A DNA stretch of 64,000 bases from contig JBGOSQ010000001.1 of the NCBI GenBank assembly GCA_041476045.1, positions 8,846-72,845 of the forward strand, read 5' to 3'. Position numbers and translations under genes: made by a program. This document shows positions 1 through 64,000 of the stretch, piece by piece (the stretch's first letter is position 1; each line of letters opens with the position of its first letter). The notes beneath the pieces are model-generated. The model was given only the letters and a program-made list of their open reading frames with translations, made no database searches and had not been told where the DNA came from. This stretch comes from Thermoplasmata archaeon (GTDB taxonomy: Archaea; Thermoplasmatota; Thermoplasmata; Lutacidiplasmatales; UBA184).

Positions 1-102
1 TTGAGGTCCATCTGGAGCCGCTGCTGGCTCAGGCTGGAGAGATCCTGCTGGAGCTTCTGGAACTGCCGCAGATCGTTCTGGAGCTTCGCCGGGATCGCCA
101 CG
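1..102 (-). CDS. pfdB: prefoldin beta subunit, N-terminal part (gene runs off the window start)
   Basis: Minus-strand reading from a GTG at 102 gives VAIPAKLQNDLRQFQKLQQDLSSLSQQRLQMDL, typical of a coiled-coil prefoldin-beta N-terminus; truncated by the window edge. Confidence 0.4.
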
Positions 103-139
103 TCGGCGCGAGACCGGGCGCGCAAGATAAGCGCTTCGG

Positions 140-409
140 CTACGCGATCGCGGCATCGGCGGCGACCCGCTCCGTCGACGCCGTGAGGTCGATCCAACCG
201 AGGAAAGTATTGAGGCCGGCTCGAAGCGCGCCGGTATCCCGCGTCGTGAGACGAACGAGGAGATGCATCGGGTCCGATCGCTCGAGACGCGCCCGCGCTC
301 TCGGGACTTCGCGGGCCGCTTCGGGGCCGAGGGTCCGGAACAGTCGGTCGATCACGGCGGGGTCCGACGACGCGACGGAGATCGTGGCGGTCCACTCGGA
401 AGCGTTCAC
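140..409 (-). CDS. small (90 aa) conserved hypothetical, ferredoxin/ACT-like; translationally coupled to purB
   Basis: In-frame GTG at 409 overlaps the purB TGA stop (GTGA). The beta-alpha-beta-like pattern WTATISVASSDPAVIDRLFRTLG...MHLLVRLTTRDTGALRAGLNTFLGW was not recognised as a known family. Confidence 0.35.
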   Translation of the reverse strand: MNASEWTATISVASSDPAVIDRLFRTLGPEAAREVPRARARLERSDPMHLLVRLTTRDTGALRAGLNTFLGWIDLTASTERVAADAAIA

Positions 410-1773
410 GCGCTGAGATCGGCCGCGAGCCGAGCGAGAATGCGGTCGGTCTTCGCCGCCGCGCTCTGGACGTATTGGCCCGGGTCGAGGAGCGATCGGA
501 TCTCTTCCGGTTGCAGCCACTTGCGGATGATCGGATCGCGCGAGGCGCGGTCCGAGAGATCGACGCCCGGCCCGGCGTCTCGGGTGAGGCCGCGGAGGAG
601 CTCGTGGGCCTCGGAACGAGGGAGGCCTCGAGAGGTCAGTGCGAGCATGAGGTTCTCGGTCATCGTGGCGCCACCCGATTCGGCGAGATGGCGCGCCATC
701 GCGTCCGCATCCACCCGGAGGCCCCGGAACACGTCGGTGAGCTTCGCCAGGATATCGTCCGTCAGGACGAGCGCGTGGGGGAGGACGATCCGCTCGTTCG
801 CGCTATTGGCGAGGTCCCGCTCGTGCCACTGGACCATGTTCTCGAGAGGAGGCAGAGCGAAGGCACGGACCAGGCGGGCGAGCGACGCGACGTTCTCCGA
901 GAGCATCGGATTCCGTTTCTGCGCCATCGTAGAACTGCCCACCTGTCGCCCCTCATCGAACGCCTCCGCGACCTCCGCGATCTCCGTTCGTTGAAGGTTC
1001 CGCACCTCCGTCGCGAGCCGTTCGGACGTGCCGGCGATGAGCGCGAGGAGATTGGTGAGCTCCGCGATGCGGTCTCGGCCGACGATCTGGGTCGGGGCCT
1101 CATCGGCCGCGAGCGAGAGACGGCGCATGACGCCCGCCTCCACTTCGGCGGCACGTGCACCGAATCCGGCGCCGGTTCCGATCGCCCCCGCCATCTTGCC
1201 GACGGCGACGCGGGGTCGGAGCTCGTCGAGCCGATGGCGGTGCCGGACGACCTCGGCCGCGCCGACCGCCATCTTGTAACCGAAGCTCATCGGAACGGCG
1301 TGCTGACCGTGCGTGCGCCCGACCTCGGGCGTCGCGCGGTGCCGCTGGGCGAGCTGGATCAGGGCCGTCGCGAGCTGGACCAAGTCGGCCCGGACGACGG
1401 CGAGGGCCTCGACGAGCTCGAGGGCGAGAGCGGTATCGGTGATATCGGCGCTCGTCGCGCCGAAGTGGACCCACGCGCCGGCCTCGCCCGCCTTCTCGGC
1501 AAGAGCGCGAGTGATCGCCATCACGTCGTGCCGGGTGGAACGCTCGATCTCGTCGACGCGGGCGACCGTGACGCTCCCGGAGTGCGCGGCCGCCGTGATC
1601 GCTCGGGCGGCCTCTGGGGGGATCACCCCGAGCTCGGCCTCGCTTTCCGCGAGAGCGGCCTCGACCGCGAGGGCGCGACGCAGCCGCGCCTCGCGGGAGA
1701 AGAGCGCCCGCACCTCGGGCCGGCCGTACCGGAACTCGAGCGGACAGATCAGGCTCGGTTCGTCGTCGACCAC
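406..1773 (-). CDS. purB: adenylosuccinate lyase
   Basis: Fumarate-lyase superfamily signature GSSTMAQKRNP. N-terminal ICPLEFRYG motif and a length of 455 aa are typical of PurB. Confidence 0.9.
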   Translation of the reverse strand: MVDDEPSLICPLEFRYGRPEVRALFSREARLRRALAVEAALAESEAELGVIPPEAARAITAAAHSGSVTVARVDEIERSTRHDVMAITRALAEKAGEAGAWVHFGATSADITDTALALELVEALAVVRADLVQLATALIQLAQRHRATPEVGRTHGQHAVPMSFGYKMAVGAAEVVRHRHRLDELRPRVAVGKMAGAIGTGAGFGARAAEVEAGVMRRLSLAADEAPTQIVGRDRIAELTNLLALIAGTSERLATEVRNLQRTEIAEVAEAFDEGRQVGSSTMAQKRNPMLSENVASLARLVRAFALPPLENMVQWHERDLANSANERIVLPHALVLTDDILAKLTDVFRGLRVDADAMARHLAESGGATMTENLMLALTSRGLPRSEAHELLRGLTRDAGPGVDLSDRASRDPIIRKWLQPEEIRSLLDPGQYVQSAAAKTDRILARLAADLSA

Positions 1774-1875
1774 GGCCGGCGACCCGGTGGTGCCTATATA
1801 GACCTGACCCCGGCGGGCGCGCCAAGGACGGGAACCTTATTCCATCGACCCACACGTCCGAGCTACGGAGGTCGT

Positions 1876-2829
1876 GTGCGGATCCTCGTAGCGCTCGGGG
1901 GAAACGCTCTCCAGCGCGCGGGCGGGACCGGTACCTGGGCGGAGGCCACCGCCCAGATGCGCGCGACCGCCCCCGTGCTCGCCGAGCTGGTCCGCGACGG
2001 GCACGAGCTCCTCGTCACGCACGGGAACGGCCCCCAGGTGGGCGCCCTCCTCCGACAGAACGAGCTCGCGGAGCGCGAGGTGCCCCCGCGCCCGATGCAC
2101 GTGCTCGGCGCCGAGACCCAGGGACAGATCGGGTTCCTCATCCAGCAGGAGCTCACGGCGGCCCTCGAGCGCGCGAAGGTGCCGCGCGTCGTGGTCACGC
2201 TGATCAGCCGGATCGAGGTCTCGCCGAAAGATCCGGCGTTCAAGCGTCCGACCAAACCGGTCGGCCGGTACTATGATGAGACCGAGGCGCGCATCCTTCG
2301 GAAACGCGAGGGATGGGAGCTCGTCTTCGATGGGGCGCGCGGAGGATGGCGCCGTGTGGTCGCGTCCCCCAAGCCCGTCCGATGGGTCGAATCGGCGGCC
2401 GTGCGCCAGCTCGTTCGCGCCGGGTGGGGAGATCGGTGGGTGCCGATCATCGCCGGGGGCGGCGGGATCCCGGTCGTGGCGCGTGGGGGCGGGGTCTACG
2501 AAGGCATCGACGCCGTGATCGACAAGGACCTGACGGCAGCGCTCGTCGCGTCGGAGCTGGGCGTCGAGGTCCTGGCGATCGTGACGGACGTCTCCGGTGT
2601 GGCGACCGGATTCGGAAAATCCTGGGAGAAGTGGCTCGGGGATACCACGCCGGGGGAGCTGCGTGAGTGGCTCGCCCGCGGGGAGTTCGGCGAGGGGTCG
2701 ATGGCCCCGAAGGTCTCCGCGGGCCTCTCTTTCCTCGATCACGGCGGACGACGGTTCGTGATCACGGACATCCCCTCGCTCGGCCGTGCGCTCCGGGGCG
2801 AGGCCGGCACTCGGGTCAGTCGGGACTAA
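1876..2829 (+). CDS. arcC: carbamate kinase
   Basis: VRILVALGGNALQ...VTHGNGPQVG...GSMAPKV motifs of the carbamate kinase/amino-acid kinase family. GTG start 4 nt after a GGAGGT RBS. The upstream part of the long ORF 475..2829 is antisense to purB and is discarded. Confidence 0.85.
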   Translation: MRILVALGGNALQRAGGTGTWAEATAQMRATAPVLAELVRDGHELLVTHGNGPQVGALLRQNELAEREVPPRPMHVLGAETQGQIGFLIQQELTAALERAKVPRVVVTLISRIEVSPKDPAFKRPTKPVGRYYDETEARILRKREGWELVFDGARGGWRRVVASPKPVRWVESAAVRQLVRAGWGDRWVPIIAGGGGIPVVARGGGVYEGIDAVIDKDLTAALVASELGVEVLAIVTDVSGVATGFGKSWEKWLGDTTPGELREWLARGEFGEGSMAPKVSAGLSFLDHGGRRFVITDIPSLGRALRGEAGTRVSRD

Positions 2830-2835
2830 CGGGGC

Positions 2836-3579
2836 CTAGGTCGCGCGTCTTGACCCTCGCGTTCCATCCATGCGCCGGGCGAGTCGGTGGACCCCCGAGC
2901 CGTACTGGAGCGCCCGCTTCGGCGCGTCGACGAGGAGGGCGGGTAGTCCGAGGAGGGCAGCAGTTCGCCGCAACGCGATCTTCGGTGGCTCGTCCGCTGC
3001 GGGCGGGTCGGACTCCCGCGCGAGTTCCACGACCCTCGAATCGAGGAAGGGCGAGCGCAGTTCGAGTCCGATCGACCGTGCCATCCTCTCGGCCCGGGGC
3101 CACTCATGCGCCACGAGCATCTCCCAATCGATCCGGGCCCGCTCCCGCGCTGCCACGCTCGGGAGCCCACGAAAGTGGGCGTAGCCATAGAACAGCTCGT
3201 CCGCCCCTTGCCCGACGACCACGCGCGGTCCGTTCGCATGCGCGAGCCCGATCGCGAGGGCGAGGTTCACGCTCCGCAGCGGCTCAGCGAGACCCTCGAG
3301 CTCGACGCCAAAGCGGGCGCGGACGTCCGCGACGCTTGCCACGTCGATTGTCACCTCGGTGAGGGGGAGGCCGAGCAGCGCAGCGCCGGCGCGCGCGGCC
3401 ACCGGGTCCTTCGCGTCCTCGGTACCGATAACGAGCAGGCGGACCGGCAGGACCGGCTTCAGTAGGAACGCAACGAGTGACGAATCCAGGCCGCCCGAGT
3501 AGAGCACCGTGGCGCTGCTCGCGGAGCGAGCGCACTCGGCCACTGCGTCCCGAAGGGCGGTGCCCAGCCGCACCTTCAT
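2836..3579 (-). CDS. asparagine-synthase-like PP-loop ATP pyrophosphatase (AsnB C-terminal domain homolog, no glutaminase domain)
   Basis: Intact PP-loop SGGLDSS. ATG (MKVRL) preceded by a GGAGGGG-like RBS. The ORF start at 3642 lacks an RBS. Confidence 0.6.
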   Translation of the reverse strand: MKVRLGTALRDAVAECARSASSATVLYSGGLDSSLVAFLLKPVLPVRLLVIGTEDAKDPVAARAGAALLGLPLTEVTIDVASVADVRARFGVELEGLAEPLRSVNLALAIGLAHANGPRVVVGQGADELFYGYAHFRGLPSVAARERARIDWEMLVAHEWPRAERMARSIGLELRSPFLDSRVVELARESDPPAADEPPKIALRRTAALLGLPALLVDAPKRALQYGSGVHRLARRMDGTRGSRRAT

Positions 3580-3680
3580 CCTCTCGAAGTCGCTCCCCTC
3601 CTCTCGAGGAATCCCCGGCATGCGGTGCGGACACGGCGTCAACTATTATCCCGTTCCGCGCTCCCCGCGGCGGTTGTCCC

Positions 3681-4277
3681 ATGGTCGAACCGTCCTCGCC
3701 CACCCCGCCCGCCCCGACGCTGAAGGGCGGCCGACGGGCGGTCTACGTCGACCGCGACGGCACGGTCAACCCCGACCTGCGGTATCTCAAGGACGCGGAT
3801 CGGCTCGAGGTCTACAAGGGAGTCGCGGAAGCGGTCCGGCTCCTGCGGTTCCACGGATACCTGGTGGTCTGCATCACGAACCAATCCGGCATCGAGCGCG
3901 GATTCTACTCGGCGGAGGACGTCGAGCGGATCCACCGTCGCGTGAACGAGATCCTCGGAGTGGCGGGCACTTCGATCGATGCGTTCTACTACTGCCCGCA
4001 CGCGCCCGAGACGGGTTGCCGGTGCCGTAAGCCCGGGACCGAGCTGTTCGAGCGGGCGGAGCGGGAGCACGGGATCGCCCGCGCCGGCTCCGCGATCATC
4101 GGCGATCGGAGCCTCGACATCGAGGCGGGCGACCGGCTCGGTCTGTTGACGGCCCTCGTGCCGTCACCGGGACACGACGCCGAGGTCGTGCGCGAGCTCG
4201 CGGAACGGAAGATCCGTCCGGATATCACCGCTCCCACGATGCGCGCCGCGGCCGCGCGGATCCTCGCCATCGGGTAG
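3681..4277 (+). CDS. HAD-family phosphatase, D,D-heptose-1,7-bisphosphate phosphatase (GmhB)/HisB-N-like
   Basis: HAD motif I (YVDRDGTVN), CITNQSG and a CxH..C.C zinc site as in GmhB-like phosphatases. Confidence 0.65.
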   Translation: MVEPSSPTPPAPTLKGGRRAVYVDRDGTVNPDLRYLKDADRLEVYKGVAEAVRLLRFHGYLVVCITNQSGIERGFYSAEDVERIHRRVNEILGVAGTSIDAFYYCPHAPETGCRCRKPGTELFERAEREHGIARAGSAIIGDRSLDIEAGDRLGLLTALVPSPGHDAEVVRELAERKIRPDITAPTMRAAAARILAIG

Positions 4278-4323
4278 CGATCACCTACGGGCAAAGCTTC
4301 TAACTACGGTCTCTCCTCCGACC

Positions 4324-5097
4324 GTGGGGCCGACCGTGGTCCTTCCTATTTTTCTGGCCGCTCTAGGGGTCGGCGTCACCGTTGTGCTCGCAGCAGCGGC
4401 GACGCTGACGCGCGCCCTTACCCCCTGGGCCGGTGCCGTCGCGGCGGCGTTCGGATCGATCGTGGTGGTCGTCGGAGGCTTCCCGTTCCTGGGCCTCATG
4501 GTGCTCTTCGTGATCGCGAGCGTGCTCGCGACGCGCTACGGGTTCGAGGAGAAGCGTCGGGCGAAGGTGCACGAGGGGATCGAGGGCGAACGCGGCGTAT
4601 CGAACGTGCTCGCGCACGTGATCATCCCGACCGGGCTCGTCGTCGTCGCCGCGTCGGCTCCCGCCGCCCTTCCGACCGCGACCCTGGCCCTGCTCTACAC
4701 CGCGGCCCTCGCGTTCGGAGCGTCGGACACCTTCGCGAGCGAGTTCGGGGTCTTGGCGGGACGGGCGCGCAGCATCCTCACGTTGGAGCCGGTGCCCGCC
4801 GGGACCAACGGCGGCGTGTCCGCGATGGGCGAGGTCTGGGCTCTCGTCGGCGCGCTCACGACGGCCCTCCTTGGCCTCGCGCTGTTCCTCGGCTTTTCGA
4901 CCCGTATCCCGTCCGCCGGGGTCCTCCTCGGCGTGGCCACGATGGCAGGATTCCTGGGATGCCAGATCGACAGCATCCTCGGCGAGACCCTCGAGAACCG
5001 GGGTTGGCTCACGAAAGGAACGACGAACCTTCTCGGGATGGGCTCGAGCGTGGCGATCGCCGGCGCCGCGTTCCGATTGCTCGGAGGATCGTGGTGA
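4324..5097 (+). CDS. integral membrane protein, DUF92/TMEM19-like
   Basis: Six or more predicted TM helices. Conserved ATRYGFEEKRRAK...GERG loop typical of archaeal DUF92 proteins. Confidence 0.55.
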   Translation: MGPTVVLPIFLAALGVGVTVVLAAAATLTRALTPWAGAVAAAFGSIVVVVGGFPFLGLMVLFVIASVLATRYGFEEKRRAKVHEGIEGERGVSNVLAHVIIPTGLVVVAASAPAALPTATLALLYTAALAFGASDTFASEFGVLAGRARSILTLEPVPAGTNGGVSAMGEVWALVGALTTALLGLALFLGFSTRIPSAGVLLGVATMAGFLGCQIDSILGETLENRGWLTKGTTNLLGMGSSVAIAGAAFRLLGGSW

Positions 5098-5834
5098 CGC
5101 GCGCCCGGGGCAGCGTCGTCCTCCTCTCCGGTGGCATGGATTCGGCGACGTGCCTCGCGATCGCCACCCGGCGCGATCCCCCCGTTCACGCCCTCACCGT
5201 CCTCTACGGTCAGCGCCACGGCCGCGAGGTCCGTAGCGCGCGCGCCCTCGCCGCACGCTACGGGACCGCTTCGCACTCCGTGGTCCGGCTCCCGATCGGA
5301 TCCCTCCTCGCTTCGTCCCTGACGGATCGATCGGCGTCGCTCCCCTCGCGTCAGGGACCTCGCTCGAAGCGGATCCCCAGCACGTACGTCCCCGCCCGGA
5401 ACACGCTCCTGCTCGCCCTCGCCCTCGGCGTGGCAGAGTCACGACGGGCGCGGGCGATCTACCTCGGAGTGAACGCCATCGACTACTCCGGGTATCCGGA
5501 TTGCCGACCGGAGTTCCTTCGGGCGTTCGCCCGGTTGGCGAAGTTGGCGACCCGGGTGGGCGTGGAAGAGAACTGGTCGCCCGAGATCCGGGCTCCTCTG
5601 CTGCGACTCGGCAAGGCCGAGATCGTCCGGATGGGCGAGCGACTCGGCGTCCCGTGGGAGCTCACCTGGAGTTGCTACGCCGGCGGTCGGCGCCCCTGCG
5701 GCCGATGCGACTCGTGCCGGCTGCGCGCGAAGGGCTTCGGGGATGCCCGTGTCGAGGATCCCGCGGTCCGTCGAGCGAGCCGGCGAAAGGGCCCAGCCGC
5801 TCCGGCGCCCCGCGCGTCAGCTTCTTATCGGTAG
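5094..5834 (+). CDS. queC: 7-cyano-7-deazaguanine synthase
   Basis: PP-loop VVLLSGGMDS. C-terminal zinc cluster CYAGGRRPCGRCDSC. GTG overlaps the upstream stop (GTGA) with a GGAGGA RBS 5 nt upstream. Confidence 0.85.
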   Translation: MTRARGSVVLLSGGMDSATCLAIATRRDPPVHALTVLYGQRHGREVRSARALAARYGTASHSVVRLPIGSLLASSLTDRSASLPSRQGPRSKRIPSTYVPARNTLLLALALGVAESRRARAIYLGVNAIDYSGYPDCRPEFLRAFARLAKLATRVGVEENWSPEIRAPLLRLGKAEIVRMGERLGVPWELTWSCYAGGRRPCGRCDSCRLRAKGFGDARVEDPAVRRASRRKGPAAPAPRASASYR

Positions 5835-5861
5835 ACTCATCTCGGCGAGTGAGGGAGAGGA

Positions 5862-6284
5862 ATGAGCGTCGCAGCGGACTTCAGGAAGTTCTTGTTTTCG
5901 GGCAGCCTGATCTTGATGGCCGTCGCCTTCGTCGTCGGCTTGGCCATCGTTGGGTTGATCGGCGCCCTCGTTGCCGACATCATCAACCCGCTCATCGGTG
6001 CCGCGGTGCACGTGAATTTCAATGATCTCGGGATCCTCACCCTCAACGGCAGCCCGATTCTCGGTGGGGCGTTCCTCGGATCGCTCATCAACTTCGTCAT
6101 CCTGATGGCCGTTGTCTTCTTCCTGATCGCCTATCCGTACCAGCTCTCGCAGGACCGCAAGGCGGCCCGGACCGCCGCCGCGCCCCCGACCACCCGGGAC
6201 TGTCCCGCATGCTGCAACGCGATCTCCGTGAAGGCCACGCGCTGCGGCTTCTGCACCTCGACGGTGACACCCTCCTTGCCGTAG
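5862..6284 (+). CDS. mscL: large-conductance mechanosensitive channel MscL with C-terminal CPxC/CxxC zinc-ribbon tail
   Basis: MscL-like N-terminus and two TM helices (FRKF...GNVVDLAVGVIIG-type core). GGAGAGG RBS. C-terminus CPACCNAISVKATRCGFC. Confidence 0.7.
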   Translation: MSVAADFRKFLFSGSLILMAVAFVVGLAIVGLIGALVADIINPLIGAAVHVNFNDLGILTLNGSPILGGAFLGSLINFVILMAVVFFLIAYPYQLSQDRKAARTAAAPPTTRDCPACCNAISVKATRCGFCTSTVTPSLP

Positions 6285-6396
6285 CGACGACCGGGCAACC
6301 CCCGCCAACAGCGAGGTCCCCACCCGCGCGGGCACTATGGGCCGGCGAGGGCCGGGAACCGAGGCGCGGAGTCTGAGCCGCTCGGTTGGGGCGCGA

Positions 6397-8214
6397 TCAC
6401 ATGCGCTCGGGAGCGTCGAGTCCGAGCAGGCCCAGCGCGTTCGCGAGGGTGATCCGGCTCGCGGCGACGAGCGCGATCCGGCTCGCCCGTTCGGTTCCCG
6501 CGGTCAACACCGGGGTCGACTCGTAGAACCGGTTGAACTGCTCGGCCAGGTCGTGCGCGTACCCCGCGAGCGTGTGGACATGGGTCGTCCGCGCGACGTA
6601 AGCGACGACGCCGGGCAGGCGGGAAAGCTGCCGGACGAGCGCGCGTTCGTCCGCGGTTCCGAGGAGCGCCGGATCGAACGCGGGTCGTTCGGGAACGCCC
6701 TCGGCCTTGCGGAGAAGGCTCGAGGCACGCGCGTAGGAGTACTGGAGGAACGGACCGCTGCGGCCCTCGAAGGACAGCGCGTCCTCCCACCGGAACTGGA
6801 CGACCTTCTCGGGTGCCACGCGCAGGATGTGATACCGTACCGCCGCGGCGCCCACCGACTGCGCGATCGCGTCCACTTCGGCGTCCGGCAGACCCTCGCG
6901 GCGCGACCGAACCTCGCCCTTGGCCCGCTCGATCGCCTCGTCGAGGAGATCGTCGAGATAGACGACCTTGCCCTGGCGGGTGGACATCCGACCGCCCTCG
7001 GGGACGGTGATGTCCTGGTAGATCACGTACTCCGGGCGCCGAGACTCGCCGATCTCGGCCAGCATCGCCTCGAGCGTCCGTGCATGCAGGTGGTGGTCCT
7101 GGCCCAGGACGTCGATCGCACGGACGAACCGAGCGAACTTCGAGAGATGGTAGGCGATGTCCCGGGTGGGGTAGAGCGTGGTCCCATCCGGCCGGGTCAC
7201 GATGATCCGGGCGTTCTCCTTGGGAAGACCGTAGGAGGAGGTGTCGAGGGCCGAGGCACCGTTCGCCTCGGTCACCGCGTGAGGGGCCTTCCGCAATCGG
7301 TCGACGACACGCTCGACATCGCCGTTGCGCAGGAAGGAGGACTCCCAGACGAACTCGTCGAACCGTATCCCGATCCGTGCGAGCGAGGCCGACATCCCGC
7401 CCAGCACCGCTTCCGCGATCGTGTGGTGGTTCGGGACATCGCCACCGGTCTCGAGTCTCCGGCTGATGTCCTGGACCTCGGTCGCGGCCTCCGGGTGCGT
7501 CTTCAGGTACTTGCTCACCGCGGGGTACGGGCGACCGTAGCGAACGTCGGGCCGCAGCGCTGCCTCCGCCTCCGGCGTAGTTCCCTCGACGGTCGCGGCG
7601 ATCTCCGGCGGCCACGAGTCTCTCGGCTTGGACCAGATCCACGTCACCATCGCGGCCTGTCGGCCCACGTCGTCGACATAGTACTGGGTCGTGACGGCGG
7701 AGCCGGTCGCACGCAGGACGCGCGCGAGGGTGTCACCGATAATCCCGTTCCGTACCCGGCCGACGTGGAACGGACCCGTCGGGTTCGCGCTAGTGTGCTC
7801 GACGCAGACCGGCGTGAGCGGTCCCGTGAGAGTGCCCCACGCTCCGCCCCGAGCGAAGATCGCGCCCAGTGTGGCGGCCGTCAGGGACACCGGATCGGCG
7901 GTGAAGTTCGCAAAGCCGTTGACCGCGCTGCTGCGCACGATGCCTGGGAGGGCGGGAAGGCCCCGGACGAACTCGTCGGCGAACTCCGCCGGCGATCTCC
8001 CGAGCGCCTTCGCCGGTCGGTGAAGGGCGAGCGCGAGGTCGCCGTGCGCGCTGCCCGATCGGTCCAGCTGGGTTCGGATCGATGCGGGGTCCGCCGGAGC
8101 TTTCAGCTCGGCGAGCCGGACCGAGAGCGCGAGCACGAGCGGATCGACGATCGCATCCCAGGGATCGTCGGCGATGGTCGGAGCATCGGGACCGTGCGGC
8201 GTCGATATCGTCAC
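6397..8214 (-). CDS. argS: arginine--tRNA ligase
   Basis: Class-I aaRS with HVGRVRN (HIGH-like) and ArgRS-type catalytic and anticodon-binding regions. The in-frame GTG at 8214 is preferred over the ORF start at 8346, which would overlap the divergent gene. Confidence 0.85.
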   Translation of the reverse strand: MTISTPHGPDAPTIADDPWDAIVDPLVLALSVRLAELKAPADPASIRTQLDRSGSAHGDLALALHRPAKALGRSPAEFADEFVRGLPALPGIVRSSAVNGFANFTADPVSLTAATLGAIFARGGAWGTLTGPLTPVCVEHTSANPTGPFHVGRVRNGIIGDTLARVLRATGSAVTTQYYVDDVGRQAAMVTWIWSKPRDSWPPEIAATVEGTTPEAEAALRPDVRYGRPYPAVSKYLKTHPEAATEVQDISRRLETGGDVPNHHTIAEAVLGGMSASLARIGIRFDEFVWESSFLRNGDVERVVDRLRKAPHAVTEANGASALDTSSYGLPKENARIIVTRPDGTTLYPTRDIAYHLSKFARFVRAIDVLGQDHHLHARTLEAMLAEIGESRRPEYVIYQDITVPEGGRMSTRQGKVVYLDDLLDEAIERAKGEVRSRREGLPDAEVDAIAQSVGAAAVRYHILRVAPEKVVQFRWEDALSFEGRSGPFLQYSYARASSLLRKAEGVPERPAFDPALLGTADERALVRQLSRLPGVVAYVARTTHVHTLAGYAHDLAEQFNRFYESTPVLTAGTERASRIALVAASRITLANALGLLGLDAPERM

Positions 8215-8257
8215 CGAGAGCAATCGTAAAGCGGAACGGCCATCATAACGATTCCTC

Positions 8258-9157
8258 GTGGCCGCCCTTCTTCTCGTCCGGTACGGTGAGCTTGCGCTCA
8301 AGTCACCGCCCGTCCGGCGGGAGTTCGAACGCACGCTGCGCCACAACGTGCTGGAACTGTTCCTCGCGGCGGGCGAGACGTGCCGGCTGCGCTCGGACCA
8401 CGGCCACCTCTACGTCGAGGCCGACGACGCCGCTCGCGCGATCCGGATCATCCGCCGCGTCTTCGGCGTCACCTCGGTGAGCCGCGTCGTCGAGGTCGCG
8501 ACCGATCCCGCGGCGATCCGTGGGGCGACGATCGAGATGGCGGACCCGCTCCTCACGGACGGTCGGTCCTTCGCGGTTCGCGCCCGTCGTACCGGTCAGC
8601 ACCCGTTCACGAGCCAGGAGCTCGCGGCGTCGGTGGGCAGTGATCTGCTCGACCGGTTCGCCGACCGGCATCTCCGAGTGGATCTCGACCATCCCGAGGT
8701 CGAGCTCTTCGTCGAGGTCCGAGACGCGCGGACCTACCTGTACCTCGATCGCGAGGCCGGGCCGGGCGGACTTCCGCTCGGCGTAGCCGGCCGTGTCGCA
8801 GCCCTGGTCGACGGGCCGCGGGGGGCTCTGGGAGCCTACCTCCTGATGAAGCGGGGGTGCAAGTGCGCGGTCGTCCCGACCACGGTCGGGGCAGCACTTG
8901 TCGAGAACGTCCTACGACGGTTCGATCCGAAAGCCCGCGTGGCCGATACCGTCGTCGACCCGGCCGCGGCCGACGGACCGCTCGCGCTCCTCGCCGACGA
9001 GACGCACGCGGACGGAGTCGTCCTTCCGCTTCTTGTCGACGATTACCCGGCGGCCAAGGAGCGCTGGGGGGAACGGGTCGTCTTTTCTCCCACGGTGGGT
9101 CTCACCGACGAGGAGGTGGAGGGGCGATGGCGCGCCGTCGAACGGCTCGCGGCGTAA
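8258..9157 (+). CDS. ThiI-like THUMP-domain protein with degenerate PP-loop (truncated, probably non-catalytic)
   Basis: N-terminal ferredoxin-like plus THUMP pattern (LLVRYGELALKS...). The PP-loop position reads LVDGPRGALGAYLLMKRG instead of SGGxDS, and the protein is only 299 aa. Confidence 0.55.
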   Translation: MAALLLVRYGELALKSPPVRREFERTLRHNVLELFLAAGETCRLRSDHGHLYVEADDAARAIRIIRRVFGVTSVSRVVEVATDPAAIRGATIEMADPLLTDGRSFAVRARRTGQHPFTSQELAASVGSDLLDRFADRHLRVDLDHPEVELFVEVRDARTYLYLDREAGPGGLPLGVAGRVAALVDGPRGALGAYLLMKRGCKCAVVPTTVGAALVENVLRRFDPKARVADTVVDPAAADGPLALLADETHADGVVLPLLVDDYPAAKERWGERVVFSPTVGLTDEEVEGRWRAVERLAA

Positions 9158-9504
9158 AGACGGTCGGGCTCAGGCCGTTCGTCGTCGAGGACGTCGCAGC
9201 GGCCGGCCGCAACGCCACGGCCCCCGATCCGTCGGCCCCCTCCGTGAGCCTGGCGGGTCGAGAACTTCTTGATGAACGCGTCCGGGCTTGGAAGGAGGAG
9301 CGTGCCCGGTTCGAACGCTCTCGACGGCCGCGTGCTCCGGTCGCCACCGCACGGGATCCGACGATCGCCGACCGCGAACCGTAACCCGGACCGGGCCGTA
9401 GGGCTCCGAACGGTGGACGGTCGAGGGCCCGCACGACGCCCGCTCCCCTCGGACAAAGACTTAAGAACCGTGCCCGGGTGGGCGCGTCCACCCAGGAGGG
9501 CCCC

Positions 9505-9690
9505 GTGCCGCACTGGTCCGTTACCGGGACATTCTTAGCCCGCCGTTGGGATTGGCAGACGTTCACGAAGAGCTGCGAGGCCCCGTCGGCCGACCAGGCG
9601 CGTGAGTGGGCGCTCTCCGAGATCGGTGGGTGCCACGGGGTCAAACGGACACGGATCCGGATAGGCACCGTGACCGAGGTCCAGGCCTGA
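9505..9690 (+). CDS. rplX: ribosomal protein LX (L18Ae/eL20)
   Basis: VTGTFLARRWDWQTFTKSCEAPSADQAREWALSEIGGCHGVKRTRIRI matches the LX consensus (F.V.G.F...FTKE...HGVKRxxIxI). GTG 4 nt after GGAGGG. Conserved position upstream of pfdA and ftsY. Confidence 0.6.
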   Translation: MPHWSVTGTFLARRWDWQTFTKSCEAPSADQAREWALSEIGGCHGVKRTRIRIGTVTEVQA

Positions 9691-9692
9691 GA

Positions 9693-10166
9693 ATGGCGAC
9701 CGCCCCCGTCACGGAGCAACAGGTCCAGGACGACCTGATGCGGCTCGACGCGTACCGCAGTCAGCTCAATCAGCTCGTTCAGCAGCACCAGTACCTGGCC
9801 GCATCGCGCGGCGACCATCTGCGGGCCAAGGAGGCCCTCGAGGGCCTCGATCGCGTCGGGGACGCCTCCGAGCTCCTGATCCCGGTCGGGGGGGAGACGT
9901 ACGTCCACGGTCACCCGGCCGCGGGACGTAAGGTCCTCATCGGCGTCGGGTCCGGCGTCGTCGTGGAGCTCGAGCGGCCTAAGGTCATCGAGATCCTCGC
10001 CGAGCGCCTCACAAAGATCGACCAGGCCGCCCAAGAGCTCGAGGGCCAGATCCGCGGGCTCGACGAGCGCGTGCAGCTCCTCGCCCGACGGATCGACTCG
10101 GTCACGCAGGGAAGCGGATCGTACGAAACCTCGGGACCAGCGTCGGACGATGTGGGCATCGATTAA
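9693..10166 (+). CDS. pfdA: prefoldin alpha subunit
   Basis: Coiled-coil, beta-hairpin, coiled-coil pattern (QLNQLVQQHQYLAASRGDHLRAKEALEGL...VHGH...KIDQAAQELEGQI) in the conserved LX-pfdA-ftsY context. Confidence 0.75.
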   Translation: MATAPVTEQQVQDDLMRLDAYRSQLNQLVQQHQYLAASRGDHLRAKEALEGLDRVGDASELLIPVGGETYVHGHPAAGRKVLIGVGSGVVVELERPKVIEILAERLTKIDQAAQELEGQIRGLDERVQLLARRIDSVTQGSGSYETSGPASDDVGID

Positions 10167-11133
10167 GGCCAAGCTCGGGATCGGTCGGAAGCCCGACGCG
10201 ACCCCCGCGGCCGGTGAGTCTGCTCCCGCCGCCTCCGGAACGAACGAGGTCGCCTTCACCGACAGCTGGCTGGGCGCTAGGATTCGCGAAGGGAAGTTGG
10301 ACGAGGTCCTGGACGACCTCGAGATCGTGCTCCTGCAATCCGATGTGGCCGTTCCCGTCGTCGAAAAGATGCGGAAGAACCTCAAGCGCGACCTCGAGGG
10401 CAAGAAGCTCAAGCTCGGCACGGACGTCGAGGGCGCGATCCGGACGAGCCTCGAGGGCTCGGTCCGCCAGATCCTCTCGAAGCCCGGCCTCGATCTGGTG
10501 GTCACCGCCCGCGGTCACGAGCCGAAACCGTACATCGTCCTGTTCGTGGGCGTGAACGGTACCGGCAAGACGACCACGGTCGCGAAGATCGCCGTGCGAC
10601 TGCGCGACGCCGGGCTCGGGGTCGTCATTGCCGCCGGCGACACGTTCCGCGCCGGGGCGATCGAACAGCTCCTCGTTCACGGGGAGAGGCTGGGGATCCG
10701 GGTCGTCCGTCAGCAGGAGGGCAGCGATCCCGCGGCCGTCGCTTTCGACGCGGTCGAGCACGCGCGCGCGAAGAAGGTCGACGTGGTCCTCATCGACACC
10801 GCGGGCCGCCAGCACACGAACGAGAACCTCATCCAGGAAGCAAAGAAGATCCGTCGTGTCGTCTCCCCCAGCTTGACCCTCTTCGTCGGGGACGCGCTCT
10901 CGGGCAACGATGTCGTCGAGCAGGCACGTCTCTTCGACGAGGCCCTCGGGGTCGACGGTCTCGTCCTGACGAAGCTCGACGCGGACGCCAAGGGCGGCGC
11001 GGCGCTCAGCGCGACGTTCGTGACCGGAAAGCCGATCCTGTTTGTCGGCGTAGGACAAGGGTACGCCGACCTCAAGCCGTTCGACCCTGAGTGGATGGTC
11101 CAACGCCTATTCTCCGAGGGTACGGCCGCGTGA
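10150..11133 (+). CDS. ftsY: signal recognition particle receptor FtsY
   Basis: GTPase G1 box GVNGTGKTTT, plus DTAGR and TKLD motifs of the SRP GTPase family. Confidence 0.9.
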   Translation: MWASIKAKLGIGRKPDATPAAGESAPAASGTNEVAFTDSWLGARIREGKLDEVLDDLEIVLLQSDVAVPVVEKMRKNLKRDLEGKKLKLGTDVEGAIRTSLEGSVRQILSKPGLDLVVTARGHEPKPYIVLFVGVNGTGKTTTVAKIAVRLRDAGLGVVIAAGDTFRAGAIEQLLVHGERLGIRVVRQQEGSDPAAVAFDAVEHARAKKVDVVLIDTAGRQHTNENLIQEAKKIRRVVSPSLTLFVGDALSGNDVVEQARLFDEALGVDGLVLTKLDADAKGGAALSATFVTGKPILFVGVGQGYADLKPFDPEWMVQRLFSEGTAA

Positions 11134-11864
11134 GCGCGATCCTCGAGGTCGTCCTCGTTCGACCCAAAGAGGACGGGAACGTCGGCGCGATCGCCCGGCT
11201 CGCCAAGAACTTCGGAGTCCAACGGATCTCGATCGTCCGACCGCGGGCCCCGCTCGGCCCGGAGGCGCGACGGCGCGCGATGGCCGGTCTTCCCCTTCTC
11301 AAGAACGCACGCGTCGTCGCCACGTTCGACGAGGCGATCGCGGACGCCGACCTCGTCGTCGGCACCACCGATCTGTCGACCGGCCGATCGACCGCCTATC
11401 TCCGGCGCTCGATGAGCCCCGAGCGCTTGGGTGAGGTCGTCCGACCGATCGTCGGCCGGGTCGCGCTCGTCTTCGGCCCCGAGGACAACGGGCTCGATCG
11501 CGACCAGCTCCATCGCTGCGACGTGCTCGTTCACATCCCGGCGCGGCGCGAGTTCCCCACGCTGAACCTTTCGCACGCCGTCGGGATCGTCCTGTACGCG
11601 ACGCTGCGCGCGAACGGCCCGGCGGATCCGGAGTCGACCCCGGCGCCTGAAGTGCTCGAGCTCCGGGGCCGGGAAAAGGAGCTCCTCCTCGATCGATTGG
11701 GGGATCTGGCCGACCGGACCGGCTACCCGCGGCACAAGCGACGGGGGCTCAACCTCATGTTCCGGCGCATCTTCGGTCGTGCGACACCCACCGAATCCGA
11801 GTACCGGATGTTGCTCGGTTTCGTCAAGAGCGTCGATCGTTTGACGAGGAAGACCCATGGCTGA
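11130..11864 (+). CDS. SpoU/TrmH-family RNA 2'-O-methyltransferase (TrmJ-like)
   Basis: SPOUT knot motifs (VVLVRPKEDGNVGAIARLAKNFG; LVFGPEDNGL; NLSHAVGIVLY). GTG overlaps the ftsY stop (GTGA). Confidence 0.7.
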   Translation: MSAILEVVLVRPKEDGNVGAIARLAKNFGVQRISIVRPRAPLGPEARRRAMAGLPLLKNARVVATFDEAIADADLVVGTTDLSTGRSTAYLRRSMSPERLGEVVRPIVGRVALVFGPEDNGLDRDQLHRCDVLVHIPARREFPTLNLSHAVGIVLYATLRANGPADPESTPAPEVLELRGREKELLLDRLGDLADRTGYPRHKRRGLNLMFRRIFGRATPTESEYRMLLGFVKSVDRLTRKTHG

Positions 11865-12258
11865 ACCGACCGACTGGATCCGAGTGCGCGGAATGGGGAG
11901 AGAGCGGTTCGCCGGCTACTTGTCGGAGTACCTGACCGCCCTCGGTTACTCGGTCGAGCGCAGCGAATCGACCGATCCCGCCGAGACACGGGTCGCCGCG
12001 ACACTCCAACGGATGAACCCCGCGATCCCGGAGAGCGCGCGGGTCCTCTCGTTCCGGCTCACGCCCACCAGCGGAGGCGCCGCGGTGGTCTGGGAGGCCC
12101 CCACGAGCGTTCCCGACGCCGATCGTCCGCGGCTCGACCGCATGGTGCGCGAGTTCGTCCAACATCTCGAGCGCGCGGTACTCACGGAGAGCCACGCGAC
12201 TGCGAAAGTCGTCCCTCCGCCGTCCCCTCGCCTCCCGTGGACCGCGTCTCTTCCGTAG
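11857..12258 (+). CDS. hypothetical protein
   Basis: 133-aa ORF; ATG overlaps the upstream stop; no recognised motif. Confidence 0.35.
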   Translation: MAEPTDWIRVRGMGRERFAGYLSEYLTALGYSVERSESTDPAETRVAATLQRMNPAIPESARVLSFRLTPTSGGAAVVWEAPTSVPDADRPRLDRMVREFVQHLERAVLTESHATAKVVPPPSPRLPWTASLP

Positions 12259-12317
12259 AAAACGCTCCGGGGGGGCAGCTTTATAGTGGGGGCTCGGGTC
12301 CCCCCGCGCACCCGCCG

Positions 12318-12932
12318 ATGTCCCAGTCCGCGTACCGCTACATTGCGAAGTCGTTCCGCCTCACGCTCGGGCCGGAAGGCGCGGCCCTCCGGCACGAGCG
12401 CCTGCTCGCATGGCGACGCGAGAACACGGTCACCCGGTTGGAGCGACCGACCCGGCTCGACCGCGCCCGCGCGATCGGCTGGAAGGCGAAGCGGGGCTTC
12501 ATCCTGGTCCGCGTCCGCGTCCGCCGAGGCGGGCAGCGCCATCGGGCCATCATCGCGGGACGGAGACCCAAGAGGAAGGGTATTCTCCGGATGACCCTCT
12601 CGAAGAGCCTGCAGAGCATCGCCGAGGAGCGGGCGCAAAAGCACTACCCGAACCTCGAGGTCCTCAACTCCTACTGGGTCGGCGAGGACGGCCAGCAGAA
12701 GTTCTACGAGGTCATTCTTCTCGATCCCGCGGCGCCGGAGATCATCTCCGACCCCCAGGTCCAGTGGATCACCTCGGCCGCCCACAAGGGACGGGTCTAT
12801 CGCGGTCTCACTCGATCCGGTCGCGACGGTCGCGGCCTCCGGTGGAAGGGGAAGGGAACCGAACGCTTCCGACCCTCGCGCGCCCGGAACCGGCGCGACA
12901 CTCGCCGCACCCAGAGCAAGGTCATTCCGTAG
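12318..12932 (+). CDS. rpl15e: ribosomal protein L15e
   Basis: MSQSAYRYIAKSFR... with the basic L15e core (WKAKRGFILVRVRVRRGG). Confidence 0.85.
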   Translation: MSQSAYRYIAKSFRLTLGPEGAALRHERLLAWRRENTVTRLERPTRLDRARAIGWKAKRGFILVRVRVRRGGQRHRAIIAGRRPKRKGILRMTLSKSLQSIAEERAQKHYPNLEVLNSYWVGEDGQQKFYEVILLDPAAPEIISDPQVQWITSAAHKGRVYRGLTRSGRDGRGLRWKGKGTERFRPSRARNRRDTRRTQSKVIP

Positions 12933-13401
12933 TCGGGCGCTTGCGCGCCGACTCCGATTCGATCTCCGCGAGCCAGTGCTCCAGCGGCACGTTCAATTGT
13001 TCGGCGGTCCGACGTGCCCACCCCGCGATCCCTTCGACGTGGACGAGCTCGCCGCGGAGCACGCGCGCGAGGCGACGACGGAAATCGAGGTCCAGGTCGA
13101 CCTTTGTCGCTTCGAGGAACTCGCGGAGCCGTTGGGCGAGGCGTCCCCCCTCGGCGTCCCAGTCGGTCAGCAGGATGACGCGTTCCGCTTCCCGCGTGAG
13201 CGAGTGGGCGACGCCGCCGAGCGATCGCCCGCGATGGAGGACGACCACTCGGCCGTCGATGCCGAGTCGGGCGAGCGCCCGCCGGTCCCGTTCCCCCTCG
13301 ACGACGATAACGGTCGATGGGGAACGGCTCGCCTCGAGGAGCTCCGCCCACAGCTTGAGGAACTCCGGCCAGACCGACTGTCGTCCGCTCACGGTTCCCA
13401 T
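12922..13401 (-). CDS. Toprim-domain protein (small primase/RNase M5-like)
   Basis: Toprim motifs VIVVEGERDRRAL and LLTDWDAEGGRLAQRL. Confidence 0.55.
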   Translation of the reverse strand: MGTVSGRQSVWPEFLKLWAELLEASRSPSTVIVVEGERDRRALARLGIDGRVVVLHRGRSLGGVAHSLTREAERVILLTDWDAEGGRLAQRLREFLEATKVDLDLDFRRRLARVLRGELVHVEGIAGWARRTAEQLNVPLEHWLAEIESESARKRPTTE

Positions 13402-13504
13402 GCGCGACCGGCCGGACGGCACCGCGGGGCGGGCTCTCCAGCGCCCATCGAGCCCACAACTCCTATAGCGTTCCCCCTCCCTCGGGGCGGCACGGACCCC
13501 GACC

Positions 13505-14158
13505 GTGGCCGATCACTACACGCGCCTGCTCGAGTGGCGTCGCGAAGAGGCCGCCGCGCGCGGTTTGCATAAGCTCCCCCACGATTTCTACACCAGTACC
13601 CAGTCGTACCTCGCCGAGACCCGCGCCACCTTCGAAGCGGAGCTGCGGCAGAACCCGGCGGGCAAGAAGGGGGACGTCGCGCGCCAGACCTACCAGCGGG
13701 CGGCGCAGATCGCACGCGACGTGGTCGAGGCGCGGATGATGAAGGTCCTGACCCTCGCGTTCCAGTCGAGCGTCGGCACCGGTCGCGAGCTCTCGAACGC
13801 GCTCCCGGAAGAGCGGGTCCTCTTCGACCGGCTCGTCGACGGACTCCGCAGCCACCGCCAGGACGTCGCCCCCTTCTTGGAATCCACCGCGGCAGCGCCG
13901 GTCGCGGTCGCCGCTGGCCCGGCACCTTCGGCCCCACCGCCCACTGAGCCGACTGGGGCGAGCGCCGCCGGAGGACCCGGTCGACCGACCGTCGTGGTCC
14001 GTATCTTGCGGGACGCGCCTCCGATCGAGCTCGGCTCGGGCACCCTCGAGCTCCGGAAGGAGGACGTCCTCAATCTGCCCGCCGAGACCGCGAAGCTGCT
14101 GATCCAGGCGCAGGTCGCCGAGCGCGTGACCCCCGCCGGACCACCGCGCGTCACGTAG
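13505..14158 (+). CDS. GINS subunit Gins51-like (A plus B domains)
   Basis: N-terminal LPHDFY...SYL helical A-domain. C-terminal VVVRILRDAPPIELGSGTLELRKEDVLNLPAETAKLLIQAQVAERV resembles the GINS B-domain (LRKGDV..LP...A..LI). Confidence 0.5.
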   Translation: MADHYTRLLEWRREEAAARGLHKLPHDFYTSTQSYLAETRATFEAELRQNPAGKKGDVARQTYQRAAQIARDVVEARMMKVLTLAFQSSVGTGRELSNALPEERVLFDRLVDGLRSHRQDVAPFLESTAAAPVAVAAGPAPSAPPPTEPTGASAAGGPGRPTVVVRILRDAPPIELGSGTLELRKEDVLNLPAETAKLLIQAQVAERVTPAGPPRVT

Positions 14159-15275
14159 CGGGTAGGGTGTCGCCCGCCGACCACTCGATCACTCGGAACG
14201 ACTCGAACCCGAAGAGTAGGTTCTTCGCCGCGAGGCGCAGCCGGACCTCCGCCTCCGGGCCTCCGACGGCCGCGAGCGCGGATTCGAGCCGGCGTTCGAA
14301 CCCCCAGCGGCGGAGCGCCTCCCGCTGGGGTCCGCAGAATCGCTCCACCAGGCCGGCGGATGCGGCGGCGGAGCGAACCCGGGTGAAATCCACGAAGGTG
14401 CTCAGATCGGAGTACCCCGGTCGATCGAGCGGATCGGGAAGGGTCCGGTGTCCCCGGATCGCCTGGAGCGTACCGCGCGGACGTCCGAGGAGAAGGTCCG
14501 GCTCCTCGGCCCCGTAGTCGAGAACAATCGCCGTCCCCTGCGTGAGGTGGTCCGCCAGTTCTCGGACGAATCCTTCCGCGCTCGGGGCGAACTCGAGGAT
14601 CGCGCCGTCGGGGGCGATCTCGGGCAACGGCATTCCGACGACCGGGCGAAGATCGCTCTCGGCCGCGACGAACCGGTCTTCGTTCCACCGGACACCGAGC
14701 TCGCGCCATCTTCCAGTACCGTAACGAAGGCGGCGGGCCGGCTGGGCGTCGAGGAGCTCGTTCGCGATCACTACGCCCCGGAAGGGACCGTCGGTCGAGA
14801 GGGCTTCCGCCACGCGGACCCGGGCGCTCGCCGCCGCCTCGGCGAGGCGCTGCACGGCCTGCTCGCGCAGCGCGCTGGATCGCTCGACGAGCAGGTACTC
14901 CCAGTTCGCGTCCGCGGGGAGCCTCGCGTCGAGCGCGTCGATCATCGACCGTGCGAGCGTCCCGTCGCCCGGCCCTACCTCGACGACGCGGAACCCGAAC
15001 GGACTTCCCAACCGGACGAATTCTGCGGCGACCCGGTCCGCGAGCGTCGCCCCGAAGAGCGGGGAAACGTGGGCGGCGGTGTAGAAATCGCCGGCGGGCC
15101 CGATCCGACGATCGGGGGCGTCGTAGTAGCCGGCGCCGGGCAGGTAGAGCGCTATGGCCTGGAACTGGTCGAACGGGACGAACCCCGTCGGATCGGCGCG
15201 TCGACGGATCGCTTCGGCGACCGAGGCGAGGCGCGCCGCCTCATCGGGGACCGGTGCATTGGGGTCCGACGGCAC
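14151..15275 (-). CDS. SAM-dependent methyltransferase, MidA/NDUFAF7 (DUF185) family
   Basis: VEVGPGDGTLA Rossmann motif with MidA-type N- and C-terminal regions. Confidence 0.55.
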   Translation of the reverse strand: MPSDPNAPVPDEAARLASVAEAIRRRADPTGFVPFDQFQAIALYLPGAGYYDAPDRRIGPAGDFYTAAHVSPLFGATLADRVAAEFVRLGSPFGFRVVEVGPGDGTLARSMIDALDARLPADANWEYLLVERSSALREQAVQRLAEAAASARVRVAEALSTDGPFRGVVIANELLDAQPARRLRYGTGRWRELGVRWNEDRFVAAESDLRPVVGMPLPEIAPDGAILEFAPSAEGFVRELADHLTQGTAIVLDYGAEEPDLLLGRPRGTLQAIRGHRTLPDPLDRPGYSDLSTFVDFTRVRSAAASAGLVERFCGPQREALRRWGFERRLESALAAVGGPEAEVRLRLAAKNLLFGFESFRVIEWSAGDTLPAT

Positions 15276-15311
15276 TCGAACGGCCCCCGGTCCTGGCGAC
15301 GACGCGCACGC

Positions 15312-16088
15312 TCAGCCGATGTAGCCGAGGTCCTCGCGCGGCTGCTCGCGGGTCGCCTCGGCCGGCTTCTGCTCGGCGTCGTGGATCTTCTGGGCGATCC
15401 GGTCGATCTCCTTGGCCTTCGCCTCGAGTTCGGAGAAATCGACGGTGAGGCCGAGGACGGTCGATAGGACCTTGAGGACCGCTTCCGCACTGCGCGGGTC
15501 GACGAAGTAGCCGCTCGTCTCGCCCATCAGGCAGACCCCCTCCATCCCGAAGGTCCGGCCGAGGCCCAGGAAGAGACCCGAGGCACCGATGAGGCCGCCC
15601 CCCGGGTCGTTGCGCGAGAAGACGACACCCGCCTTCTTCATCGCCTCGACGCGCGCCGAGGTCGTAGCCGCGCCGAGCACGCGCGGGTTCTCGACGACGT
15701 GGCCCTGGGCGAATCCCGCGAGCGTGTAGACCTCCTTCACACCGAGGGCAGCGCAGAACTCGAGCACCCGGTAGGTGAGCTCGTACTGGCCTTCGGGCGA
15801 GATCCCCTGGTAGTCGCCTCCGAGGATGATCACATCGCGCTCCCCGGCCTTGGTCCCGCGGCGGTACGAGAGCTCGTTCGAGACGAGGCGGATGATCCCC
15901 TCCTCGCTCACATAGACCTGGGGCGGGAAGTGCTTCGAATAGATCGAAGCGATCGGCTTCGCCTTGAGCTGTTCGCGGAGGTAGTCCGCGGCGAGCTTGC
16001 CGACGTTCCCGACGCCGGGCAGTCCTTCGACGAGGACCGGGTCCTTGAGCTCGGGCTTTTCCGTGACGCGGAAGAGGACGTCGTCCAT
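15312..16088 (-). CDS. PAC2-family protein (proteasome assembly chaperone-like)
   Basis: LVEGLPGVGNVGKLAADYL... PAC2 N-terminal signature, with a GxGG region. Confidence 0.6.
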   Translation of the reverse strand: MDDVLFRVTEKPELKDPVLVEGLPGVGNVGKLAADYLREQLKAKPIASIYSKHFPPQVYVSEEGIIRLVSNELSYRRGTKAGERDVIILGGDYQGISPEGQYELTYRVLEFCAALGVKEVYTLAGFAQGHVVENPRVLGAATTSARVEAMKKAGVVFSRNDPGGGLIGASGLFLGLGRTFGMEGVCLMGETSGYFVDPRSAEAVLKVLSTVLGLTVDFSELEAKAKEIDRIAQKIHDAEQKPAEATREQPREDLGYIG

Positions 16089-16136
16089 TTCGAGAGAACT
16101 CCGCCCTTGGACCGGGGGAGCGTAGATAATGCTTCG

Positions 16137-16916
16137 CTAACGGGGCGGTGCGTCTGCGCCGCCGGCGGAGGTGGCGACGGCGGCGAGACCGTCGTCGGTC
16201 ACCCGGAGACGCCAGCGGCCGGTGCGGTCCGGCCGATCCCCCAGCTTCCGGACGGAGACGAGGATCGACGGCGGGTCATCGGTGGAGTCGGTCTTGAGCT
16301 CGAGGACGACGTCGGCCAGCTCCTCGAGCTGCGTGCGCGCCGCCGCACCGGCCGGATCGTCCTGGAGCACGAGGAGGGCCTGCCCACCGTACTCCTGGGC
16401 GAGACGACGGATGTGACGCGCCACGCGGGCCACCTGGGCCGGTTCGGCGAGCTCCAGGAAGAGGTCCAAAGAGTCGAGGACGAGGCGGAACGGACCGTCG
16501 ATGGTCGCGAGATCGGCGAGCAGCCGGTTCTCGAGGTTGAACGTGCGGCGCTGGACCGGCATGCTCGGAGCGCCGGCGAGATCCCGATATGTGAGCCCAC
16601 GCTCGCGGGTCCTCGAGACCTCGATGTCCCGCTTCAGGACCCGGTCGTAGTACTCGGCCGCGAGATCGACCGCGTTGAGGCCCTCGGTCTTCCACCCGAA
16701 CCCGGCGAAGGCGCGCGCGACGTCCTCGGAGCGTTCGTACGTAGTGTAGTAGAGGACCGGCGATCGGCCGATGCCCGCGTGGGCGAACTGCTTGGCCAGG
16801 AGCGACGCGCCGCCGCCCGATCGACCCTCGACGACCCCGAGCCAGCCGGCGGCGAGTGTGCCGCGGATCGCCTCGTCGAGTTCGGGAACGCCGAGGAGGG
16901 CGGGCGTCTCCGCCAT
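16137..16916 (-). CDS. KaiC/RecA-like single-domain protein with degenerate Walker A (GRSGGGAS, no Lys/Thr)
   Basis: RecA-superfamily fold pattern (GIPELDEAI..G; LVLDSLD). P-loop lysine missing. Confidence 0.55.
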   Translation of the reverse strand: MAETPALLGVPELDEAIRGTLAAGWLGVVEGRSGGGASLLAKQFAHAGIGRSPVLYYTTYERSEDVARAFAGFGWKTEGLNAVDLAAEYYDRVLKRDIEVSRTRERGLTYRDLAGAPSMPVQRRTFNLENRLLADLATIDGPFRLVLDSLDLFLELAEPAQVARVARHIRRLAQEYGGQALLVLQDDPAGAAARTQLEELADVVLELKTDSTDDPPSILVSVRKLGDRPDRTGRWRLRVTDDGLAAVATSAGGADAPPR

Positions 16917-16917
16917 C

Positions 16918-17502
16918 CTACGTTCCTCCCCGACCGACGTCGATCGTCTCGTCGACGACGAGGGCGAGCATCTGGTCGAGGTCGGAGGTCATCTCCTCGC
17001 TGACCGAGAGAACGATGGCGAGGACCTGTCGGCTCTTCAGGTTCGTCAATAGGATATGGAAGAACTCCGACAGGAGGTCGGGCGGATTGTGGATCGCGAG
17101 CGAGTTCACCGAGTCGATGACGACGATCGACCGGCTCGACGGATGCCGCCGAAGGAGGTACTCGACGCGGAGCATGATGTCCTCGAGCATCCGCGGGCTC
17201 TCGATGTACGTCGCGTTCGGGAGCGGGTCCCGATAGTTCATCATGATGTGGCTGATCGCGTCGACGAAGGACAGTCGGTCCATCTTCACGTCGAGCGCCT
17301 GGGCGAGCGACCAGACGAGCGCGGACGGGTTCGTCACGGAAACGTAGATCGTGTGGGCGTTCGTCTCGCTCCCGATGTCGCGCAGCGTCGCCGACAGGAC
17401 GGCGAAGTACTGGTCCGCGTACTCGCGCGGCTCGATCCGAACGGCGACGGCCGCGCCGTTGCCGAGCTGGCGCAATCGGTCGCTGATGTCCACGGTCGGC
17501 AT
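16918..17502 (-). CDS. KaiC/RecA-like domain protein lacking a P-loop
   Basis: Aligns with RecA-like core strands (IVVIDSVNSLA; VLAIVLSVSE) but has no Walker A; 1-nt spacing to its neighbours. Confidence 0.45.
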   Translation of the reverse strand: MPTVDISDRLRQLGNGAAVAVRIEPREYADQYFAVLSATLRDIGSETNAHTIYVSVTNPSALVWSLAQALDVKMDRLSFVDAISHIMMNYRDPLPNATYIESPRMLEDIMLRVEYLLRRHPSSRSIVVIDSVNSLAIHNPPDLLSEFFHILLTNLKSRQVLAIVLSVSEEMTSDLDQMLALVVDETIDVGRGGT

Positions 17503-18282
17503 CTACGACCCCTCCGGCCGACCGCCCTTGAGGTGCGGTGCCATGAGGAGCCCGATCGGCGTGAGGCCGATCACGTACTGGGCGCGCGAGTGCGAGGTCC
17601 CGCGCATCTTGACGATCTGGAGGACCCGGATGATGTCTCCCTGACGGCGCGTGTTGCCGAGGAGGATCACGCCGTCCACGATCGCCTCCTCGACGCCGTA
17701 CAACGAGAGCCGTCCGGGAGTCGGGCCGACCTCGCTCACGAGCAGGGTGGTGCAGTCGAGCTGGGAGAGTTCCTGGCCCAGCTTCAGCATGAAATCGCGG
17801 ATACGCTCCTCGCGCCGGATCCGGTAGCACACGGAGGTCAGCGAGTCCAGGACGACCCGTCGCGCCCCGAGCTCTTTCACGAGCCCTCGGATCGTCAGGA
17901 TAAGCAGATCCGTATCCTCGACGGTGAACTCCTCGCGGTCCAACCCCAGCCGGTCGTAGATCACGGGCACGTCGACGAACGACAACGACCCGTTCTCGAC
18001 GAGCTCGGGACGGAAGAACTCGAATGCCGAGAGGTTCTGAATCAACTTCCCCGAGGTCTCGGTCACCGACAGGAACAGGCACTTCTCGCCGCGCTCGGCC
18101 CCGCGAACCAGGAACTCGAGTGAGAGCGTCGTCTTGCCCGAGCCGACCGTCCCCGACACGAGGATCATGTTGCCGCGCGGAATCCCGCCCCCGAGAATGT
18201 CGTCGAGACCCTCGATCCCGGTCGCACACCGGCCGCGCGCCTCGGGCGTCGCCCCGGGTTCGTGTGCGCCGAGAGAAGCCAT
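17503..18282 (-). CDS. KaiC/RadA-like ATPase (intact Walker A and B)
   Basis: GIEGLDDILGGGIPRGNMILVSGTVGSGKTTL; Walker B VVLDSLT. Confidence 0.7.
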   Translation of the reverse strand: MASLGAHEPGATPEARGRCATGIEGLDDILGGGIPRGNMILVSGTVGSGKTTLSLEFLVRGAERGEKCLFLSVTETSGKLIQNLSAFEFFRPELVENGSLSFVDVPVIYDRLGLDREEFTVEDTDLLILTIRGLVKELGARRVVLDSLTSVCYRIRREERIRDFMLKLGQELSQLDCTTLLVSEVGPTPGRLSLYGVEEAIVDGVILLGNTRRQGDIIRVLQIVKMRGTSHSRAQYVIGLTPIGLLMAPHLKGGRPEGS

Positions 18283-18323
18283 TGGGCGAACAAGGGGGGG
18301 CGCTCCCTAATAGAATTACTCCG

Positions 18324-20813
18324 TCAGGGCCGGCTCGCCGCGGATCCGCGGCCCCGCCATCGCCGGGAGGCGTCGTCGAGCTCCCGCGGGTCGACGCCCG
18401 GGCCGAGCAGACGTTCGAATCCCGCCCGCCCCACCTCCCAGTAGGTCCCCTGCTCGTCGCGATCGGAACGGAGCAGGACCCCTTCCTCGCGCAAGCGCCG
18501 GCCGAGCGACCGTACCTCTTCGCCCGGCGGATCGAAGATCGCGCGGAGTTCGTCGAGGAGGATCCGGACCGCAACGCCGTTCTCCGAGTCCAGGATCTCG
18601 GACCAGATCGCGAGGATCATCGTGCGCAAGACCGGCACCAGCCCCGGTCGGAGGCCGGTTTCGGTAGTCGTGGCGCCAATGCTCGCGGGAACGGCAGCGG
18701 TCTCGATCGCCGAACGAGGGAGAAACCGGGAGGCGGCGTCGCGCACTGCCTCGAAGCGTGAGTCCCGATCGTCCGGCGCCCGTTCGACCGGCGGATCGGT
18801 CCGGACGACGAGGACGCGTTCTCCCTTCCCCAGCAACGCGATGGCGTGGCCTGGGGGTTGTGACCAGAACGCTTCGGGGCGGAGCCGCGGGAGCATCCGG
18901 CCGAGGTCTCGAGCATCCGTCGGGGACCCGCGGAACACGAGGAAGTCCGCCACGTTCGTCTGCACGGCCATCCGGACCGCCTCCGGCAGACTGTCGAGCG
19001 ACTGGGTGGCCATCCAGACGTGCAGGTTCGCCCGCCTACCGAGACGGAGCATCTCCGCGACGGAGTCGTGGGCGTACCACTGCACCTCGTCCAAGATGAG
19101 AAAGGTCTTGCTCGCATCCGGCGACGCGAGTCGCTCGCTCCAGAACAGCGCGAGGTACACCGCGAGCAGGTAGCGAGCGGCGTCCTCGCCGACGATCGCG
19201 GCGTCGCCGGTGAGAACGGTGATGCGCCCCGGGGCGAACATCTCCGCTACCCGGAACCGCGCCGTCGGATCGCCGAGCATCGAGCGGAGGACCGCTCGAT
19301 CGACGAGCTCGGCGAGCAGCCGGCGGCTTCCGTCGACCTCCTCGGGACGCTCGCGGACCCGCGCCGCCAGCTCCTCGAACGCCTCGAGGGCCTCGTCGGG
19401 GACGCCGACCGGACGACGGGACGCCGTCGTGAGAAGACGGGGGAGGTCGGCGAGCGTGGCCCCTGGGAGGAGCGCCGCGGCGCGCAGCGTCGCCCGAACG
19501 GTTTCCTCGATACGGGGGCCCCAGAACGCCGTCTCCGTGAACCGTCCGGCGCGGATCCGTCGCAGCGCCGATACGAGATCGCTCACGCACCGGTCGGCGG
19601 AGGCCGGGGTCCGACCCGAGCTGCGCAGGGCGGCCAAGAGGTCCAACGCCACCGGGCTCGAATGAGGAGAGATCCAGACGACGTTCGCGACGTGTCGGGC
19701 CGGAAGGGAGGCGAGGAAGGCCCGACCGGTGTCCCCGACCGGATCGAACAGCACGACGTTGCCGGAGCCGAGCGAGGACCGGGCGAGCCGGATCAGGACC
19801 GAGCTCTTGCCCATTCCGGTCTCTCCCAGCACGATCGCGTGACGCCCCTGACCGGGCGCGACGGGGAGCTCCGCGAGGTTCCCGGCCGAGTCGCGTCCGA
19901 ACGCGATGGGACGGCCGCCGGCCGCCGGCGAACGCGGTTCGGACACGTACCATGTGGATGGAGAGGGGAGCACACCGAGGATCTCCGGCTCGCTGAGCAG
20001 GAATATCGGAGGGGGAAGGGCGAGAAGAGGGAAGGGTCGTCGGAACCGAACGCGGCCCCGGCTTCCCCGAGCGGAGGCGAGGGCGACGACGGAGCACCAT
20101 CGGTCCGTGTCGGTAACGCGGATGCGGGGATCGGTCACATCGACGACCAGTTCCGTGGCCCACGTGGGCGCGAGGCGTGCCTCCGCATCGAGGTCGCGAG
20201 CTTCTCGCTCCGGCCCGGTGAGGTTCTGAAGACGAAAGCCCGGCGGCTGACGGCGGCCCTCGAGCTCGGGAGATTGTTCCCCTATGAGGATCGGTGTTCC
20301 TGCGGGACGCGAGCGCCATCTCGTTCGCAGGCCCGGCGGGAACGTCGGAAGGGCTGCCACGGCGGCATCGGTCCACGAACCTCGCTCTCCTCCCCCGAGC
20401 AGGAGGATCCCTCCGGTCGATACGCCGTAGCGGGGTGCTCCGACACCGAGCGCGTCCTCGACATCGACGGTCCGGGGTCGCCACTGGCCCAGCTCGAACG
20501 CCGGCGACAGAAGCCGCGAGATCCACTGACGGCTCGCGGGGTCCCCGCCCCGCAGGACCACCTCGGCTCCCGGACCGGAGGACCAGCGGAGCTCGAAGGC
20601 GACCCCCATCGCATGCCCGGCGCGCAGGGCGTTCGGCCGGGCTGCGGCCCCGTCCGTCTCGAGCTCTTTGGCGGAACCGATACGGGGCGAGAAGACCCAC
20701 TCGGTCGTGGATTGGGAGCTCACGCGGCGGGCACGGAGCCCTCGCCCGAGTTCATTGTCGACCCCGTGAGCGATGAACGCTGGCGGTAGTCGTCCGACCT
20801 TCGCCACCCTCAA
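18324..20813 (-). CDS. HerA/FtsK-like P-loop ATPase (DUF87/AAA_10 type) with large N-terminal region and C-terminal wHTH-like tail
   Basis: Walker A HAIVLGETGMGKSS; Walker B FLILDEVQ; ATQSLDSLP motif typical of HerA/VirB4/TraD-type ATPases. Exact start uncertain. Confidence 0.55.
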   Translation of the reverse strand: MRVAKVGRLPPAFIAHGVDNELGRGLRARRVSSQSTTEWVFSPRIGSAKELETDGAAARPNALRAGHAMGVAFELRWSSGPGAEVVLRGGDPASRQWISRLLSPAFELGQWRPRTVDVEDALGVGAPRYGVSTGGILLLGGGERGSWTDAAVAALPTFPPGLRTRWRSRPAGTPILIGEQSPELEGRRQPPGFRLQNLTGPEREARDLDAEARLAPTWATELVVDVTDPRIRVTDTDRWCSVVALASARGSRGRVRFRRPFPLLALPPPIFLLSEPEILGVLPSPSTWYVSEPRSPAAGGRPIAFGRDSAGNLAELPVAPGQGRHAIVLGETGMGKSSVLIRLARSSLGSGNVVLFDPVGDTGRAFLASLPARHVANVVWISPHSSPVALDLLAALRSSGRTPASADRCVSDLVSALRRIRAGRFTETAFWGPRIEETVRATLRAAALLPGATLADLPRLLTTASRRPVGVPDEALEAFEELAARVRERPEEVDGSRRLLAELVDRAVLRSMLGDPTARFRVAEMFAPGRITVLTGDAAIVGEDAARYLLAVYLALFWSERLASPDASKTFLILDEVQWYAHDSVAEMLRLGRRANLHVWMATQSLDSLPEAVRMAVQTNVADFLVFRGSPTDARDLGRMLPRLRPEAFWSQPPGHAIALLGKGERVLVVRTDPPVERAPDDRDSRFEAVRDAASRFLPRSAIETAAVPASIGATTTETGLRPGLVPVLRTMILAIWSEILDSENGVAVRILLDELRAIFDPPGEEVRSLGRRLREEGVLLRSDRDEQGTYWEVGRAGFERLLGPGVDPRELDDASRRWRGRGSAASRP

Positions 20814-20851
20814 GTAGGAAGGCTCTTCCCTTTCGCCCTGGGTGAGCTGCC

Positions 20852-21970
20852 GTGTCGTCCCTCGAGGAGCAGATCACTGCGGTCGAGGACGAGATCCGCA
20901 ATACCCAGTACAATAAGGCGACCCAGCACCACATCGGTCGGCTTCGCGCTAAGCTTGCCTACTTGCGGATCGAGCGCGAGAAGCGGGCCGCTGGCAAGGG
21001 CGGCGGTACCGGTTACGCGGTTCGAAAGTCCGGGCACGCCACCGTCGGACTGGTCGGGTATCCCTCGGTCGGAAAGTCCACGCTTCTCACCCAGCTCACC
21101 GGAGTGGCGAGCGAGGCGGGAGCGTACGACTTCACGACGCTCTCGATCATCCCGGGCATGATGCGCTGGGGCGGTGCGTCGATCCAGATCCTCGACATGC
21201 CCGGGCTCGTGCCCGGCGCCGCCAAGGGCCGGGGCCGCGGACGCGAGGTCCTTTCCGTCGTACGATCGGCGGACCTGGTGATCTTCCTGATCGATCCGGA
21301 GCACTCGGACTTCAAGGCGCTCTACAACGAGCTCGAAGGCGCCGGCGTCCGCATCAATACCCGCCCGCCGAAGATCGTCATCACGCACGCCGAACGAGGG
21401 GGCCTCACCATTTCGAGCACGGTCCGGCTCACCCACCTGGGTGGTGGCCTCGCCGTCCAGATCGCTCGCGAGTTCGGCGTCCACAACGGCTCGATCGTCT
21501 TCCGCGAGGACGCGACAGCGGAGCAACTGATCGATGCCCTCGCCGGCAACCGGGTCTACCTCAAGGCGATCCTCGGGGTGAACAAGAGCGAGCTCTTCCC
21601 CGCCGACGGTCGGACGCGCGTCCGGGCACAGGTGCGGCCGTTCACGCCGCTGTTCATCTCCGCGCGCACCCGCGAGGGACTCCCGGAGCTCATTCGGGCT
21701 ATCGGGGAGACGCTTGCGTTCATCCGGATCTACGTCAAGCCGCCAGGCCTGCCCCCCGATCGCGAGGAGCCCGTGATCTTGCGACGGGGGCAGCGCGTGG
21801 ACGATCTCCTGAAGCGTCTTCCTACCGAGTTGGACCACGCGTTCAAGTCGGCCCAGATCTGGGGACCGAGCGCGCGCTTTCCCGGTCAGACCGTCGGCCG
21901 CGACCACGTCCTCGCCGACGAGGATGTCGTGACCGTCGTCATCCAGCGCGGGGCGCGCGTCGCGGCGTAG
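20852..21970 (+). CDS. developmentally regulated GTP-binding protein (DRG, Obg family with TGS domain)
   Basis: VGLVGYPSVGKSTLL G1 box, DMPGLV; C-terminal TGS domain; GTG start after GGGTGAG. Confidence 0.8.
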   Translation: MSSLEEQITAVEDEIRNTQYNKATQHHIGRLRAKLAYLRIEREKRAAGKGGGTGYAVRKSGHATVGLVGYPSVGKSTLLTQLTGVASEAGAYDFTTLSIIPGMMRWGGASIQILDMPGLVPGAAKGRGRGREVLSVVRSADLVIFLIDPEHSDFKALYNELEGAGVRINTRPPKIVITHAERGGLTISSTVRLTHLGGGLAVQIAREFGVHNGSIVFREDATAEQLIDALAGNRVYLKAILGVNKSELFPADGRTRVRAQVRPFTPLFISARTREGLPELIRAIGETLAFIRIYVKPPGLPPDREEPVILRRGQRVDDLLKRLPTELDHAFKSAQIWGPSARFPGQTVGRDHVLADEDVVTVVIQRGARVAA

Positions 21971-22700
21971 TCGACGGCCCCGACGGCTCGGACCGGAAGA
22001 GCCGTCGGACCGGCGCCCCGGCGAGGAGGAAGTGTCGCTTGTGGAACGGCTCCAACCCGATCGGGTGATCGACCTCGAGGAATCGCGAGAGCGACGCGAC
22101 CGCCGCCTCGAGGTGCTCGCGCGGATCGCGTTCGCGACCCATGCTTGCGGTCTTGAGCGCGAGCAGGACCGTCCCGTCCGGTCGGAGGAACCGGCGGGCG
22201 TTCGCCTCGAGGATCTCCACCTGGTCCGGCTGGGATACGTCCGCGTAGATCGCGTCGACCGCCCGCACGTCGCCCGCATAATCCTCGGGGTGGCGCGCGT
22301 CCGCGAACAGGGGCAGGACGTTGGGGTAGCGCTCGGCCAGCCCGAGGAGCCGGGCGAACGGTCGCAGGCTCCGCTCGACGGCGTAGACCCGACCCCGGTC
22401 CCCGACGAGATCCGCGATGTGCGACGCCGTGGTCCCGCTCGCGGCGCCGAGGTAGAGCCATCGGTCGCCCGGTCGGGGGAGCCGCCCGTCGTACCCGCGG
22501 ACGAGCGCAGCGGCGAGCTTGCTCCGACCGGGCTCCCACCGACGGAGCGTCGTCTCGCCGTCGTCGATCCAACGTTCGCCGTACACCGGCGCGTCGCCGG
22601 TGACGACCGTCGCGGTGAAGAAGACCGCTCGACGGTCCTCGTCGCGGCGGAAGAGTCGGGGCGCGTCCGGTACCGGTCGGAATCCCTTTCCCTCCCTCAT
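21939..22700 (-). CDS. flpA: fibrillarin-like rRNA/tRNA 2'-O-methyltransferase
   Basis: Fibrillarin motifs (RSKLAAAL; VLYLGAASGTTASH; DVSQPDQ); immediately downstream of nop5. Confidence 0.85.
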   Translation of the reverse strand: MREGKGFRPVPDAPRLFRRDEDRRAVFFTATVVTGDAPVYGERWIDDGETTLRRWEPGRSKLAAALVRGYDGRLPRPGDRWLYLGAASGTTASHIADLVGDRGRVYAVERSLRPFARLLGLAERYPNVLPLFADARHPEDYAGDVRAVDAIYADVSQPDQVEILEANARRFLRPDGTVLLALKTASMGRERDPREHLEAAVASLSRFLEVDHPIGLEPFHKRHFLLAGAPVRRLFRSEPSGPSTTPRRAPRAG

Positions 22701-23614
22701 CGCCGTCGCCTCAGTCGCTCGATCCGTCGATCGCGCCGCAGGACGAGAAGGTCACCGAGATCGCGATGCGTGAGCGCGTCGGCACGCGCGGCGATCACGG
22801 CGAGAGCGGCCAAGCTCCGCGCATAGCGTCCCTGGCGGTCGCGCGGGACGTCGGCCATCCGCGACGCTCGGAAGAGGAGGCCGAACCGCGGGCCTCGACC
22901 CCCGCCGGGCCGTCGTCGCGATCCGATGATCTGCAGCCGAGAGGCCGTGACGCGCGCGAGCGCGGCCCTACTTCCCGTGGCGGCGACCAGCCGCGCCGCA
23001 ACGCGCGGGCCGACCAGCCGCCCCAAATTCGGAACGGTGCGGGTGACGAGGAGTTCGAGGCGCGCGAACAGCCGTTCGTGGTGCTCGCCGATGGTCGCGC
23101 GCTCGACGGCCCAGTCCCGCGAGTACTCCGCGAGAGGCCCGGAGGCCGCAGAGAGGAACTGCTCGGCCGCTCCCGACTCGCGGTTCACGGAACGTTCGAC
23201 CCGTTCCTCCTCGCGGGCGAGCGCGATCAGGGCCTCCTCGTCCGAGGCGAGCGCCTCCTGGACCCGCTGGCGCGCGAGGCCGATCAGGAATCGGCGCTCG
23301 ACATCGGGGGCGATCGCGGGCACGTTCGCGAGCGCGCTTCGTTCCTCCTCGAGGGTGGGAACGCGAACAGAGAGCCCCACCCGCTCCAGGGCGGCGCGCA
23401 GATCCGGGTCCACGCAGGCGATGGACCCCCCCGGCGACGTTCCCGTGCGAACGACACGGACCAGCTCGACCGGGAGCCCGTCGGCGTACTTGCGGCCCAC
23501 CCGGGTCGCCGCCCCCTCCGGAGTGTCGGCGAGAGCGAACGTGGCGACGGGGGGGCCGCCGGACTCCACGCGATAGACCGAGGGTCCCGCGCGCACCAGG
23601 ACGGCGCCGACCAC
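22697..23614 (-). CDS. nop5: box C/D snoRNP protein Nop5 (Nop56/58 homolog)
   Basis: Nop domain (RFGLLFRASRMADVPRDRQGRYARSLAALAVIAARAD); ATGA overlap with flpA. Confidence 0.8.
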   Translation of the reverse strand: MVGAVLVRAGPSVYRVESGGPPVATFALADTPEGAATRVGRKYADGLPVELVRVVRTGTSPGGSIACVDPDLRAALERVGLSVRVPTLEEERSALANVPAIAPDVERRFLIGLARQRVQEALASDEEALIALAREEERVERSVNRESGAAEQFLSAASGPLAEYSRDWAVERATIGEHHERLFARLELLVTRTVPNLGRLVGPRVAARLVAATGSRAALARVTASRLQIIGSRRRPGGGRGPRFGLLFRASRMADVPRDRQGRYARSLAALAVIAARADALTHRDLGDLLVLRRDRRIERLRRRR

Positions 23615-23617
23615 CCG

Positions 23618-25024
23618 CTAGAACTCCTCGAGCGACCTCTGGAAACGGCGGTGCTCTTCGGGCACCTCGACGGGGTACCGGCCCGAGAGGCACCCCATGC
23701 AGAGGTGCTCTTCCTTGATCCCGATCGAGGCGACGAGCCCGGCGGTCGAGAGGTAGTGGACGGAGTCCGCGCCGATCGTCTGTGCGACCTCCTCTTCCGT
23801 GCGCCCGGCGGCGACGAGCTGCTTTCTATCCTTCATGTCGATCCCGAAGTAGCAGGGGGCCACGATCGGCGGGCAGCCGATCCGGACATCGACGCGCGTC
23901 GCGCCGGCGCCGCGCACCATCACGACGATCTCCCGTAGCGTCGTGCCGCGGACGATGGAATCGTCGAGGAGCACGACGCGCCGGCCCTTGAGGAGGCCGG
24001 GAACCGGGTGGAGCTTCACGCGCACCTCTTCCTCTCGGCGCTTCTGGTCGGGGAGGATGAAGGTGCGCTCGACGAACCGGTTCTTGATCAGCCCCTCAGC
24101 GTACGGGATCCCCGAGACCTCGGAGAAGCCGAGCGCCTGGGGACGCGACGAGTCCGGGACCGGCATCACCACATCGGCCTGGACGGGGCTCTCGCGCGCG
24201 AGCTGCTGGCCGATCCGGTGGCGCACGTCGTAGATCGCCTTCCCCTCCATGACCGAGTCGGGGCGGGAGAAGTAGACGAACTCGAACATGCAATGCGCGC
24301 GCTCGCCCGTGACGGGCATCGAGGAGGTGTGCGCGAGCTGCCCCTTCTCGAGGACGACGACCTCGCCGGGGTTGACGTCGCGGAGCAGGTGGTCGCCCAT
24401 GAGCTCGATAGCGATCGACTCGCTCGCCACGGCGACGCCCGAGTCGAGGGTTCCCAGCACGAGCGGGCGAATCCCCATCGGATCGCGGAACGCGATCACG
24501 CGGCTCCCCACGACCATCACGACAGCGTAGCCGCCGATGAGCTCGGTCGACGCGCGTCGCACCGCGGCCTCGATGTCCCGCGTTCGGCCGTACTCGACCG
24601 CGATCATCTGGGCCATCGTCTCCGAGTCCGCGCTGCCGAGGAACTCGACCCCCTGCGACTGGAGGCGGCGCCGGACGCGCTCGTAGTTCACGATGTCGCC
24701 GTTGTGGGCGAGCGCTCCCTCCTCGTCGCGGAGTTTCACCAGGAGCGGCTGGGCGTTCTCGAGATCGGAGCTGCCCGTCGTCGAGTAGCGCGTGTGGCCG
24801 ATCCCGACGCTCCCGCGGAGCGAGTCCAGGATCTCGGTCGAGAAGATGTCGTGGACGAGCCCCATCCCCTTCCGATGATGGAGGACCCCATGCGAGCTCG
24901 TCGCGATGCCCGCGGACTCCTGTCCGCGGTGCTGGAGCGCCCGAAGTCCCCGATAGATGTACGGGGCCGCGCCCTTCGCGTTGACCGATACCCCCACGAC
25001 GCCGCAGAACTCGCGTGGGGGCAT
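23618..25024 (-). CDS. purF: amidophosphoribosyltransferase
   Basis: N-terminal CGVVGV nucleophile, PRTase motif (VVLLDDSIVRGTT), 468 aa. Confidence 0.9.
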   Translation of the reverse strand: MPPREFCGVVGVSVNAKGAAPYIYRGLRALQHRGQESAGIATSSHGVLHHRKGMGLVHDIFSTEILDSLRGSVGIGHTRYSTTGSSDLENAQPLLVKLRDEEGALAHNGDIVNYERVRRRLQSQGVEFLGSADSETMAQMIAVEYGRTRDIEAAVRRASTELIGGYAVVMVVGSRVIAFRDPMGIRPLVLGTLDSGVAVASESIAIELMGDHLLRDVNPGEVVVLEKGQLAHTSSMPVTGERAHCMFEFVYFSRPDSVMEGKAIYDVRHRIGQQLARESPVQADVVMPVPDSSRPQALGFSEVSGIPYAEGLIKNRFVERTFILPDQKRREEEVRVKLHPVPGLLKGRRVVLLDDSIVRGTTLREIVVMVRGAGATRVDVRIGCPPIVAPCYFGIDMKDRKQLVAAGRTEEEVAQTIGADSVHYLSTAGLVASIGIKEEHLCMGCLSGRYPVEVPEEHRRFQRSLEEF

Positions 25025-25101
25025 GACTCGGGCCGGTCGGGGCCTCCGGCCCGAGTCACCTTGTAATGGGTTTTAAGGACGCGCCTGCCGGTGGCGTCGA
25101 G

Positions 25102-25416
25102 TTAACCGAAGAGCGCCGAAAGTCCCTCGGCCGCCTCTTCCTCGGAGACGCCCTTCTCTTCCTTCTTCTCCTCTTCCTTCTTCTCGCCCTTGCCTTCCTT
25201 CTTCTCGGCCGGAGCAGCGGCCGCGGCGGGAGCCGCGAACGTCTCGGCCTTTGCGAGGACGTCCGTCAGGTTGACGCCCTCCAAGGAGGCGAGGAGCGCC
25301 TTCACGCGCGCGGTGTCCGTCTTGACCCCAGCGGCGTTCAGAACGCCCGTCAGTCCCTTCTCGTCGATCGGCTTGCCGGCGGCATTGAGCAACAGCGCCC
25401 CATACACGTATTCCAT
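25102..25416 (-). CDS. rpl12: ribosomal protein P1 (archaeal L12)
   Basis: [10 protein letters not shown]...[12 protein letters not shown]...ALFG acidic stalk-protein tail. Confidence 0.85.
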
Positions 25417-25447
25417 GGTGTTCCCTCCGTTATTCTCGGGTGGACGT

Positions 25448-26305
25448 TCAGGTCTCCAGGCTCTTCAACGCCATCGCCTCGCGCAGGGCGCGGGCGAGGA
25501 GCGGGGTGATCGTTTCCTTGGTCGCGTACCCGGCGGCCACGGCGAGCGCGAGGGCGCGTCGGTGGGCGCGCGTCACGAGCAGTGGGAGCGTCATCGGGGT
25601 CGCGTAGCCGATCTCGAGCGCGAGACCCAGGGCGCGGCGGTGGGCCGCCGCGATCTGGGCGCGGCGCGAATCCAGATCGACGGAGAGGATCGAGGGCGGG
25701 TAGAACGTGCCCCCCTCGACGACGGCGCGAAGCTCGAGGCCCACCTCGAGGGGGAGGATATCGAGGCGCGTGAGCAGGCCGGCGACCTCGCGCGAGATCG
25801 GCTGGCCCGCCTTGACGATCGTGACGTCCTTCTTGAGGACGACCTTCCCCTTCTCGATCGCCGCGGGGAACCCCGCGTGCTGGAGCTCGCCGACGATGGG
25901 GCCGGGTTTGAAGCTCGTCGTCTGCGCCGGGACGAAGATGTCCTTGGGCGCGAGCTCGCCGCCCCGGGCGGGGGTGGGCGACCGGGTCCGGTAGAGCTCC
26001 TGGAAGAGGCTGAACGGATTCCCCTCGGCGGCGAGGAGCGCGGTCTGATCGTTGAGATGTTCCAGGAGGGGCGCGAGGGAGGGCGACTCCTGGGCGGCGC
26101 CCTCGAGGGCGTGCCGGAGCGCGCTGTTGGGGACGACGAGGATCGGGTGTCCTCGGCTTCGGAGCTCGCGTCGCATCTTCTGCAACGCGCTCGCCGGAAC
26201 GCCGCGCAACCCGATGAGGGCCGTCATCGGTGCGGCGAGAACGGTCGCGCGCAACTGCCGGACGCGCTCCTTCTTCTCCTCACGGACCGACTCGCGACCG
26301 GGCAT
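25448..26305 (-). CDS. rplP0: ribosomal protein P0 (L10)
   Basis: L10/P0 N-terminal domain followed by a stalk-binding helix region; conserved position between L1 and P1. Confidence 0.85.
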
Positions 26306-26320
26306 GCTCGTTACCGTCCT

Positions 26321-26959
26321 TTACCAGAGGCGGACCGAGGGTCCCATCGAGGTCTTCACGTACACGGATTCGATGTTGAGCTTGCCGCGCTCGAGCTTGC
26401 CGACGATACGGGTCAGCACCGCGTCGACGTTCTGGGCGATCTGGTCCGGCGGCATCGAACGCATGCCGACGGCGGCGTGGAAGGTGCGGTTGCCCTTCGA
26501 CCGGACGCGGATGGATTTCTTGAGGGCGTTGATGAGGCTCGTGGGATCGCTCCCCGGCGGCACGGGGCGCGGCATCTTCCCGCGCGGACCGAGCACGACG
26601 CCGAGCCGCTTTCCGATCGTCGGCATGAGCGGGGCCTCGGCCAGGAAGAAGTCGATCTCGCTCACCAGCTTCTTCGCTGCCTTCTTGTCCTTCATGAGCT
26701 CGTCGAGGTCCGCCGTCGTGAAGACGCGGTCGGCGACGCCCTTGACGCGCTGGCAAAGCTCGGGACTTCCGAAGAGGGCGATCTTCACCGGACGACCGCG
26801 GCCGTTCGGCAGCGGCACCTCGTCCTCGAGCCGGTTCTTGGGGATGCTCAGATCGAGATCCTTGAGGTTGATCGCGAGCTCGACGCTCTCGGTGAACCCC
26901 CGGGGGGGAGCCTTCCCGACGAGCTCGTTGACCACGTCGATCGCCGTGCGTTCCGCCAT
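26321..26959 (-). CDS. rpl1: ribosomal protein L1
   Basis: L1 family motifs (VELAINLK; GKMPRPVPPGSD). MAERTAIDVV ATG chosen over the upstream ORF start. Confidence 0.85.
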   Translation of the reverse strand: MAERTAIDVVNELVGKAPPRGFTESVELAINLKDLDLSIPKNRLEDEVPLPNGRGRPVKIALFGSPELCQRVKGVADRVFTTADLDELMKDKKAAKKLVSEIDFFLAEAPLMPTIGKRLGVVLGPRGKMPRPVPPGSDPTSLINALKKSIRVRSKGNRTFHAAVGMRSMPPDQIAQNVDAVLTRIVGKLERGKLNIESVYVKTSMGPSVRLW

Positions 26960-27087
26960 CGTTGACGACCCAAGCGCGGCCGCCGAGCAGGCACCCGTAG
27001 ATAAAGCTTGAGGAACTCTGGGACGCGTTCCCACCGCCGAGCGGCGGCGAAGATTCTCGTGCGGGTTCGAGCACGAAAATCTGCCCT

Positions 27088-27100
27088 TAAGCCTATATAC
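27088..27100 (+). promoter_or_regulatory. TATA box (TTAAGCCTATATAC) about 24 nt upstream of the rpl44e ATG; leaderless-type promoter
   Basis: AT-rich TATA-like element in otherwise 70% GC DNA, correctly spaced for an archaeal promoter. Confidence 0.45.
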
Positions 27101-27122
27101 GTAACCCGGTTCGGCGGCCCGA

Positions 27123-27407
27123 ATGCACTACCCCAAGGTCGTCTCGACCTACTGTCCGAAGTGCCGGACCCACACGGCGCACGAGGTCGAGAAGAGCAAG
27201 AAGCGGCCCGCGTCGGAGCTCAAGTGGGGCCAGCGCCGGTTCCGTCGTGCGACCTCCGGATACGGCGGCTTCCCGAGGCCTAAGCCCGAGGGCCGGGCGA
27301 AGGCGGTGCGCCGGGTCTGGCTCAAGTACCGCTGCAAGAAGTGCAAGTTCACGGTCCAACCCGCCAGCTGGCGCGCGAGCCAGCTCGAGCTCGTGGAGCA
27401 CCGGTAA
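27123..27407 (+). CDS. rpl44e: ribosomal protein L44e (eL42)
   Basis: CPKCRTHTAH...CKKCKF zinc-ribbon L44e. Confidence 0.85.
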   Translation: MHYPKVVSTYCPKCRTHTAHEVEKSKKRPASELKWGQRRFRRATSGYGGFPRPKPEGRAKAVRRVWLKYRCKKCKFTVQPASWRASQLELVEHR

Positions 27408-27414
27408 CCGGACC

Positions 27415-27591
27415 ATGCGCGAAGCAGTACCCTTCTGGATCGTCAAGTGCCCGGACTGTTCCGGCGAGCAGACGATCTTCAGCCGGCCCGCCACGACCGT
27501 GAACTGTTCGGTCTGCGGGGCCACGCTCGCGACGCCGACCGGCGGCAAGGCCGCCCTCCGCGGCGAGTTCGTCCGCGCGGCGTCGGACTAG
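27415..27591 (+). CDS. rps27e: ribosomal protein S27e
   Basis: VKCPDCSGEQTIF...CSVCG C4 zinc finger of S27e; internal ATG of ORF 27247..27591. Confidence 0.8.
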   Translation: MREAVPFWIVKCPDCSGEQTIFSRPATTVNCSVCGATLATPTGGKAALRGEFVRAASD

Positions 27592-27610
27592 CGCGGAGGA
27601 TTGCGGGAAC

Positions 27611-28387
27611 GTGTCGCTCCGGGGAGAGTACCCGGACGAGGGGGACCTCGTCGTCGGGACCGTCACCTCGATCCGCAATTTCGGTGCGTTCGTCACGCTC
27701 GACCAGTTCGCCAACCGGGAAGCGTTCATTCACCTGAGCGAGGTCGCGACCGGCTGGGTCAAGTACATCCGGGACCACATCCGCGAGGGTCAGAAGATCG
27801 TCGCGCGCGTCCTGCGCGTCGACCCCGCGAAGAGCCAGATCGATCTCTCGCTCAAGCGCATCAACGACCACCAGCGCCGCGAGATGATCCAGTCGTGGAA
27901 GAACGAGCAGCGCGCGATCCGTCTCCTCGGCCTGGTCGCCCAGGCGCTCAAGATCGAGGCCGACGCGACGCACCCGATGTTCGCCGAATCTCTCGTCGAG
28001 AAGTACGGCAGCCTCTTCGGCGCGTTCGAGGCGGCGTCGGCGGACCCGAAGAAGTTCCAGAAGGAGCACGGCAAGGCGCCGTGGGTCGCTCCGTTCCTCA
28101 AGATCGCGGAGGAGAACCTGGTCCCCCCGCATGTCGGGATCACGGGAACCCTCGAGGTCTCCGACACGTCGGTCCACGGATTGGAGCACGTCCGCGACGC
28201 GCTCCGCGCCGCCGAGGCCGTCGACCCGGAATCCGTGACGGTCCAGTACGTCGGCGCTCCGCGATACCGCGTCACGGTGGCGGGGGCGCAGTACAAGCAC
28301 GTCGAGGAGCTCCTCAAGAAGGCCTCCGAGGCCGCGCTGGCCAAGATCAAAGAGGCCGGCGGCCACGGGTCCTTCGAGCGCGCATGA
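27611..28387 (+). CDS. eif2a: translation initiation factor 2 alpha subunit
   Basis: S1 domain (GDLVVGTVTSIRNFGAFVTL...AFIHLSEV) plus helical and alpha/beta domains. Confidence 0.85.
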   Translation: MSLRGEYPDEGDLVVGTVTSIRNFGAFVTLDQFANREAFIHLSEVATGWVKYIRDHIREGQKIVARVLRVDPAKSQIDLSLKRINDHQRREMIQSWKNEQRAIRLLGLVAQALKIEADATHPMFAESLVEKYGSLFGAFEAASADPKKFQKEHGKAPWVAPFLKIAEENLVPPHVGITGTLEVSDTSVHGLEHVRDALRAAEAVDPESVTVQYVGAPRYRVTVAGAQYKHVEELLKKASEAALAKIKEAGGHGSFERA

Positions 28388-28569
28388 GCGAGACGCTGCT
28401 GCACGTCTGCCGCGCCTGCGAGCGCTACACGCTCCAAATAAAGTGCCCGAACTGCCACCAACCGACCCGCTCCCCCCACCCAGCGCGCTTTTCTCCTCAG
28501 GACCGTTACGGGGAGTACCGACGACGATTGTACGCGAGCCAGCGCACGACCGCCTCCGGTAGTAGCTAG
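28384..28569 (+). CDS. nop10: H/ACA RNP protein Nop10
   Basis: CRACERYTL...CPNC zinc ribbon. ATGA overlap with eif2a. Conserved aIF2a-Nop10 pair. Confidence 0.75.
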   Translation: MSETLLHVCRACERYTLQIKCPNCHQPTRSPHPARFSPQDRYGEYRRRLYASQRTTASGSS

Positions 28570-28577
28570 GAGAACTA

Positions 28578-29108
28578 ATGGTGATGTCCGCCGTCATGCA
28601 CCGCATCAAGGTCGTCAACGACATCAGCGAGCTCGTTCCGGTCCTGCGGGCCGTCGACACTCCCGTGAAGCTCAAGCTGGTCCAGCGCCTCGCCGATAGC
28701 TGGCTCACGGCCGAGGACGTCGAGCGCGAGTTCGGGAAGGAGGGCGTCAAGGCGCTCGCCTTCTTCGAGAAGCTCAAGCTCATCGACACGCGCTGGGTGG
28801 CGCGCGAGGGCCGCCGGCAGCCGGACAAGTCCTACCACTTCTACTACTCGACGATCAACATCAACACGACGGCCCCGCTCCAGGAGGTCTCGGAGATCCT
28901 CTCGATCGCCAGCATGAGCAACAAGGAGTACGAGAAGCTCGAGGAGCGGATCTTCGGCGCCGTCGGCGATGGCGGCCGGTTCTTCTCCGATATCGCGGAA
29001 GAGCTCGGAATGAGCCCGACGCGGCTCAAGGGCCTCGTCAAGCGCTCGGACAAGCTCGAGTACCGCGGACACCGGGTCGAACGGTTCCATGCCACCCCGG
29101 CGACCTAG
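28578..29108 (+). CDS. putative wHTH (ArsR/TrmB-like) DNA-binding protein
   Basis: N-terminal HTH-like segment (LKLVQRLADSWLTAEDVEREFG...) and a second helical domain; overlaps trm56 by 20 nt. Confidence 0.35.
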   Translation: MVMSAVMHRIKVVNDISELVPVLRAVDTPVKLKLVQRLADSWLTAEDVEREFGKEGVKALAFFEKLKLIDTRWVAREGRRQPDKSYHFYYSTININTTAPLQEVSEILSIASMSNKEYEKLEERIFGAVGDGGRFFSDIAEELGMSPTRLKGLVKRSDKLEYRGHRVERFHATPAT

Positions 29109-29646
29109 GTCGACCGGACCGGCGATCTCGGTCCTGCGGCTCGGCCACCGGGCGGGGCGGGATCCCCGCCTCACCACCCACGTGGCGCTCACCGCCCGGG
29201 CCTTCGGTGCGGAGCGGCTCTACCTCCATCCGCCGGACCCGGCGCTCGCGGAGCGCGTCGCCGCGGTCGGACGTACCTGGGGGGGCGGCTTCGAAATCCT
29301 CGGCGCCCCCGACTGGCGTTCGGTCGTTCGATCGTTCGACGGGGGGGTGGTGCACCTGACGATGTACGGCGAACCGATGGCGAAGCGATTGCCCTTGCTG
29401 CGCCGGCAACATCGCCTGCTCGTGGTCGTCGGTGGGGCGAAGGTTCCGTCGGAGGCGTACGAGCGCGCGACGTGGAACGTAGCGGTGGGGCATCAGCCCC
29501 ACAGCGAGGTGGCCGCGCTCGCGGTGCTCCTGGAACGTCTCCGGGGCGTCCCCGGACCGGGGCCCTGGTCCGGCGCGCTCCGCACCGTCGTACCGCAGGC
29601 CCGGGGAAAGAGGGTCGTCGGTCCGACCGGGAGCGCGTCGCCGTGA
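29089..29646 (+). CDS. trm56: tRNA (cytidine56-2'-O)-methyltransferase aTrm56
   Basis: ISVLRLGHRAGRDPRLTTHVALTARAFGA matches the aTrm56 SPOUT signature. Confidence 0.75.
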   Translation: MPPRRPRSTGPAISVLRLGHRAGRDPRLTTHVALTARAFGAERLYLHPPDPALAERVAAVGRTWGGGFEILGAPDWRSVVRSFDGGVVHLTMYGEPMAKRLPLLRRQHRLLVVVGGAKVPSEAYERATWNVAVGHQPHSEVAALAVLLERLRGVPGPGPWSGALRTVVPQARGKRVVGPTGSASP

Positions 29647-30617
29647 CGGAGGCGTCGATCCCCGCGTCGCCGCTGCCGCTCTCGGCCCGGGCGCCAGGGA
29701 AGTGCATCATCTTCGGCGAGCATGCGGTGGTCCACGGGCGACCGGAGCTCGTCCTCGCGATCGACCTCACGACGCAGGTCGTCGTCCGCGCGGCGGAGTT
29801 CGCCCGCCTCGACGGGGACGCAGATGCGGCGCGCGCCCACCCGTACCTCCGCGAGGCGATGCGCCGTCTGTGGCCCGAAGGGGCGGAACCGCTCGAATGG
29901 ACGGCGGTCAGTCGCCTCCCGAAGGCCGCGGGCCTCGGCTCCTCGGCCGCCTTCACGGCGGCGGTCGCCACGGCGCTCCTCGCGGCACGCGGCGGCGCCG
30001 ACCGATCGATCCTCGCCGAACAGAGCTTTGCCATCGAGCGCGGCGCGCAGGGCGTCGGGAGCCCGGGGGATACGTCGGCGAGCGTCGCCGGCGGGCTCAT
30101 CGCGATCAACGGCGGCGAGGGCCCGCCCCTCTGGGAGCTTCAGGCCGACGACCAGCGATGGCTGGTCCGGCGCGTGGCGGACCCCGGGTGGGTCTGGCTC
30201 GTGGCGTACACGGGGGTGCCCCGGTCGACGGCCGATGCGGTCCGCGCGGTCGGGCGACGGTTGGCCGAGCCGGACGGTCCCAAGCTGCTCGATTCCTTCG
30301 CGGACGTCGCGACGCGGGGCATCGAGGCGGTCCGTCGTGAGGACCGCCCCGAGACGGGCCGTTGGATGAACGAGAACCAGCGTCTCCTTCGGGAGGTCGG
30401 CGTTTCGCACCCTCGGATCGAGGCGCTCCTGGAGGCGCTGGGACCGTCGGTCGAGGGCGCTAAGCTCACGGGGGCCGGTGCCGGCGGATCGATCGTCGCG
30501 CTGCCGAAACCCGGGCGCGAGATCGAGGCGCAGCGCCGTATCGAACGTGCGGGCGGCCATCCGTACGTTGTGCGCGCCGCGCCGAGCGGCGCGATCGTGA
30601 TCCCCGCGCCGCCCTGA
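29643..30617 (+). CDS. mvk: mevalonate kinase
   Basis: GHMP kinase motifs (APGKCIIFGEHAVVHG; PKAAGLGSSAA). GTG overlaps the trm56 stop (GTGA). Confidence 0.8.
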   Translation: MTEASIPASPLPLSARAPGKCIIFGEHAVVHGRPELVLAIDLTTQVVVRAAEFARLDGDADAARAHPYLREAMRRLWPEGAEPLEWTAVSRLPKAAGLGSSAAFTAAVATALLAARGGADRSILAEQSFAIERGAQGVGSPGDTSASVAGGLIAINGGEGPPLWELQADDQRWLVRRVADPGWVWLVAYTGVPRSTADAVRAVGRRLAEPDGPKLLDSFADVATRGIEAVRREDRPETGRWMNENQRLLREVGVSHPRIEALLEALGPSVEGAKLTGAGAGGSIVALPKPGREIEAQRRIERAGGHPYVVRAAPSGAIVIPAPP

Positions 30618-30622
30618 GCGGT

Positions 30623-31819
30623 CTACTTCCGCGCGACGATCCGGACGACGGAGCCCGGGTCGAGCGGGTGGTCGGCGGCGAGGGCGCGGTGCGTCCTCCC
30701 GTCGATCGCGCGGATGAAGTGCTCGCCCAGGTCGGTGTGGACCCGGTACGCCACCGCGCGCGCGGGCGTATGTAGGGGCACGATGATCGCGTCGGGGAGA
30801 ACGCGCCCGCGCGAGTCGGTCCATCGCTGCTCGTCCTCGACGGGGAAGACGACCATCTGCGCGAGTCGGTCGAAGACCATCCGTTCGAGAACGGGCTGTA
30901 CCCCCGTCGACCCCCATCGTTCGAGGAGCGTGCGGATCTCCGAGAGCGCGTGCCGCTGCGCCGCGGTGAGCCGCCCCGGGTCGGTCTCGCGGAAGGTGGC
31001 GTCGCCCGGCCGGTACGCCACGAGGTTGGCGCGCGCCGCGCGACGGAGCGTGAGCTCGGCCTCGGCCATCGTGGCCGCGACCGGTGTCGGCGCGATCCGT
31101 TCCTTGAGGTCGGCGAAGGCGTCGGGCTGGATCCGGTCGACCTTGTTCGCGGCGACGAGGCGCGGTTTCGCGGCGATGAGCAGCGCCTCCGCGAGCGCGC
31201 GCCGCTCGGCGCGCGTCCACAACGAGGGACGGGCCCGATCGACGGGTGAGTTCCGCAGGGCGGTCGCGATCGCATGCGGACCGATCGAGAGGCCGGTGAG
31301 CCGCGTTTGGAGGAACTCCTCGACCTTCGATCCCTCGAGCTCGACGCTCTTGGCATAGCGATCGAAGTCCTTCGAGAGGATCCCGTTGATCCAGTCGATG
31401 AGCTCCTCCTGGAGCCAAAGGACCTCCTCCGAGGGATCCTGGCTCCCGACCGGTGCGAGGGTCCCGTCGGCGGTGGTGCCGCCCGAGGCGTCGACGACCT
31501 GGAGGAATCCGTCGGCCGCGCGCAGGTCATCGAGGAACTTGTGTCCGAGCCCTTTCCCCTCGTGCGCGCCGGGGACAAGTCCGGGAACGTCGACCAGGTT
31601 CACCGGTACCCATCGGGTCCCGTCGACGCATTTCGCGTTGCCCGGCGTGCACGCCGTACCCTTTTCCGTGTGCGGGCAGGGCACGCGGACGGCTCCGACA
31701 CCGCGGTTGGGCTCGGTCGTCGTGAAGGGGTACGGGGCCATCGGGACGTCGAGGAGTGTCAGGGCGTTGAACAACGTCGACTTCCCGACGTTCGGTTTGC
31801 CGACGACACCGACCTCCAT
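30623..31819 (-). CDS. Obg/YchF-like GTPase
   Basis: G1 box VGVVGKPNVGKSTLFNALT and G3 DVPGLV. Confidence 0.7.
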   Translation of the reverse strand: MEVGVVGKPNVGKSTLFNALTLLDVPMAPYPFTTTEPNRGVGAVRVPCPHTEKGTACTPGNAKCVDGTRWVPVNLVDVPGLVPGAHEGKGLGHKFLDDLRAADGFLQVVDASGGTTADGTLAPVGSQDPSEEVLWLQEELIDWINGILSKDFDRYAKSVELEGSKVEEFLQTRLTGLSIGPHAIATALRNSPVDRARPSLWTRAERRALAEALLIAAKPRLVAANKVDRIQPDAFADLKERIAPTPVAATMAEAELTLRRAARANLVAYRPGDATFRETDPGRLTAAQRHALSEIRTLLERWGSTGVQPVLERMVFDRLAQMVVFPVEDEQRWTDSRGRVLPDAIIVPLHTPARAVAYRVHTDLGEHFIRAIDGRTHRALAADHPLDPGSVVRIVARK

Positions 31820-31916
31820 ATCGACCGTCCGAGAACGAGGGTCGCACAGAGAGGCGGTAGTTGAGCCTTGAGGAGCCGTCCCCTCGGGGGACGGGTGGCC
31901 TCCGCCGCCCTCTCAC

Positions 31917-32288
31917 TTGTTCCTGGGGTTCCAAATAGGGCGTTCCGCGAATCCACGGCGAAGAGCGATGGCCGACTCCGAGCCCCTGCCCCAGATCGCC
32001 CGAGCCCGGTGGCCGCCGCCTCCCCCTCCGACGCCGCGGATGCCGCCGGACGCCCGATGGTCGCAGACCTCCCCCGTCGTCGGCCGCGTTGCGACGCGCG
32101 TGCGGGGTGCGATCGACTACCTGCGTGCCCGGCCGATCCTTGTACTCCTTCTGATGTCGCCCGGTCTCCCGGAGTACCTTTCCGGGTCGAGCCCGCTCAA
32201 CGCAATCGCGCTGAACCCCGCGTGGTTCGTGCTTCAGCTCGGCCTCAATCTCGGCCTCTACGGCCCCGGCGTCCTGCTGATCCGGTAG
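31917..32288 (+). CDS. N-terminal portion of a membrane protein, separated from the next ORF by a single in-frame TAG
   Basis: Ends with TM segments. TAG at 32286..32288 is in the same frame as ORF 32295..32900. Confidence 0.3.
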   Translation: MFLGFQIGRSANPRRRAMADSEPLPQIARARWPPPPPPTPRMPPDARWSQTSPVVGRVATRVRGAIDYLRARPILVLLLMSPGLPEYLSGSSPLNAIALNPAWFVLQLGLNLGLYGPGVLLIR

Positions 32289-32294
32289 GCGTCC

Positions 32295-32900
32295 GTGCGA
32301 TGGAAAAAGGGCCTCATCTCGGTCCTCCTGCTCGGTGCCGCGTATGGGATCCTCGAGGAAGGGATCGCACTCAGCACCTTGTTCAACCCCTCCGCGAGCG
32401 TCGTCGGCGGTCTCGGGAGCTATGGGCATTTCATGGGCGTCAACACCGTCTGGGTGCCAGTCGTTCTGATGGTGCACATGGTCTTCAGCATCGGTCTGCC
32501 GATCTTCCTCCTCGGGATGGCGCTCCCCGAGACGCGGGGGAAGAGACTCCTCACGAACCGCGGCATCACCATGGCCTTCGCAGTGTTGGCCACGGACGTC
32601 CTGGTGCTCGTGCTGTTCGTCTATGCCGCGGCGCACTTCTGGATGGGTTGGCCGATCTTCGCGGGAAGCTTCGCGGCGATCGCCGGGCTCACCCTCGCGG
32701 CGTACCGGTGGCCCGCGGAATCCGTCATGCCGACGCGTCCTGCGCGTCCGGGAGGGCTATGGCCGCCCGCGATCATGGGCGTGCTGCTCTTCGTGGGCGT
32801 GATTTTCGCCCAGCGACTTGGCGAATCGTGGGGGGCTCCCCCCTTCGCCGTGATCACCGTCGTCATCGCGGTCGAGCTCGCGATCGGGCTGTATGCGTAA
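32295..32900 (+). CDS. integral membrane protein (CPBP/Abi-like EE motif?), possibly continuous with 31917..32288
   Basis: Five to six TM helices; GILEEGIALSTLF and a His-containing HMVFSIGLP segment. Confidence 0.5.
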   Translation: MRWKKGLISVLLLGAAYGILEEGIALSTLFNPSASVVGGLGSYGHFMGVNTVWVPVVLMVHMVFSIGLPIFLLGMALPETRGKRLLTNRGITMAFAVLATDVLVLVLFVYAAAHFWMGWPIFAGSFAAIAGLTLAAYRWPAESVMPTRPARPGGLWPPAIMGVLLFVGVIFAQRLGESWGAPPFAVITVVIAVELAIGLYA

Positions 32901-33130
32901 GGGTACCTTCGGGGGGCCGGGAACGAGCGTCGCCAGCTCTCCTTCGCCCTCGGACTGCTCGCCCCCATCGTCGTTTTCGGCTTCTTGGCACAGTATCAGC
33001 TCGACCTCGTCCTGTTCGCCGACGCGGCCATCGTCCTGTGGTTCGTGCGTCTGCTGCGGGCGTACGACGGCACACCGGAACGCACGAGGGATTGGCGGTC
33101 GTCGGGCGCCCACCCGGAGCGCGGCGTCGC

Positions 33131-33685
33131 CTAGGTCGAATAGTCCGGGCTCGACTCGGCGAACCCCTCGGAGCGATTGAGCGAGAGCGCCATCGCGAAG
33201 AGCAGGTCGCTCACACGGTTGGCCCACTGGAGGAGCTCGGGGGAGATCGGCTCGACCCGGTGCAAGGCCCGCATCTCCCGCTCGGCGCGCCGCGCCACGG
33301 TCCGCGCGACGTGGAGCTCGGTCGCCGCCGGACCGCCGCGCGCGAGCACGAACGTCGAGACGGGGTCGAAGGTGCCGACGAGGCGGTCGATCTCGCGCTC
33401 GGCGCGTAGGACGTGGCGGCTCTCGATGCGGTGGGCGGGCGGCGACCCGCCCAGCGGTGTCGCCAGCTCCGCCTGCGCGACGTACAGCTCGTGCTGGAGC
33501 CTCAGGATCGTCTCGCTGAGGTCCCCGCGGGATCCGGGGAGCTCGGCGGCCGCACGGCCCAGGTGGGCCCCGAGCTCGTCGAGCGTCCCGAAAGCGGCGA
33601 GGCGCGGTGAGTCCTTCGCTACGCGGGCGCCGCCCAGGAGACCGGTCTCGCCGCGGTCGCCGGCGCGGGTGTATAGCCGCGTAAT
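33131..33685 (-). CDS. ATP:cob(I)alamin adenosyltransferase, PduO type
   Basis: A minus-strand frame not listed as a full ORF reads (I/M)TRLYTRAGDRGETGLLGGARVAKDSPRLAAFGTLDELGAHLG...NRVSDLLFAMA. The conserved N-terminus begins immediately after a TGA with ATT at 33685..33683 preceded by GAGG. No ATG/GTG/TTG is present. Confidence 0.55.
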   Translation of the reverse strand: MTRLYTRAGDRGETGLLGGARVAKDSPRLAAFGTLDELGAHLGRAAAELPGSRGDLSETILRLQHELYVAQAELATPLGGSPPAHRIESRHVLRAEREIDRLVGTFDPVSTFVLARGGPAATELHVARTVARRAEREMRALHRVEPISPELLQWANRVSDLLFAMALSLNRSEGFAESSPDYST

Positions 33686-33873
33686 CTCGCCTCAGGTCGT
33701 CCCGGGAGGGCATCGAGCGGAGAGCTCAGTCCGTGGACGGGACAGAACGAGATGTGCAGCACCTCATTATGCTTGGCGTCCTGACGGCACAGTCGGCAGA
33801 TAAATCCGCTTCGCTCACTCCACGCTACGACACCGAACGTTTCCATTTCGACACCCCAATTTTCCCCGGAGAT

Positions 33874-34284
33874 CTAGCGCTCGAGGAGTCCCCGACCCTC
33901 TCGGTCCCCCCGTCGGCGCGCGCGGGTCCGCTCCGACTGGTCCCGGGCGTGCTTGCGCAACGCCGGTAGCCGGTCGGTGTGGAGCTTCGTCAGCTCCCCC
34001 AGACCCATCGTCAGGACGAGGGTGAGCGCCCCGTCCACGCTCGACGCCCAGCCGTCTTCCACGATCTCCTCGAGCTTCGCTCGCAAGGAGATCGGCACGT
34101 CGAGCGCGCTCGGACCCGGGACCGTTTCCGGCGCGCTCAGGAGAGCGCGCACCGCTTCGGATCGGCTCGGGTTGCCGTGCGCGGTCCGCCATGCATCGAG
34201 GTGTTCCAGCTCGCTCTGCGTGAGTCGCACGCCGAGGAACCGGTCCGCCCGAGAGTCCGACCGGGGGGTCCGCACAGTGTTCAA
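33874..34284 (-). CDS. ribbon-helix-helix (CopG/NikR-like N-terminus) DNA-binding protein
   Basis: RFLGVRLTQSELEHLDAWRTAHGNPSRSEAVRALL is an RHH motif; divergent from the Kelch gene across an AT-rich region. Confidence 0.5.
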   Translation of the reverse strand: MNTVRTPRSDSRADRFLGVRLTQSELEHLDAWRTAHGNPSRSEAVRALLSAPETVPGPSALDVPISLRAKLEEIVEDGWASSVDGALTLVLTMGLGELTKLHTDRLPALRKHARDQSERTRARRRGDREGRGLLER

Positions 34285-34458
34285 CAGAATACAACGATTA
34301 CTTAATCATTGTGTAATTTCGTTAAACGATTCACCTTCCCGCGACCGCCGGGTCCGTGCCACTGTGTGGGGGGCGAGAGCAGTTATCCGGTTCCGGCGAA
34401 ATATTTCCCAGTTCTAAGTGCCCCGACCTTAAAGGGCAGAACGCCCGCAGGGGGGTCC
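34285..34458. promoter_or_regulatory. AT-rich divergent control region between the RHH gene and the Kelch surface-protein gene, with direct repeat AACGATT x2
   Basis: acagaatacAACGATTacttaatcattgtgtaatttcgttaAACGATTcacc is the only strongly AT-rich stretch in about 5 kb. Confidence 0.4.
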
Positions 34459-37400
34459 GTGGTCGCCTTCCTTCTGAACCTGGGAGCCTCTCGTCTTTCG
34501 CGCCGAACCCTTGGGATCGCCTTCGTGCTCGCAGTGGTCGGCGCGATGCTCATCGGGTCGATGCCGTCCGGGACCCATCTCGCCCCGTCGGGAACTCCTG
34601 CGATGCCGATCGGGTCGGACGCAGCGGCCAGTGCGCTCGCGGCTGCGAGGACATCGCTGAGTCTCGGGAAGGGTCCGACCTCGGCCGTTACTCCCTCCGC
34701 CACGGGCGGGGGACCGGGCCCGCAGCTGACCGCGGGCGCGTTGGGAACTCCGTGGAACCTATTGTACAATTACTCTCAGCCCTCGGCACGAGCGACCCCC
34801 GCGATGGCGTACGATCCTGCCGCGCACGCGGTCATCTATTTCGGCGGCGGCTGGAACCTCGGACAGTCGGGGAACGACACCTGGACGTTCGCGGGCGGAA
34901 ATTGGACGAACATCAGCGCGACCCTCTCCGTCGCGCCCGGACCGCGGGACGGCGCCGTCATGACATACGACGCAGCGGACCAATATATCGTGCTCTTCGG
35001 CGGCTTCACGAATTCGTTCGCCGGCGCGCCGAACACCTCCTGGGCCAACGGTTCCTACGCCCTCGCCGACACCTGGTCGTTCCAGTGGGGCTATTGGACG
35101 AACATCACCTCTCTTTCCCCTGCAGCGCCGCCCGCGCGCTTCATGGGGGCGATGACCTACGACTACACCGACGGCTACGCCGTCCTCTTCGGCGGTGACG
35201 CCCTCAACGGAACCCTGTTCAATGACACCTGGACGTTCTCCGGCGGCGTTTGGAACGACATCAGCGCGTCCGTGGGAACGGCACCGGCCGGACGTAGTTT
35301 TGCCGCGATGGCCGACGATCCATCGGACGGCTACGTCGTCCTGTTCGGCGGGTGGGACTCGATAAACTGGACGATCTTCAACGACACCTGGACCTTCTCC
35401 GCCGGATCGTGGACCCTGCTGCCGGCCGCTTCCGCTCCGCTGCAGCTGCGCGGCGCTGCGATGGCGTACGACGCCGCCCGGACCGAGCTGGTCCTGTTCG
35501 GTGGGGCCACCTACGGCTATTTCGGCCCCATCGTCCCGCAGGCGGAAACGTGGACCTTTGCCGCGGGCGCATGGACCGACATCTCCTCCACGATCGCGAG
35601 CGCCCCGCCCGCACGATTCTCCGCGGGCATCACGAACATCTCGTCCTCGGGTAGCCTCCTCATGGCCGATGGATGCCTCGCCGCAGGATGCTTCAGCTAC
35701 GTCGACATCTCCGACGGCTGGCTCTACAACGCCTCGGGACCGATCGGGCGCGCGTGGATCCCCGTAGGGGAATCCGACCAACCCTCCCAACGGGCCACGC
35801 CCGCGATGGCGTACGACGCGGTCGACCACTACGTGCTCTACTTCGGCGGCGGTTGGAACGTGGGCGAGTCCGTCGGCGACACCTGGACGTTCGCCAACGG
35901 TACGTGGACCAACATCACCGCGAACCTGACATCAGCGCCCAGTCCGCGCGAAAACGCGTTGATGACGTATGATGCCGGGGATGAGTACGTCCTCCTGTTC
36001 GGCGGTTACACCGATAACGGTCACGGCGGAATTGGTTCGTACACCCTTCACGACACGTGGAAGTTCACGGCGGGAGCCTGGACGAACATCACCGCCTTCT
36101 CTTCGACGGCGCCGCCGCCCCGGTTCATGGGAGCGATGACCTACGACTACACCGACGGCTACGCCCTCCTGTTCGGCGGCGACCAGCTGGGTTACAACGC
36201 GATGGCCGACACTTGGACGTTCAGCACGGGTAACTGGACCGACATCACCACAAGCTCCGGCCCGGCCCCGCCGCCGCGCAACTTCGCATCGCTGACGGAC
36301 GACCCGGCCGACGGGTACTTGCTACTGTTCGGCGGCTGGGACTCCGACACCCACACCGTCTACGGCGACACGTGGACCTTCTCGCACGGCGCCTGGACGC
36401 AGGTCACGACGCCCGTGGCACCGGTCCCGCTGCGCGGCGCCATGGTCGCCTATGAGGCGGTGGGAGGCTACGTCCTGCTCTACGGAGGCGTCACGTACTC
36501 CTCCCCCGGCTGGCCGTTCGGCCTCGAGAGCGAGACGTGGATGTTCTCCGGCGGTAACTGGACGAACCTGACGCCATACATCACGACCGAGCCGCCGGCG
36601 CGGTTCTCGGCGGGAATAACGAACATCTCCGACACCGGATCCATCGTCATGGCGGACGGTTGTCTCGGCCAAGGCTGCATTCCGTTCGAGGACCTCGCGA
36701 ACACCTGGATCTTCAACTGGACGAGCATCAACGGGACGCTGGGCCTCGCCGTTCATCCCACCCCCCTCGACCCGACGGCCTCCTTCGCCGTCACCGCGGT
36801 CGGGGGCAACTGGGCCTACCACTACGCGTACGACGGCCTCCCCGTCGGCTGCACTTCGATCGACTCCGCGTCCCTGACGTGCGTCCCCATCGGGGCCGGG
36901 ACCTATTCGGTCGGCGTGCTGGTCAGCGACACGGCGGGCCGGACCCTCGCGCTCTCGGTGAACCTGACCGTGCTGGGAGAGGAGCTCTCGATCGCGGCCG
37001 TCGCGTCGGTCCCCGAGCTCGATCTCGGTCAGCCGGTCGTCCTGACCGCTGCCGCGACCGGCGGCGCGGGCGCTCCGTGGACCTTTGGCTACCTGGCCCT
37101 GCCGCCCGGATGCACGAGCCAGAACTCGGCGTCGTTGTCGTGCACCCCGGCGCAGAGCGGAACGTTCCACGTCATCGTCACCGTGACCGATGCGTCCGGC
37201 CGAACGGCGACGACGGTGGTCGCGGTCCTGGTCCATCCCGCCGTGGTGGTTTCGGCGCTGGTCTCTGCGTCGACGATCGATCTGAGCGAATCGATCACGA
37301 TGTCGACCGCGGCCTCGTACGGTTCCGCGGTCTACCATTACGTGTGGTCGAACCTGCCGGCCGGCTGCTCGTTGCCAAGCGGTTCCACCGTGCAATGCAC

Positions 37401-38007
37401 CCCCACGACCGTGGGCACCTGGACGATCTCCGCCGGAGCGATCGACACGCTCGGACAGTCCGCGATGGTGGACCCGATCGGTCTCACCGTCAATCCGGTG
37501 CCGACCGTCCAGGGGTTGGCGACCGTCGGCGGGCCTTCGCAGCCTCTCTCCGTAGACCTCGTGGCCGATCTCGCGGGCGGCACGGCGCCGTTCGAGGTCG
37601 CGTGGGTCTTCGGCGATGGTCTGACGGGATCGGGCCTCTCGGTGAGCCACACGTACGGTGCGGGCGGCACGTACGCCCCGCAGGTCTTCGTCAACGACTC
37701 CCGCGGGTTCTCGGCCTCCTGGTCCGTCGAGGTCACCGTCCAGGCTCCCGCGATCGTCCACACCCCGCTCCCCCACATCGGGACGAGCGGAGGCGGCGGG
37801 GGGGCCTGGTACGACGCCATCGGCGGCGAGTTCGGTCTCGGCGTCGTGTTCGGGCTCCTCGCGCTGGCGATGGTGGGCATTTGGGCTGCGCGGCGACGCC
37901 GTGCGCTCGCCGACGCGACCCGGTTCGTCGAGGATCTTCGATCACCCGCGCCGACGATAGGTTCGTCCCACCGCAGCAACGACCCGGCAGACCGGGGGCA
38001 TCCGTAG
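34459..38007 (+). CDS. large surface protein: Tat-like signal peptide, about 12 Kelch/galactose-oxidase-type repeats, 4 PKD/Ig-like domains, C-terminal TM anchor
   Basis: SRRTLGIAFVLAVVGAML signal. Repeated YD...Y.VLFGG....NDTWTF..G.WTNI..APP.R units. Four roughly 95-aa YHY.W..LP.GC...S..C.P...GT..V...V.D..G repeats. GLGVVFGLLALAMVGIWAARRRR anchor. Confidence 0.75.
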   Translation: MVAFLLNLGASRLSRRTLGIAFVLAVVGAMLIGSMPSGTHLAPSGTPAMPIGSDAAASALAAARTSLSLGKGPTSAVTPSATGGGPGPQLTAGALGTPWNLLYNYSQPSARATPAMAYDPAAHAVIYFGGGWNLGQSGNDTWTFAGGNWTNISATLSVAPGPRDGAVMTYDAADQYIVLFGGFTNSFAGAPNTSWANGSYALADTWSFQWGYWTNITSLSPAAPPARFMGAMTYDYTDGYAVLFGGDALNGTLFNDTWTFSGGVWNDISASVGTAPAGRSFAAMADDPSDGYVVLFGGWDSINWTIFNDTWTFSAGSWTLLPAASAPLQLRGAAMAYDAARTELVLFGGATYGYFGPIVPQAETWTFAAGAWTDISSTIASAPPARFSAGITNISSSGSLLMADGCLAAGCFSYVDISDGWLYNASGPIGRAWIPVGESDQPSQRATPAMAYDAVDHYVLYFGGGWNVGESVGDTWTFANGTWTNITANLTSAPSPRENALMTYDAGDEYVLLFGGYTDNGHGGIGSYTLHDTWKFTAGAWTNITAFSSTAPPPRFMGAMTYDYTDGYALLFGGDQLGYNAMADTWTFSTGNWTDITTSSGPAPPPRNFASLTDDPADGYLLLFGGWDSDTHTVYGDTWTFSHGAWTQVTTPVAPVPLRGAMVAYEAVGGYVLLYGGVTYSSPGWPFGLESETWMFSGGNWTNLTPYITTEPPARFSAGITNISDTGSIVMADGCLGQGCIPFEDLANTWIFNWTSINGTLGLAVHPTPLDPTASFAVTAVGGNWAYHYAYDGLPVGCTSIDSASLTCVPIGAGTYSVGVLVSDTAGRTLALSVNLTVLGEELSIAAVASVPELDLGQPVVLTAAATGGAGAPWTFGYLALPPGCTSQNSASLSCTPAQSGTFHVIVTVTDASGRTATTVVAVLVHPAVVVSALVSASTIDLSESITMSTAASYGSAVYHYVWSNLPAGCSLPSGSTVQCTPTTVGTWTISAGAIDTLGQSAMVDPIGLTVNPVPTVQGLATVGGPSQPLSVDLVADLAGGTAPFEVAWVFGDGLTGSGLSVSHTYGAGGTYAPQVFVNDSRGFSASWSVEVTVQAPAIVHTPLPHIGTSGGGGGAWYDAIGGEFGLGVVFGLLALAMVGIWAARRRRALADATRFVEDLRSPAPTIGSSHRSNDPADRGHP

Positions 38008-38067
38008 GCAGCCGAGTACGATAGAACCCGAGGCGCGATACGGGGTGCGGGGGGGGACGCAGCCTCG

Positions 38068-38736
38068 TTGACCTCGCTGGATTTCTGGCTGGGCCTCGGC
38101 TTGGGCCTGGGGGTGTCGGTCGCCGTCCTCGTCGGATTCCGATGGTACTTCCGTCGGGCGATTCAGCAACGGTCTGCCACCGCCTCCGCGCGCCGCTCCG
38201 TACGGGCCGCGACGTCCGCTCCGGAACCCGCGACACCGATGCCACTGTCGGTCTCGGTCGCGCCGATCCGGCCCAATGGCAGCGCCGCCGGAAACCCCGG
38301 GAACGGTGGAATCTCCGCAACAGAGGCCGAGCTCCTCCCCACGCCGGAGAGGCACCGCCCCTCGCCGAGCCCGAACGTCCTCGACGAAGGACCGGTCCGG
38401 CTCTCCCAGCGGATCCTCCTGCACCTAGCGCGCAACGGCGGGCCTTCCGCCGGCGGAACGGCCAGCGAGGCGGTCACGCAGCGCGGGATCGGTACCGCGC
38501 TCGTCGTCACGCAGGGCGCGCTCTCCAGCGTCCTGAGACGATTGGAGGACGGCGGCGCCATCGCATCGGAGAAGGCCCACGTCCGCGACCGCGAGCGTCG
38601 CGTGAAGATCTACGTCCTCACCCCGCGCGGGCGCGAAGTGGTCGCCGCGCTCCGGCAGAGTGCGGTCGCGCGGCGCGGCGTCTCCGTCGCCGCCCCCGAA
38701 GCGCCGCCGAAGCGACCACCGTCGCCCTCTCGATAG
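38068..38736 (+). CDS. membrane-anchored winged-helix (MarR/PadR-like) transcription regulator
   Basis: N-terminal TM (GLGLGLGVSVAVLVGF), Ala/Pro/Ser linker, C-terminal wHTH (RILLHLARNGG...ALSSVLRRLEDGGAIASEK...KIYVLTPRG). Confidence 0.5.
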   Translation: MTSLDFWLGLGLGLGVSVAVLVGFRWYFRRAIQQRSATASARRSVRAATSAPEPATPMPLSVSVAPIRPNGSAAGNPGNGGISATEAELLPTPERHRPSPSPNVLDEGPVRLSQRILLHLARNGGPSAGGTASEAVTQRGIGTALVVTQGALSSVLRRLEDGGAIASEKAHVRDRERRVKIYVLTPRGREVVAALRQSAVARRGVSVAAPEAPPKRPPSPSR

Positions 38737-39093
38737 CCGCGACGCCGGTCCACGGGCGAGGGAGCGACGGCGTCGCCTCCCGTTCTCCTTGGGAGGCGGA
38801 GGCTAGGTCGTGGATCGGGCAGGGGCGAGGATATCCGCGTTCGTACTCTGCCGTCGCGGAAGGGAACGCGAAAGGCGATGACTTCGTACGTGAATCGGCG
38901 ACCGTCGGCCGCCGGGAAGAAGCGACACCAGAAGCAGCGACAGCGGCGTATCGCGGCACGGCGACGGCAGGTCCCGCTCGGCGGGAACCGCAGCGGGTCG
39001 CGCGCGCATTAGCCACCTCCGACCGGAGTCGTGGGGACCGGCCCGGAGAGAGTGCTCCTGGGACTCGGTCGCCGCCCTCGATGAGCCTCCCCA

Positions 39094-39789
39094 GTGGGAC
39101 TGGAGCCGCCGGACCCGAGCGACATCGACCGGCCGCGCCGATACCTGTGCGCGAGTCGTCGAGCGCGCTCGACCGAGGCGCGGTTCGATCGCCCCGACGG
39201 CTTTACGTATCCGACGGAGGCTGTCTCTCGCACGAGCGCGACGTCCGTCGGGGGACCGGAGACGTTCTACGTCAGTCTCAGCGACAATCTCCGGGATTGG
39301 CTCATCTTCGACCGGCTCCAGACGCTGCTGACGAAGATCGGCTCGGCCGACCACCTCCTCCCCCTGCTCGATCGACCCAAGGAGGGGATCGAGCTCTCCG
39401 ACGAGGCGTTCGCGCAGATTCGCTCTGCCTCGGGGATCATCTGCCTGTATTCCCGCGAGGCGGACACGTCGTACTGGGTGCAGCTCGAGCTCTACGTCGC
39501 GAGCGCCCTCGGCAAGCCCGGCTGCCTCGTGATCTTCCCGGAGGTCCCGTTCCCATCGTGGATGACCGGTTCCGTGTTCCGCGTCGAGCTCGAGGGGTTC
39601 AAGGACAGCGGTCCGGGGCTTCCGCCCGGCACGGACGAGGGGCAGTTCTTCCACCGGAGCGTGTTCGCCGAACATTCGCTCCGGTCGATCGTGGCGTTCG
39701 TCGAGGGGGTCCGCGCCCACCGGCTCCCCGCGCTGCCCGAGATCCCGCGTCCGCGGCCCGAGCTCCTTCGGGAGCGTCGGATCACCTAG
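39094..39789 (+). CDS. TIR-like domain protein
   Basis: FYVSLSD (betaA), GIELSDEAFAQIRSASGIICLYSREADTSYWVQLELYVA matches the TIR pattern V.lS..Y..S.WC..EL including the catalytic-Glu position. Strong GC3 bias supports this strand. Start uncertain. Confidence 0.5.
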   Translation: MGLEPPDPSDIDRPRRYLCASRRARSTEARFDRPDGFTYPTEAVSRTSATSVGGPETFYVSLSDNLRDWLIFDRLQTLLTKIGSADHLLPLLDRPKEGIELSDEAFAQIRSASGIICLYSREADTSYWVQLELYVASALGKPGCLVIFPEVPFPSWMTGSVFRVELEGFKDSGPGLPPGTDEGQFFHRSVFAEHSLRSIVAFVEGVRAHRLPALPEIPRPRPELLRERRIT

Positions 39790-39846
39790 ACGAAGTGGTC
39801 GCCGGCCCCCGGAGGCGGCCCTCGGATGCGAGAGGCCGGTCCACGA

Positions 39847-42800
39847 CTATACGCCGGCCCGGAACTCGGCCGTGAGCCGATCGGAGGCCGACGGATCCAT
39901 CAGCGCCGGGTTCACTGGAAGGATGAGCCGCCCACCGCTCTCCGAGGCGAGCGCATCCAGCTCGTGGAGGAAGTCGATCGTTCGCGCGCTGCCATGGATG
40001 CGGACCAGGTACTCGACGCCCTCGATGTAGGCGGTGCGGCCCGGGCCGCCGCCGAGGAAGGTTCGGAACAGCGCCCGCAGCGTCTCCAGGTCCCCGGGGC
40101 GGACGGATCCTTCCCGTCCCACGTTCGAGAGCCATACGACGCGGACGTTGCGCGACCCCAAGGCCGCGCGCAGCCGCTCCGGGAATTCCCGACTGAGGCA
40201 GAGCCCGGCAACGCCGGCATCGGTGAGCTCGAGGAACGTAGCCCAGGGCCGGTCGGCGGTCGGCTCGGTCCAGACCTCGACGCCCGAGGGCGGGGGCGGC
40301 GGCGCGGCCGGCGCTTCGGGGGCTGGGACCGGGACCGGCGCAGCCGGCTCGGGGGGTGGCGATGGCGCCTCGGGCTCCGGTTCGGGTTCCGGAGGCGACG
40401 GGGGAGTCGGAAGCTCGATTCGGGGCGCGACCGCGAGGATCGGGTCCGGGATCGACGAGGGCAGGAGGGCCGAGGCGACCTCGATGGTGGCCACCGCAGC
40501 CACCGTGGGGAGGGAACGGGGGGGCGGTTCCGATGGGACGCGCTCGAGGATCAGCGGAGGAGCGGGTCGCGTCAGCTCCATGACGGCGACGGGGGGAGGC
40601 GGAGTAGCGGGAGAAATAGGAGGAACGGAGACCTCCGGTGGCTCACGCGGTCGCATCGGGCGGATCCGAGGGGGCGGCGTGCCTCCGAAGCCCTGCACGA
40701 TCGTCGCGGCGAGGACGGGCCCGAATCCCTCGACCTCGGCCAGCTGCTCGTAGGGGGCGTGGGCGACCGCGTCGAACGAGGTGAGCCCGCTCTCCCACGC
40801 CCGCGCGAGTTTCGCGGGCCCGATGAGCGGGCGGCCGAGCGCGTGGTCGAACGATTCCACCGCTTCGCGGATCGCGGCCTCGCGGGCGCGGAGCCCTTCG
40901 TCGAGAAAGTCGATCACGACGTCGTCGCCGATCGGGCGCCCCGTCGCCCGCCGTCGCGGTCGGCGGGGTCGGGGCGGCTTGCGCCGCGAGGAGACACCGA
41001 CGGGGACTCCCGGGATCCAGAGCGACCACCGCTCCCCCCGGCGCGTCCGACCGTGCGTGGTCTCCGCGGAGACGAACGAGGCGGCATCGGCGGCCACGAC
41101 GATCTCGACCCCTTGCAGGAACTGGCTGATGGCGGCCGCGTGGCGCGTCAGTTCCTCGCCGAGCGTGCCCGATGCGGAAAAGACGACGCGGTCGATCGCC
41201 GAGGGGGTCGCGGCGCGATTGAGGCGGCGGCGCAATAGGTGGAGGAGGCGGAAGCCGTCGGGAGTGAGCGCCGGTGGAGCCGCGTCGCCGCGCCCGGGCA
41301 TGTCCGACGGAAGCGTGACGAAGAGGTCCCCGTGCGCCCACGGGATCGGCACGACGCCCGTCGCCAGCGCCTCCGTGATCTCCACCATGCTCGGGGTGAT
41401 CGGGAGCGGATGGCCCTCGAGCACGAGCTCGAGGCTCCGGGCACGGATGCCGTCCTGGATCCGCGTCGGGCTCATTCCCTCGAGCATCCGAAGGATCCGC
41501 GGCGCCTGGAACGGGTAGGCGCGCTGGATCTCCTCGGGTACGGCGTGGATCCGGACCTGCTTGCCCTCCCAGGGCTGAGAGGGGGAAGCGACGTCGACGC
41601 GTTCGACCCCGGCGAGTCGCTGGAGGACGGCCCGGTGCGATCGGAGCTCGCCGGCCACGGTCTCATCGGTGACGGAGAGGACGATCGCGGGGAGGTGCGA
41701 ATCCGGCGCGAGACCGAGCTCGCTCCGGTACTCTCTCAGCGTGTCGACGACCGAGCGCCATCGCGCGTAGGAGAGTTCGAGCGGCGAATCGAGCAGCAGC
41801 TCCTGGCTCGGCGTGAGCGGTCGCTCGAAGATGCTCGTGCCGTCGCCGCGGAAGCCGCGATGGATCGCCTCCATCGTGAACGGGGCGATCGGCGCGTACA
41901 GTTCCGCCCACAACGGCAGGACGTGCCCGAGGACCCGGCACGCGGCCGCCTTGGGCAGGGGGAACCCGGGAAGATCGAGGCGCGAGCGGGAGAACGCGAG
42001 GTAGCCGGCGCGCAGCTCCTCCTCGAAGAACCGCACGAGTCGGTCCTGCGCCACGTCGACCGCGCCAGTCTCGTAGGCCCGGATGACGTCGATCCGCATC
42101 CGTTCGAAGAGCGACAGGAACGCGCGATCCTCTTCCGGGAGCTCGGCGACGTGGCCGCCGATCGAACGCGGGTCCGGTTCGTAGCCGTCGCGAAGGAACC
42201 GGTCGAGGATCTCGCGTGCGACCTGCCAGATCTTGCGGAGCCGCCGTTCCTCCTGATGACGGCGATCGCCGAGACCGGGGTCGTTGGCCCGCGGCGAAGT
42301 GGCGGTACGCAGGAGCGCGGCCCGCAGCGCGTCCGCCGGGGCGTCGAGCGAGGTCGTCTCGCCCTCGGCCTCGAAGGGAAGCGTCGGCATCGGGACGACG
42401 CGGACCTCGCCGGGGGCCGCGCCCGCGGCCGCGAGTGCGACGGCGTGGTGGACGAGCGCCGGAGCCCGACGTCGTTCGGGGACGTAGAGACGTACGGCAT
42501 CCGCGTCCGGGAACGGACGGTCCGTTGCCCAGATCGCGAGCGCCTCCTGCAGCGAGGGAAGGAGGCGGCGCGCCACCGTGCGCCAGTGCGCGCCGCAGGT
42601 GCATCGCTCCGGCGCGTCGGCGATTGGAGAGAGACGTCCGCAATGGACGCATTCCAACAGATGCGGCGCGTCGGCCGCCTCGGTCGTGCGCCACTCGCTC
42701 ACCGGCCACGCGACCGGGTCCTCGGTCTTCGGGAACGACTCTGCGGGGGCGAGGCGTGCCAGCCGGTCCCGGACCGCGGGCGGTGCGGTGCTCGCGTCGA

Positions 42801-43935
42801 GGCACCAGGCACGCGACGGTTGCCAGTAGAGCGCCGTGCCGCAGACGATGCAGTGGGGCACACCGCGGTGGACGCGCAGCTGCGCGAACAGGAGCCCGGA
42901 CTCGGTGAGGTCACGGAGGACGAACGCCTCGGCCACGTCGACGGGCAGGCCGGCGTACTTGTGCTGGAGGTCCCGGACGAGCTGACCCTCGGCATCGACG
43001 ACCGGCCAGCCCGGGATCCCGAGATGGAACGCCGCCGCGGCGTCGCCGGCACCGTGGGCAGGGACGAGGGCCACCGCGCCGGTGCCGGAGTCATCGACCT
43101 CGGTGGACGCGGCGATCTGCCCCGCCGGGACCGGAAGGCTCGCGAGCGTGGGGAACTCGGTCGCGAGCGGATGCTCGTAGCGGAGACCGACGAGCGTCTC
43201 TCCCTTCTGCTCCTCGAGGACCTCGATCTCGCATCCCTCGAGCCACGACTTGAGACGGCCGATGGCCGAGCTCAGGACGAGGAGCACCTCCTCCGTGCCG
43301 CGGCGTCGATAGCGGATCCGGGCGTACGTGAGGTCCGGGTGGACCAAGACCGCGCTCGTCCCCAGGAGCTTCCACGCGCTGTCGATCCAGACGAGAAGGC
43401 TCGTCCTCGGGGACTTGCCGTCCAGGAGGAAGCGCACGAGGTAGGCGTCGCCGTCCTCGGCCGAGTACACGATGCCCTCCGGGGAGCGGGGGGCGCGGCA
43501 CGCCGGGCACGACCGGAGCGGGAGCTCGCGGCTCGCGAGCAGGCCGTCGCGTGCGAGGTGGTCGACCATCTCCTGGATCTGCGGCGGGCTCGCGACCTCC
43601 GCGAGGGGCTCGAGCCGACCGTTGCCGACCCAAACCCCCGAGGCGGCCAACATCGGTCGGAGGACCTCGAGCGCCGGGTGATCGGTCCGACGTGCCAGGA
43701 GGCGGCCGCGGGTGGGATGTCCTTCCAATCCGAGGAAACGGGATTCGGCATCCGCCCGGACGGCGCGCTGGAGGAAGGAGATCGCCGAGTCGTAGGCCGC
43801 GAGCGCGGCCACCATCTGGTGGAGTCGCGGCCCCGTGCCGCGGCCTCCCGATGTCGGTAGCGACCTCGCCTTCCAGAACGCCGCCGATTCGGCCTGTACC
43901 TGGGCCGGTTCGTAACGGGCCGGAAGTGAACGCAT
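39847..43935 (-). CDS. isoleucyl/valyl-tRNA-synthetase-like pseudo-enzyme fused to HhH motif, Pro-rich linker and an unknown C-terminal alpha/beta domain (1362 aa)
   Basis: Class-Ia aaRS architecture retained: zinc knuckle CPACRAP; YLVRF...LLVWIDSAWKLLGTSAVLVHPDLTY where WTTTPWTLP sits; SGTGAVALVPAHG CP1; CIVCGTALYWQPSRAW. Catalytic HIGH, EGSDQHRGWF and KMSKS positions read PRLHQM, PERRRAPALV and GETTS. The C-terminus has GLTSFDAVAHAPYEQLAEVEGFGPVLAATIV (HhH) and PEPEPEAPSPPPEPAAPVPVPAPE. Confidence 0.6.
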   Translation of the reverse strand: MRSLPARYEPAQVQAESAAFWKARSLPTSGGRGTGPRLHQMVAALAAYDSAISFLQRAVRADAESRFLGLEGHPTRGRLLARRTDHPALEVLRPMLAASGVWVGNGRLEPLAEVASPPQIQEMVDHLARDGLLASRELPLRSCPACRAPRSPEGIVYSAEDGDAYLVRFLLDGKSPRTSLLVWIDSAWKLLGTSAVLVHPDLTYARIRYRRRGTEEVLLVLSSAIGRLKSWLEGCEIEVLEEQKGETLVGLRYEHPLATEFPTLASLPVPAGQIAASTEVDDSGTGAVALVPAHGAGDAAAAFHLGIPGWPVVDAEGQLVRDLQHKYAGLPVDVAEAFVLRDLTESGLLFAQLRVHRGVPHCIVCGTALYWQPSRAWCLDASTAPPAVRDRLARLAPAESFPKTEDPVAWPVSEWRTTEAADAPHLLECVHCGRLSPIADAPERCTCGAHWRTVARRLLPSLQEALAIWATDRPFPDADAVRLYVPERRRAPALVHHAVALAAAGAAPGEVRVVPMPTLPFEAEGETTSLDAPADALRAALLRTATSPRANDPGLGDRRHQEERRLRKIWQVAREILDRFLRDGYEPDPRSIGGHVAELPEEDRAFLSLFERMRIDVIRAYETGAVDVAQDRLVRFFEEELRAGYLAFSRSRLDLPGFPLPKAAACRVLGHVLPLWAELYAPIAPFTMEAIHRGFRGDGTSIFERPLTPSQELLLDSPLELSYARWRSVVDTLREYRSELGLAPDSHLPAIVLSVTDETVAGELRSHRAVLQRLAGVERVDVASPSQPWEGKQVRIHAVPEEIQRAYPFQAPRILRMLEGMSPTRIQDGIRARSLELVLEGHPLPITPSMVEITEALATGVVPIPWAHGDLFVTLPSDMPGRGDAAPPALTPDGFRLLHLLRRRLNRAATPSAIDRVVFSASGTLGEELTRHAAAISQFLQGVEIVVAADAASFVSAETTHGRTRRGERWSLWIPGVPVGVSSRRKPPRPRRPRRRATGRPIGDDVVIDFLDEGLRAREAAIREAVESFDHALGRPLIGPAKLARAWESGLTSFDAVAHAPYEQLAEVEGFGPVLAATIVQGFGGTPPPRIRPMRPREPPEVSVPPISPATPPPPVAVMELTRPAPPLILERVPSEPPPRSLPTVAAVATIEVASALLPSSIPDPILAVAPRIELPTPPSPPEPEPEPEAPSPPPEPAAPVPVPAPEAPAAPPPPPSGVEVWTEPTADRPWATFLELTDAGVAGLCLSREFPERLRAALGSRNVRVVWLSNVGREGSVRPGDLETLRALFRTFLGGGPGRTAYIEGVEYLVRIHGSARTIDFLHELDALASESGGRLILPVNPALMDPSASDRLTAEFRAGV

Positions 43936-44067
43936 CGAAGGCGCCGCCCGACCGAACGGGGACGACCGTCGGATTCATCCCCGACGGGATAAATCTTCCC
44001 TGCGCCCCGGCGGCGCCGGCGCCCGAGAGTCCGCCGATCCCCTTCCGGGGCCGCGACCCCGGCCGAC

Positions 44068-44823
44068 CTAGGCCGGTACGCCTCGACGACCGCGGTGGCG
44101 CAGTCGCTCGAGGTCCCACCAGAGACGGTCGATCTCCGCGATCGCCTCGGAGGGCGCGGTCTCGGTCGCGGGGGCGCGTCGGCGTCTCGGCTCGCTCTCG
44201 ACGGCTTCGTACGTTTCGGATGGCGGCATGGACTGTGAACGCTCCCGGTCCCCGTCGGTCTCGAGCCAAACGGGGGCGGCACGGAACGAACGAGGTAGGG
44301 GGGATCCGGGGGCCGGCGGCACCCTTGGCATCCGGACCGGCTGCCGAACGGGGACCGGGGTCGGGACCCGTCCGGGCTCGACGCCCCGCGAAGGTCTCGA
44401 CGGCGCCGCGTTCGAGGGCGCATCGTCCGGGAGCTCGTCGAGTACCAGGGAGAGGAAGGCCCCGACCGCAGCGATCACGCCGAGCGCGGCGAAGAGGATC
44501 CAGATCTCGATCGCACCGGCGGCGATCCGCGTCGGTGAGCTGCGGAGCGCGAGCGCGACGACCGCGCACGCGCCGGTGGCGATCAGGAGCGGCGCTGCGT
44601 CGTCCAGCCGCTCTCCGACGGTCCGCGGACCGGTCGGGACCGGTTCAAGCGGCCCGATCGGGCGTGGCGGGGTCCACTTCCGGGTCTTCGGCGTCGGCGG
44701 TGCCGTACCGGTCGCGATCGAGCGGGAGGTCGGCCGCAGACGTCGGTGGAGCTGCGGTCCCCGGGCCCCCCCGACCGAGGCGGAACTCGTTGAATCGGGC
44801 GGTCGAATCGATCTCACGGGCAT
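44068..44823 (-). CDS. Pro/Thr/Arg-rich membrane protein (2 TM) of unknown function
   Basis: ATG MPVRSIRPP just after the stop of the upstream gene; TM pair LLIATGACAVVALAL / IWILFAALGVIAAVGAFLSLVL; low-complexity flanks. Confidence 0.35.
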   Translation of the reverse strand: MPVRSIRPPDSTSSASVGGARGPQLHRRLRPTSRSIATGTAPPTPKTRKWTPPRPIGPLEPVPTGPRTVGERLDDAAPLLIATGACAVVALALRSSPTRIAAGAIEIWILFAALGVIAAVGAFLSLVLDELPDDAPSNAAPSRPSRGVEPGRVPTPVPVRQPVRMPRVPPAPGSPLPRSFRAAPVWLETDGDRERSQSMPPSETYEAVESEPRRRRAPATETAPSEAIAEIDRLWWDLERLRHRGRRGVPA

Positions 44824-45359
44824 CGCGCCGCCGTGCTGCATGCGGTGAGGGCGACTTCGACGGCGGTGACCGTGGGCGCGGTCGTCGTTCCCAGATCGAC
44901 CAGGAGGTTGAGGTGGATCGTGTGCCCGACCGCCGAGGTCGTCGTCCCCGAGGAGAAGTACCCGAACGCGACGAACCAGCCGGTGGTCGTTTGGACCGCC
45001 AGTTCCACCGCGAATCCGAAGGCCGTGCCCGTAGTACGCGGCGGCTGCGTCAGGGAAAGTTCGAGCCACTCGGCAAAGTGGTTGACGGTGAGGCGCGGCA
45101 TCCCCGCCCCGCGGTAGGAGTCGTTGCAGAGGACGAGAGTGCAGGAGGGGAGTATCCGCGTGGTGCCGGCGACCCCCGAGGCGCCGCCGGCCTGGGTCCC
45201 GGCTCGCGGATCGCCCGAGATCGCGCCGGTGACCTTGAGCAACCCGTGGGCGACGTTCACGACGGCAGGGAGGGTGTTGCCTCCGGTGCGGACGAGCACC
45301 TTGGAGGCGATGAACGGCGTCACGCTCGTCGCGGCGAGGACGGGAGCGGGCAGGAGCAA
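44814..45359 (-). CDS. small secreted protein, paralog of 45547..46176 (conserved C-terminal VDLGTxTAP...C....CP)
   Basis: Hydrophobic N-terminal signal-like segment; C-terminal 90 aa align with the neighbouring gene. TTG start reported, but the frame continues upstream as a longer h-region without a canonical start. Confidence 0.4.
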   Translation of the reverse strand: MLLPAPVLAATSVTPFIASKVLVRTGGNTLPAVVNVAHGLLKVTGAISGDPRAGTQAGGASGVAGTTRILPSCTLVLCNDSYRGAGMPRLTVNHFAEWLELSLTQPPRTTGTAFGFAVELAVQTTTGWFVAFGYFSSGTTTSAVGHTIHLNLLVDLGTTTAPTVTAVEVALTACSTAARCP

Positions 45360-45546
45360 CGCCGCGGAGAGCAGGCAGAGGATTGGAAGACCCCGCAGGG
45401 GCCGGGGCCGATGGGAGGCGTGGCGCGGCGCTTGGCGCCCGGAGGAAAGAGGTCGGGAGAAGTCCGACTCACCCCGGAAGGGGGGAAGTGGTTTCGGAGG
45501 GGCGCGAGCCCCTCCGTCGGGTGGGGGCGTCGTGGGCGCCCTGTCC

Positions 45547-46176
45547 TTACGGACAGGCCGCCGCGCTGGAGCACTGGTTGAACACGACGTTCACCGAGTT
45601 GATCACCGGCGCGGTGGCCGTACCGAGGTCGACGAACAGGAAGACCGTGATCGCCGATGTCGTGACGACGCCCGTCGTGCCCGTCGCGAGGTAGCCGATC
45701 GCGCTCACCGTGGAGGTTACGACGCCCACCGTGATCGAGATCTGGACCGCGAGATCGAACCCGACGCTGTTGCCAGCGGCGCCCGCCGGTTGCGTGACGG
45801 TCATGACGATCTGCTCGCCGAAGTTGCCCGTCGTCTCCGTCGCGGGGCTCGCGGTGATGAAGTTCGCGAGCGGGCAGGGCCCGGCCGCGCACGTCGAGAG
45901 GGCACGAGGAGTACCGTCGAGACCCGTCGCGCCGACGATCTGCGTTCCACCCGTGAGGGAACCGGTCATTCCCACCGTCAGGACCACGAGCTGCTCCGAC
46001 GTGATCGCCGCAACACCGGCGAAGCCGCCGGGCGAGGGGGTCTGGGTGACGTTCGTCGACTGCTGCGGGCTCAGGGTCGTCACGGTCGTCGCGGCCAAGG
46101 CGTAGCCGCCGATCATGGCGATCATTGCGGCCGTGGTGGCGAGATAGATCGTTCGTTGCCGACGTTTCGTTGTCAT
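45547..46176 (-). CDS. small secreted protein (Sec signal MTTKRRQRTIYLATTAAMIAMIGGYALA), Thr/Gly/Val-rich, C-terminal Cys pair
   Basis: ATG at 46176 preceded by a G-rich RBS; Sec-type signal; paralogous to 44814..45359. Confidence 0.5.
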   Translation of the reverse strand: MTTKRRQRTIYLATTAAMIAMIGGYALAATTVTTLSPQQSTNVTQTPSPGGFAGVAAITSEQLVVLTVGMTGSLTGGTQIVGATGLDGTPRALSTCAAGPCPLANFITASPATETTGNFGEQIVMTVTQPAGAAGNSVGFDLAVQISITVGVVTSTVSAIGYLATGTTGVVTTSAITVFLFVDLGTATAPVINSVNVVFNQCSSAAACP

Positions 46177-46210
46177 AGTTCCGTAGCCCCCCCGGGGAGG
46201 CGAAGGCAAC

Positions 46211-46239
46211 TACGTATCAATACGTATATATCCGTATTG
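46211..46239. promoter_or_regulatory. TATA box embedded in a perfect inverted repeat CAATACG-TATATATC-CGTATTG (plus direct repeat TACGTAT x2)
   Basis: Visible directly in the sequence at 46218..46239; the only such AT palindrome nearby, in the divergent region between the secreted-protein gene and aIF5A. Confidence 0.45.
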
Positions 46240-46277
46240 CCGAAAAAGGGTCCCGCGGGCGATCCGGGCCACCGACG

Positions 46278-46333
46278 CCGGTCGAGGGGGAAACCGTCAC
46301 CGGCCGAGGGGGAAACCGTCACCGGCCGAGGAC
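46278..46333. repeat. 22-bp tandem direct repeat CGGCCGAGGGGGAAACCGTCAC, about 2.5 copies
   Basis: cggtcgagggggaaaccgtcac / cggccgagggggaaaccgtcac / cggccgagga; intergenic, upstream of aIF5A. Confidence 0.6.
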
Positions 46334-46381
46334 AACTCTTATCAAGCCCTCGCCTTCCTCGTCCGCCCGAGGTAAGGCTTC

Positions 46382-46768
46382 ATGGCGTGGACGCAGCAGG
46401 AGGTCCGCGAACTCAAGGAAGGCCGGTACATGCTCATCGAGGAGGAGCCGTGCCGGATCATCAGCATCCAGATGTCCAAACCGGGAAAGCACGGTGAGGC
46501 AAAGGCCCGGATCGATGCGGTGGGGCTGTTCGACGGCTCGAAGCGGAGCGTCGTCTTTCCGGTGAAGCACAAGGTCCAGGTACCGATGATCGGCAAGCGC
46601 ACCGCCCAGATCCTCTCCCTCACGGACGTCGAGGTCCAGCTGATGGACCTCGAAAACTACGAAACCTTCTCGCTCCCCATCGAGGCCGAACTGAAAGGCC
46701 AGCTCACGCCCGGCTCGGAGGTCCAGTACCTCGATGCGATGGGGAAGCGCCGCATCACGCGCGCCTGA
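46382..46768 (+). CDS. eif5a: translation initiation factor 5A
   Basis: Hypusine-loop region SKPGKHGEAK plus an OB domain; GAGGT RBS. Confidence 0.9.
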   Translation: MAWTQQEVRELKEGRYMLIEEEPCRIISIQMSKPGKHGEAKARIDAVGLFDGSKRSVVFPVKHKVQVPMIGKRTAQILSLTDVEVQLMDLENYETFSLPIEAELKGQLTPGSEVQYLDAMGKRRITRA

Positions 46769-47236
46769 CGGCACCGGCTCCCCACGACCGCCGCCCGCGC
46801 TGGGCGACCCATCTATTATATCGTGGGCCCGGCATGAATTCCCGTACGGGCCTCGCCCCGGTGGGCGTCGGGCCTAGTACACGGGGAGGCGCAGGCCACG
46901 ACGGGTTCCGGTGGGCTCGGGTCCCTCCCATCATCGCGCCTCACGAAGATCCTCCAGGAAAAGGCGGAGCTCCTCAAGCGGCAGCGCCAGACCGCCGAGC
47001 AATCGTTCCACGATGCCCAGCTGCGCGCCAAGCTGCTCGCGAAGCTGGGCATCGCGGTCCCGGAGGCCGGGGAACGCGAGTCCGCGATCCTCGCCCTCAT
47101 CAAGAGGACCGACTGGGAGGGCGTCGAGACCCAGGCCAGATCGTTCCTCGAATACCTCCTCAGCTCGACCCTGTCCGGATTCGCGGACCGCCGGAAGGAG
47201 CTCACCGAGCTCGGCAGCCGGCTCGTCCAGAACGGA

Positions 47237-50200
47237 ATGCCGTTCCCCGAAACGTTCGTCGAGACCCTCTCCCTCGCGGTCGAGCCTCCCGGGGACGGGG
47301 ACTGGGGGCCCGCGCTTACCGCCCTCGCCCAGATCCTGGAGATGCTCCGGACCGCCGAGGACGCCTTCGGCGAATCGATCCGGACGCGGGCCCAGGCGCT
47401 CGCCGCCTGGTCGGGTGAATCGGAGGACCGACTCCCGGCCCTCGAGGGTCGACTGCGTACGGCCCTCGAACCGCTACGCGAGGGGGACATCCCGAAGGCG
47501 CTGGGACAGGTCAATGACGCGATCACCCACGAGCTACCGAAGGTGGGAGCGCGCCGCGAGGTCGCCCGGGCCGACGGCACGGCCCTCCTCGGTGCCGCGC
47601 GGGACCTTGGGCTTCCGAACGACGTTCTCGATCGCGCGCTGCGTCTCGACTCGCAGGCAACCCCCATCGACTGGAAGGCGACCGTCGAGGCGGTCGAGTC
47701 GGCGAACAACCAGGTCGGCGAGGCGCTTCGCTCGCGCGTCGCCGCCACGTTGGATTCGCTCCGCGCGACGTTGGAGTCGCTCCGAGAATACGGCGTCGAC
47801 CCCACGGAAGCGCTCGCCCAGATCGGGGAGCTGATGGGAGCCGTTCCCACCGCGCCGCCGAACCAGGTGCCGCGACTGCTCGAGCAGGCGCGCGGGATCA
47901 CCGAAGAGCCCGTGGTCGGGATCGTGGCGAGCCTCATCGACACCGTCCGCCCGCGCCTGGTCGAAGCCCGGCGCTTGGGGCGTGACCCGAGCGAGGTGTT
48001 CGCAACGATGAACCGAGCGCGCGAGGCGCTCCGGCTCAAGATCTACTCCGAGGCGCTCGCCGCGAGCCAGGAAGCGCTCGACCGCGTGAGCAACCTCACC
48101 GCCGACCTGGACTCGGCCCGCGAGGAGGCGGAATCGTTGGGGGAGCTCCTCCGCCGTCTCGAGGGGGCGCGATTCCCGACCGACCGGTTCGCCCAGGCGC
48201 TCCAGAAGATCCGCGACCGTCTCGCGGCCGTCGAGCTCGAGGCGGCCCAGACGCTGCTGCGCGAGACCCTCCGCACGATGGGCCAGGAAGCGGCCCAGTT
48301 CTTTTCCGCCCGGCTCGCGATCGTCGAGTCCGTCCTGCCGTTCGCGCGCGAGCGCGGGTTCCTCCCTCCCGACCTCGAGGACGATCTCGCGACCGTCCGA
48401 CGCCACCTGGACGACGGTCGTATCGCCGACGCGGGCGAACTCCTGAGCGCGCTCGAGGTCCGCCTACGGACCACGGCCCTCCCGTACGTCACGCGACGGA
48501 TCGAGGAGCTCGAGAAGGGGTTCACCGAGATCCCCGACGAGTCGCTCATCACTCCCGTCCGCCGCCTGCTCGCCGACGCCGACGTGAACCTCCACGTGAA
48601 GGAGGACCTCCCCGCATCGGCGGAGAGCCTTCGGCGCGCGGAACGCGAGTTCACCTCGGTCTTCGCCGCCCATGCTTCCGCCATGGTCGAGCTCCTCGAG
48701 GAGGAGCGCCGGACCTTGGAAGCGATGGGCGGGGCGGGCGACGAGATCCAGCGCCAGATCGACGAGGTCCAACAGATCTTCAACATGGGGGATTTCGTCA
48801 AGGCCTCGCGGGCGTCGCAGGAGATCCGGACCCGCGCCCACCAGCAGCAGCTCCTCCGCGGCGAGGATGCCATATCGCACGCCAAGCTCGCTCTCGTCGA
48901 GCTCGGCAAGATGGGCGTCGAGGCGGGGCCGCTCCGCACGACGCTCGAGCAGGCGCTAGAGGCCGCGAAGGGGCAGCGATATTCGGACGCGTACCGGATC
49001 GCTGCGGAAACCCAGGACGCCGCCTTGCGGCTCAAGGCGAAGGCCCAGTCGATCCTCGACGGTCTCGCGGCGGCGAACGAGCTGTTCCAGGAGCTCAAGT
49101 CGGGGGGCGTGACCATCGATGTCCACCGCGACAAGATCCGGCTCGCCCAGGTCGCCTACCAGGCGCTCGATTTCGACGGGGCGAAGGACACGCTCGATGT
49201 CCTGATGGCGCTGATGCGCTCCGAGCTCGCCAACGCGGAAACGCGTCGCCTCATCGCCGAGGCCCGGCTCCTCCGCGAGGACGGCCAGCGCCTCTCGATC
49301 CCGACCGACGCGCTGGCCGCCCGGATTACCGAGGCGCAGAGCGCGCTCGACGACGGCCGTTCGTCCGAGGCGCTCCAGAGCGCGCGCCGCGTCGGAACCG
49401 AGCTCGTCGAGACGCTGCGCCCCGTCCTTGCGGAGAACCTGCGGACCCTCGAGCAGGACCTCGAGGTGGCCCAGTCGGCCGGCCTCGACATCGCGCCGGT
49501 CGTCGAGGTCCTCGGGGAGGCGCGGCGCCGTCTCGGCCTTCCGGTTCCGGTGGGCGTCGCCGAGCTCGTCGAGCGCGCGAGCGCCCAGCTCGTGGAGACC
49601 CGCGGCTTCCTCGAGCACGCCGACCGCGCCCTCAAGCGCGCGGCGGAGGCGTTGAACCAGGGCGAGCTCGTGCGCGCCTCGGTCCCGAACGGACGCGATC
49701 GCCTCGCGGCGGTCGAGACGACCCTCAAGCGGCGCGACTACGCGCGCGCGATCGAGCTCGCCGGCACGCTCGAGCGCGAGATGCTCCAGGTGACCTACCA
49801 GCAGGTGTCGAAGAACCTCGCCGGATTCCAGGGCGTCCTCGTTCGGGCGCGCCAGGCCGGCGGGGACACCGCGATCGCGGAGAACCTTTTGATGCAGGCG
49901 CGCCAGGCGCTCGAGGAGGGTCGTCCCCTCGAGGCGCTCCAGCTCGCCTCCCGTAGCGAGGCCGAACTAGAGCGCGTCGAGCTCCAGCTACGGATCGCCG
50001 AAGGTTCCCTCCGCACGATGCAGGGCAAGCTCGAGTCGGCGGAGAAGGAGGGACTGCAGGCCCGCGTCGCGCGGGAGAAGCTCGCCGAGGCCGAGCAGTC
50101 GTTCCGCGATCACCTCTACCCGATCGTCCTCGAGCTCGCGATCGACGCCTCCGACTCGCTCGCGGTCTCGCGCGAGGGGTTCCGGCGGGCGCGCGAGGCG

Positions 50201-51373
50201 CTCGATTCCGCGGACCGGCAGGTCAAGTCGGCGATGGAGCTCGGCGCAGACGTCGCCGAGGCGATGCCGGTGCTCGAGGCGGCGCGCTCGGCTCAGCAGA
50301 CCGGCGACTATCCCGACGCGACGCGCAAGGGTCGGGAGGTCGCGGAGATGGCGCGGTGGGCGATCGAGCGGCTCTACTCCGGCGCCCTCAGCGATCTGCG
50401 TCACCTGACGGAAACGGCGCGCGCCGCCGGCCTTCCCGACGACGCGGCCGATCCGAGCCGCGGGGTCGAGGAGGTCGAGACCGCGCTCCAGACGCGCGAT
50501 TGGAAGCGCGCGAACGAGCTGCTCCAGTCGGCGCGCGAGTCCACGACGGCCGCGATGACCGCGCGCCTGGACGGTCGGATCGCCGAGATCGAGTCGCTCT
50601 ACGCCGCGATGGGAGCCCCGCCGGAGCCCGAGATCCCGCTGCGGGAGGCGGCGCGGGCCCGGATCGCCGAGGCGCGCACCCGGGGGGCGTTCGCGGAAGC
50701 CCTCGGGGTCCTTCGGGACGAGGAGGCGCGCATCGCCGAGCATCAGCGCACCGACCTGCAGGCGCGGGTCACCGCGCTTCGCGAGCGCCTCTGGATCGGC
50801 GAAAAGCTGGGCGTCGACACGACACCCGTCATGGAGATCTTCAGCGAAGGTCAGCTCGCGCTCCAGTCGGGGAAGCTGGTCGAGGTCCCGGCATTCGTCG
50901 ATCGGGGCGAGGAGCTCCTCCGCTCGCTCGTCGCGACCCGGGTCCCGGAGCGCCTCCGCGAGACCCAGACGGAGCTCGTCTTCGCCCAAGAGGGGCTTCA
51001 CGTCGCGCTCGACGACGTCGCCGACCGTCTCAAGGCCGTCGGCGCGCTCCTCTCGAGCGGCTCCCCTATCGAGGCCGCCCAGCTCGTCCTGACCTCGACC
51101 GAGGAGCTCAACCGACGCAAGGCGCTCCACCGCGAGCTGATGAACCTCCACTATCTCATCGACGCCGCGCTGGGACGCGCGGCGGAGCGCCACGTCGACA
51201 CCGCGGCCGCCCGCCGGCTCCTCGACGAGTCGATCCACGTGCGCGTGACCGACTACGCCCTTGCGCTCGAAAAGGCGCGCGAAGCGCTCCGGCTCCTGCA
51301 GGGACAGCTGCAGGGGACGGAGAGCGTGACGCCCGCGAACTTCTGGCCGTTCCGCAAGGCGCCCGGGGCCTGA
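47237..51373 (+). CDS. giant all-alpha repetitive protein (at least 1378 aa; frame open back to 46838 with no canonical start)
   Basis: Low-complexity, Ala/Leu/Glu/Arg-rich helical repeats (...EALQ.AR....EL...LR...L..L..DLEVAQSAGLD..PVVEVL.EARRRL...). The same frame upstream of 47237 encodes TKILQEKAELLKRQRQTAEQSFHDAQLRAKLL..., a clear coiled coil, yet contains no ATG/GTG/TTG. Confidence 0.6.
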   Translation: MPFPETFVETLSLAVEPPGDGDWGPALTALAQILEMLRTAEDAFGESIRTRAQALAAWSGESEDRLPALEGRLRTALEPLREGDIPKALGQVNDAITHELPKVGARREVARADGTALLGAARDLGLPNDVLDRALRLDSQATPIDWKATVEAVESANNQVGEALRSRVAATLDSLRATLESLREYGVDPTEALAQIGELMGAVPTAPPNQVPRLLEQARGITEEPVVGIVASLIDTVRPRLVEARRLGRDPSEVFATMNRAREALRLKIYSEALAASQEALDRVSNLTADLDSAREEAESLGELLRRLEGARFPTDRFAQALQKIRDRLAAVELEAAQTLLRETLRTMGQEAAQFFSARLAIVESVLPFARERGFLPPDLEDDLATVRRHLDDGRIADAGELLSALEVRLRTTALPYVTRRIEELEKGFTEIPDESLITPVRRLLADADVNLHVKEDLPASAESLRRAEREFTSVFAAHASAMVELLEEERRTLEAMGGAGDEIQRQIDEVQQIFNMGDFVKASRASQEIRTRAHQQQLLRGEDAISHAKLALVELGKMGVEAGPLRTTLEQALEAAKGQRYSDAYRIAAETQDAALRLKAKAQSILDGLAAANELFQELKSGGVTIDVHRDKIRLAQVAYQALDFDGAKDTLDVLMALMRSELANAETRRLIAEARLLREDGQRLSIPTDALAARITEAQSALDDGRSSEALQSARRVGTELVETLRPVLAENLRTLEQDLEVAQSAGLDIAPVVEVLGEARRRLGLPVPVGVAELVERASAQLVETRGFLEHADRALKRAAEALNQGELVRASVPNGRDRLAAVETTLKRRDYARAIELAGTLEREMLQVTYQQVSKNLAGFQGVLVRARQAGGDTAIAENLLMQARQALEEGRPLEALQLASRSEAELERVELQLRIAEGSLRTMQGKLESAEKEGLQARVAREKLAEAEQSFRDHLYPIVLELAIDASDSLAVSREGFRRAREALDSADRQVKSAMELGADVAEAMPVLEAARSAQQTGDYPDATRKGREVAEMARWAIERLYSGALSDLRHLTETARAAGLPDDAADPSRGVEEVETALQTRDWKRANELLQSARESTTAAMTARLDGRIAEIESLYAAMGAPPEPEIPLREAARARIAEARTRGAFAEALGVLRDEEARIAEHQRTDLQARVTALRERLWIGEKLGVDTTPVMEIFSEGQLALQSGKLVEVPAFVDRGEELLRSLVATRVPERLRETQTELVFAQEGLHVALDDVADRLKAVGALLSSGSPIEAAQLVLTSTEELNRRKALHRELMNLHYLIDAALGRAAERHVDTAAARRLLDESIHVRVTDYALALEKAREALRLLQGQLQGTESVTPANFWPFRKAPGA

Positions 51374-51377
51374 GCGC

Positions 51378-51833
51378 TCAGGCCGCGCTGGTACCGGTCC
51401 CGGAGCCCATCGGCGGCAGGCCCGGGACACCGCGCGGCGGACCGAGCTGGAGCCGGTCGTACTCTACGGAGTGCTTCAATCCGCGTCGCCGGAGCATCTG
51501 CGAGATCTGTTCCGTGATCTGGACGATCTCCTGGCAGCGGATCGGCTTCGAGAAGTAGAACTCGGGTCGCCGCGGATCGGTGAGGGGGAAGATGAGCCGC
51601 ATCCCGAACGGGTCGGGCCGGTTGTAGCCCGCGGGCTTCCGGTCGGCACGCAGGTCGCGCAGGTTCTCCTCGAGCAGCACGTCCGGCAGGATCGGCTCGG
51701 TCTCCTTCACGAACGGCCGGTTCGCCTCGAGCACCTTCCGATGGATCTCCGGGTAGACGCGCACGAGGTCCTTGAAGCTCCGACGCCCTTCGAGCAGGAT
51801 GTGGCCGCTGCGGGCCTTGACCGGTGGGGTCAC
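51378..51833 (-). CDS. hypothetical protein
   Basis: 151-aa ORF with a protein-like composition (YPEIHRKVLEANRPFVKETEPILPDVLLEENLRDL); no family recognised. Confidence 0.35.
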   Translation of the reverse strand: MTPPVKARSGHILLEGRRSFKDLVRVYPEIHRKVLEANRPFVKETEPILPDVLLEENLRDLRADRKPAGYNRPDPFGMRLIFPLTDPRRPEFYFSKPIRCQEIVQITEQISQMLRRRGLKHSVEYDRLQLGPPRGVPGLPPMGSGTGTSAA

Positions 51834-53263
51834 AACCGCGCGATATGGCGGACGTATATGGCCGTTGGCGGCGCCGACCGCCCGGGCCCGGGTCGCCCCA
51901 CCTCCCCCGCCTCAGGCCGGGGTCGCTCGCGGGCCATTTAGGTTATGTGAAGCGCCTCGGTGCTGGGTCTGTGACGGAAGGGGCGGAGCGCTCTTCGGAG
52001 GCTCGGACGGGCGGAATCCGCACCCGGATCGACGCGCTCGTCCGCCGGCTGCCGGCGGCGCGGTTGCTCTGGATCCTCCTCGCCGTCCTCGCGACGTACG
52101 GTGTCTGGTTCCTCGGGGCCGGGATTGGGATCGCCACCGCGATCGGTCTCCCCGCGCTCACCGTCGTCGTCGATCTTCTCTTCCAGCGCATCCGTTTCGA
52201 CCGGTTCCGGTTCCCGGACGCCGCGATCGCGACGGGGCTGTTCCTCGCGCTCCTGCTGCCGCCCGTGGTCCCGGCGATCGCCGCGGCGTCGGCCGGGATC
52301 GCGGCGATCACGCTCCGCCATGTTCTTCGACGGCGCGGGCGACCGCTGCTCAACCCGGCGGCCTCGGGCGTGTTCGTCGGCGCCGTTCTCTTCGGGCTCG
52401 CGCCGGCATGGTGGGGCGCGATCAACGAGACCCTCGTCATCGTCCTGGGCATCGTGCTGCTCCTTTGGCAGCGCCGGAGCTGGAGGCTCCCGGTGGTCTT
52501 CCTGGGCGCCTACGCTGGGCTCGCGGTGCTCCAGCGGGTCGTGTTCTCCCTGTCGACGGGGCTCGTGCTCGTCCCGCGGGTCCTCTTCCTTTCCGCCGTC
52601 GATCCCACGGTCCTCTTCTTCGGGTTCTTCATGGTCGCGGAGCCGAGGACGGCGCCCTCGGACCCCGGGACCCAGCCGATCTACGCGATCGTCGTCGCGG
52701 CGTGCGCGGCGATCCTTCCGCTCTTCCTCCCGACGATCTCCTCGCTGGTCGGACTTCTCCTCGGGAACCTGGTCACCCTCGGTCTCCGGTCCGCGACGCC
52801 GAGCGCGTCGGCATCGCGATGGGGGCGTCGGCGCGAGACCGCCTCCCGCCCGCCCGCGAAGTCCCGGCTCTCCGATGCCTCGGTCCGTTGGTCCGTCGCG
52901 CGCCGCGTGACGGCCGGCATCGCCGTCTTCCTCCTGGTGGGAAGCCTCGCCGCCGCGACGTCGAGCTCCTCCACGTCGGGGGGCAGCCTCCTGGGTTCGC
53001 ACCCGATCTCGCACGGCGGGTCCGCCGTCGACGCGGGGCAATGCCAGAACGACAACGGCACCGTCGCGGCGACGACGCTCCAGTCGCTGCACAAGACGCT
53101 CGGCCCGTCGGTCATCCTCTCGTACTCGCCCTCCACCAATCTCGTCGTCTTCTACGACCCCGTGAACGCCGTCACCGTGACCGAGACCGATCTCTACGAG
53201 GACTACGGGTTCGCCGAGTTCAACGGAGATGACTACACCTCGGCCGGCTGCGTTCCGCCGTGA
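51824..53263 (+). CDS. RnfD/NqrB-like polytopic membrane protein with C-terminal extracytoplasmic Cys-containing domain
   Basis: Eight to ten TM helices; FFMVAEPRTAP resembles the RnfD/NqrB FM.TDP.T.P motif. Start ambiguous (GTG 51824, ATG 51845 or GTG 51947). Confidence 0.45.
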   Translation: MGSQPRDMADVYGRWRRRPPGPGSPHLPRLRPGSLAGHLGYVKRLGAGSVTEGAERSSEARTGGIRTRIDALVRRLPAARLLWILLAVLATYGVWFLGAGIGIATAIGLPALTVVVDLLFQRIRFDRFRFPDAAIATGLFLALLLPPVVPAIAAASAGIAAITLRHVLRRRGRPLLNPAASGVFVGAVLFGLAPAWWGAINETLVIVLGIVLLLWQRRSWRLPVVFLGAYAGLAVLQRVVFSLSTGLVLVPRVLFLSAVDPTVLFFGFFMVAEPRTAPSDPGTQPIYAIVVAACAAILPLFLPTISSLVGLLLGNLVTLGLRSATPSASASRWGRRRETASRPPAKSRLSDASVRWSVARRVTAGIAVFLLVGSLAAATSSSSTSGGSLLGSHPISHGGSAVDAGQCQNDNGTVAATTLQSLHKTLGPSVILSYSPSTNLVVFYDPVNAVTVTETDLYEDYGFAEFNGDDYTSAGCVPP

Positions 53264-53320
53264 GAGCGTGGGCGTCGCGCACGAAAGGCTCAAAGAGGGG
53301 GTCGGCTAACCGCCCGTGGC

Positions 53321-53423
53321 GCTCCCGTAGTCTAGTGGTCAAGGATAGAGGCCTCTCGAGCCTCTGACGCGGGTTCAAATCAGCGTGGGAACCACCCCAC
53401 CTCTGAAACTCCCGCCGGGAGCA
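53321..53423 (+). tRNA. tRNA-Glu (anticodon CUC) with 30-nt intron in the T-loop (about 53381..53410)
   Basis: Acceptor GCTCCCG/CGGGAGC (7 bp), D-stem GTCT/GGAT, anticodon stem GAGGC/GCCTC with loop CTCTCGA (U33, CUC), T-stem GCGGG...CCCGC only after removing CAGCGTGGGAACCACCCCACCTCTGAAACT; discriminator A. The spliced length is 73 nt. Confidence 0.75.
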
Positions 53424-53451
53424 CCTCCCCGGACCGGGGCCGGTTGCAGAG

Positions 53452-54279
53452 ATGCCCGCGTACAGGCTGTTGATCGTGTCGGAGCCCGACCCCGTGGCAC
53501 CGCGCGTCGCCGAGCGTTGGGGGACCCCGCCGTCCACCGGTCACTTCGTGGAGGGAACCCCGATCCGTGCCCTCGGGCCGCACGTCGGGATGCTCCGACG
53601 ACCCGGACTTCACATTCATGACGATCACGTTGACCGGCTCCTCCCGGAACCCGCGCGTCCCGGCGGCCTCACGGTCGTGTTCCCATCCGTGCACCGGAGC
53701 GAGAGCGGTCGTCCCTGCTTCACCGCCCATCCGCTCGGGAACCCCGGGGGGGCGGCCGAAGCAGGCGGGCGACCCCGCCACCTGGTCCCGACCGCGCCGC
53801 GGGAGATGACCGCGACGCTGCGCGCGCTGGCCGAGGCCGGCGCGTCGATCGGTCTCGACGCGACGTTCGAGGCCACGCACCACGGCCCGATCCTCGAGGT
53901 TCCGGCGTACTTCGCCGAGATCGGTTTTGGGGATGCCGCAGGTCCCTCCGACGCGGCCCTCGACGTCCTGGCCCGGGTGCTCCTCGAAGTCGAGGAGGAC
54001 CCGCGGGACCGCGTCGCGGTCGGTGCCGGCGGCGGGCACTATGTGCCGCACTTCACCGATCTCGCCCTACGCCGGCACTGGGCGTTCGGGCACCTTCTCT
54101 CGCGGCATGCCCTCGAGGAAGGCGCGGACGGCCTCGTGACCGAGGCCCAACAGAAAACGGCCGGATCGCAAGGGGTTCTCTTCGCGCGAGCCGCCGACGC
54201 CGCGGACCCACGCTGGGCCCGTCCGGGTCCGCGGCTCCGCGATTCCGACGCCCCGCGGCGCGGACCGACGGCGCCCTAG
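53452..54279 (+). CDS. dtdA: D-aminoacyl-tRNA deacylase, archaeal type (DtdA)
   Basis: LLIVSEPDPV... N-terminus and GGGHY motif typical of archaeal DTD2-type deacylases. Confidence 0.65.
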   Translation: MPAYRLLIVSEPDPVAPRVAERWGTPPSTGHFVEGTPIRALGPHVGMLRRPGLHIHDDHVDRLLPEPARPGGLTVVFPSVHRSESGRPCFTAHPLGNPGGAAEAGGRPRHLVPTAPREMTATLRALAEAGASIGLDATFEATHHGPILEVPAYFAEIGFGDAAGPSDAALDVLARVLLEVEEDPRDRVAVGAGGGHYVPHFTDLALRRHWAFGHLLSRHALEEGADGLVTEAQQKTAGSQGVLFARAADAADPRWARPGPRLRDSDAPRRGPTAP

Positions 54280-54533
54280 GCGCTCCGGCGCTTCTCGTTC
54301 TTCTGGAACATGATGGCGCCCGATCGGTAGACCGCCTTTCCCAGCCGCAGGTTCTGGATCGATGCGACGTGCGGCGCCCTCTCGGCCATCATCATCGACT
54401 CGACGACCTGTCGGAAGAGGGCGCTCTGGTTGATCTCGGGGTGACGCGCGAGGAAGGCGTTCTCCTCGTGCGTGATGGTGATATTCTTTCGGAGCATTCC
54501 CTCGAGCGAGGTGTCGCGACGGTTGCCCGGCAT
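54276..54533 (-). CDS. small RHH/AbrB-like DNA-binding protein
   Basis: KNITITHEENAFLARHPEINQSALFRQVVESM is a beta-strand followed by helices, resembling RHH antitoxin/regulators; leaderless with a TATA box at -23. Confidence 0.4.
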   Translation of the reverse strand: MPGNRRDTSLEGMLRKNITITHEENAFLARHPEINQSALFRQVVESMMMAERAPHVASIQNLRLGKAVYRSGAIMFQKNEKRRSA

Positions 54534-54555
54534 GGCGCGGGCTAATCTCTATGCC

Positions 54556-54563
54556 ATATATAT
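54556..54563 (-). promoter_or_regulatory. TATA box (ATATATAT) 23 nt upstream of the small RHH gene start
   Basis: catatatatg motif in GC-rich surroundings. Confidence 0.45.
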
Positions 54564-54603
54564 GCGTATCTGTGCGGGTCAGACAGACGGCAGACGCGGG
54601 CGA

Positions 54604-55875
54604 CTAGGCTGGAGCGAGGGGCCCCGCGAGGACCGTCACGAGGCCGTCCGGGCCGAACGACTCCGATGCCGCCGCGCGCACGTCGGCGGCGGAGAGCGCC
54701 CTTAGCTGCGCGGGCCACTCGCGGAGGAACGTGGGCCCCAAGTGGTGGTAGGCGACGTCCACGCCGATCTCGTGCGCCCCCTGCGTTGTCTCGAACGCGA
54801 GCGGGATCTCGCCGATGACGCTGCGCCGGATCCGGTCCAGCTCGCGCGCGGGGACGACCGAGGAACGGATGCGCCGGACCTCCGCCTCGACGAGGCGGCG
54901 GGCCGGGAGGAGCCGCTCCGGTCCGGTACCCGCATGGGCGAGCCAAAACCCTCCCCAGCGCATCGCTTCTAGATCGCTCGATGCATGGTAGGCGAGGCCG
55001 CTCTGCTCCCGGACCTTTTGGAAGAGCCGGGAAAGGAGGCCTCCCCCGAGCACCTCGTTCGCGAGGTACGCGGCGGGGTACCGGGGGTCTGCCCGGTGGA
55101 GCGAGGCGGCGCCGATGCGGATCTCTACTTGACTGCGACCCGGCATCGCCATCGCGATCGGGTCCGCGGCCGGCGGCCGTAGAGGAGGGATCGATGGCGG
55201 TCGGGGCGCGCGCTCCGTTGGGAAGGCGCCGAAGGCGCGACGCACCGATCGGACCGTCTCGTCGACGGACGGTCGACCCGTCACGACGAGGAGGGCGCCG
55301 TCCGATGTCGTGTGGTCGCGATGGAAGCGAACGAGGTCCCCGCGAGGGATCCGGGCGACGCTCGCGCGCGTGCCGAGCCCGGTGGATCGGTACGGATGAC
55401 CGGAGGGGAAGCTCGCGCGGAGGAACTCCTTGTCGGCGCGGCTCCCTGGCTGCGCCTCTTCGCGAAGCTGGCGCTCGAAGGTCTGGCGACGGACCCGGGC
55501 CAGGTCCGTGGGATCGAACCGAGGTCGAAGCACGACGTCCGCGAGGAGTCCGAGCAGCGGCTCGAACGACGCCTGGGGTCCCCAGATGGTGTATTCGGTT
55601 GTTTCGGGGGCGATGCGATGCGACAGCGCGGCGCCATGTCGATCCAGGAACCGGGCGAGCCCGACGCGATCGCGGTTGCCGGCGGCGCTCGCGGCGACGA
55701 GGGACGCGAGAAGCGCGGTTCCCTCCTTTCCGGAGTGGTCGTAGGCCCAGCCGGAGGGGCCGAGGTAGGACGCGGCGAAGCTGGCCGCGCCCGCCGGGGC
55801 CGATTGTCGGGCGATCTCGAGTCCGTCGGCACGCGTCGTCGAACGGACGACCTGAGGATCCTTGTCACGCGTCAT
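54604..55875 (-). CDS. M16-family peptidase, non-catalytic subunit (no HxxEH)
   Basis: M16 C-terminal-type fold pattern; lacks a zinc-binding inverzincin motif; 11-nt overlap with the upstream active subunit. Confidence 0.6.
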   Translation of the reverse strand: MTRDKDPQVVRSTTRADGLEIARQSAPAGAASFAASYLGPSGWAYDHSGKEGTALLASLVAASAAGNRDRVGLARFLDRHGAALSHRIAPETTEYTIWGPQASFEPLLGLLADVVLRPRFDPTDLARVRRQTFERQLREEAQPGSRADKEFLRASFPSGHPYRSTGLGTRASVARIPRGDLVRFHRDHTTSDGALLVVTGRPSVDETVRSVRRAFGAFPTERAPRPPSIPPLRPPAADPIAMAMPGRSQVEIRIGAASLHRADPRYPAAYLANEVLGGGLLSRLFQKVREQSGLAYHASSDLEAMRWGGFWLAHAGTGPERLLPARRLVEAEVRRIRSSVVPARELDRIRRSVIGEIPLAFETTQGAHEIGVDVAYHHLGPTFLREWPAQLRALSAADVRAAASESFGPDGLVTVLAGPLAPA

Positions 55876-57187
55876 CGATGGCGCCTCCGCGGGGCATGTA
55901 GCGGACGACCGTCCGGCCCGTCTCCGTGAACGTCGCACGAGCGGCCGCCCGGATCTGGCGCTGTGTCGCGGTGAGGATCCGAGTGAGGAGGTGCGACTCG
56001 AACCCGGGCGGGCCGAGCATGGCGAAGTAGCCGAGCCGGAAGGCGGTGCGCGTTGCCCCCTCGTAGGAGAGAGCGGAGGCTCGTGCGATCTTGGTGCGCG
56101 CGTCGGCGAGCTCGGCCGCGGTAGGTCCCGCCCGGGCCAATCGCTCGACTTCCTCGAGGATCGCCGATTCGATCCGATCGAGCGAGACGCCCTTCGCCGC
56201 CTGGGCGTGAACGGTGAACAGCGAGGGATGGACCCGGGGCCGCCATTCCGAGGTGGCTCGAACGGCGAGGCCGGTATCGACCAGTCGCTTGTAGAGCCGG
56301 GCCGACGGGTGTTCCGATGATCGCCCCCACATCGAGCCCGTGGCGAACATGCGGGTCTCTCCTCCCAGGACGACATCGAGCAGGATCGTGGCCGGCAGCG
56401 TGGGGTCGGAGATGGCAGGGGCCCTCCATCCGATCTCCAAGAACGGAGTGGTGCCCGGACCCGAGAGCGATGACCGTCGCTCCCCGATCGGCGGCGGTTC
56501 GGCGATCCGGACGTGCGGATCGTCGCCGGTCGAGGGTAGGCGCCCGAATCGCCGTCGAATCTCGGCCCGGAGGGTGGCCGGATCGAAACCGCCGGAGACC
56601 ACGAGGACGGCGTTTCGGGTGCCGTAGAACCGGTGGTAGTAGCTCGCGAGGGCCTCGGGGGTGAGCGATCGGATGTCCTCGGGGTATCCGAGGGCATCCC
56701 AGCGGTACGGATGCCGTTGGAAAGCGACGGCGTAGAGCTCCTCGTCGACGCGGAACTCCGGCCAGTTCTCGTTGCCCTCCCGCTCCGACCGGATGATCGT
56801 CCGCTCTCGCTCGACCTCTTTCGGCGCGATGAGAGCGCGGGTCATCCGGTCGGCCTCGATCGCGAGCGGGATCGAGAGGTGCTCGCGGGGGACGGTCGAG
56901 AAATAGGCGGTGAAGTCGTTGTCGGTGAAGGCGTTCAAGGTGCCCCCGACCTCGACGATCGCGCGATCGAGCTCGCCCTTCTTGTACCGGGGCGACCCGA
57001 GGAAGAGCATGTGCTCGATCCAGTGCGAGGCGCCCGTGACCCCGGGCCACTCGTTCTTCGAGCCGACCTTGTACCAGACCCAGACGCTCGCGGTCGGGCT
57101 CGCCGCGTTCGGCGCGAGAAGCACCGAGAGCCCGTTCGGGAGCTCAACGCGCTCGATCCGGGGCATGCGCGCGGCGCGGGAGACCAT
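55865..57187 (-). CDS. M16-family zinc peptidase (pitrilysin-like), catalytic subunit
   Basis: Inverzincin motif HWIEHMLF plus a downstream Glu-containing region. Confidence 0.75.
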   Translation of the reverse strand: MVSRAARMPRIERVELPNGLSVLLAPNAASPTASVWVWYKVGSKNEWPGVTGASHWIEHMLFLGSPRYKKGELDRAIVEVGGTLNAFTDNDFTAYFSTVPREHLSIPLAIEADRMTRALIAPKEVERERTIIRSEREGNENWPEFRVDEELYAVAFQRHPYRWDALGYPEDIRSLTPEALASYYHRFYGTRNAVLVVSGGFDPATLRAEIRRRFGRLPSTGDDPHVRIAEPPPIGERRSSLSGPGTTPFLEIGWRAPAISDPTLPATILLDVVLGGETRMFATGSMWGRSSEHPSARLYKRLVDTGLAVRATSEWRPRVHPSLFTVHAQAAKGVSLDRIESAILEEVERLARAGPTAAELADARTKIARASALSYEGATRTAFRLGYFAMLGPPGFESHLLTRILTATQRQIRAAARATFTETGRTVVRYMPRGGAIDDA

Positions 57188-57317
57188 CGGGAATTCCGAG
57201 GCCCCGCCGCATATAACGAGCGACTGGCACGGGGGTGCCGAGGGACCGGAAAGCCCCGTATGGGAGCGACCCCACCGTCTCGGCCCGCCGGTCCGGTGCG
57301 CGCACGCAAGCGGACGA

Positions 57318-57325
57318 TGATATAG
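57318..57325 (+). promoter_or_regulatory. TATA box (TGATATAG) 24 nt upstream of the tyrA ATG
   Basis: AT-rich element at archaeal TATA spacing; leaderless start. Confidence 0.4.
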
Positions 57326-57348
57326 TGGACCGTCGCTCGACGGCGCCG

Positions 57349-58500
57349 ATGCCCGACGACCTCGACCGGCTTAGGGCCCGGCTCGCGCGCGTCGACGCCC
57401 AGCTCCGACAGAACGTCCGACGGCGCCTCGCCCTCGCGCGAGCGATCGGTGCCGCGAAACGGCGCTCCCAGCTGCCGATCCGCGCGCCGACCGTCGAGCG
57501 CGCGGTCGTGGGACGATGGCAAGACGGGCTCGAAGACCTCGGGATCCCGCCGGACCGTGCACTCATTCTGGCGCGATGGCTCGTCGACGAGGCGATACGG
57601 GTCCAGGAAGAGGGCGGTCCCCGGACCCCGGTGGCGCCGCAGAAGATCCTCGTCGTCGGCGGGGCGGGCGAGATGGGTCGGTGGCTCTCGCGCTTCGCAC
57701 GGACGATGGGGCACGAGGTGCGTGCGCTCGATCCCAAAGGGGCCACGCGGCTCGAAGCGCCGAGGGAGCGGAGCCTCGCCGCGGGTGCGGCGTGGGCGGA
57801 CCTGATCGTCGTCGCGACTCCCATCGACGTCGCCCCCAAGGTGTACCGGGAACTCTGGCACACGGGCACGCGCGCGGTCGTCCTGGACGTCCTCTCCGTC
57901 AAGACCCCGCTTCTGTCCTCGATCCGTCGCGGCCTTTCGCTCGGCTATCGCGTGACGAGCGTCCATCCGCTCTTCGGACCGAAGGTGCGACCGCTCTCCG
58001 GGCACAATCTCCTCGTCCTCGAATGCGGAGATCCCTCGGCGACCGAGGCCGCGGCCGCGCTCTTCCGGCCGAGCTCGCTCTCGGTCTCCGTCCTTCCCGT
58101 CGCGGAGCACGACGTCCTGATGGCGGATCTGCAGGCGCTGCCGCGTGTCGTCAATCTGCTGTTCGCTTCCGCGCTCACGCGCGCCGGACGCCGTCGCCAG
58201 GAACTGGCCAAGACCGAGACGCCCTCCTTCCGCCGACAGGCCGAGGTCACGCGGACGGTGCTCGCGGAGAACCCGGATCTATCCTTGGCTCTCCTCGTCC
58301 GGAACCCGGGATCGCGCCAGATCCTCACGCGGCTCGAGCGAGGCCTGGCGGAGCTCCGACAGACCCTCGCCTCCCCGGACCTCCGAGCCCATCGGGCCAC
58401 CCTCGCCCGCGGTCGCCGGCTCTTGGGGCCTTCTCCCCACGCGCTCGCGCCGGTCCGCGCTGCGCCCCTACGTCGCACGCGTTCGCGCCGTCGCCGCTGA
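57349..58500 (+). CDS. tyrA: bifunctional chorismate mutase / prephenate dehydrogenase
   Basis: AroQ chorismate-mutase helix (LRARLARVDAQL...RRLALARAIGAAK) followed by a Rossmann ILVVGGAGEMG and TyrA catalytic region (SVHPLFGP). Confidence 0.75.
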   Translation: MPDDLDRLRARLARVDAQLRQNVRRRLALARAIGAAKRRSQLPIRAPTVERAVVGRWQDGLEDLGIPPDRALILARWLVDEAIRVQEEGGPRTPVAPQKILVVGGAGEMGRWLSRFARTMGHEVRALDPKGATRLEAPRERSLAAGAAWADLIVVATPIDVAPKVYRELWHTGTRAVVLDVLSVKTPLLSSIRRGLSLGYRVTSVHPLFGPKVRPLSGHNLLVLECGDPSATEAAAALFRPSSLSVSVLPVAEHDVLMADLQALPRVVNLLFASALTRAGRRRQELAKTETPSFRRQAEVTRTVLAENPDLSLALLVRNPGSRQILTRLERGLAELRQTLASPDLRAHRATLARGRRLLGPSPHALAPVRAAPLRRTRSRRRR

Positions 58501-58548
58501 CGGCGCCACGGTTGCCGCTCTCGTGCGCCTTGGTCCGGCGGTAGTTTT

Positions 58549-59424
58549 ATGCCGGGGGGGCCGCCATGGCCCGGCGTGCTCCCGGCCCTCCGGCTGGTCC
58601 GTTTCGGCAATACTCTCGTCTCGTTCGCCGGCACCCTTGTCGGCGCTATGGTCGCGAGCGGTCGGGGCGTCGATCTCCCCGCAAGCTCCTGGGTCGTCTA
58701 CCTGCTGGCAGCGCTCTCCGCCGCGATGGTCACGGGGGGCGGCAACGTCCTCAACGACATACTCGACCGGGAGAGCGATCAGAGGAACCACCCCGACCGG
58801 CCCCTGGTCACCGGGGCGATCTCGGTCCGGAGCGCGCGCTGGCTCTCGGCGAGCCTTCTCGTCGGGGCCGCGATCGTCGTGCTCCCCGTACTACCGTCCG
58901 CGCCGTGGATCGCGCCGCTGCTCGGCGCCGCGGTGGCGGCGCTCCTCGCCTACGAGTTCCACTTCAAGTCGAGGGGCCTGTCCGGGAACTCCCTCGTCGC
59001 CTTCCTGACCGCGGCCGTCTTCCTCTACGGTGGGGCGGCCGCCGATCGTCCGCTGCTGCTGGTCCCGTTCGCCCTGATGGCGTTCGCCGCCACGCTCAGC
59101 CGCGAGCTCATCAAGGACATGGAGGACGCCGAAGGGGACGTGGAGCGACGGACCCTGCCGCGCGTCCGGGGCTTCCCGCTCGCCACGCGGCTCGCTCGCC
59201 TCGCGGTCGGCGTCGCCCTTGCCCTCAGCCCGGTCCCGCTCCTGTTCCTCGTTCCGCTGGCGTCTGGGGCGGGGATTATGTACCTCGCCCTAGTGCTCGC
59301 CGCCGATGCGCTGTTCGTCGTCTCGGTCGCCTCCCTTCCCGGGGAACTGCATCGCGCGCAGACCGTCAGCAAGGCGGCGATGACGCTCGCCCTCCTCGCC
59401 TTTGCGGCGACGGCGTTCCGCTGA
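58549..59424 (+). CDS. digeranylgeranylglyceryl phosphate synthase (UbiA family)
   Basis: UbiA Asp-rich motif NVLNDILDRESD; eight to nine TM helices. Confidence 0.8.
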   Translation: MPGGPPWPGVLPALRLVRFGNTLVSFAGTLVGAMVASGRGVDLPASSWVVYLLAALSAAMVTGGGNVLNDILDRESDQRNHPDRPLVTGAISVRSARWLSASLLVGAAIVVLPVLPSAPWIAPLLGAAVAALLAYEFHFKSRGLSGNSLVAFLTAAVFLYGGAAADRPLLLVPFALMAFAATLSRELIKDMEDAEGDVERRTLPRVRGFPLATRLARLAVGVALALSPVPLLFLVPLASGAGIMYLALVLAADALFVVSVASLPGELHRAQTVSKAAMTLALLAFAATAFR

Positions 59425-59434
59425 CGGGGGAACG

Positions 59435-60184
59435 ATGGGTCGGATCCTCGAGTACCTCACCGAGCGCCTGACGCGCGGACCGCTGCATTTCACTCTCATC
59501 GATCCGGACAAGTCGCGGGACGGCCGCGCTTCGGCGATCGCCCGCGGAGCCGCCGAGCTCGGCTCCGACGCGATCCTCCTCGGCGGATCGACGGGGATCT
59601 CCCCGGAGGTCATGGGGGCCTCGGCGCGCGCGATCCGGTCGGCGTCGTCGCTCCCCGTGATCATCTTCCCCGAGGGTGCCACCTCCTTGACCGGCGACGC
59701 CCAGGCGGTCCTTTTCATGAGCCTCCTCAATTCGCGGAATCTCGACCTCGTCATCCGGGCCCACGTGAGAGCCGCGCCGTTGGTGCGCTCCCTCGGACTC
59801 GAGCCGATCTCGCTCGGGTACGTGGTGGTGGCCCCCGGGATGCGCGTCGGCGAGGTGGGAGAGGTCGACGCCGTCCCGCGCGACGCCATCGGACTCGCCC
59901 AGGGCTATGCCCTCGCGGCCCAGTATCTTGGGATGCGCTTCGTCTATCTCGAAGCCGGATCGGGGGCGCCGAGCCCGGTGCCCGTCGAGATGGTGCGAGG
60001 CGTCCGCGAGGTTCTGGGGATCCCCCTCATCGTGGGGGGCGGGATCCGGTCCGGACCCGAGGCGAAGGCGCTCCTCGAGGCCGGAGCGCAGATCCTCGTC
60101 ACCGGCACGGTCACCGAGGAGGAAGGTCTCGGTGCCGGCTTCCGTGGGATCCTCTCGGAGGTGAGGCGGGGCCGTGGAGGATAG
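59435..60184 (+). CDS. geranylgeranylglyceryl phosphate synthase (PcrB family)
   Basis: PcrB/GGGPS TIM-barrel motifs (DAILLGGSTG; IPLIVGGGIRS); ATG after a GGGGG RBS. Confidence 0.8.
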   Translation: MGRILEYLTERLTRGPLHFTLIDPDKSRDGRASAIARGAAELGSDAILLGGSTGISPEVMGASARAIRSASSLPVIIFPEGATSLTGDAQAVLFMSLLNSRNLDLVIRAHVRAAPLVRSLGLEPISLGYVVVAPGMRVGEVGEVDAVPRDAIGLAQGYALAAQYLGMRFVYLEAGSGAPSPVPVEMVRGVREVLGIPLIVGGGIRSGPEAKALLEAGAQILVTGTVTEEEGLGAGFRGILSEVRRGRGG

Positions 60185-61994
60185 GCCCGTGGCCGGCCCG
60201 GAGCCCCGACGGCCGCCGTCGTACTCTCGGTTCATCTTCCGCGCGCCGACGACACCGCGCTCCCTCGGCGTCGTGGCGATCCTGACCCTGGCCTCCGCCG
60301 CTCTGGCGTGGGGGACCTCCCTGACCGCCGTTTCGTTCCTCCTCGATTGGACGCTCATCTTCCTCGGTCCGGCGATCGTGGCCGCCGGACTCACGCCACC
60401 CCTCGCGCGCGCCCTCGGCGGCCGCATCGGGCTCCAACGGAGCGTGCTGCTCGTCGCCACGACGTCCGCGGTCGGACTCCCGCTCCTGCTGGGCTGGAGG
60501 GCGCTCACCTGGCTCGCCGGGCCCACGCTGACCGTTGGAATCGTACCGTTCCTGCTCCTGCTCCAGGGGCCGACGTTCTGGTTCCGCCACATGAGCCTCT
60601 TCGGGGTCTCGCGGCCTTCCCACGTCCGGTCCGTCCTCCCGTCCCTGCTCCAGCCGATCCTCGCGATCGCCGCCGTCTTCGCGCTCTTTGGCGTCAGCTG
60701 GGTTCGCGTTGGCGCCGCAGTGATCTACCTCGTCACGGCGTTCCTGTGCTGCGCGCTCCTGCTCCGCGCCGCGGACCGTCCTCTCCGACGCGAGTTCGGG
60801 GTATCGGGGGTCTCGCTGATCCGCCCGCTCCTGGACCACATCAATCTCCGCGACCCGTCGGCGACGGAATCGCTCGAGCGGTTCTTCTCCCAGTTCGCGA
60901 AGCCGGCGAACCTCGGGGTCTCGGTCGTCGCGTTCCGCCGTGGCGGTCGCCCCTACGCATCGCTCGTCCTCCCGACGGTGCATCCGGGTCCGTTCGCCGC
61001 GCTGGGCGGCAGCGATCTACCGAGGAAGCTGGCCGAGCGGCTCGGAGAATCGGCGGGAACGGTGCTGGTCCCGCACACCCCGTGCAATCACGATCTGGAT
61101 CTCCCGAGCACGCGCGAGGTCGACCGTCTCGCGGCTGCGGCGAAGGAGGTCCTCGCGAGCCTCGCTCCGAGCGCGAACGGTCCGGCGAGCCCCCTCGTCT
61201 CCCCGCACCCCGGATCGTTCGCGCGCGCGCAGGTCCTCGGCGACATCGTCCTCGTCGTCGTGTCGCAGGCGCCGGCGCCGACCGACGATATCGACTTCGC
61301 CGTCGCCGACGCGATCGTGCGCGCGGTCTCGGCGGAGGAGAATCTCCGGGTCGTCGTCGTCGACGCGCACAACTCGTACGTCGAGGATGAGGGCGACATC
61401 ACCTACGGCACCCCGGCCGCCGAGCGGTTGACGCGGGACGCCCGCGCGGCGGTGCGGGCGGCGATCGCGGCCGCGCGGCCGGGACCGATCGAGGTCGGCG
61501 TGGCGACGCGGGGCGGCTACTCGATCGGGCGCCACGGGATCGGCCCGTCGGGCGTTCGTGCGCTCATCGTGCGCGCCGCGGGAACGACCGTCGCCTACGC
61601 GCTCGTCGACGGCAACAACCTCGTGCTCGGCCACCGCGCGCGGATCCTCGCCGCGCTGGAAGGGGTCGTCGACTCGGCCGAGGTGCTCACGACCGACAAC
61701 CACGTCGTCCACGAGGTCGACGGCAGCATCAACCCGCTCGGCGAGCGATACTCGGCCGACCAGCTCGCCGCGGACGTCCGTGCGGTGGTCGGTGAGGCGC
61801 TAAAGGACCTGGGCCCCTCGGAAGTGGCGTCGGGGAGCGTCGGAGTGCCCGACGTGCCGGTCCTCGGGCCAGATTGGACCGCTCGCCTTTTGACCTCGCT
61901 CGGAGACACCGTCTCGATGTTCGGCCACGCGTTCCTGATGACGTTCCTCCTCCTGCTGACGACCTCCGCGGTCGTCCTCGTCGTGTTGCGGTAG
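60174..61994 (+). CDS. archaeal membrane protein (DUF2070-like: N-terminal multi-TM, soluble domain, C-terminal TM)
   Basis: 606 aa; TM cluster, a large soluble middle domain and C-terminal TM helices. Confidence 0.5.
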   Translation: MEDRPVAGPEPRRPPSYSRFIFRAPTTPRSLGVVAILTLASAALAWGTSLTAVSFLLDWTLIFLGPAIVAAGLTPPLARALGGRIGLQRSVLLVATTSAVGLPLLLGWRALTWLAGPTLTVGIVPFLLLLQGPTFWFRHMSLFGVSRPSHVRSVLPSLLQPILAIAAVFALFGVSWVRVGAAVIYLVTAFLCCALLLRAADRPLRREFGVSGVSLIRPLLDHINLRDPSATESLERFFSQFAKPANLGVSVVAFRRGGRPYASLVLPTVHPGPFAALGGSDLPRKLAERLGESAGTVLVPHTPCNHDLDLPSTREVDRLAAAAKEVLASLAPSANGPASPLVSPHPGSFARAQVLGDIVLVVVSQAPAPTDDIDFAVADAIVRAVSAEENLRVVVVDAHNSYVEDEGDITYGTPAAERLTRDARAAVRAAIAAARPGPIEVGVATRGGYSIGRHGIGPSGVRALIVRAAGTTVAYALVDGNNLVLGHRARILAALEGVVDSAEVLTTDNHVVHEVDGSINPLGERYSADQLAADVRAVVGEALKDLGPSEVASGSVGVPDVPVLGPDWTARLLTSLGDTVSMFGHAFLMTFLLLLTTSAVVLVVLR

Positions 61995-62004
61995 GGAGTC
62001 GACG

Positions 62005-63636
62005 ATGGAGGCGCCGGCGGAACCATCGGGGCTCGCCGAAGCCGCTCGCCTCATCGGCGACACCGATGCGCTCGACCTTCTCGCGAACCTGGTCTCGATC
62101 GCGCCGACGAACCTGGAGGACCCGCTCCACGGCCGGTACGAGAAGCCGAACTACCCGCGCGCCGTCGAGCGGATCGTCCGAGCCGCGCGGCACTTTGGCC
62201 TCTCGACGCGCATCTTCGATCCGGTCGTTCACGGTCCCCCGAACCCGCACTTAGGCGCGGTCCCGCGCCCGAACATCATCATCGACCTCGACGTCGGCGC
62301 GGCGGAACGGACCCTCATCCTCGCCCACTACGACGTCGTGCCGGTCCCCGCCGAGCAGCTGGCCCGGTGGCGGAGCTCGCCCCACACGCTCACGCACCGG
62401 GCCAACGGGAGGCTCTACGGCCGTGGGGCGAACGACGACCTGGGGAGCGGGGTCGTGCCCGCGCTCATCGCGATGCGGCGGCTCGCCGCCGAAGGGGGAT
62501 CGCCCCGCAACGTCCGGCTCTTGGTCTGCTGCGATGAGGAGACCGGCGGCGAGGGCGGCGTCGAGTCGCTGAAGGCCCACGACGACGCGCTCGCGCTCGA
62601 GGACCCGGAGCGGTTCCTCGTCGGCGATGTCGCGCTGATCCCGGACGGTTCTCCGCACGCGACGTCCGGCTCGTCCGGCGTCGCCTTCCTCGACGGCTCC
62701 TTCGAACGACCGGTGCCGCTCTCCGAGGTACTCGACTACGGGGACGAGCTCGTTTCCCTGCACGACGTCGCCAAGCACTGGAAGTCGCGCTACGCCTCCC
62801 CCGATTGGCCGGAGCACCTCGCCCCGGAGCCGGTCCTCACGGGCCGCGCCACGGTGACGAAGCTCGACATCTCCGGCGACGGTCGCACGACGCCCGAGAT
62901 CGCCCTGCGGGCGGTGCACGCCGAGACCGATGCCGCGAATCAGATCGCCGAGTCGGTGACCCTCGTCTTCGAGGGCCCGCACGGCCAGCTCGCCCATCTC
63001 CTCGATCGCCTCCGACCGATGGTGCCGGCGCCGTACCGCGTCGAACCGGCCGGATCGACGAGCTTGGTGGTTCCGCCGGAGACCCTGGCGGTCCAGCTCA
63101 TCGGCCAGAGCGCCCACGGGGGCTATCCGCACCGCGGGCACAACCCGGTGCCCGCAACGCTCGCGCTCCTCCGACAGGCGATCGCCGCCGGCTGGCTGGA
63201 CGTCAGCACTCCCGTGACGGCGAGCTTCGCCGTCGACCTCCGGCTCATCCCTGAGATGCCCCTCGCAAGCGGCGTCGACGAGGTCCTCGCGACCGCGCGG
63301 CGCTGGATCGTGACCCACGAGGCGGCCGCCAAGTTGGAAGCGCCGCCGTCGCGGGCGCGTCGCGGGTACGCGCTGCCTCCCGACCACCCGGCGGTCCGTC
63401 GGCTCGAGCGGATCCTTCGCTCCGAGGGGGGCGAGGCCGGCACGTTCGGCGAGTACGGCGGCACCGATGCGAGCTCGCTCGCCGAGGTCCGAACGCCCTC
63501 CGGCGACCCGCTCCCCGCGATCGTCTTCGGGAGCATGGACCGCGCGGCGCACATCCACGAGGCCGAGGAGAGCATCGATCCGAAGCTGATGGCGACGATC
63601 GTTCGGACGATCTACCGGTTCGTCCGCGAGCCCTAG
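62005..63636 (+). CDS. M20-family metallopeptidase/deacylase (ArgE/DapE/CPG2-like)
   Basis: HYDVVP; GRGANDDLG (the usual Lys is replaced by Leu); CCDEETGG metal-binding motifs. Confidence 0.65.
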   Translation: MEAPAEPSGLAEAARLIGDTDALDLLANLVSIAPTNLEDPLHGRYEKPNYPRAVERIVRAARHFGLSTRIFDPVVHGPPNPHLGAVPRPNIIIDLDVGAAERTLILAHYDVVPVPAEQLARWRSSPHTLTHRANGRLYGRGANDDLGSGVVPALIAMRRLAAEGGSPRNVRLLVCCDEETGGEGGVESLKAHDDALALEDPERFLVGDVALIPDGSPHATSGSSGVAFLDGSFERPVPLSEVLDYGDELVSLHDVAKHWKSRYASPDWPEHLAPEPVLTGRATVTKLDISGDGRTTPEIALRAVHAETDAANQIAESVTLVFEGPHGQLAHLLDRLRPMVPAPYRVEPAGSTSLVVPPETLAVQLIGQSAHGGYPHRGHNPVPATLALLRQAIAAGWLDVSTPVTASFAVDLRLIPEMPLASGVDEVLATARRWIVTHEAAAKLEAPPSRARRGYALPPDHPAVRRLERILRSEGGEAGTFGEYGGTDASSLAEVRTPSGDPLPAIVFGSMDRAAHIHEAEESIDPKLMATIVRTIYRFVREP

Positions 63637-63651
63637 AGGCGGAACCCCCGG

Positions 63652-64000
63652 ATGGTGGACCCCCATCTGCTCGCGCCCGCGCAGGTGCTCTGGGTCCTCA
63701 CGACGACGTACATCGCGAACGCGTCGGCGACGCTCCCGCGGGGTCGCGGCCCCCCGATGGATCTCGGCAGCAACTGGCGCGACGGCCGACGGGTCCTCGG
63801 GGCCTCGAAGACGTGGTCGGGGTTCCTGTTCGGCACCTTCTTCGCGCTCCCGTTCGGGCTCCTCCAGGCCTACCTCTTCCTGATCGCGCCCCCCGATCTC
63901 GCGATCGTCCCGGGATTCGGACCCTCGGTCGTGGCCGCGGTCCCGGTCGTCCTCCTCTTGACGGCCGGTGCGATGACCGGCGATGCCGTGGGATCGTTCG
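63652..64000 (+). CDS. carS: CDP-archaeol synthase, N-terminal part (runs off the window end)
   Basis: PMDLGSNWRDGRRVLGASKTWSGFLFG matches the CarS motif P.D.G....DG.R..G..KT.RG. Confidence 0.6.
   Translation, partial: MVDPHLLAPAQVLWVLTTTYIANASATLPRGRGPPMDLGSNWRDGRRVLGASKTWSGFLFGTFFALPFGLLQAYLFLIAPPDLAIVPGFGPSVVAAVPVVLLLTAGAMTGDAVGSF

Follow-up and report, generated by a model that had tools for sequence, protein, structure and literature searches.

The whole stretch of DNA analysed, here called the window, comprises 64,000 nucleotides. Its central feature for this study is a gene encoding a 1362-residue protein built on an isoleucyl-tRNA synthetase (IleRS) scaffold and referred to below as pseudo-IleRS, which faces away from a gene for the translation factor aIF5A. 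The features of the locus are the following (residue numbers are those of the protein):

39847..43935, minus strand: complete coding sequence for pseudo-IleRS-HhH-iKaiC (1362 aa), stop codon included
43989..43994, minus strand: TATA-like box (ATTTAT), located some 55 nt before the start codon
43561..43935, minus strand: N-terminal half of the Rossmann fold, residues 1-125, with HIGH lost and the WDxHGLPIE segment deleted
42796..43560, minus strand: CP1 editing-like domain, residues 126-380, with a Zn knuckle (C143, C146, C362, C365)
42586..42795, minus strand: CP2/second Zn-binding insert, residues 381-450 (E428, C429, C432, C445, C447; Cys invariant or nearly so)
42301..42585, minus strand: C-terminal half of the Rossmann fold, residues 451-545, placed by column counts, motif alignment and pLDDT
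41701..42300, minus strand: helical anticodon-binding domain, residues 546-745 (Pfam Anticodon_1)
40996..41700, minus strand: C-terminal tRNA-binding domain of type-2 (archaeal/eukaryote-like) IleRS, residues 746-980
40906..40995, minus strand: basic linker, residues 981-1010
40666..40905, minus strand: five-helix (HhH)2-type domain, residues 1011-1090
40291..40665, minus strand: proline-rich disordered tether, residues 1091-1215
39850..40290, minus strand: DUF835, residues 1216-1362, a KaiC/RecA fold without P-loop (inactivated KaiC, 'iKaiC')
46382..46768, plus strand: aIF5A (Pfam IF5A-like_N, eIF-5a), with the hypusination motif SKPGKHGEAK
53407-54279: DTD2-type deacylase gene, present in the region in three of five loci inspected

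The limits of the open reading frame given in the initial annotation were confirmed. It starts with ATG, homologues can be aligned from residue 1, and there is a single coding frame throughout (GC3 = 0.87), the codon phase that carries the GC3 signal being unchanged from around 39750 to 43700 and coinciding with that of the 1362-aa frame. Overlapping ORFs on the plus strand are Arg-rich and were discarded as antisense artefacts. The gene has its own, conserved promoter: among orthologous loci, 40 out of 73 intergenic regions were inspected, and in these an RGGGTTTAT box is found at the same distance as the TATA-like box.

Structure prediction and profile searches reveal an entire IleRS fold of type 2, to which the basic linker, the (HhH)2 domain, the Pro-rich tether and DUF835 are joined in this order. 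The AF2 model of residues 1-1100 had a pLDDT of 88.8, and its best Foldseek matches were the type-2 IleRS structures 8c9d and 8c8v (E about 1e-47), along with yeast IleRS-tRNA complexes; 8c8v, described as having a 'fully-resolved C-terminal tRNA-binding domain', was matched over its full length (E 1.3e-47). When the family profile was compared with the PDB, IleRS2 was retrieved at E 2e-51. Canonical type-2 enzymes (Priestia megaterium IleRS2, 8c8v/8c9d; yeast, 8wnd; Thermus thermophilus, 1ile) share with the window protein this fold of about 1000 residues, with its Zn knuckles, CP1, anticodon-binding domain and C-terminal tRNA-binding domain. They differ from it in that the window protein lacks the aminoacylation motifs, has deletions of around 40 and 50 aa in the Rossmann halves and a remodelled editing pocket, and carries some 380 additional C-terminal residues. 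Its score against the ileS equivalog model was 116 bits, the cut-off being 621.

The segments quoted in the initial annotation (WIDSAWKLLG, GTGAVALVPAHGAGD, CIVCGTALYWQPSRAW, and the motif-replacing strings PERRRAPALV and GETTS) were all located, as were the CxxC pairs C143/C146 and C362/C365. Similarity to IleRS in residues 1-125 amounts to colinearity, with a profile score of about 0, and the beta strands of this part were modelled at pLDDT 82-95. The assignment of PRLHQM as the counterpart of HIGH was about 12 residues too early: this string aligns with the beta strand preceding HIGH (FVFYEG in IleRS2), while the true equivalent is approximately A51-F54 (AISF), where His is also absent. WDxHGLPIE has been wholly removed by the deletion of about 40 aa. 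In the C-terminal half, EGxDQxRGWF is replaced by PERRRAPALVHH, with R488, R489 and P492 conserved, the KMSKS loop (about 517-533) is shortened and variable (pLDDT below 50 at 524-527), and there is no match to IleRS at profile positions 439-527. None of the 109 family members analysed carries HIGH, WDxHGLP, EGxDQxRGWF or KMSKS. The initial proposal, an IleRS-type class Ia scaffold from which every aminoacylation signature has been lost, joined to HhH, a Pro-rich linker and a DUF835-like C-terminal domain, is supported by HMM searches, by structure prediction and by the analysis of motifs across the family. The window protein is a full-length, catalytically stripped paralogue of the Thermoplasmata-type IleRS, and we infer that it is no longer able to make Ile-AMP or charge tRNA.

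The disappearance of all catalytic signatures, along with the large deletions in the catalytic core, would also be expected of a functionless relic in decay, or of an artefact derived from a frameshifted or chimeric ileS. This reading is refuted by the data on conservation and selection, and we consider it extremely improbable. In Lutacidiplasmatales, an order of soil archaea, no fewer than 121 species-level genomes carry orthologues with the full-length architecture unchanged, and dN/dS values range from 0.07 to 0.21 in 12 pairs and stay below 0.35 in all domains when these are considered one by one, dN being lowest in CP1 and DUF835. The single coding phase, the conserved promoter and residues that are invariant specifically in this family also argue against decay. 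A frameshift hiding intact motifs is excluded, since HxGH or WDxHG are found in 0/109 homologues and a KMS string in only one, and so is an assembly chimera, the same architecture being present on more than 100 independent contigs. Taken together, these sequence comparisons identify a real, well-conserved archaeal gene under purifying selection in all its domains.

Many Thermoplasmata proteins annotated as IleRS by NCBI/JGI, including proteins of Methanomassiliicoccales, are IleRS-HhH-DUF835 fusions. Among them, P0244, P0415 and P0419 ('isoleucine--tRNA ligase' from Thermoplasmata and Methanomassiliicoccales MAGs) have the same domain order as the window protein, with a type-2 body (PF00133 region, Anticodon_1 and DUF5915-type C-terminal domain), HhH, linker and DUF835. 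Active-looking fusions such as P0243, P0244, P0249 and P0267 keep HxGT, FDMHGLP, WTTTPWT, GxVHxAPGHGxxD, EAHDQTRGWF and xMSKS and match PF00133 at 1e-84 to 1e-128, whereas the window protein has none of these motifs and gave no match to PF00133 in Pfam profile searches. The fusion is evidently the ancestral form. From active-looking to dead, the fusions make up a graded series, with the window protein at its degenerate end. All degenerate forms cluster together in a neighbour-joining tree, although this may be due to long-branch attraction. The idea that no pseudo-IleRS with this architecture had been described has to be narrowed: the arrangement is common in Thermoplasmata, and what is distinctive is the catalytic degeneration. 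The graded series, together with the pairing with aIF5A described below, is new with respect to the first reading. P0263, from a Thermoplasmata MAG with 71% GC, is at most a candidate for a canonical IleRS that coexists with the paralogue in one genome.

The CP1/editing region (residues 123-382) matched TIGR00392 (E 1e-33) and PDB 1ile (E 5.8e-22), with pLDDT of about 90-98. Conservation of at least 95% was found at 22.7% of CP1 positions, versus 5-13% in the other domains. Its remodelled pocket comprises W183, D185, W188 and K189, G284-T285-G286, and P292, H294 and D298; D185, W188, H294 and D298 are invariant (109/109) and only K or R occurs at position 189, which gives a new family signature, W-x-D-A-x-W-K/R ... 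GTG ... P-x-H-G-x-x-D. Besides the knuckles already noted, the second Cys cluster (C429/C432/C445/C447) aligns with ECxxC of IleRS2. In T. thermophilus IleRS, T228, T229, T230, T233 and H319 are important for post-transfer editing. The four Thr, belonging to the Thr-rich peptide, are replaced in the family by V/T/I, D, A/S and K/R, respectively, and the editing His by P, A or T, while GTG is invariant, as is the universal Asp of editing (D328 in T. thermophilus, D298 here). CP1 is no decayed remnant. No other part of the protein is so strongly conserved, and GTG and the universal Asp are retained, so that loss of editing is plausible rather than certain. These same features, along with the preserved tRNA-binding domains and the DTD2-type gene in the region, would fit a free-standing, trans-acting editing factor or deacylase, in which CP1 hydrolyses mis-acylated or unwanted aminoacyl-tRNA and the IleRS body selects tRNA(Ile). 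We regard this as unlikely, considering the replacement of both the Thr-rich peptide and the editing His, and that the tethered iKaiC domain would be left unexplained.

Structure prediction indicated that both domains that contact tRNA in IleRS are retained in the fold. Anticodon_1 (PF08264) matched residues 603-749 (E 5.5e-14), and in the family profile this and the C-terminal domain, which closes with the conserved hairpin G962-R-T-R-x-G967-x-R-W970, align together to residues 602-927 of 8c9d. They are followed by the Arg/Lys/Pro-rich, disordered linker RRKPPRPRRPRRRA (pLDDT below 50 at 983-1008). The HhH motif proposed initially is backed by the family profile, which matched the N-terminal region of haloarchaeal eL32 (E 2e-9; NCBIfam PRK12766, for which the NCBIfam search gave only E 0.16), PolX and Hel308, and the model shows helices in this region. 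The window sequence alone gave HHH_5/HHH_2 at E about 6e-4, with 20.7 bits for residues 1032-1083, under the Pfam cut-off of 27; G1039, K1042, G1050 and G1070 are invariant. The Pro-rich tether is about 125 aa long rather than the 60 estimated at first, and across 100 family members it has a median of 359 aa (68-542), 26% Pro and, in 90 of them, PPP or longer. The suspected DUF835 was identified at residues 1234-1358 (65.1 bits; Pfam cut-off 33.1), its best fold matches being KaiC-like PH0284 and FlaH/ArlH.

The HhH domain could equally be compatible with a DNA ligand, and the order of parts is that of RadA/Rad51 (N-terminal HhH, then RecA core), with HhH matches to PolX, Hel308 domain 5 and, weakly, the Rad51 N-terminal domain. 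However, a C-terminal module acting on DNA, with the IleRS body as a moonlighting scaffold, seems very improbable: Walker A was found in 0/100 members, the best folds are KaiC-like proteins rather than recombinases, active-looking IleRSs carry the same module, and the neighbouring genes are translation genes.

aIF5A is divergent and upstream of pseudo-IleRS in all 80 loci with enough DNA, with a median gap of 142 bp, and it lies with agmatinase within 3.6 kb of a degenerate member of a different, very distant lineage (about 20% identical). aIF5A is an L-shaped tRNA mimic, and PoxA/EpmA, a LysRS paralogue, modifies EF-P. The ligand might be aIF5A instead of or besides tRNA, its (deoxy)hypusine loop entering the acidic CP1 pocket for chaperoning, sensing or regulation; the hypusination motif and the invariant D185 and D298, which would suit a polyamine-like side chain, are in line with this, with PoxA/EpmA as a conceptual precedent. 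The parallel is that of a synthetase paralogue genetically linked to a tRNA-mimicking factor of the EF-P/IF5A family, but PoxA is a class II protein with an active adenylate-forming site and no anticodon-binding domains, whereas the window protein belongs to class I and has the full set of tRNA-binding domains. PoxA-like chemistry is impossible here because the adenylate-forming site is absent. We find an aIF5A ligand doubtful: the two anticodon-side domains are a better fit to full-size tRNA than to the smaller aIF5A, and gene adjacency is by itself no proof of physical interaction. Moreover, the active-looking and partly degenerate fusions inspected in other Thermoplasmata do not adjoin aIF5A, and therefore the link could be inherited synteny.

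Since all charging motifs are lost while the tRNA-shaped scaffold, the pocket and the KaiC-like domain are kept, we tentatively favour, with a probability of roughly 0.45, a non-catalytic binder or sensor of tRNA (or a tRNA mimic) that signals through its KaiC-type module, rather than an aminoacylation enzyme. Based on the retained fold and domains, the ligand would be L-shaped, with tRNA(Ile) as the likeliest candidate, and would be bound by the IleRS body through its anticodon-binding domain, its C-terminal tRNA-binding domain, the basic linker and HhH. The 3' end of this ligand, or an equivalent tip, would probably be offered to the remodelled CP1 pocket. Input may be pocket occupancy, by charged versus uncharged tRNA or by an amino acid or amine. 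Output may correspond to the iKaiC domain on its long flexible tether, which could dock onto, or oligomerise with, KaiC-family ATPases; the pocket and DUF835 are the slowest-evolving parts of the protein. No KaiC-type partner gene adjoins pseudo-IleRS; within the window, the closest genes of KaiC-like type lie at a distance of 22-27 kb. Given the strict divergent pairing with aIF5A, this function would belong to translation control.

The HisRS-like domain of GCN2 is also synthetase-derived and catalytically dead, binds uncharged tRNA and is fused to a signalling module, and the window protein most plausibly works in a similar manner. The two are unrelated in sequence, GCN2 is eukaryotic and combines a class II HisRS-like domain with a protein kinase, and tRNA sensing by the window protein is a proposal. 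With respect to the output side, Galperin et al. 2018 (PMC5847659) include DUF835 among the iKaiC output domains of response regulators in archaea. Those REC-DUF835 proteins and pseudo-IleRS have in common a domain of one Pfam family, scoring over the gathering threshold, a KaiC-like fold without P-loop and a C-terminal location as presumed output or interaction module. In the response regulators, however, a receiver (REC) or PAS domain provides the input, and here a dead IleRS.

The ORF at 39847..43935 (minus strand, 1362 aa, ATG start) was found in the ORF list and on translation as the initial annotation had described it, and its product is referred to here as pseudo-IleRS. Long spurious ORFs are common in the window because of its 70% G+C content, and two plus-strand ORFs overlap the gene; their translations are Arg-rich and represent antisense junk. 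The minus-strand frame has a GC3 of 0.87, and in a GC3 frame plot the signal stayed in one codon phase from around 39750 to 43700, with the expected dip only at the Pro-rich stretch and no sign of a frameshift. The start codon is right, since homologues align from residue 1. About 55 nt ahead of the ATG is a TATA-like box (ATTTAT, 43994..43989), and the inspected orthologues (intergenic regions of 40 out of 73 loci) have an RGGGTTTAT box at equal distance. A frameshifted or chimeric ileS, either of which would have overturned the original interpretation, was looked for and neither holds: there is a single coding phase, homologues have the same architecture, and the frame plot together with these homologues rules out a frameshift, a chimera or an antisense artefact.

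Selection and distribution lead to the same point. Nei-Gojobori comparison of 12 orthologue pairs gave overall dN/dS values of 0.07-0.21, and no domain reached 0.35, not even the dead Rossmann halves. Pseudo-IleRS is under purifying selection throughout, which excludes a decaying pseudogene. In the first protein search, 109 clusters at 90% identity shared the architecture of pseudo-IleRS; their members have 34-69% identity with the query, measure 1030-1790 aa and bear the NCBI names 'class I tRNA ligase family protein' or 'DUF835 domain-containing protein'. The 17 clusters with a named source all derive from Thermoplasmata MAGs. When GTDB species were scanned, each represented by a single genome, 121 carriers were found, among which the 80 listed were all labelled Thermoplasmata or Thermoplasmatota; carriers include Candidatus Lutacidiplasma silvani, Lutacidiplasmatales, UBA184 and UBA61. 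The selection data and this distribution refute the reading of the gene as a relic or artefact without function, to which we give a negligible probability. Lutacidiplasmatales, formerly TMEG, is an order of soil and peat archaea with around 69% G+C (PMC9287336), and the composition of the window is consistent with it.

The domains delimited in the protein are the following.

Residues 603-749: Anticodon_1 (PF08264), Pfam E 5.5e-14
Residues 1032-1083: helix-hairpin-helix, HhH (HHH_5, PF14520), 20.7 bits with the single sequence, below the cut-off of 27
Residues 1091-1215 (window 40291..40665): Pro-rich tether between HhH and DUF835
Residues 1234-1358: DUF835 (PF05763), 65.1 bits against a gathering score of 33.1

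The Pfam search did not report tRNA-synt_1 (PF00133) at E up to 1, and the NCBIfam ileS equivalog TIGR00392 matched over the CP1 region only, scoring 116.5 bits where the cut-off is 621.4. In PDB sequence searches, Thermus thermophilus IleRS was matched at residues 127-380 (E 5.8e-22), and a 52-sequence family profile matched the type-2 IleRS of P. megaterium (E 2e-51) over CP1 and the Zn sites (profile positions 94-438) and over the anticodon-binding and C-terminal tRNA-binding domains (528-863); positions 439-527 were unmatched, and the first 82 residues show no more than colinearity with type-2 IleRS. An AlphaFold2 model of residues 1-1100, built from 46 family sequences, was confident (pLDDT 88.8, pTM 0.77). 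Its top Foldseek matches were full-length type-2 IleRS structures (8c9d, E 4.5e-48 over ~1100 columns), along with 8c8v, in which the C-terminal tRNA-binding domain is resolved, and yeast IleRS-tRNA complexes; the whole IleRS fold, both Rossmann halves included, is therefore predicted to be kept as a scaffold. The class-Ia scaffold of IleRS type proposed in the initial annotation was thus recovered by HMM, family profile and AlphaFold2/Foldseek alike, with its CP1, anticodon-binding and type-2 C-terminal domains.

The catalytic signatures of this scaffold were located with T. thermophilus numbering recovered from the alignment and with alignments to canonical archaeal IleRSs. The equivalent of HIGH lies at about A51-F54 (AISF; positions 51-55 read AISFL), where the family has S/A-L-V-A; none of the 109 members has a His at the equivalent positions or an HxGH within the first 150 aa. 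The string PRLHQM, previously taken for the HIGH position, aligns with the preceding beta strand and was misplaced; the loss of HIGH itself is confirmed. WDxHGLPIE has been removed by a family-specific deletion of about 40 residues, and WDxHG occurs in none of the 109 homologues. In place of EGxDQxRGWF the family has [PG]-E-R-R-R-x-P-A-L-V-H-H, where R488, R489 and P492 are nearly invariant. The KMSKS loop (517-533) is short and differs among members, its pLDDT falling below 50 at 524-527, and a KMS string was found in one of the 109 homologues. The family-wide alignment therefore agrees with the earlier statement that the EGSDQHRGWF and KMSKS signatures are gone. With the canonical motifs lost, and given the established class I mechanism, we infer that formation of aminoacyl-adenylate at the canonical site is not credible. 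Since pseudo-IleRS lacks the defining motifs of the IleRS enzyme family and scores below its HMM cut-offs, it is placed functionally outside that family; it derives from IleRS (EC 6.1.1.5) structurally and evolutionarily but is not a functional family member.

The CP1 domain presents a different picture, with 22.7% of positions at least 95% conserved against 5-13% in the other IleRS-derived domains, and it shows, together with DUF835, the lowest dN in the orthologue pairs. The WTTTPWT peptide has become W183-x-D185-A/S-x-W188-K/R189 in the family, D185 and W188 being present in 109 of 109 members and position 189 always basic. The GTG of CP1 is retained and invariant, the editing His position is occupied by P, A or T, and P292-x-H294-G-x-x-D298 is invariant, D298 being the universal Asp, to which the amino group of the substrate binds in the editing sites of class Ia enzymes. 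The earlier statement that the threonine cluster of the editing site is gone stands, the Thr-rich peptide being replaced; the GTG and the universal Asp are invariant in the most conserved part of the protein, and a loss of editing is plausible. The pocket is remodelled rather than eroded. Retention of the CP1 Asp and GTG would suit a hydrolase that edits in trans, an unlikely function when both the Thr-rich peptide and the His are missing. This pocket, in which an aminoacyl ester is normally accommodated, here has an invariant acid/base pair, which suggests a new ligand; amines, phosphates and free amino acids are candidates.

The IleRS body is followed by a disordered basic linker, RRKPPRPRRPRRRA (pLDDT below 50 at 983-1008), and by a putative nucleic-acid-binding domain modelled as a five-helix (HhH)2-type fold, in which G1039, K1042, G1050 and G1070 are invariant. 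Its family profile matches the N-terminal region of haloarchaeal eL32 (E 2e-9) and also PolX and Hel308, and a precomputed PF14520 match is present in many family members. The DUF835-like nature of the C-terminal domain, previously suggested, is corroborated by a Pfam score above the gathering cut-off, and the fold search assigned this domain a RecA/KaiC-type fold lacking the Walker A P-loop, so that pseudo-IleRS is a bona fide protein of the DUF835 or inactivated KaiC (iKaiC) type. The DUF835 profile gave nothing significant against PDB sequences. Walker A is absent and the KaiC-family ATPase model PF06745 was unmatched in the Pfam search, for which reason the protein does not qualify as a KaiC-family ATPase. 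That the HhH and RecA-type domains make up a DNA-directed, RadA-like module is a reading we consider highly improbable.

Between both domains, the tether has a median length of 359 aa across the family (68-542), contains 26% Pro and is the only freely evolving part of the protein; 90 of 100 members have runs of PPP or longer, whose efficient translation normally depends on IF5A/EF-P. The PPP-rich tether is encoded next to aIF5A, which may be a coincidence or reflect a built-in dependence.

Beyond what was first recognized, the family belongs to a wider context of IleRS-HhH-DUF835 fusions. HMMER, run exhaustively against 1.84 billion representatives, gave a second tier of proteins, 22-28% identical and 1300-2300 aa long, with Pfam matches to tRNA-synt_1 (1e-84 to 1e-128), Anticodon_1, DUF5915, HHH_5 and DUF835, and sometimes TPR or Zn ribbons. 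By motif alignment these homologues form a graded series: four (P0243, P0244, P0249, P0267) look active and keep HxGT, a form also found in canonical archaeal IleRSs of the set, FDMHGLP, WTTTPWT, GxVHxAPGHGxxD, EAHDQTRGWF and xMSKS; P0248, P0250, P0251, P0253, P0258 and P0260 are partly degenerate; and P0255, P0256, P0262, P0265, P0266, P0269 and P0293 are heavily degenerate, some of them sharing the D-x-W-K signature of CP1 with the pseudo-IleRS family. A profile of the active-looking and partly degenerate fusions had 8000 matches, the best 120 of which all contain PF00133 and PF05763, are named 'isoleucine--tRNA ligase' by NCBI/JGI and come from Thermoplasmata, Methanomassiliicoccales or Methanobacteriota archaea, one of them on a 2.5-Mb record (CP070726.1). 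The annotated IleRS of many Thermoplasmata is thus an IleRS-HhH-iKaiC protein, and pseudo-IleRS is therefore its catalytically dead derivative: the order of IleRS body, HhH, linker and DUF835 is the same in both, but the active-looking fusions keep the aminoacylation motifs, and pseudo-IleRS, which lacks them, is a degenerate offshoot and not a functional equivalent. In a crude NJ tree all degenerate forms grouped as sister to the active fusions, a grouping that long-branch attraction may have inflated.

Fusions annotated as IleRS in Thermoplasmata and Methanomassiliicoccales (P0243, P0244, P0249, P0267, P0415, P0419 and the best 120; loci L088 and L089) reach 2900 aa and have apparently intact catalytic motifs; some carry extra TPR or Zn-ribbon inserts. 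P0284 (1182 aa, of high-GC-type composition) has a CP1-like region near its C-terminus, at residues 840-1094 versus the usual ~170-420, and may represent a different architecture with an IleRS editing-like domain. A search with DUF835 alone for other input domains gave nothing but short proteins consisting of DUF835 itself, most of them fragments from short contigs. In the searchable literature, DUF835 is mentioned in one paper, and neither an IleRS-KaiC-like fusion nor a dead IleRS paralogue is described; a mention in the 2017 KaiC-hub paper is possible.

No canonical IleRS is encoded in the window, and the supplements of the Lutacidiplasmatales paper have no ileS entry. The best match outside the family, P0110, is bacterial, with a Planctomycete-like context. 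A plausible candidate for the housekeeping partner is the canonical, unfused IleRS P0263, which has HIGT, YDMHGLP, WTTTPWT, EGLDQTRGWF and AMSKS and whose C-terminus, instead of the HhH-DUF835 module, is a polycationic tail of 45 aa rich in Lys and Ala (AKKAAKKATRK...KKRRR).

L092/L093, 6001..9372: gene for P0263, in a Thermoplasmata MAG with 71.3% G+C

A metagenome scan for a link between this gene and a pseudo-IleRS genome found it at 5 loci, on other contigs, and tblastx detected no shared flanks.

The genomic context of pseudo-IleRS is conserved on one side. The gene for aIF5A is divergent and just upstream in 80 of the 80 related loci with enough upstream DNA, with a median gap of 142 bp, and each of both genes has its own TATA box; the aIF5A of the window (46382..46768) carries the hypusination motif SKPGKHGEAK. 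Beyond it, 73 of 87 related loci share a protein of ~1450 aa with no family match, and genes downstream of pseudo-IleRS vary among loci. The surrounding ORFs in the window are:

44068..44823, 44814..45359 and 45547..46176, all minus strand: three small ORFs of 251, 181 and 209 aa with coding-type GC3
46838/47237..51373, plus strand: large neighbor, ~1380-1510 aa, apparently all-alpha or coiled-coil

The large neighbor (47237..51373) had no Pfam, NCBIfam or PDB sequence match; with pseudo-IleRS and aIF5A, this alpha-helical protein makes up a conserved three-gene block. The three small ORFs, with no family or PDB matches, lie between aIF5A and pseudo-IleRS only in the clade of the window (5-6 loci), where the gap is widened to 2.2-2.4 kb. 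No structured RNA or tRNA gene adjoins pseudo-IleRS.

Outside Lutacidiplasmatales, linkage to aIF5A was seen at one locus only. P0307, from another Thermoplasmatota lineage and ~20% identical to the query, is a heavily degenerate fusion with aIF5A and agmatinase 3.6 kb upstream and a further DUF835 protein nearby. The features recorded at this locus are:

L099, 269..1963 and 4046..5283: 564-aa DUF835 protein, aIF5A and agmatinase-family gene, at most 8 kb upstream of the fusion

Three other fusions, two of them active-looking and one partly degenerate, had no aIF5A within 8 kb. By analogy with PoxA/EF-P, pseudo-IleRS might be directed to aIF5A itself and exploit tRNA mimicry, an alternative that we judge improbable.

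Our preferred reading, with a probability a little under one half (around 0.45), is that pseudo-IleRS may act in translation control as a sensor or adaptor of the pseudo-synthetase type: it would bind tRNA(Ile) or another L-shaped ligand, its CP1 pocket would read something, and the protein would transmit or localize through the iKaiC domain. The active fusions suggest that the HhH-iKaiC module had its function before catalysis was lost, and that this function relies on the IleRS body and not on its chemistry, which is consistent with subfunctionalization after duplication. In GCN2, binding of uncharged tRNA to the HisRS-like domain controls a fused signaling domain; pseudo-IleRS, known from sequence and model, is likened to it by analogy only. 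Together with the HisRS-like domain of GCN2, HisZ, PoxA and others are known synthetase-derived pseudoenzymes, a class that pseudo-IleRS extends with its appended domains. IleRS was among the most evolutionarily stable synthetases in a large survey (PMC5388404).

A broader version of the sensor reading, which we regard as doubtful, is that an ancestral bifunctional IleRS of Thermoplasmata split, in Lutacidiplasmatales and related lineages, into a plain catalytic IleRS and a dedicated non-catalytic sensor. Through the re-purposed editing pocket, the latter would read the charging or modification state of tRNA(Ile), or the status of aIF5A, and would report to an archaeal KaiC-type signaling network. 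The KaiC-type module has reportedly been proposed as an archaeal signaling hub, and we know of no GCN2 or RelA equivalent, nor of GCN2 or stringent-response logic, in archaea; the split would provide a counterpart of that logic. If the sensor reading is true, many Thermoplasmata, including Methanomassiliicoccales, physically couple IleRS to a KaiC-type module, and soil archaea of an abundant order have retained a form able only to bind or sense. This would be a natural separation-of-function allele for working out the role of the HhH-iKaiC module, and the invariant pairing with aIF5A would offer a testable entry to translational stress signaling in archaea.

Candidate partners of the iKaiC domain are encoded in the window itself, 22-27 kb from pseudo-IleRS.

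16137..16988 and 17503..18306, minus strand: two KaiC-family genes

One of them has a strong PF06745 match (2e-55) and the other a weak one (5e-16), possibly reflecting degeneration; the pair flanks a 195-aa ORF and adjoins a PAC2 gene. The rest of the window is dedicated to core archaeal information processing, with ArgRS, FtsY, fibrillarin/Nop5, L1/L10, aIF2alpha and DTD2, and includes:

53322..53393, plus strand: tRNA-Glu (CTC), the only tRNA gene in the window
53407..54279, plus strand: DTD2-type D-aminoacyl-tRNA deacylase (PF04414), adjoining tRNA-Glu

A DTD2-type deacylase is found ~6 kb from pseudo-IleRS in three of five inspected loci. The window also encodes, at 34309..38007 (plus strand), a 1232-aa protein with a Kelch beta-propeller and PKD domains, probably secreted or located at the cell surface.

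Follow-up and report, generated by a model that had tools for sequence, protein, structure and literature searches.

Where the start of a giant gene lies

The question raised by this locus is where translation of a giant helical protein begins, given that the upstream part of its conserved reading frame contains no ATG, GTG or TTG. The gene lies in a 64,000-nucleotide stretch of a Thermoplasmata archaeon genome (the window), and its features are collected in Table 1. An earlier note on this DNA had described the main frame as open far upstream of its first canonical start, which we could confirm: it runs back to a TGA at 46835-46837, leaving 133 codons without ATG, GTG or TTG ahead of 47237. 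The same applied to an ATG at 46834 said to lie outside the main frame, to a TATA-like TATTATAT ahead of this ATG and to the naming of the upstream neighbour as aIF5A. The aIF5A gene is found directly upstream of the giant gene in 63/64 related loci, with a gap of 115-157 nt, and the adjacency extends to a homolog locus of 25% identity. The product of the convergent downstream gene had no match in Pfam or NCBIfam.

The public annotation (P0001) begins at 47237 and is 113 residues short of the inferred full protein. Two checks on the upstream frame, its composition and the conservation of the N-terminal extension among homologs, had been suggested in the earlier note, and both favoured coding. 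The 113 codons before 47237 have a coding-type composition (GC1/2/3 0.68/0.50/0.88), the N-terminus LPSSRLTKILQEKAE is invariant across >100 homologs, as are S, S, R, L, L, Q, E, K and A of SSRLTKILQEKA, and the extended query is covered over 100% of its length by homologs of 1480-1500 aa. Judged from composition and conservation, the upstream 113 codons belong to the coding sequence of the giant protein.

Table 1 Features of the giant-gene locus and of a second gene with a putative ACG start, in window coordinates.
Feature	Position	Strand	Basis or remark
PduO-type ATP:cob(I)alamin adenosyltransferase, inferred ACG start 33682-33680	33131..33682	-	SD + ACG where the family has Met
aIF5A gene, upstream neighbour	46382..46768	+	Pfam IF5A-like_N 6.7e-15, eIF-5a 5.7e-08
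Putative archaeal TATA box TATTATAT	46814-46821	+	Predicted own promoter of the giant gene; identical in three closest relatives
Promoter-proximal motif CATGAAT, including ATG 46834	46833..46839	+	gCATGAAw or CATCATTTT, conserved
Shine-Dalgarno (SD) sequence GGGGAGG	46883..46889	+	8 nt upstream of ACG
Inferred initiation codon ACG	46898-46900	+	Homologous codon column, SD spacing, substitution pattern
Inferred full giant-protein CDS	46898..51373	+	1491 codons + TGA; translation
Gly-rich disordered N-terminal peptide (M/T)TGSGGLGSLP	46898..46930	+	Residues 1-11, pLDDT 35
24 tandem helical repeats of ~63 residues	46931..51313	+	AlphaFold2 secondary structure
ORF from first canonical start	47237..51373	+	1378 aa; public annotation P0001
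C-terminal tail motif FWPF(R/K)(R/K)	51341..51358	+	Consensus FWPFRRPP; W, P, R nearly invariant
Convergent conserved downstream gene	51378..51833	-	151 aa; same position in 59/64 loci (tblastn)

An ACG codon appears to initiate the giant gene

Start codons were compared among 66 related Thermoplasmata species in the column 11 codons before SSRLT. This column held ACG in 38 species, ATG in 12, GTG in 2, and ATT and CTG in one each, with indel variants carrying ATG at -12 (4 loci) or, at -8, ATG (7 loci) or GTG (1 locus). Not one of the 66 species had ACC, ACA or ACT there. ACG makes up only 42% of the Thr codons of the giant gene, and the Thr codon adjoining the start column varied (ACA 9, ACG 8, ACC 6). 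The naive probability of finding 37/37 ACG at the start column is 1.6e-14, or 3e-5 for an all-ACG column when the number of independent lineages is taken to be just 12. Approximately 10 changes of state between ACG, ATG and GTG were placed on the protein tree, with ATG/GTG clades nested within ACG clades. Seventeen species had no ATG, GTG or TTG from the upstream in-frame stop to the invariant N-terminus, and several had an in-frame stop just 15 codons upstream (TAG GGG GGT GGT CGC ACG). Homologs of 25% identity begin MSGLGGS, MSGDGGF or MVGGGGS with ATG at the equivalent position, and ACG, one base from AUG, sits at the site homologous to the AUG/GUG of orthologs.

The two sides of this codon also evolve differently. 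Upstream of ACG, as in non-coding DNA, 1-2 nt indels and in-frame stops occur across relatives, including 1-2 nt indels between SD and ACG in the close relatives L019/L021/L048/L051. After ACG, the closest relatives differ from the window at third codon positions only, a pattern that sets in right after the ACG codon and that is expected of translated sequence, and a motif x(T/S)G(S/P)GGxG near the N-terminus is conserved with synonymous codon variation. Comparison between genomes thus shows where the putative start lies, that its codon is ACG, that this codon interchanges with ATG/GTG, that an SD precedes it and that the sequence further upstream is non-coding. The giant gene appears to start at this ACG, which would explain why gene callers shorten its protein. 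The N-terminal peptide predicted from such a start is (M)TTGSGGLGSLPSSR.

The SD GGGGAGG ends 8 nt before ACG, and its duplex with an assumed anti-SD (the window carries no 16S gene) was calculated at -10.1 kcal/mol. A G-rich block was present at -13..-5 in 37/37 ACG loci, G reaching 81-89% at positions -12..-9. Mean duplex energy was -11.7 kcal/mol in the ACG group versus -7.3 kcal/mol in the ATG/GTG group, a contrast that ignores phylogeny, and in all ACG loci but one the duplex was -9 kcal/mol or stronger. Some ATG clades nested in ACG clades retain strong SDs.

A probable leadered mRNA with a weak start

We consider it probable that the giant gene is transcribed from its own TATA promoter into a leadered mRNA and translated from a weak, SD-dependent ACG start into a protein of 1491 aa. 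The TATA-box promoter would give rise to the leadered mRNA, on which GGGGAGG would position the 30S subunit with ACG in the P site. Initiator Met-tRNA would then most likely read ACG as a near-cognate codon, with a C:A mismatch at the middle base, and Met would be the first residue. ACG may be a deliberately weak start, either holding expression low or rendering it sensitive to start-codon stringency.

Near-cognate initiation at ACG has precedents in eukaryotes and viruses, such as AAV VP2 and Sendai virus C'. Like that of the giant gene, these starts are one base off AUG, need a favourable context and probably initiate at a lower rate. They differ in that the giant gene relies on an SD duplex on a prokaryote-type leadered mRNA rather than on scanning and a Kozak context, and in that its ACG is the sole start of the main ORF and not that of an alternative isoform. 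Besides GUG and UUG, prokaryotes have the rare starts AUU, AUC, AUA and CUG, for example the AUU of E. coli infC. These accepted alternatives share with the ACG of the giant gene their direction by an SD, a single-base difference from AUG, AUG in orthologs and the use of a weak codon on particular genes, but not the middle-base mismatch.

ACG initiation in E. coli amounts to ~0.1-1% of that at AUG, below AUU/AUC/AUA/CUG (bioRxiv 10.1101/063800). In archaea, initiation is known at AUG, GUG and UUG, and aIF1, aIF1A and aIF2 are homologs of eukaryotic initiation factors (PMC4705826). Ribosome profiling of Haloferax did show near-cognate sites, but its authors did not pursue them because they might be false positives (PMC7261190). 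ACG is absent from the table 11 start lists for bacteria and archaea, a point against it, and our literature search returned no archaeal example in which a main ORF starts at a conserved ACG.

A second putative ACG gene and possibly altered machinery

The comparisons suggest that ACG is in use as a real start codon in this lineage. It does not seem to be a one-off, because most species of the clade have retained it and because an unrelated gene of the window, encoding a cobalamin adenosyltransferase, is built alike. This protein belongs to its family by PF01923 (5.8e-46, profile 1-169 of 171) and by TIGR00636 (1.8e-45, over its cut-off), PF01923 position 1 falling on residue 3 and TIGR00636 position 1 lying 3 residues past ACG. 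Its open frame runs through 114 codons before any canonical start, and its lead has a coding composition. A TGA 4 codons upstream of ACG is followed by GAGG + 7 nt + ACG. The metagenome relatives L083, L084/L085, L087 and L088 have GGAGG + 7-8 nt + ACG at the corresponding site, and in L083, L084/L085 and L087 no canonical alternative start is available to the adenosyltransferase.

Two unrelated genes using ACG within one 64-kb window, and the maintenance of this codon over deep divergence in many species, could also reflect lineage-specific machinery (a variant initiator tRNA or relaxed aIF1/aIF2) that makes ACG an efficient, regular start. Against this, ACG is rare, being required by only 2 of the ~47 genes in the window, neighbouring gene families use ATG/GTG throughout, and the reliance on a strong SD suggests that the codon is weak; we regard such machinery as unlikely. 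A broader proposal is that ACG is a genuine fourth start in the soil/peat Thermoplasmata clade, serving a few per cent of genes through a changed initiator tRNA, changed aIF1/aIF2 or C-to-U editing. This is conceivable, though we lean against it. If true, gene callers and code tables would systematically mis-annotate these Thermoplasmata genomes.

Editing or a start further downstream as unlikely alternatives

C-to-U editing of the mRNA at 46899 would let the ribosome meet a normal AUG. It would account for the strict occurrence of ACG, and not ACC/ACA/ACT, where other species have ATG, and the genomic pattern expected is the same as for near-cognate initiation. Plant organelles create AUG starts from genomic ACG in just this way, the ACG lying, as in the giant gene, exactly where orthologs carry ATG. 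That editing requires PPR/DYW factors, however, of which none are known in archaea, and we know of no C-to-U mRNA editing in archaea, only of tRNA C8 editing in Methanopyrus. Except for SD + ACG, no conserved sequence or structure was detected around the site, and the consistently strong SD at ACG loci fits compensation for a weak codon better than a restored AUG. Editing is rated as very unlikely.

Little probability also attaches to another non-canonical start downstream of ACG, such as CTC 46916, 6 codons later. The corresponding column contains ATG in 15, TTG in 10 and GTG in 4 species (29 in all), and gene callers choose these canonical codons. Elsewhere it holds CTC (12), ATC (10), GTC (6) and also CCC, TCG and GGC, a pattern that follows amino-acid type (M/L/I/V), unlike a start codon. 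The G-rich SD is at least 23 nt away and the GGNGG immediately before the codon leaves no spacing. In addition, the peptide (T/S)G(S/P)GG between the ACG and 46916 columns is conserved with synonymous variation and is therefore probably translated.

The putative promoter and the ATG at 46834

The leadered mRNA that we favour also bears on the upstream ATG. Known archaeal promoter geometry suggests that TATTATAT acts as a promoter element, and with the TATA box centred at ~-26/-27 transcription is predicted to start near 46844-46846, downstream of ATG 46834. Across related loci, gCATGAAw / CATCATTTT lies 13-16 nt past a conserved TATA box; since ATG 46834 is part of this motif, it is probably upstream of the transcription start. 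No conserved upstream blocks were found beyond the TATA box, CATGAAw and the SD G-run, and the sequence upstream of the start gave no consensus RNA structure in RNAalifold and no match in Rfam.

The earlier note had left open whether initiation is non-canonical or whether a frameshift, programmed or due to an assembly indel, between 46840 and 46920 connects a frame begun at ATG 46834 with the main one. The conserved coding extension, the ACG and its SD uphold the former. As to the latter, the ATG-46834 frame is indeed open for 194 codons in the window, but the upstream ATG is not conserved in phase with the main frame: among 65 species its equivalents are spread over frames 0/1/2 (15/16/12 loci), with ATC in 17, and a stop separates them from the gene start in 33/43 ATG-bearing loci. 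The translation of this frame (MNSRTGLAPVGVGPSTRGG...) is not conserved either, neither a slippery site nor a stimulatory RNA structure was found to be conserved, and 37 independent assemblies show the ACG arrangement again, as do, without indels, the three closest relatives. A frameshift is thus scarcely credible. The annotated start at Met47237, which is the first canonical one and would leave the upstream frame untranslated, has next to nothing in its favour beyond that, as no SD precedes it (dG -1.9), most homologs begin with a canonical codon at the far N-terminus, and in the structural model the 113 conserved upstream residues form repeats 1-2 of the array described below (pLDDT 85-91).

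A helical repeat protein confined to Thermoplasmatota

The description of the protein in the earlier note as almost entirely helical and free of enzymatic motifs was borne out, AlphaFold2 models being all-helical (mean pLDDT 89 in each half) and enzymatic families giving no match, whereas its repeat unit of 35-40 residues has to be replaced by 24 units with a period of ~62.7. Each unit comprises a long helix of ~40 residues and a short one of ~14, with long-helix starts 58-65 residues apart (mean 62.7). Profiles of the N- and C-terminal halves align at several offsets, all multiples of ~62.5 (hhalign probability 97%, E 1.8e-10). The last ~16 residues are disordered (pLDDT <50).

Searches with the giant protein returned no Pfam match below E 0.001 and none in NCBIfam or PDB sequences, and nothing reached E<0.001 when its models were run through Foldseek, the best structural matches being weak ones to spectrin-fold PRC1, spectrin repeats, vinculin and designed helical repeats. 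Like TPR proteins it is all-helical with regular tandem repeats, and a short helix ending G-(D/R) followed by an aromatic-xx-A helix start is reminiscent of TPR, but its period of ~63 residues contrasts with 34 for TPR and 106 for spectrin. Assignment as a TPR repeat protein was rejected on this period and the Pfam result, and assignment as a spectrin repeat protein on the PRC1/spectrin matches (E>0.2, TM<0.25). Tentatively, the 24 TPR-like/spectrin-like helical repeats might form a rod or solenoid with a structural or scaffolding role.

Homologs were confined to Thermoplasmatota. Distant members within this phylum are ~1500 residues long and collinear at 18-22% identity, and their N-terminal helix ...LQxxKQLQEKAKEA corresponds to SRLTKILQEKAE. 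At the C-terminus they have a Prok-RING_1 zinc finger (PF14446), and the RING-bearing example does not adjoin aIF5A, unlike the giant gene. In the clade of the window, this Cys-rich C-terminus is absent and the protein ends in FWPFRRPP instead.

The coding frame of the giant gene extends upstream of its annotated start

In this window of ~70% G+C, frame 2 is open over 46838..51373 and its first ATG, GTG or TTG is ATG 47237, which is why ORF lists give a 1378-aa product. The 133 codons ahead of ATG 47237 contain no canonical start, and TGA 46835 is overlapped by ATG 46834, whose frame differs from that of the giant gene. The earlier note had described all of this correctly (the ORF, its start-less lead, ATG 46834, the TATA-like element and the adjacent aIF5A gene). 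Its suggestion that composition might reveal the upstream frame to be non-coding was not borne out, as GC1/2/3 in the lead region was 0.68/0.50/0.88, which is coding-type. Coordinates of the main features are collected in the table.

Features of the giant gene, its surroundings and the second ACG-start gene
Feature	Position	Strand	Remarks
TATA-like element, TATTATAT	46814-46821	+	upstream of giant gene
aIF5A gene	46382..46768	+	immediate upstream neighbour of giant gene
Shine-Dalgarno (SD), GGGGAGG	46883-46889	+	G-rich block, 8-nt spacer to ACG
Giant gene	46898..51373	+	1491 codons from ACG
151-aa protein	51378..51833	-	convergent, downstream of giant gene in 59/64 loci
PduO-type cob(I)alamin adenosyltransferase	33131..33682	-	PF01923 5.8e-46; TIGR00636 1.8e-45

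A search using the extended translation as query recovered 263 relatives. Among the best 120 of these, most were 1480-1500 aa long with 100% query coverage, all named members were 'Thermoplasmata archaeon' and ~1/5 were called 30-120 residues short. Relatives' N-termini read M(G)(S/G)LPSSRLT(K/R)ILQEKAE..., with S4, S5, R6, L7, L11, Q12, E13, K14 and A15 invariant. The N-terminal extension was therefore conserved in the homologs against which the earlier note had proposed to check it, full-length relatives covering 100% of the extended query. Short calls affected the window's annotated protein, at 1378 aa, as well as many of its nearest relatives (1383, 1427, 1431, 1383, 1382 aa, etc.), and thus the same 'missing start' is common to several independent assemblies. 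The annotated start at 47237 was rejected because the codons upstream of it are coding by composition, are conserved in homologs and correspond to modelled structure.

An ACG codon occupies the probable start column in many species

Eighty loci, each from a distinct GTDB species, were fetched, and the codons preceding the invariant SSRLT were read. The column 11 codons before SSRLT (window 46898-46900) contained ACG in 38 loci, ATG in 12, GTG in two, and ATT and CTG in one each; loci carrying a one-codon insertion or three-codon deletion had ATG or GTG at -12 or -8. This column, in which ACG interchanges with ATG and GTG across species, bears out the non-canonical initiation that the earlier note had offered as one of two alternatives. 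All 38 Thr codons at the column were ACG, with no ACC, ACA or ACT, compared to ACA (9), ACG (8) and ACC (6) where Thr occupied the codon immediately after it and to a 42% share of ACG among Thr codons over the whole giant gene. The chance of 37/37 ACG would be 1.6e-14 by a naive calculation, or 3e-5 counting only a dozen independent lineages. On the protein tree, ~10 changes of start-codon state were apparent and ACG clades contained nested ATG or GTG clades. Assembly or sequencing error was rejected, as the ACG recurs in 37 independent assemblies as well as in the three closest relatives.

Seventeen species, that of the window among them, lacked any canonical start in the stretch running from the in-frame stop upstream to SSRLT, and in several species this stop lies just 15 codons upstream (TAG GGG GGT GGT CGC ACG). 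Initiation at the hydrophobic codon at -5 was rejected by that column's codon spectrum. Homologs at only ~25% identity use an ordinary ATG and open with MSGLGGS, MSGDGGF or MVGGGGS, and the ACG is the counterpart of the Met in this ancient N-terminus. From these comparisons, ACG 46898 appears to be the start of the giant gene.

The leader is non-coding and carries a conserved putative promoter and a Shine-Dalgarno sequence

Between the TATA box and the ACG, the three closest relatives (76-83% identity) had an almost identical leader, and all differences within the 17 codons after the ACG fell at third codon positions. The close relatives L019, L021, L048 and L051 carried 1-2 nt indels within the SD block, so the reading frame is not conserved there. 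Downstream of the ACG, the peptide x(T/S)G(S/P)GGxG(S/G)(L/V)P was conserved, with its Gly, Ser and Pro codons varying freely. These substitution patterns indicate that the region upstream of the ACG is non-coding and the region downstream coding.

Within the ACG group, G accounted for 81-89% at positions -12..-9. The window contains no 16S gene and duplex energies were calculated with an assumed anti-SD, the usual archaeal sequence; a perfect GGAGGTGA occurs at one window gene. With this anti-SD, the mean SD duplex was -11.7 kcal/mol in ACG loci versus -7.3 kcal/mol in ATG/GTG loci (Mann-Whitney, p = 2.7e-6, kinship ignored), and was -9 or stronger in all ACG loci except one. As the test ignores phylogeny and some ATG clades nested within ACG clades retain strong SDs, the stronger SDs of ACG loci can be considered supportive only.

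A TATA box was present in all loci, centred 78-86 nt upstream of the giant-gene start, and was followed in L001-L079 (the giant-gene loci) after 13-16 nt by the motif gCATGAAw or CATCATTTT, ~60-90 nt upstream of the start. This architecture, a TATA box plus second element at a near-fixed distance to the start codon, is strongly conserved. The TATA box of archaeal promoters has its centre near -26/-27, and an A/T-rich proximal element sits at around -10. By this geometry, transcription should start near 46844-46846 and give a leader of ~53 nt, placing ATG 46834, which in the window is part of the gCATGAAw motif, outside the mRNA. Independently of this geometry, the other alternative in the earlier note, a frameshift from ATG 46834, was wrong: the equivalent ATG lies in frame 0, 1 or 2 in 15, 16 and 12 loci, respectively, is ATC in 17, and is separated from the gene start by a stop in 33 of the 43 loci that have it. 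Short inverted repeats flank the second promoter element in several loci (GGGCCCG..CGGGCC in the window) and might represent a regulator site. RNAalifold gave zero pairs for the leader and early coding region, per-sequence pairing profiles of this GC-rich RNA were uninformative, and an Rfam search around the start site returned no match.

A second gene in the window has a probable ACG start

A composition screen of all long window ORFs identified, besides the giant gene, one gene with a long start-less coding lead, the adenosyltransferase (33131..33691, minus strand). No canonical start occurs for 114 codons. Its frame reads TGA, then GGC GAG ATT ACG CGG CTA TAC ACC (..G E I T R L Y T R A G D..), with the ACG (33682-33680) at the family's Met position, four codons after the TGA and 7 nt after a GAGG; the PF01923 and TIGR00636 models start 2-3 residues past it. 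Seven metagenomic relatives were recovered. At the start, four distinct sequences had ACG, one had ATC and one had TTG one codon earlier. L083, L084/L085, L087 and L088 had GGAGG, 7-8 nt and ACG in the same place as in the window, and in L083, L084/L085 and L087 a canonical start was absent from the upstream stop to 42-90 codons downstream.

SD and ACG combinations preceding ftsY (9901), an M16 peptidase gene and a PRK04017 gene were dismissed, as canonical starts suit these families. NCBIfam N-terminus mapping of 19 other window ORFs, a few of which had no informative match, revealed no conflict with a canonical start, and neighbouring gene families across the 80 loci had ATG/GTG starts. The ACG start thus appears limited to a small minority of genes, ~2 of the 47 in the window. 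The sequence cggtcgggggggagacgtACGtccACG at 9883..9906 closely resembles the giant-gene SD and ACG region of other species. It is contained in a different coding frame (9606..10166) and precedes ftsY, a gene with an ATG start that suits its family; the resemblance is probably due to chance. In the giant-gene locus L076, a D-aminoacyl-tRNA deacylase-like ORF (9186..10178) has a 102-codon start-less lead of coding-like composition (...RPTATLEFLIVLSELDP...), and this related species may thus offer one more example of a non-canonical start.

Initiation at ACG and its implications

On comparative sequence evidence, the non-canonical start of the giant gene appears to be real. The best-supported explanation is SD-directed initiation, in which the initiator tRNA would read the near-cognate ACG placed by the SD sequence. 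Possible alternatives are an initiation machinery altered in this lineage so that ACG is used efficiently, and C-to-U editing of the giant-gene mRNA. Archaeal starts are described as AUG, GUG and UUG (PMC4705826, PMC4574771), and near-cognate sites detected by ribosome profiling in Haloferax were set aside by the authors (PMC7261190). In E. coli, ACG belongs to the 0.1-1% class and yields N-terminal Met, with some Thr in one ACG culture (bioRxiv 10.1101/063800). Non-AUG initiation is thus a known kind of event, whereas a conserved, SD-driven ACG start of archaeal main ORFs, in two unrelated genes, would be new; we found no precedent in the literature searched for a conserved archaeal ACG start.

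Archaeal start choice is taken as AUG, GUG and UUG, whereas here a strictly conserved ACG swaps with ATG/GTG over dozens of species. If ACG indeed initiates here, this would be the first evolutionary case we know of in which ACG serves as an archaeal main-ORF start. The SD and ACG pairing offers a concrete testable system for the stringency of aIF1/aIF2-based start selection, and bears on whether weak starts set expression level. Prodigal and PGAP truncate or mis-extend ACG-start genes, resulting in systematic N-terminal errors in the proteomes of these abundant soil archaea.

The giant protein is a helical repeat protein encoded beside aIF5A

Translated from the ACG, the product has 1491 aa (A 15%, L 14%, E 11%, R 11%), and confident AlphaFold2 models of its two halves (pLDDT 89.3 and 89.0) were helical throughout, in agreement with the all-alpha protein of ~1400-1500 aa predicted in the earlier note. 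In these models, 24 long helices (~40 residues) alternate with short ones (~14 residues) at a mean period of 62.7 residues. Profiles of the halves could be aligned with one another when offset by multiples of ~62.5 residues (probability 97%), which shows the repeats to be homologous. A typical unit ends ..G(D/R) and the next begins (Y/W/F/P)xxA, a TPR-like pattern; no significant match was found in Pfam, NCBIfam, PDB sequences or Foldseek-PDB. The first 11 residues are disordered, as is the C-terminal tail with its conserved FWPFRRPP. The most natural guess is a structural or scaffolding role.

Among the 1.84 billion representatives of the library searched, the family accounted for only 68 clusters. 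Members at 18-26% identity were ~1460-1620 aa long and those named were all Thermoplasmatota. The distant homologs L090 (6001-10593), L091 and L092 (both 6001-10404) have 18-25% identity and a similar length of ~1500 aa. Some distant homologs end in a Cys-rich Prok-RING_1 zinc finger (PF14446), in a lineage where the gene is not beside aIF5A. The aIF5A gene lies directly upstream in 63/64 loci, as it does for a homolog at 25% identity that has ScpB-ScpA-SMC convergently downstream. The convergent 151-aa protein had no Pfam or NCBIfam match. At ~1500 residues, Thermoplasmatota-specific and with 24 repeats without a known fold relative, the giant protein is well suited to work in structural and cell biology, notable also for its length, kept down to ~20% identity, and its persistent aIF5A linkage.

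Apart from tRNA-Glu(CTC) (53321..53393), no RNA gene was detected in the window, and rRNA was thus absent. A 1362-aa protein (39847..43935, minus strand) has a tRNA-ligase anticodon-binding domain (PF08264) together with helix-hairpin-helix motifs and, at its C-terminus, DUF835, and also occurs at the same position in the distant locus L081.
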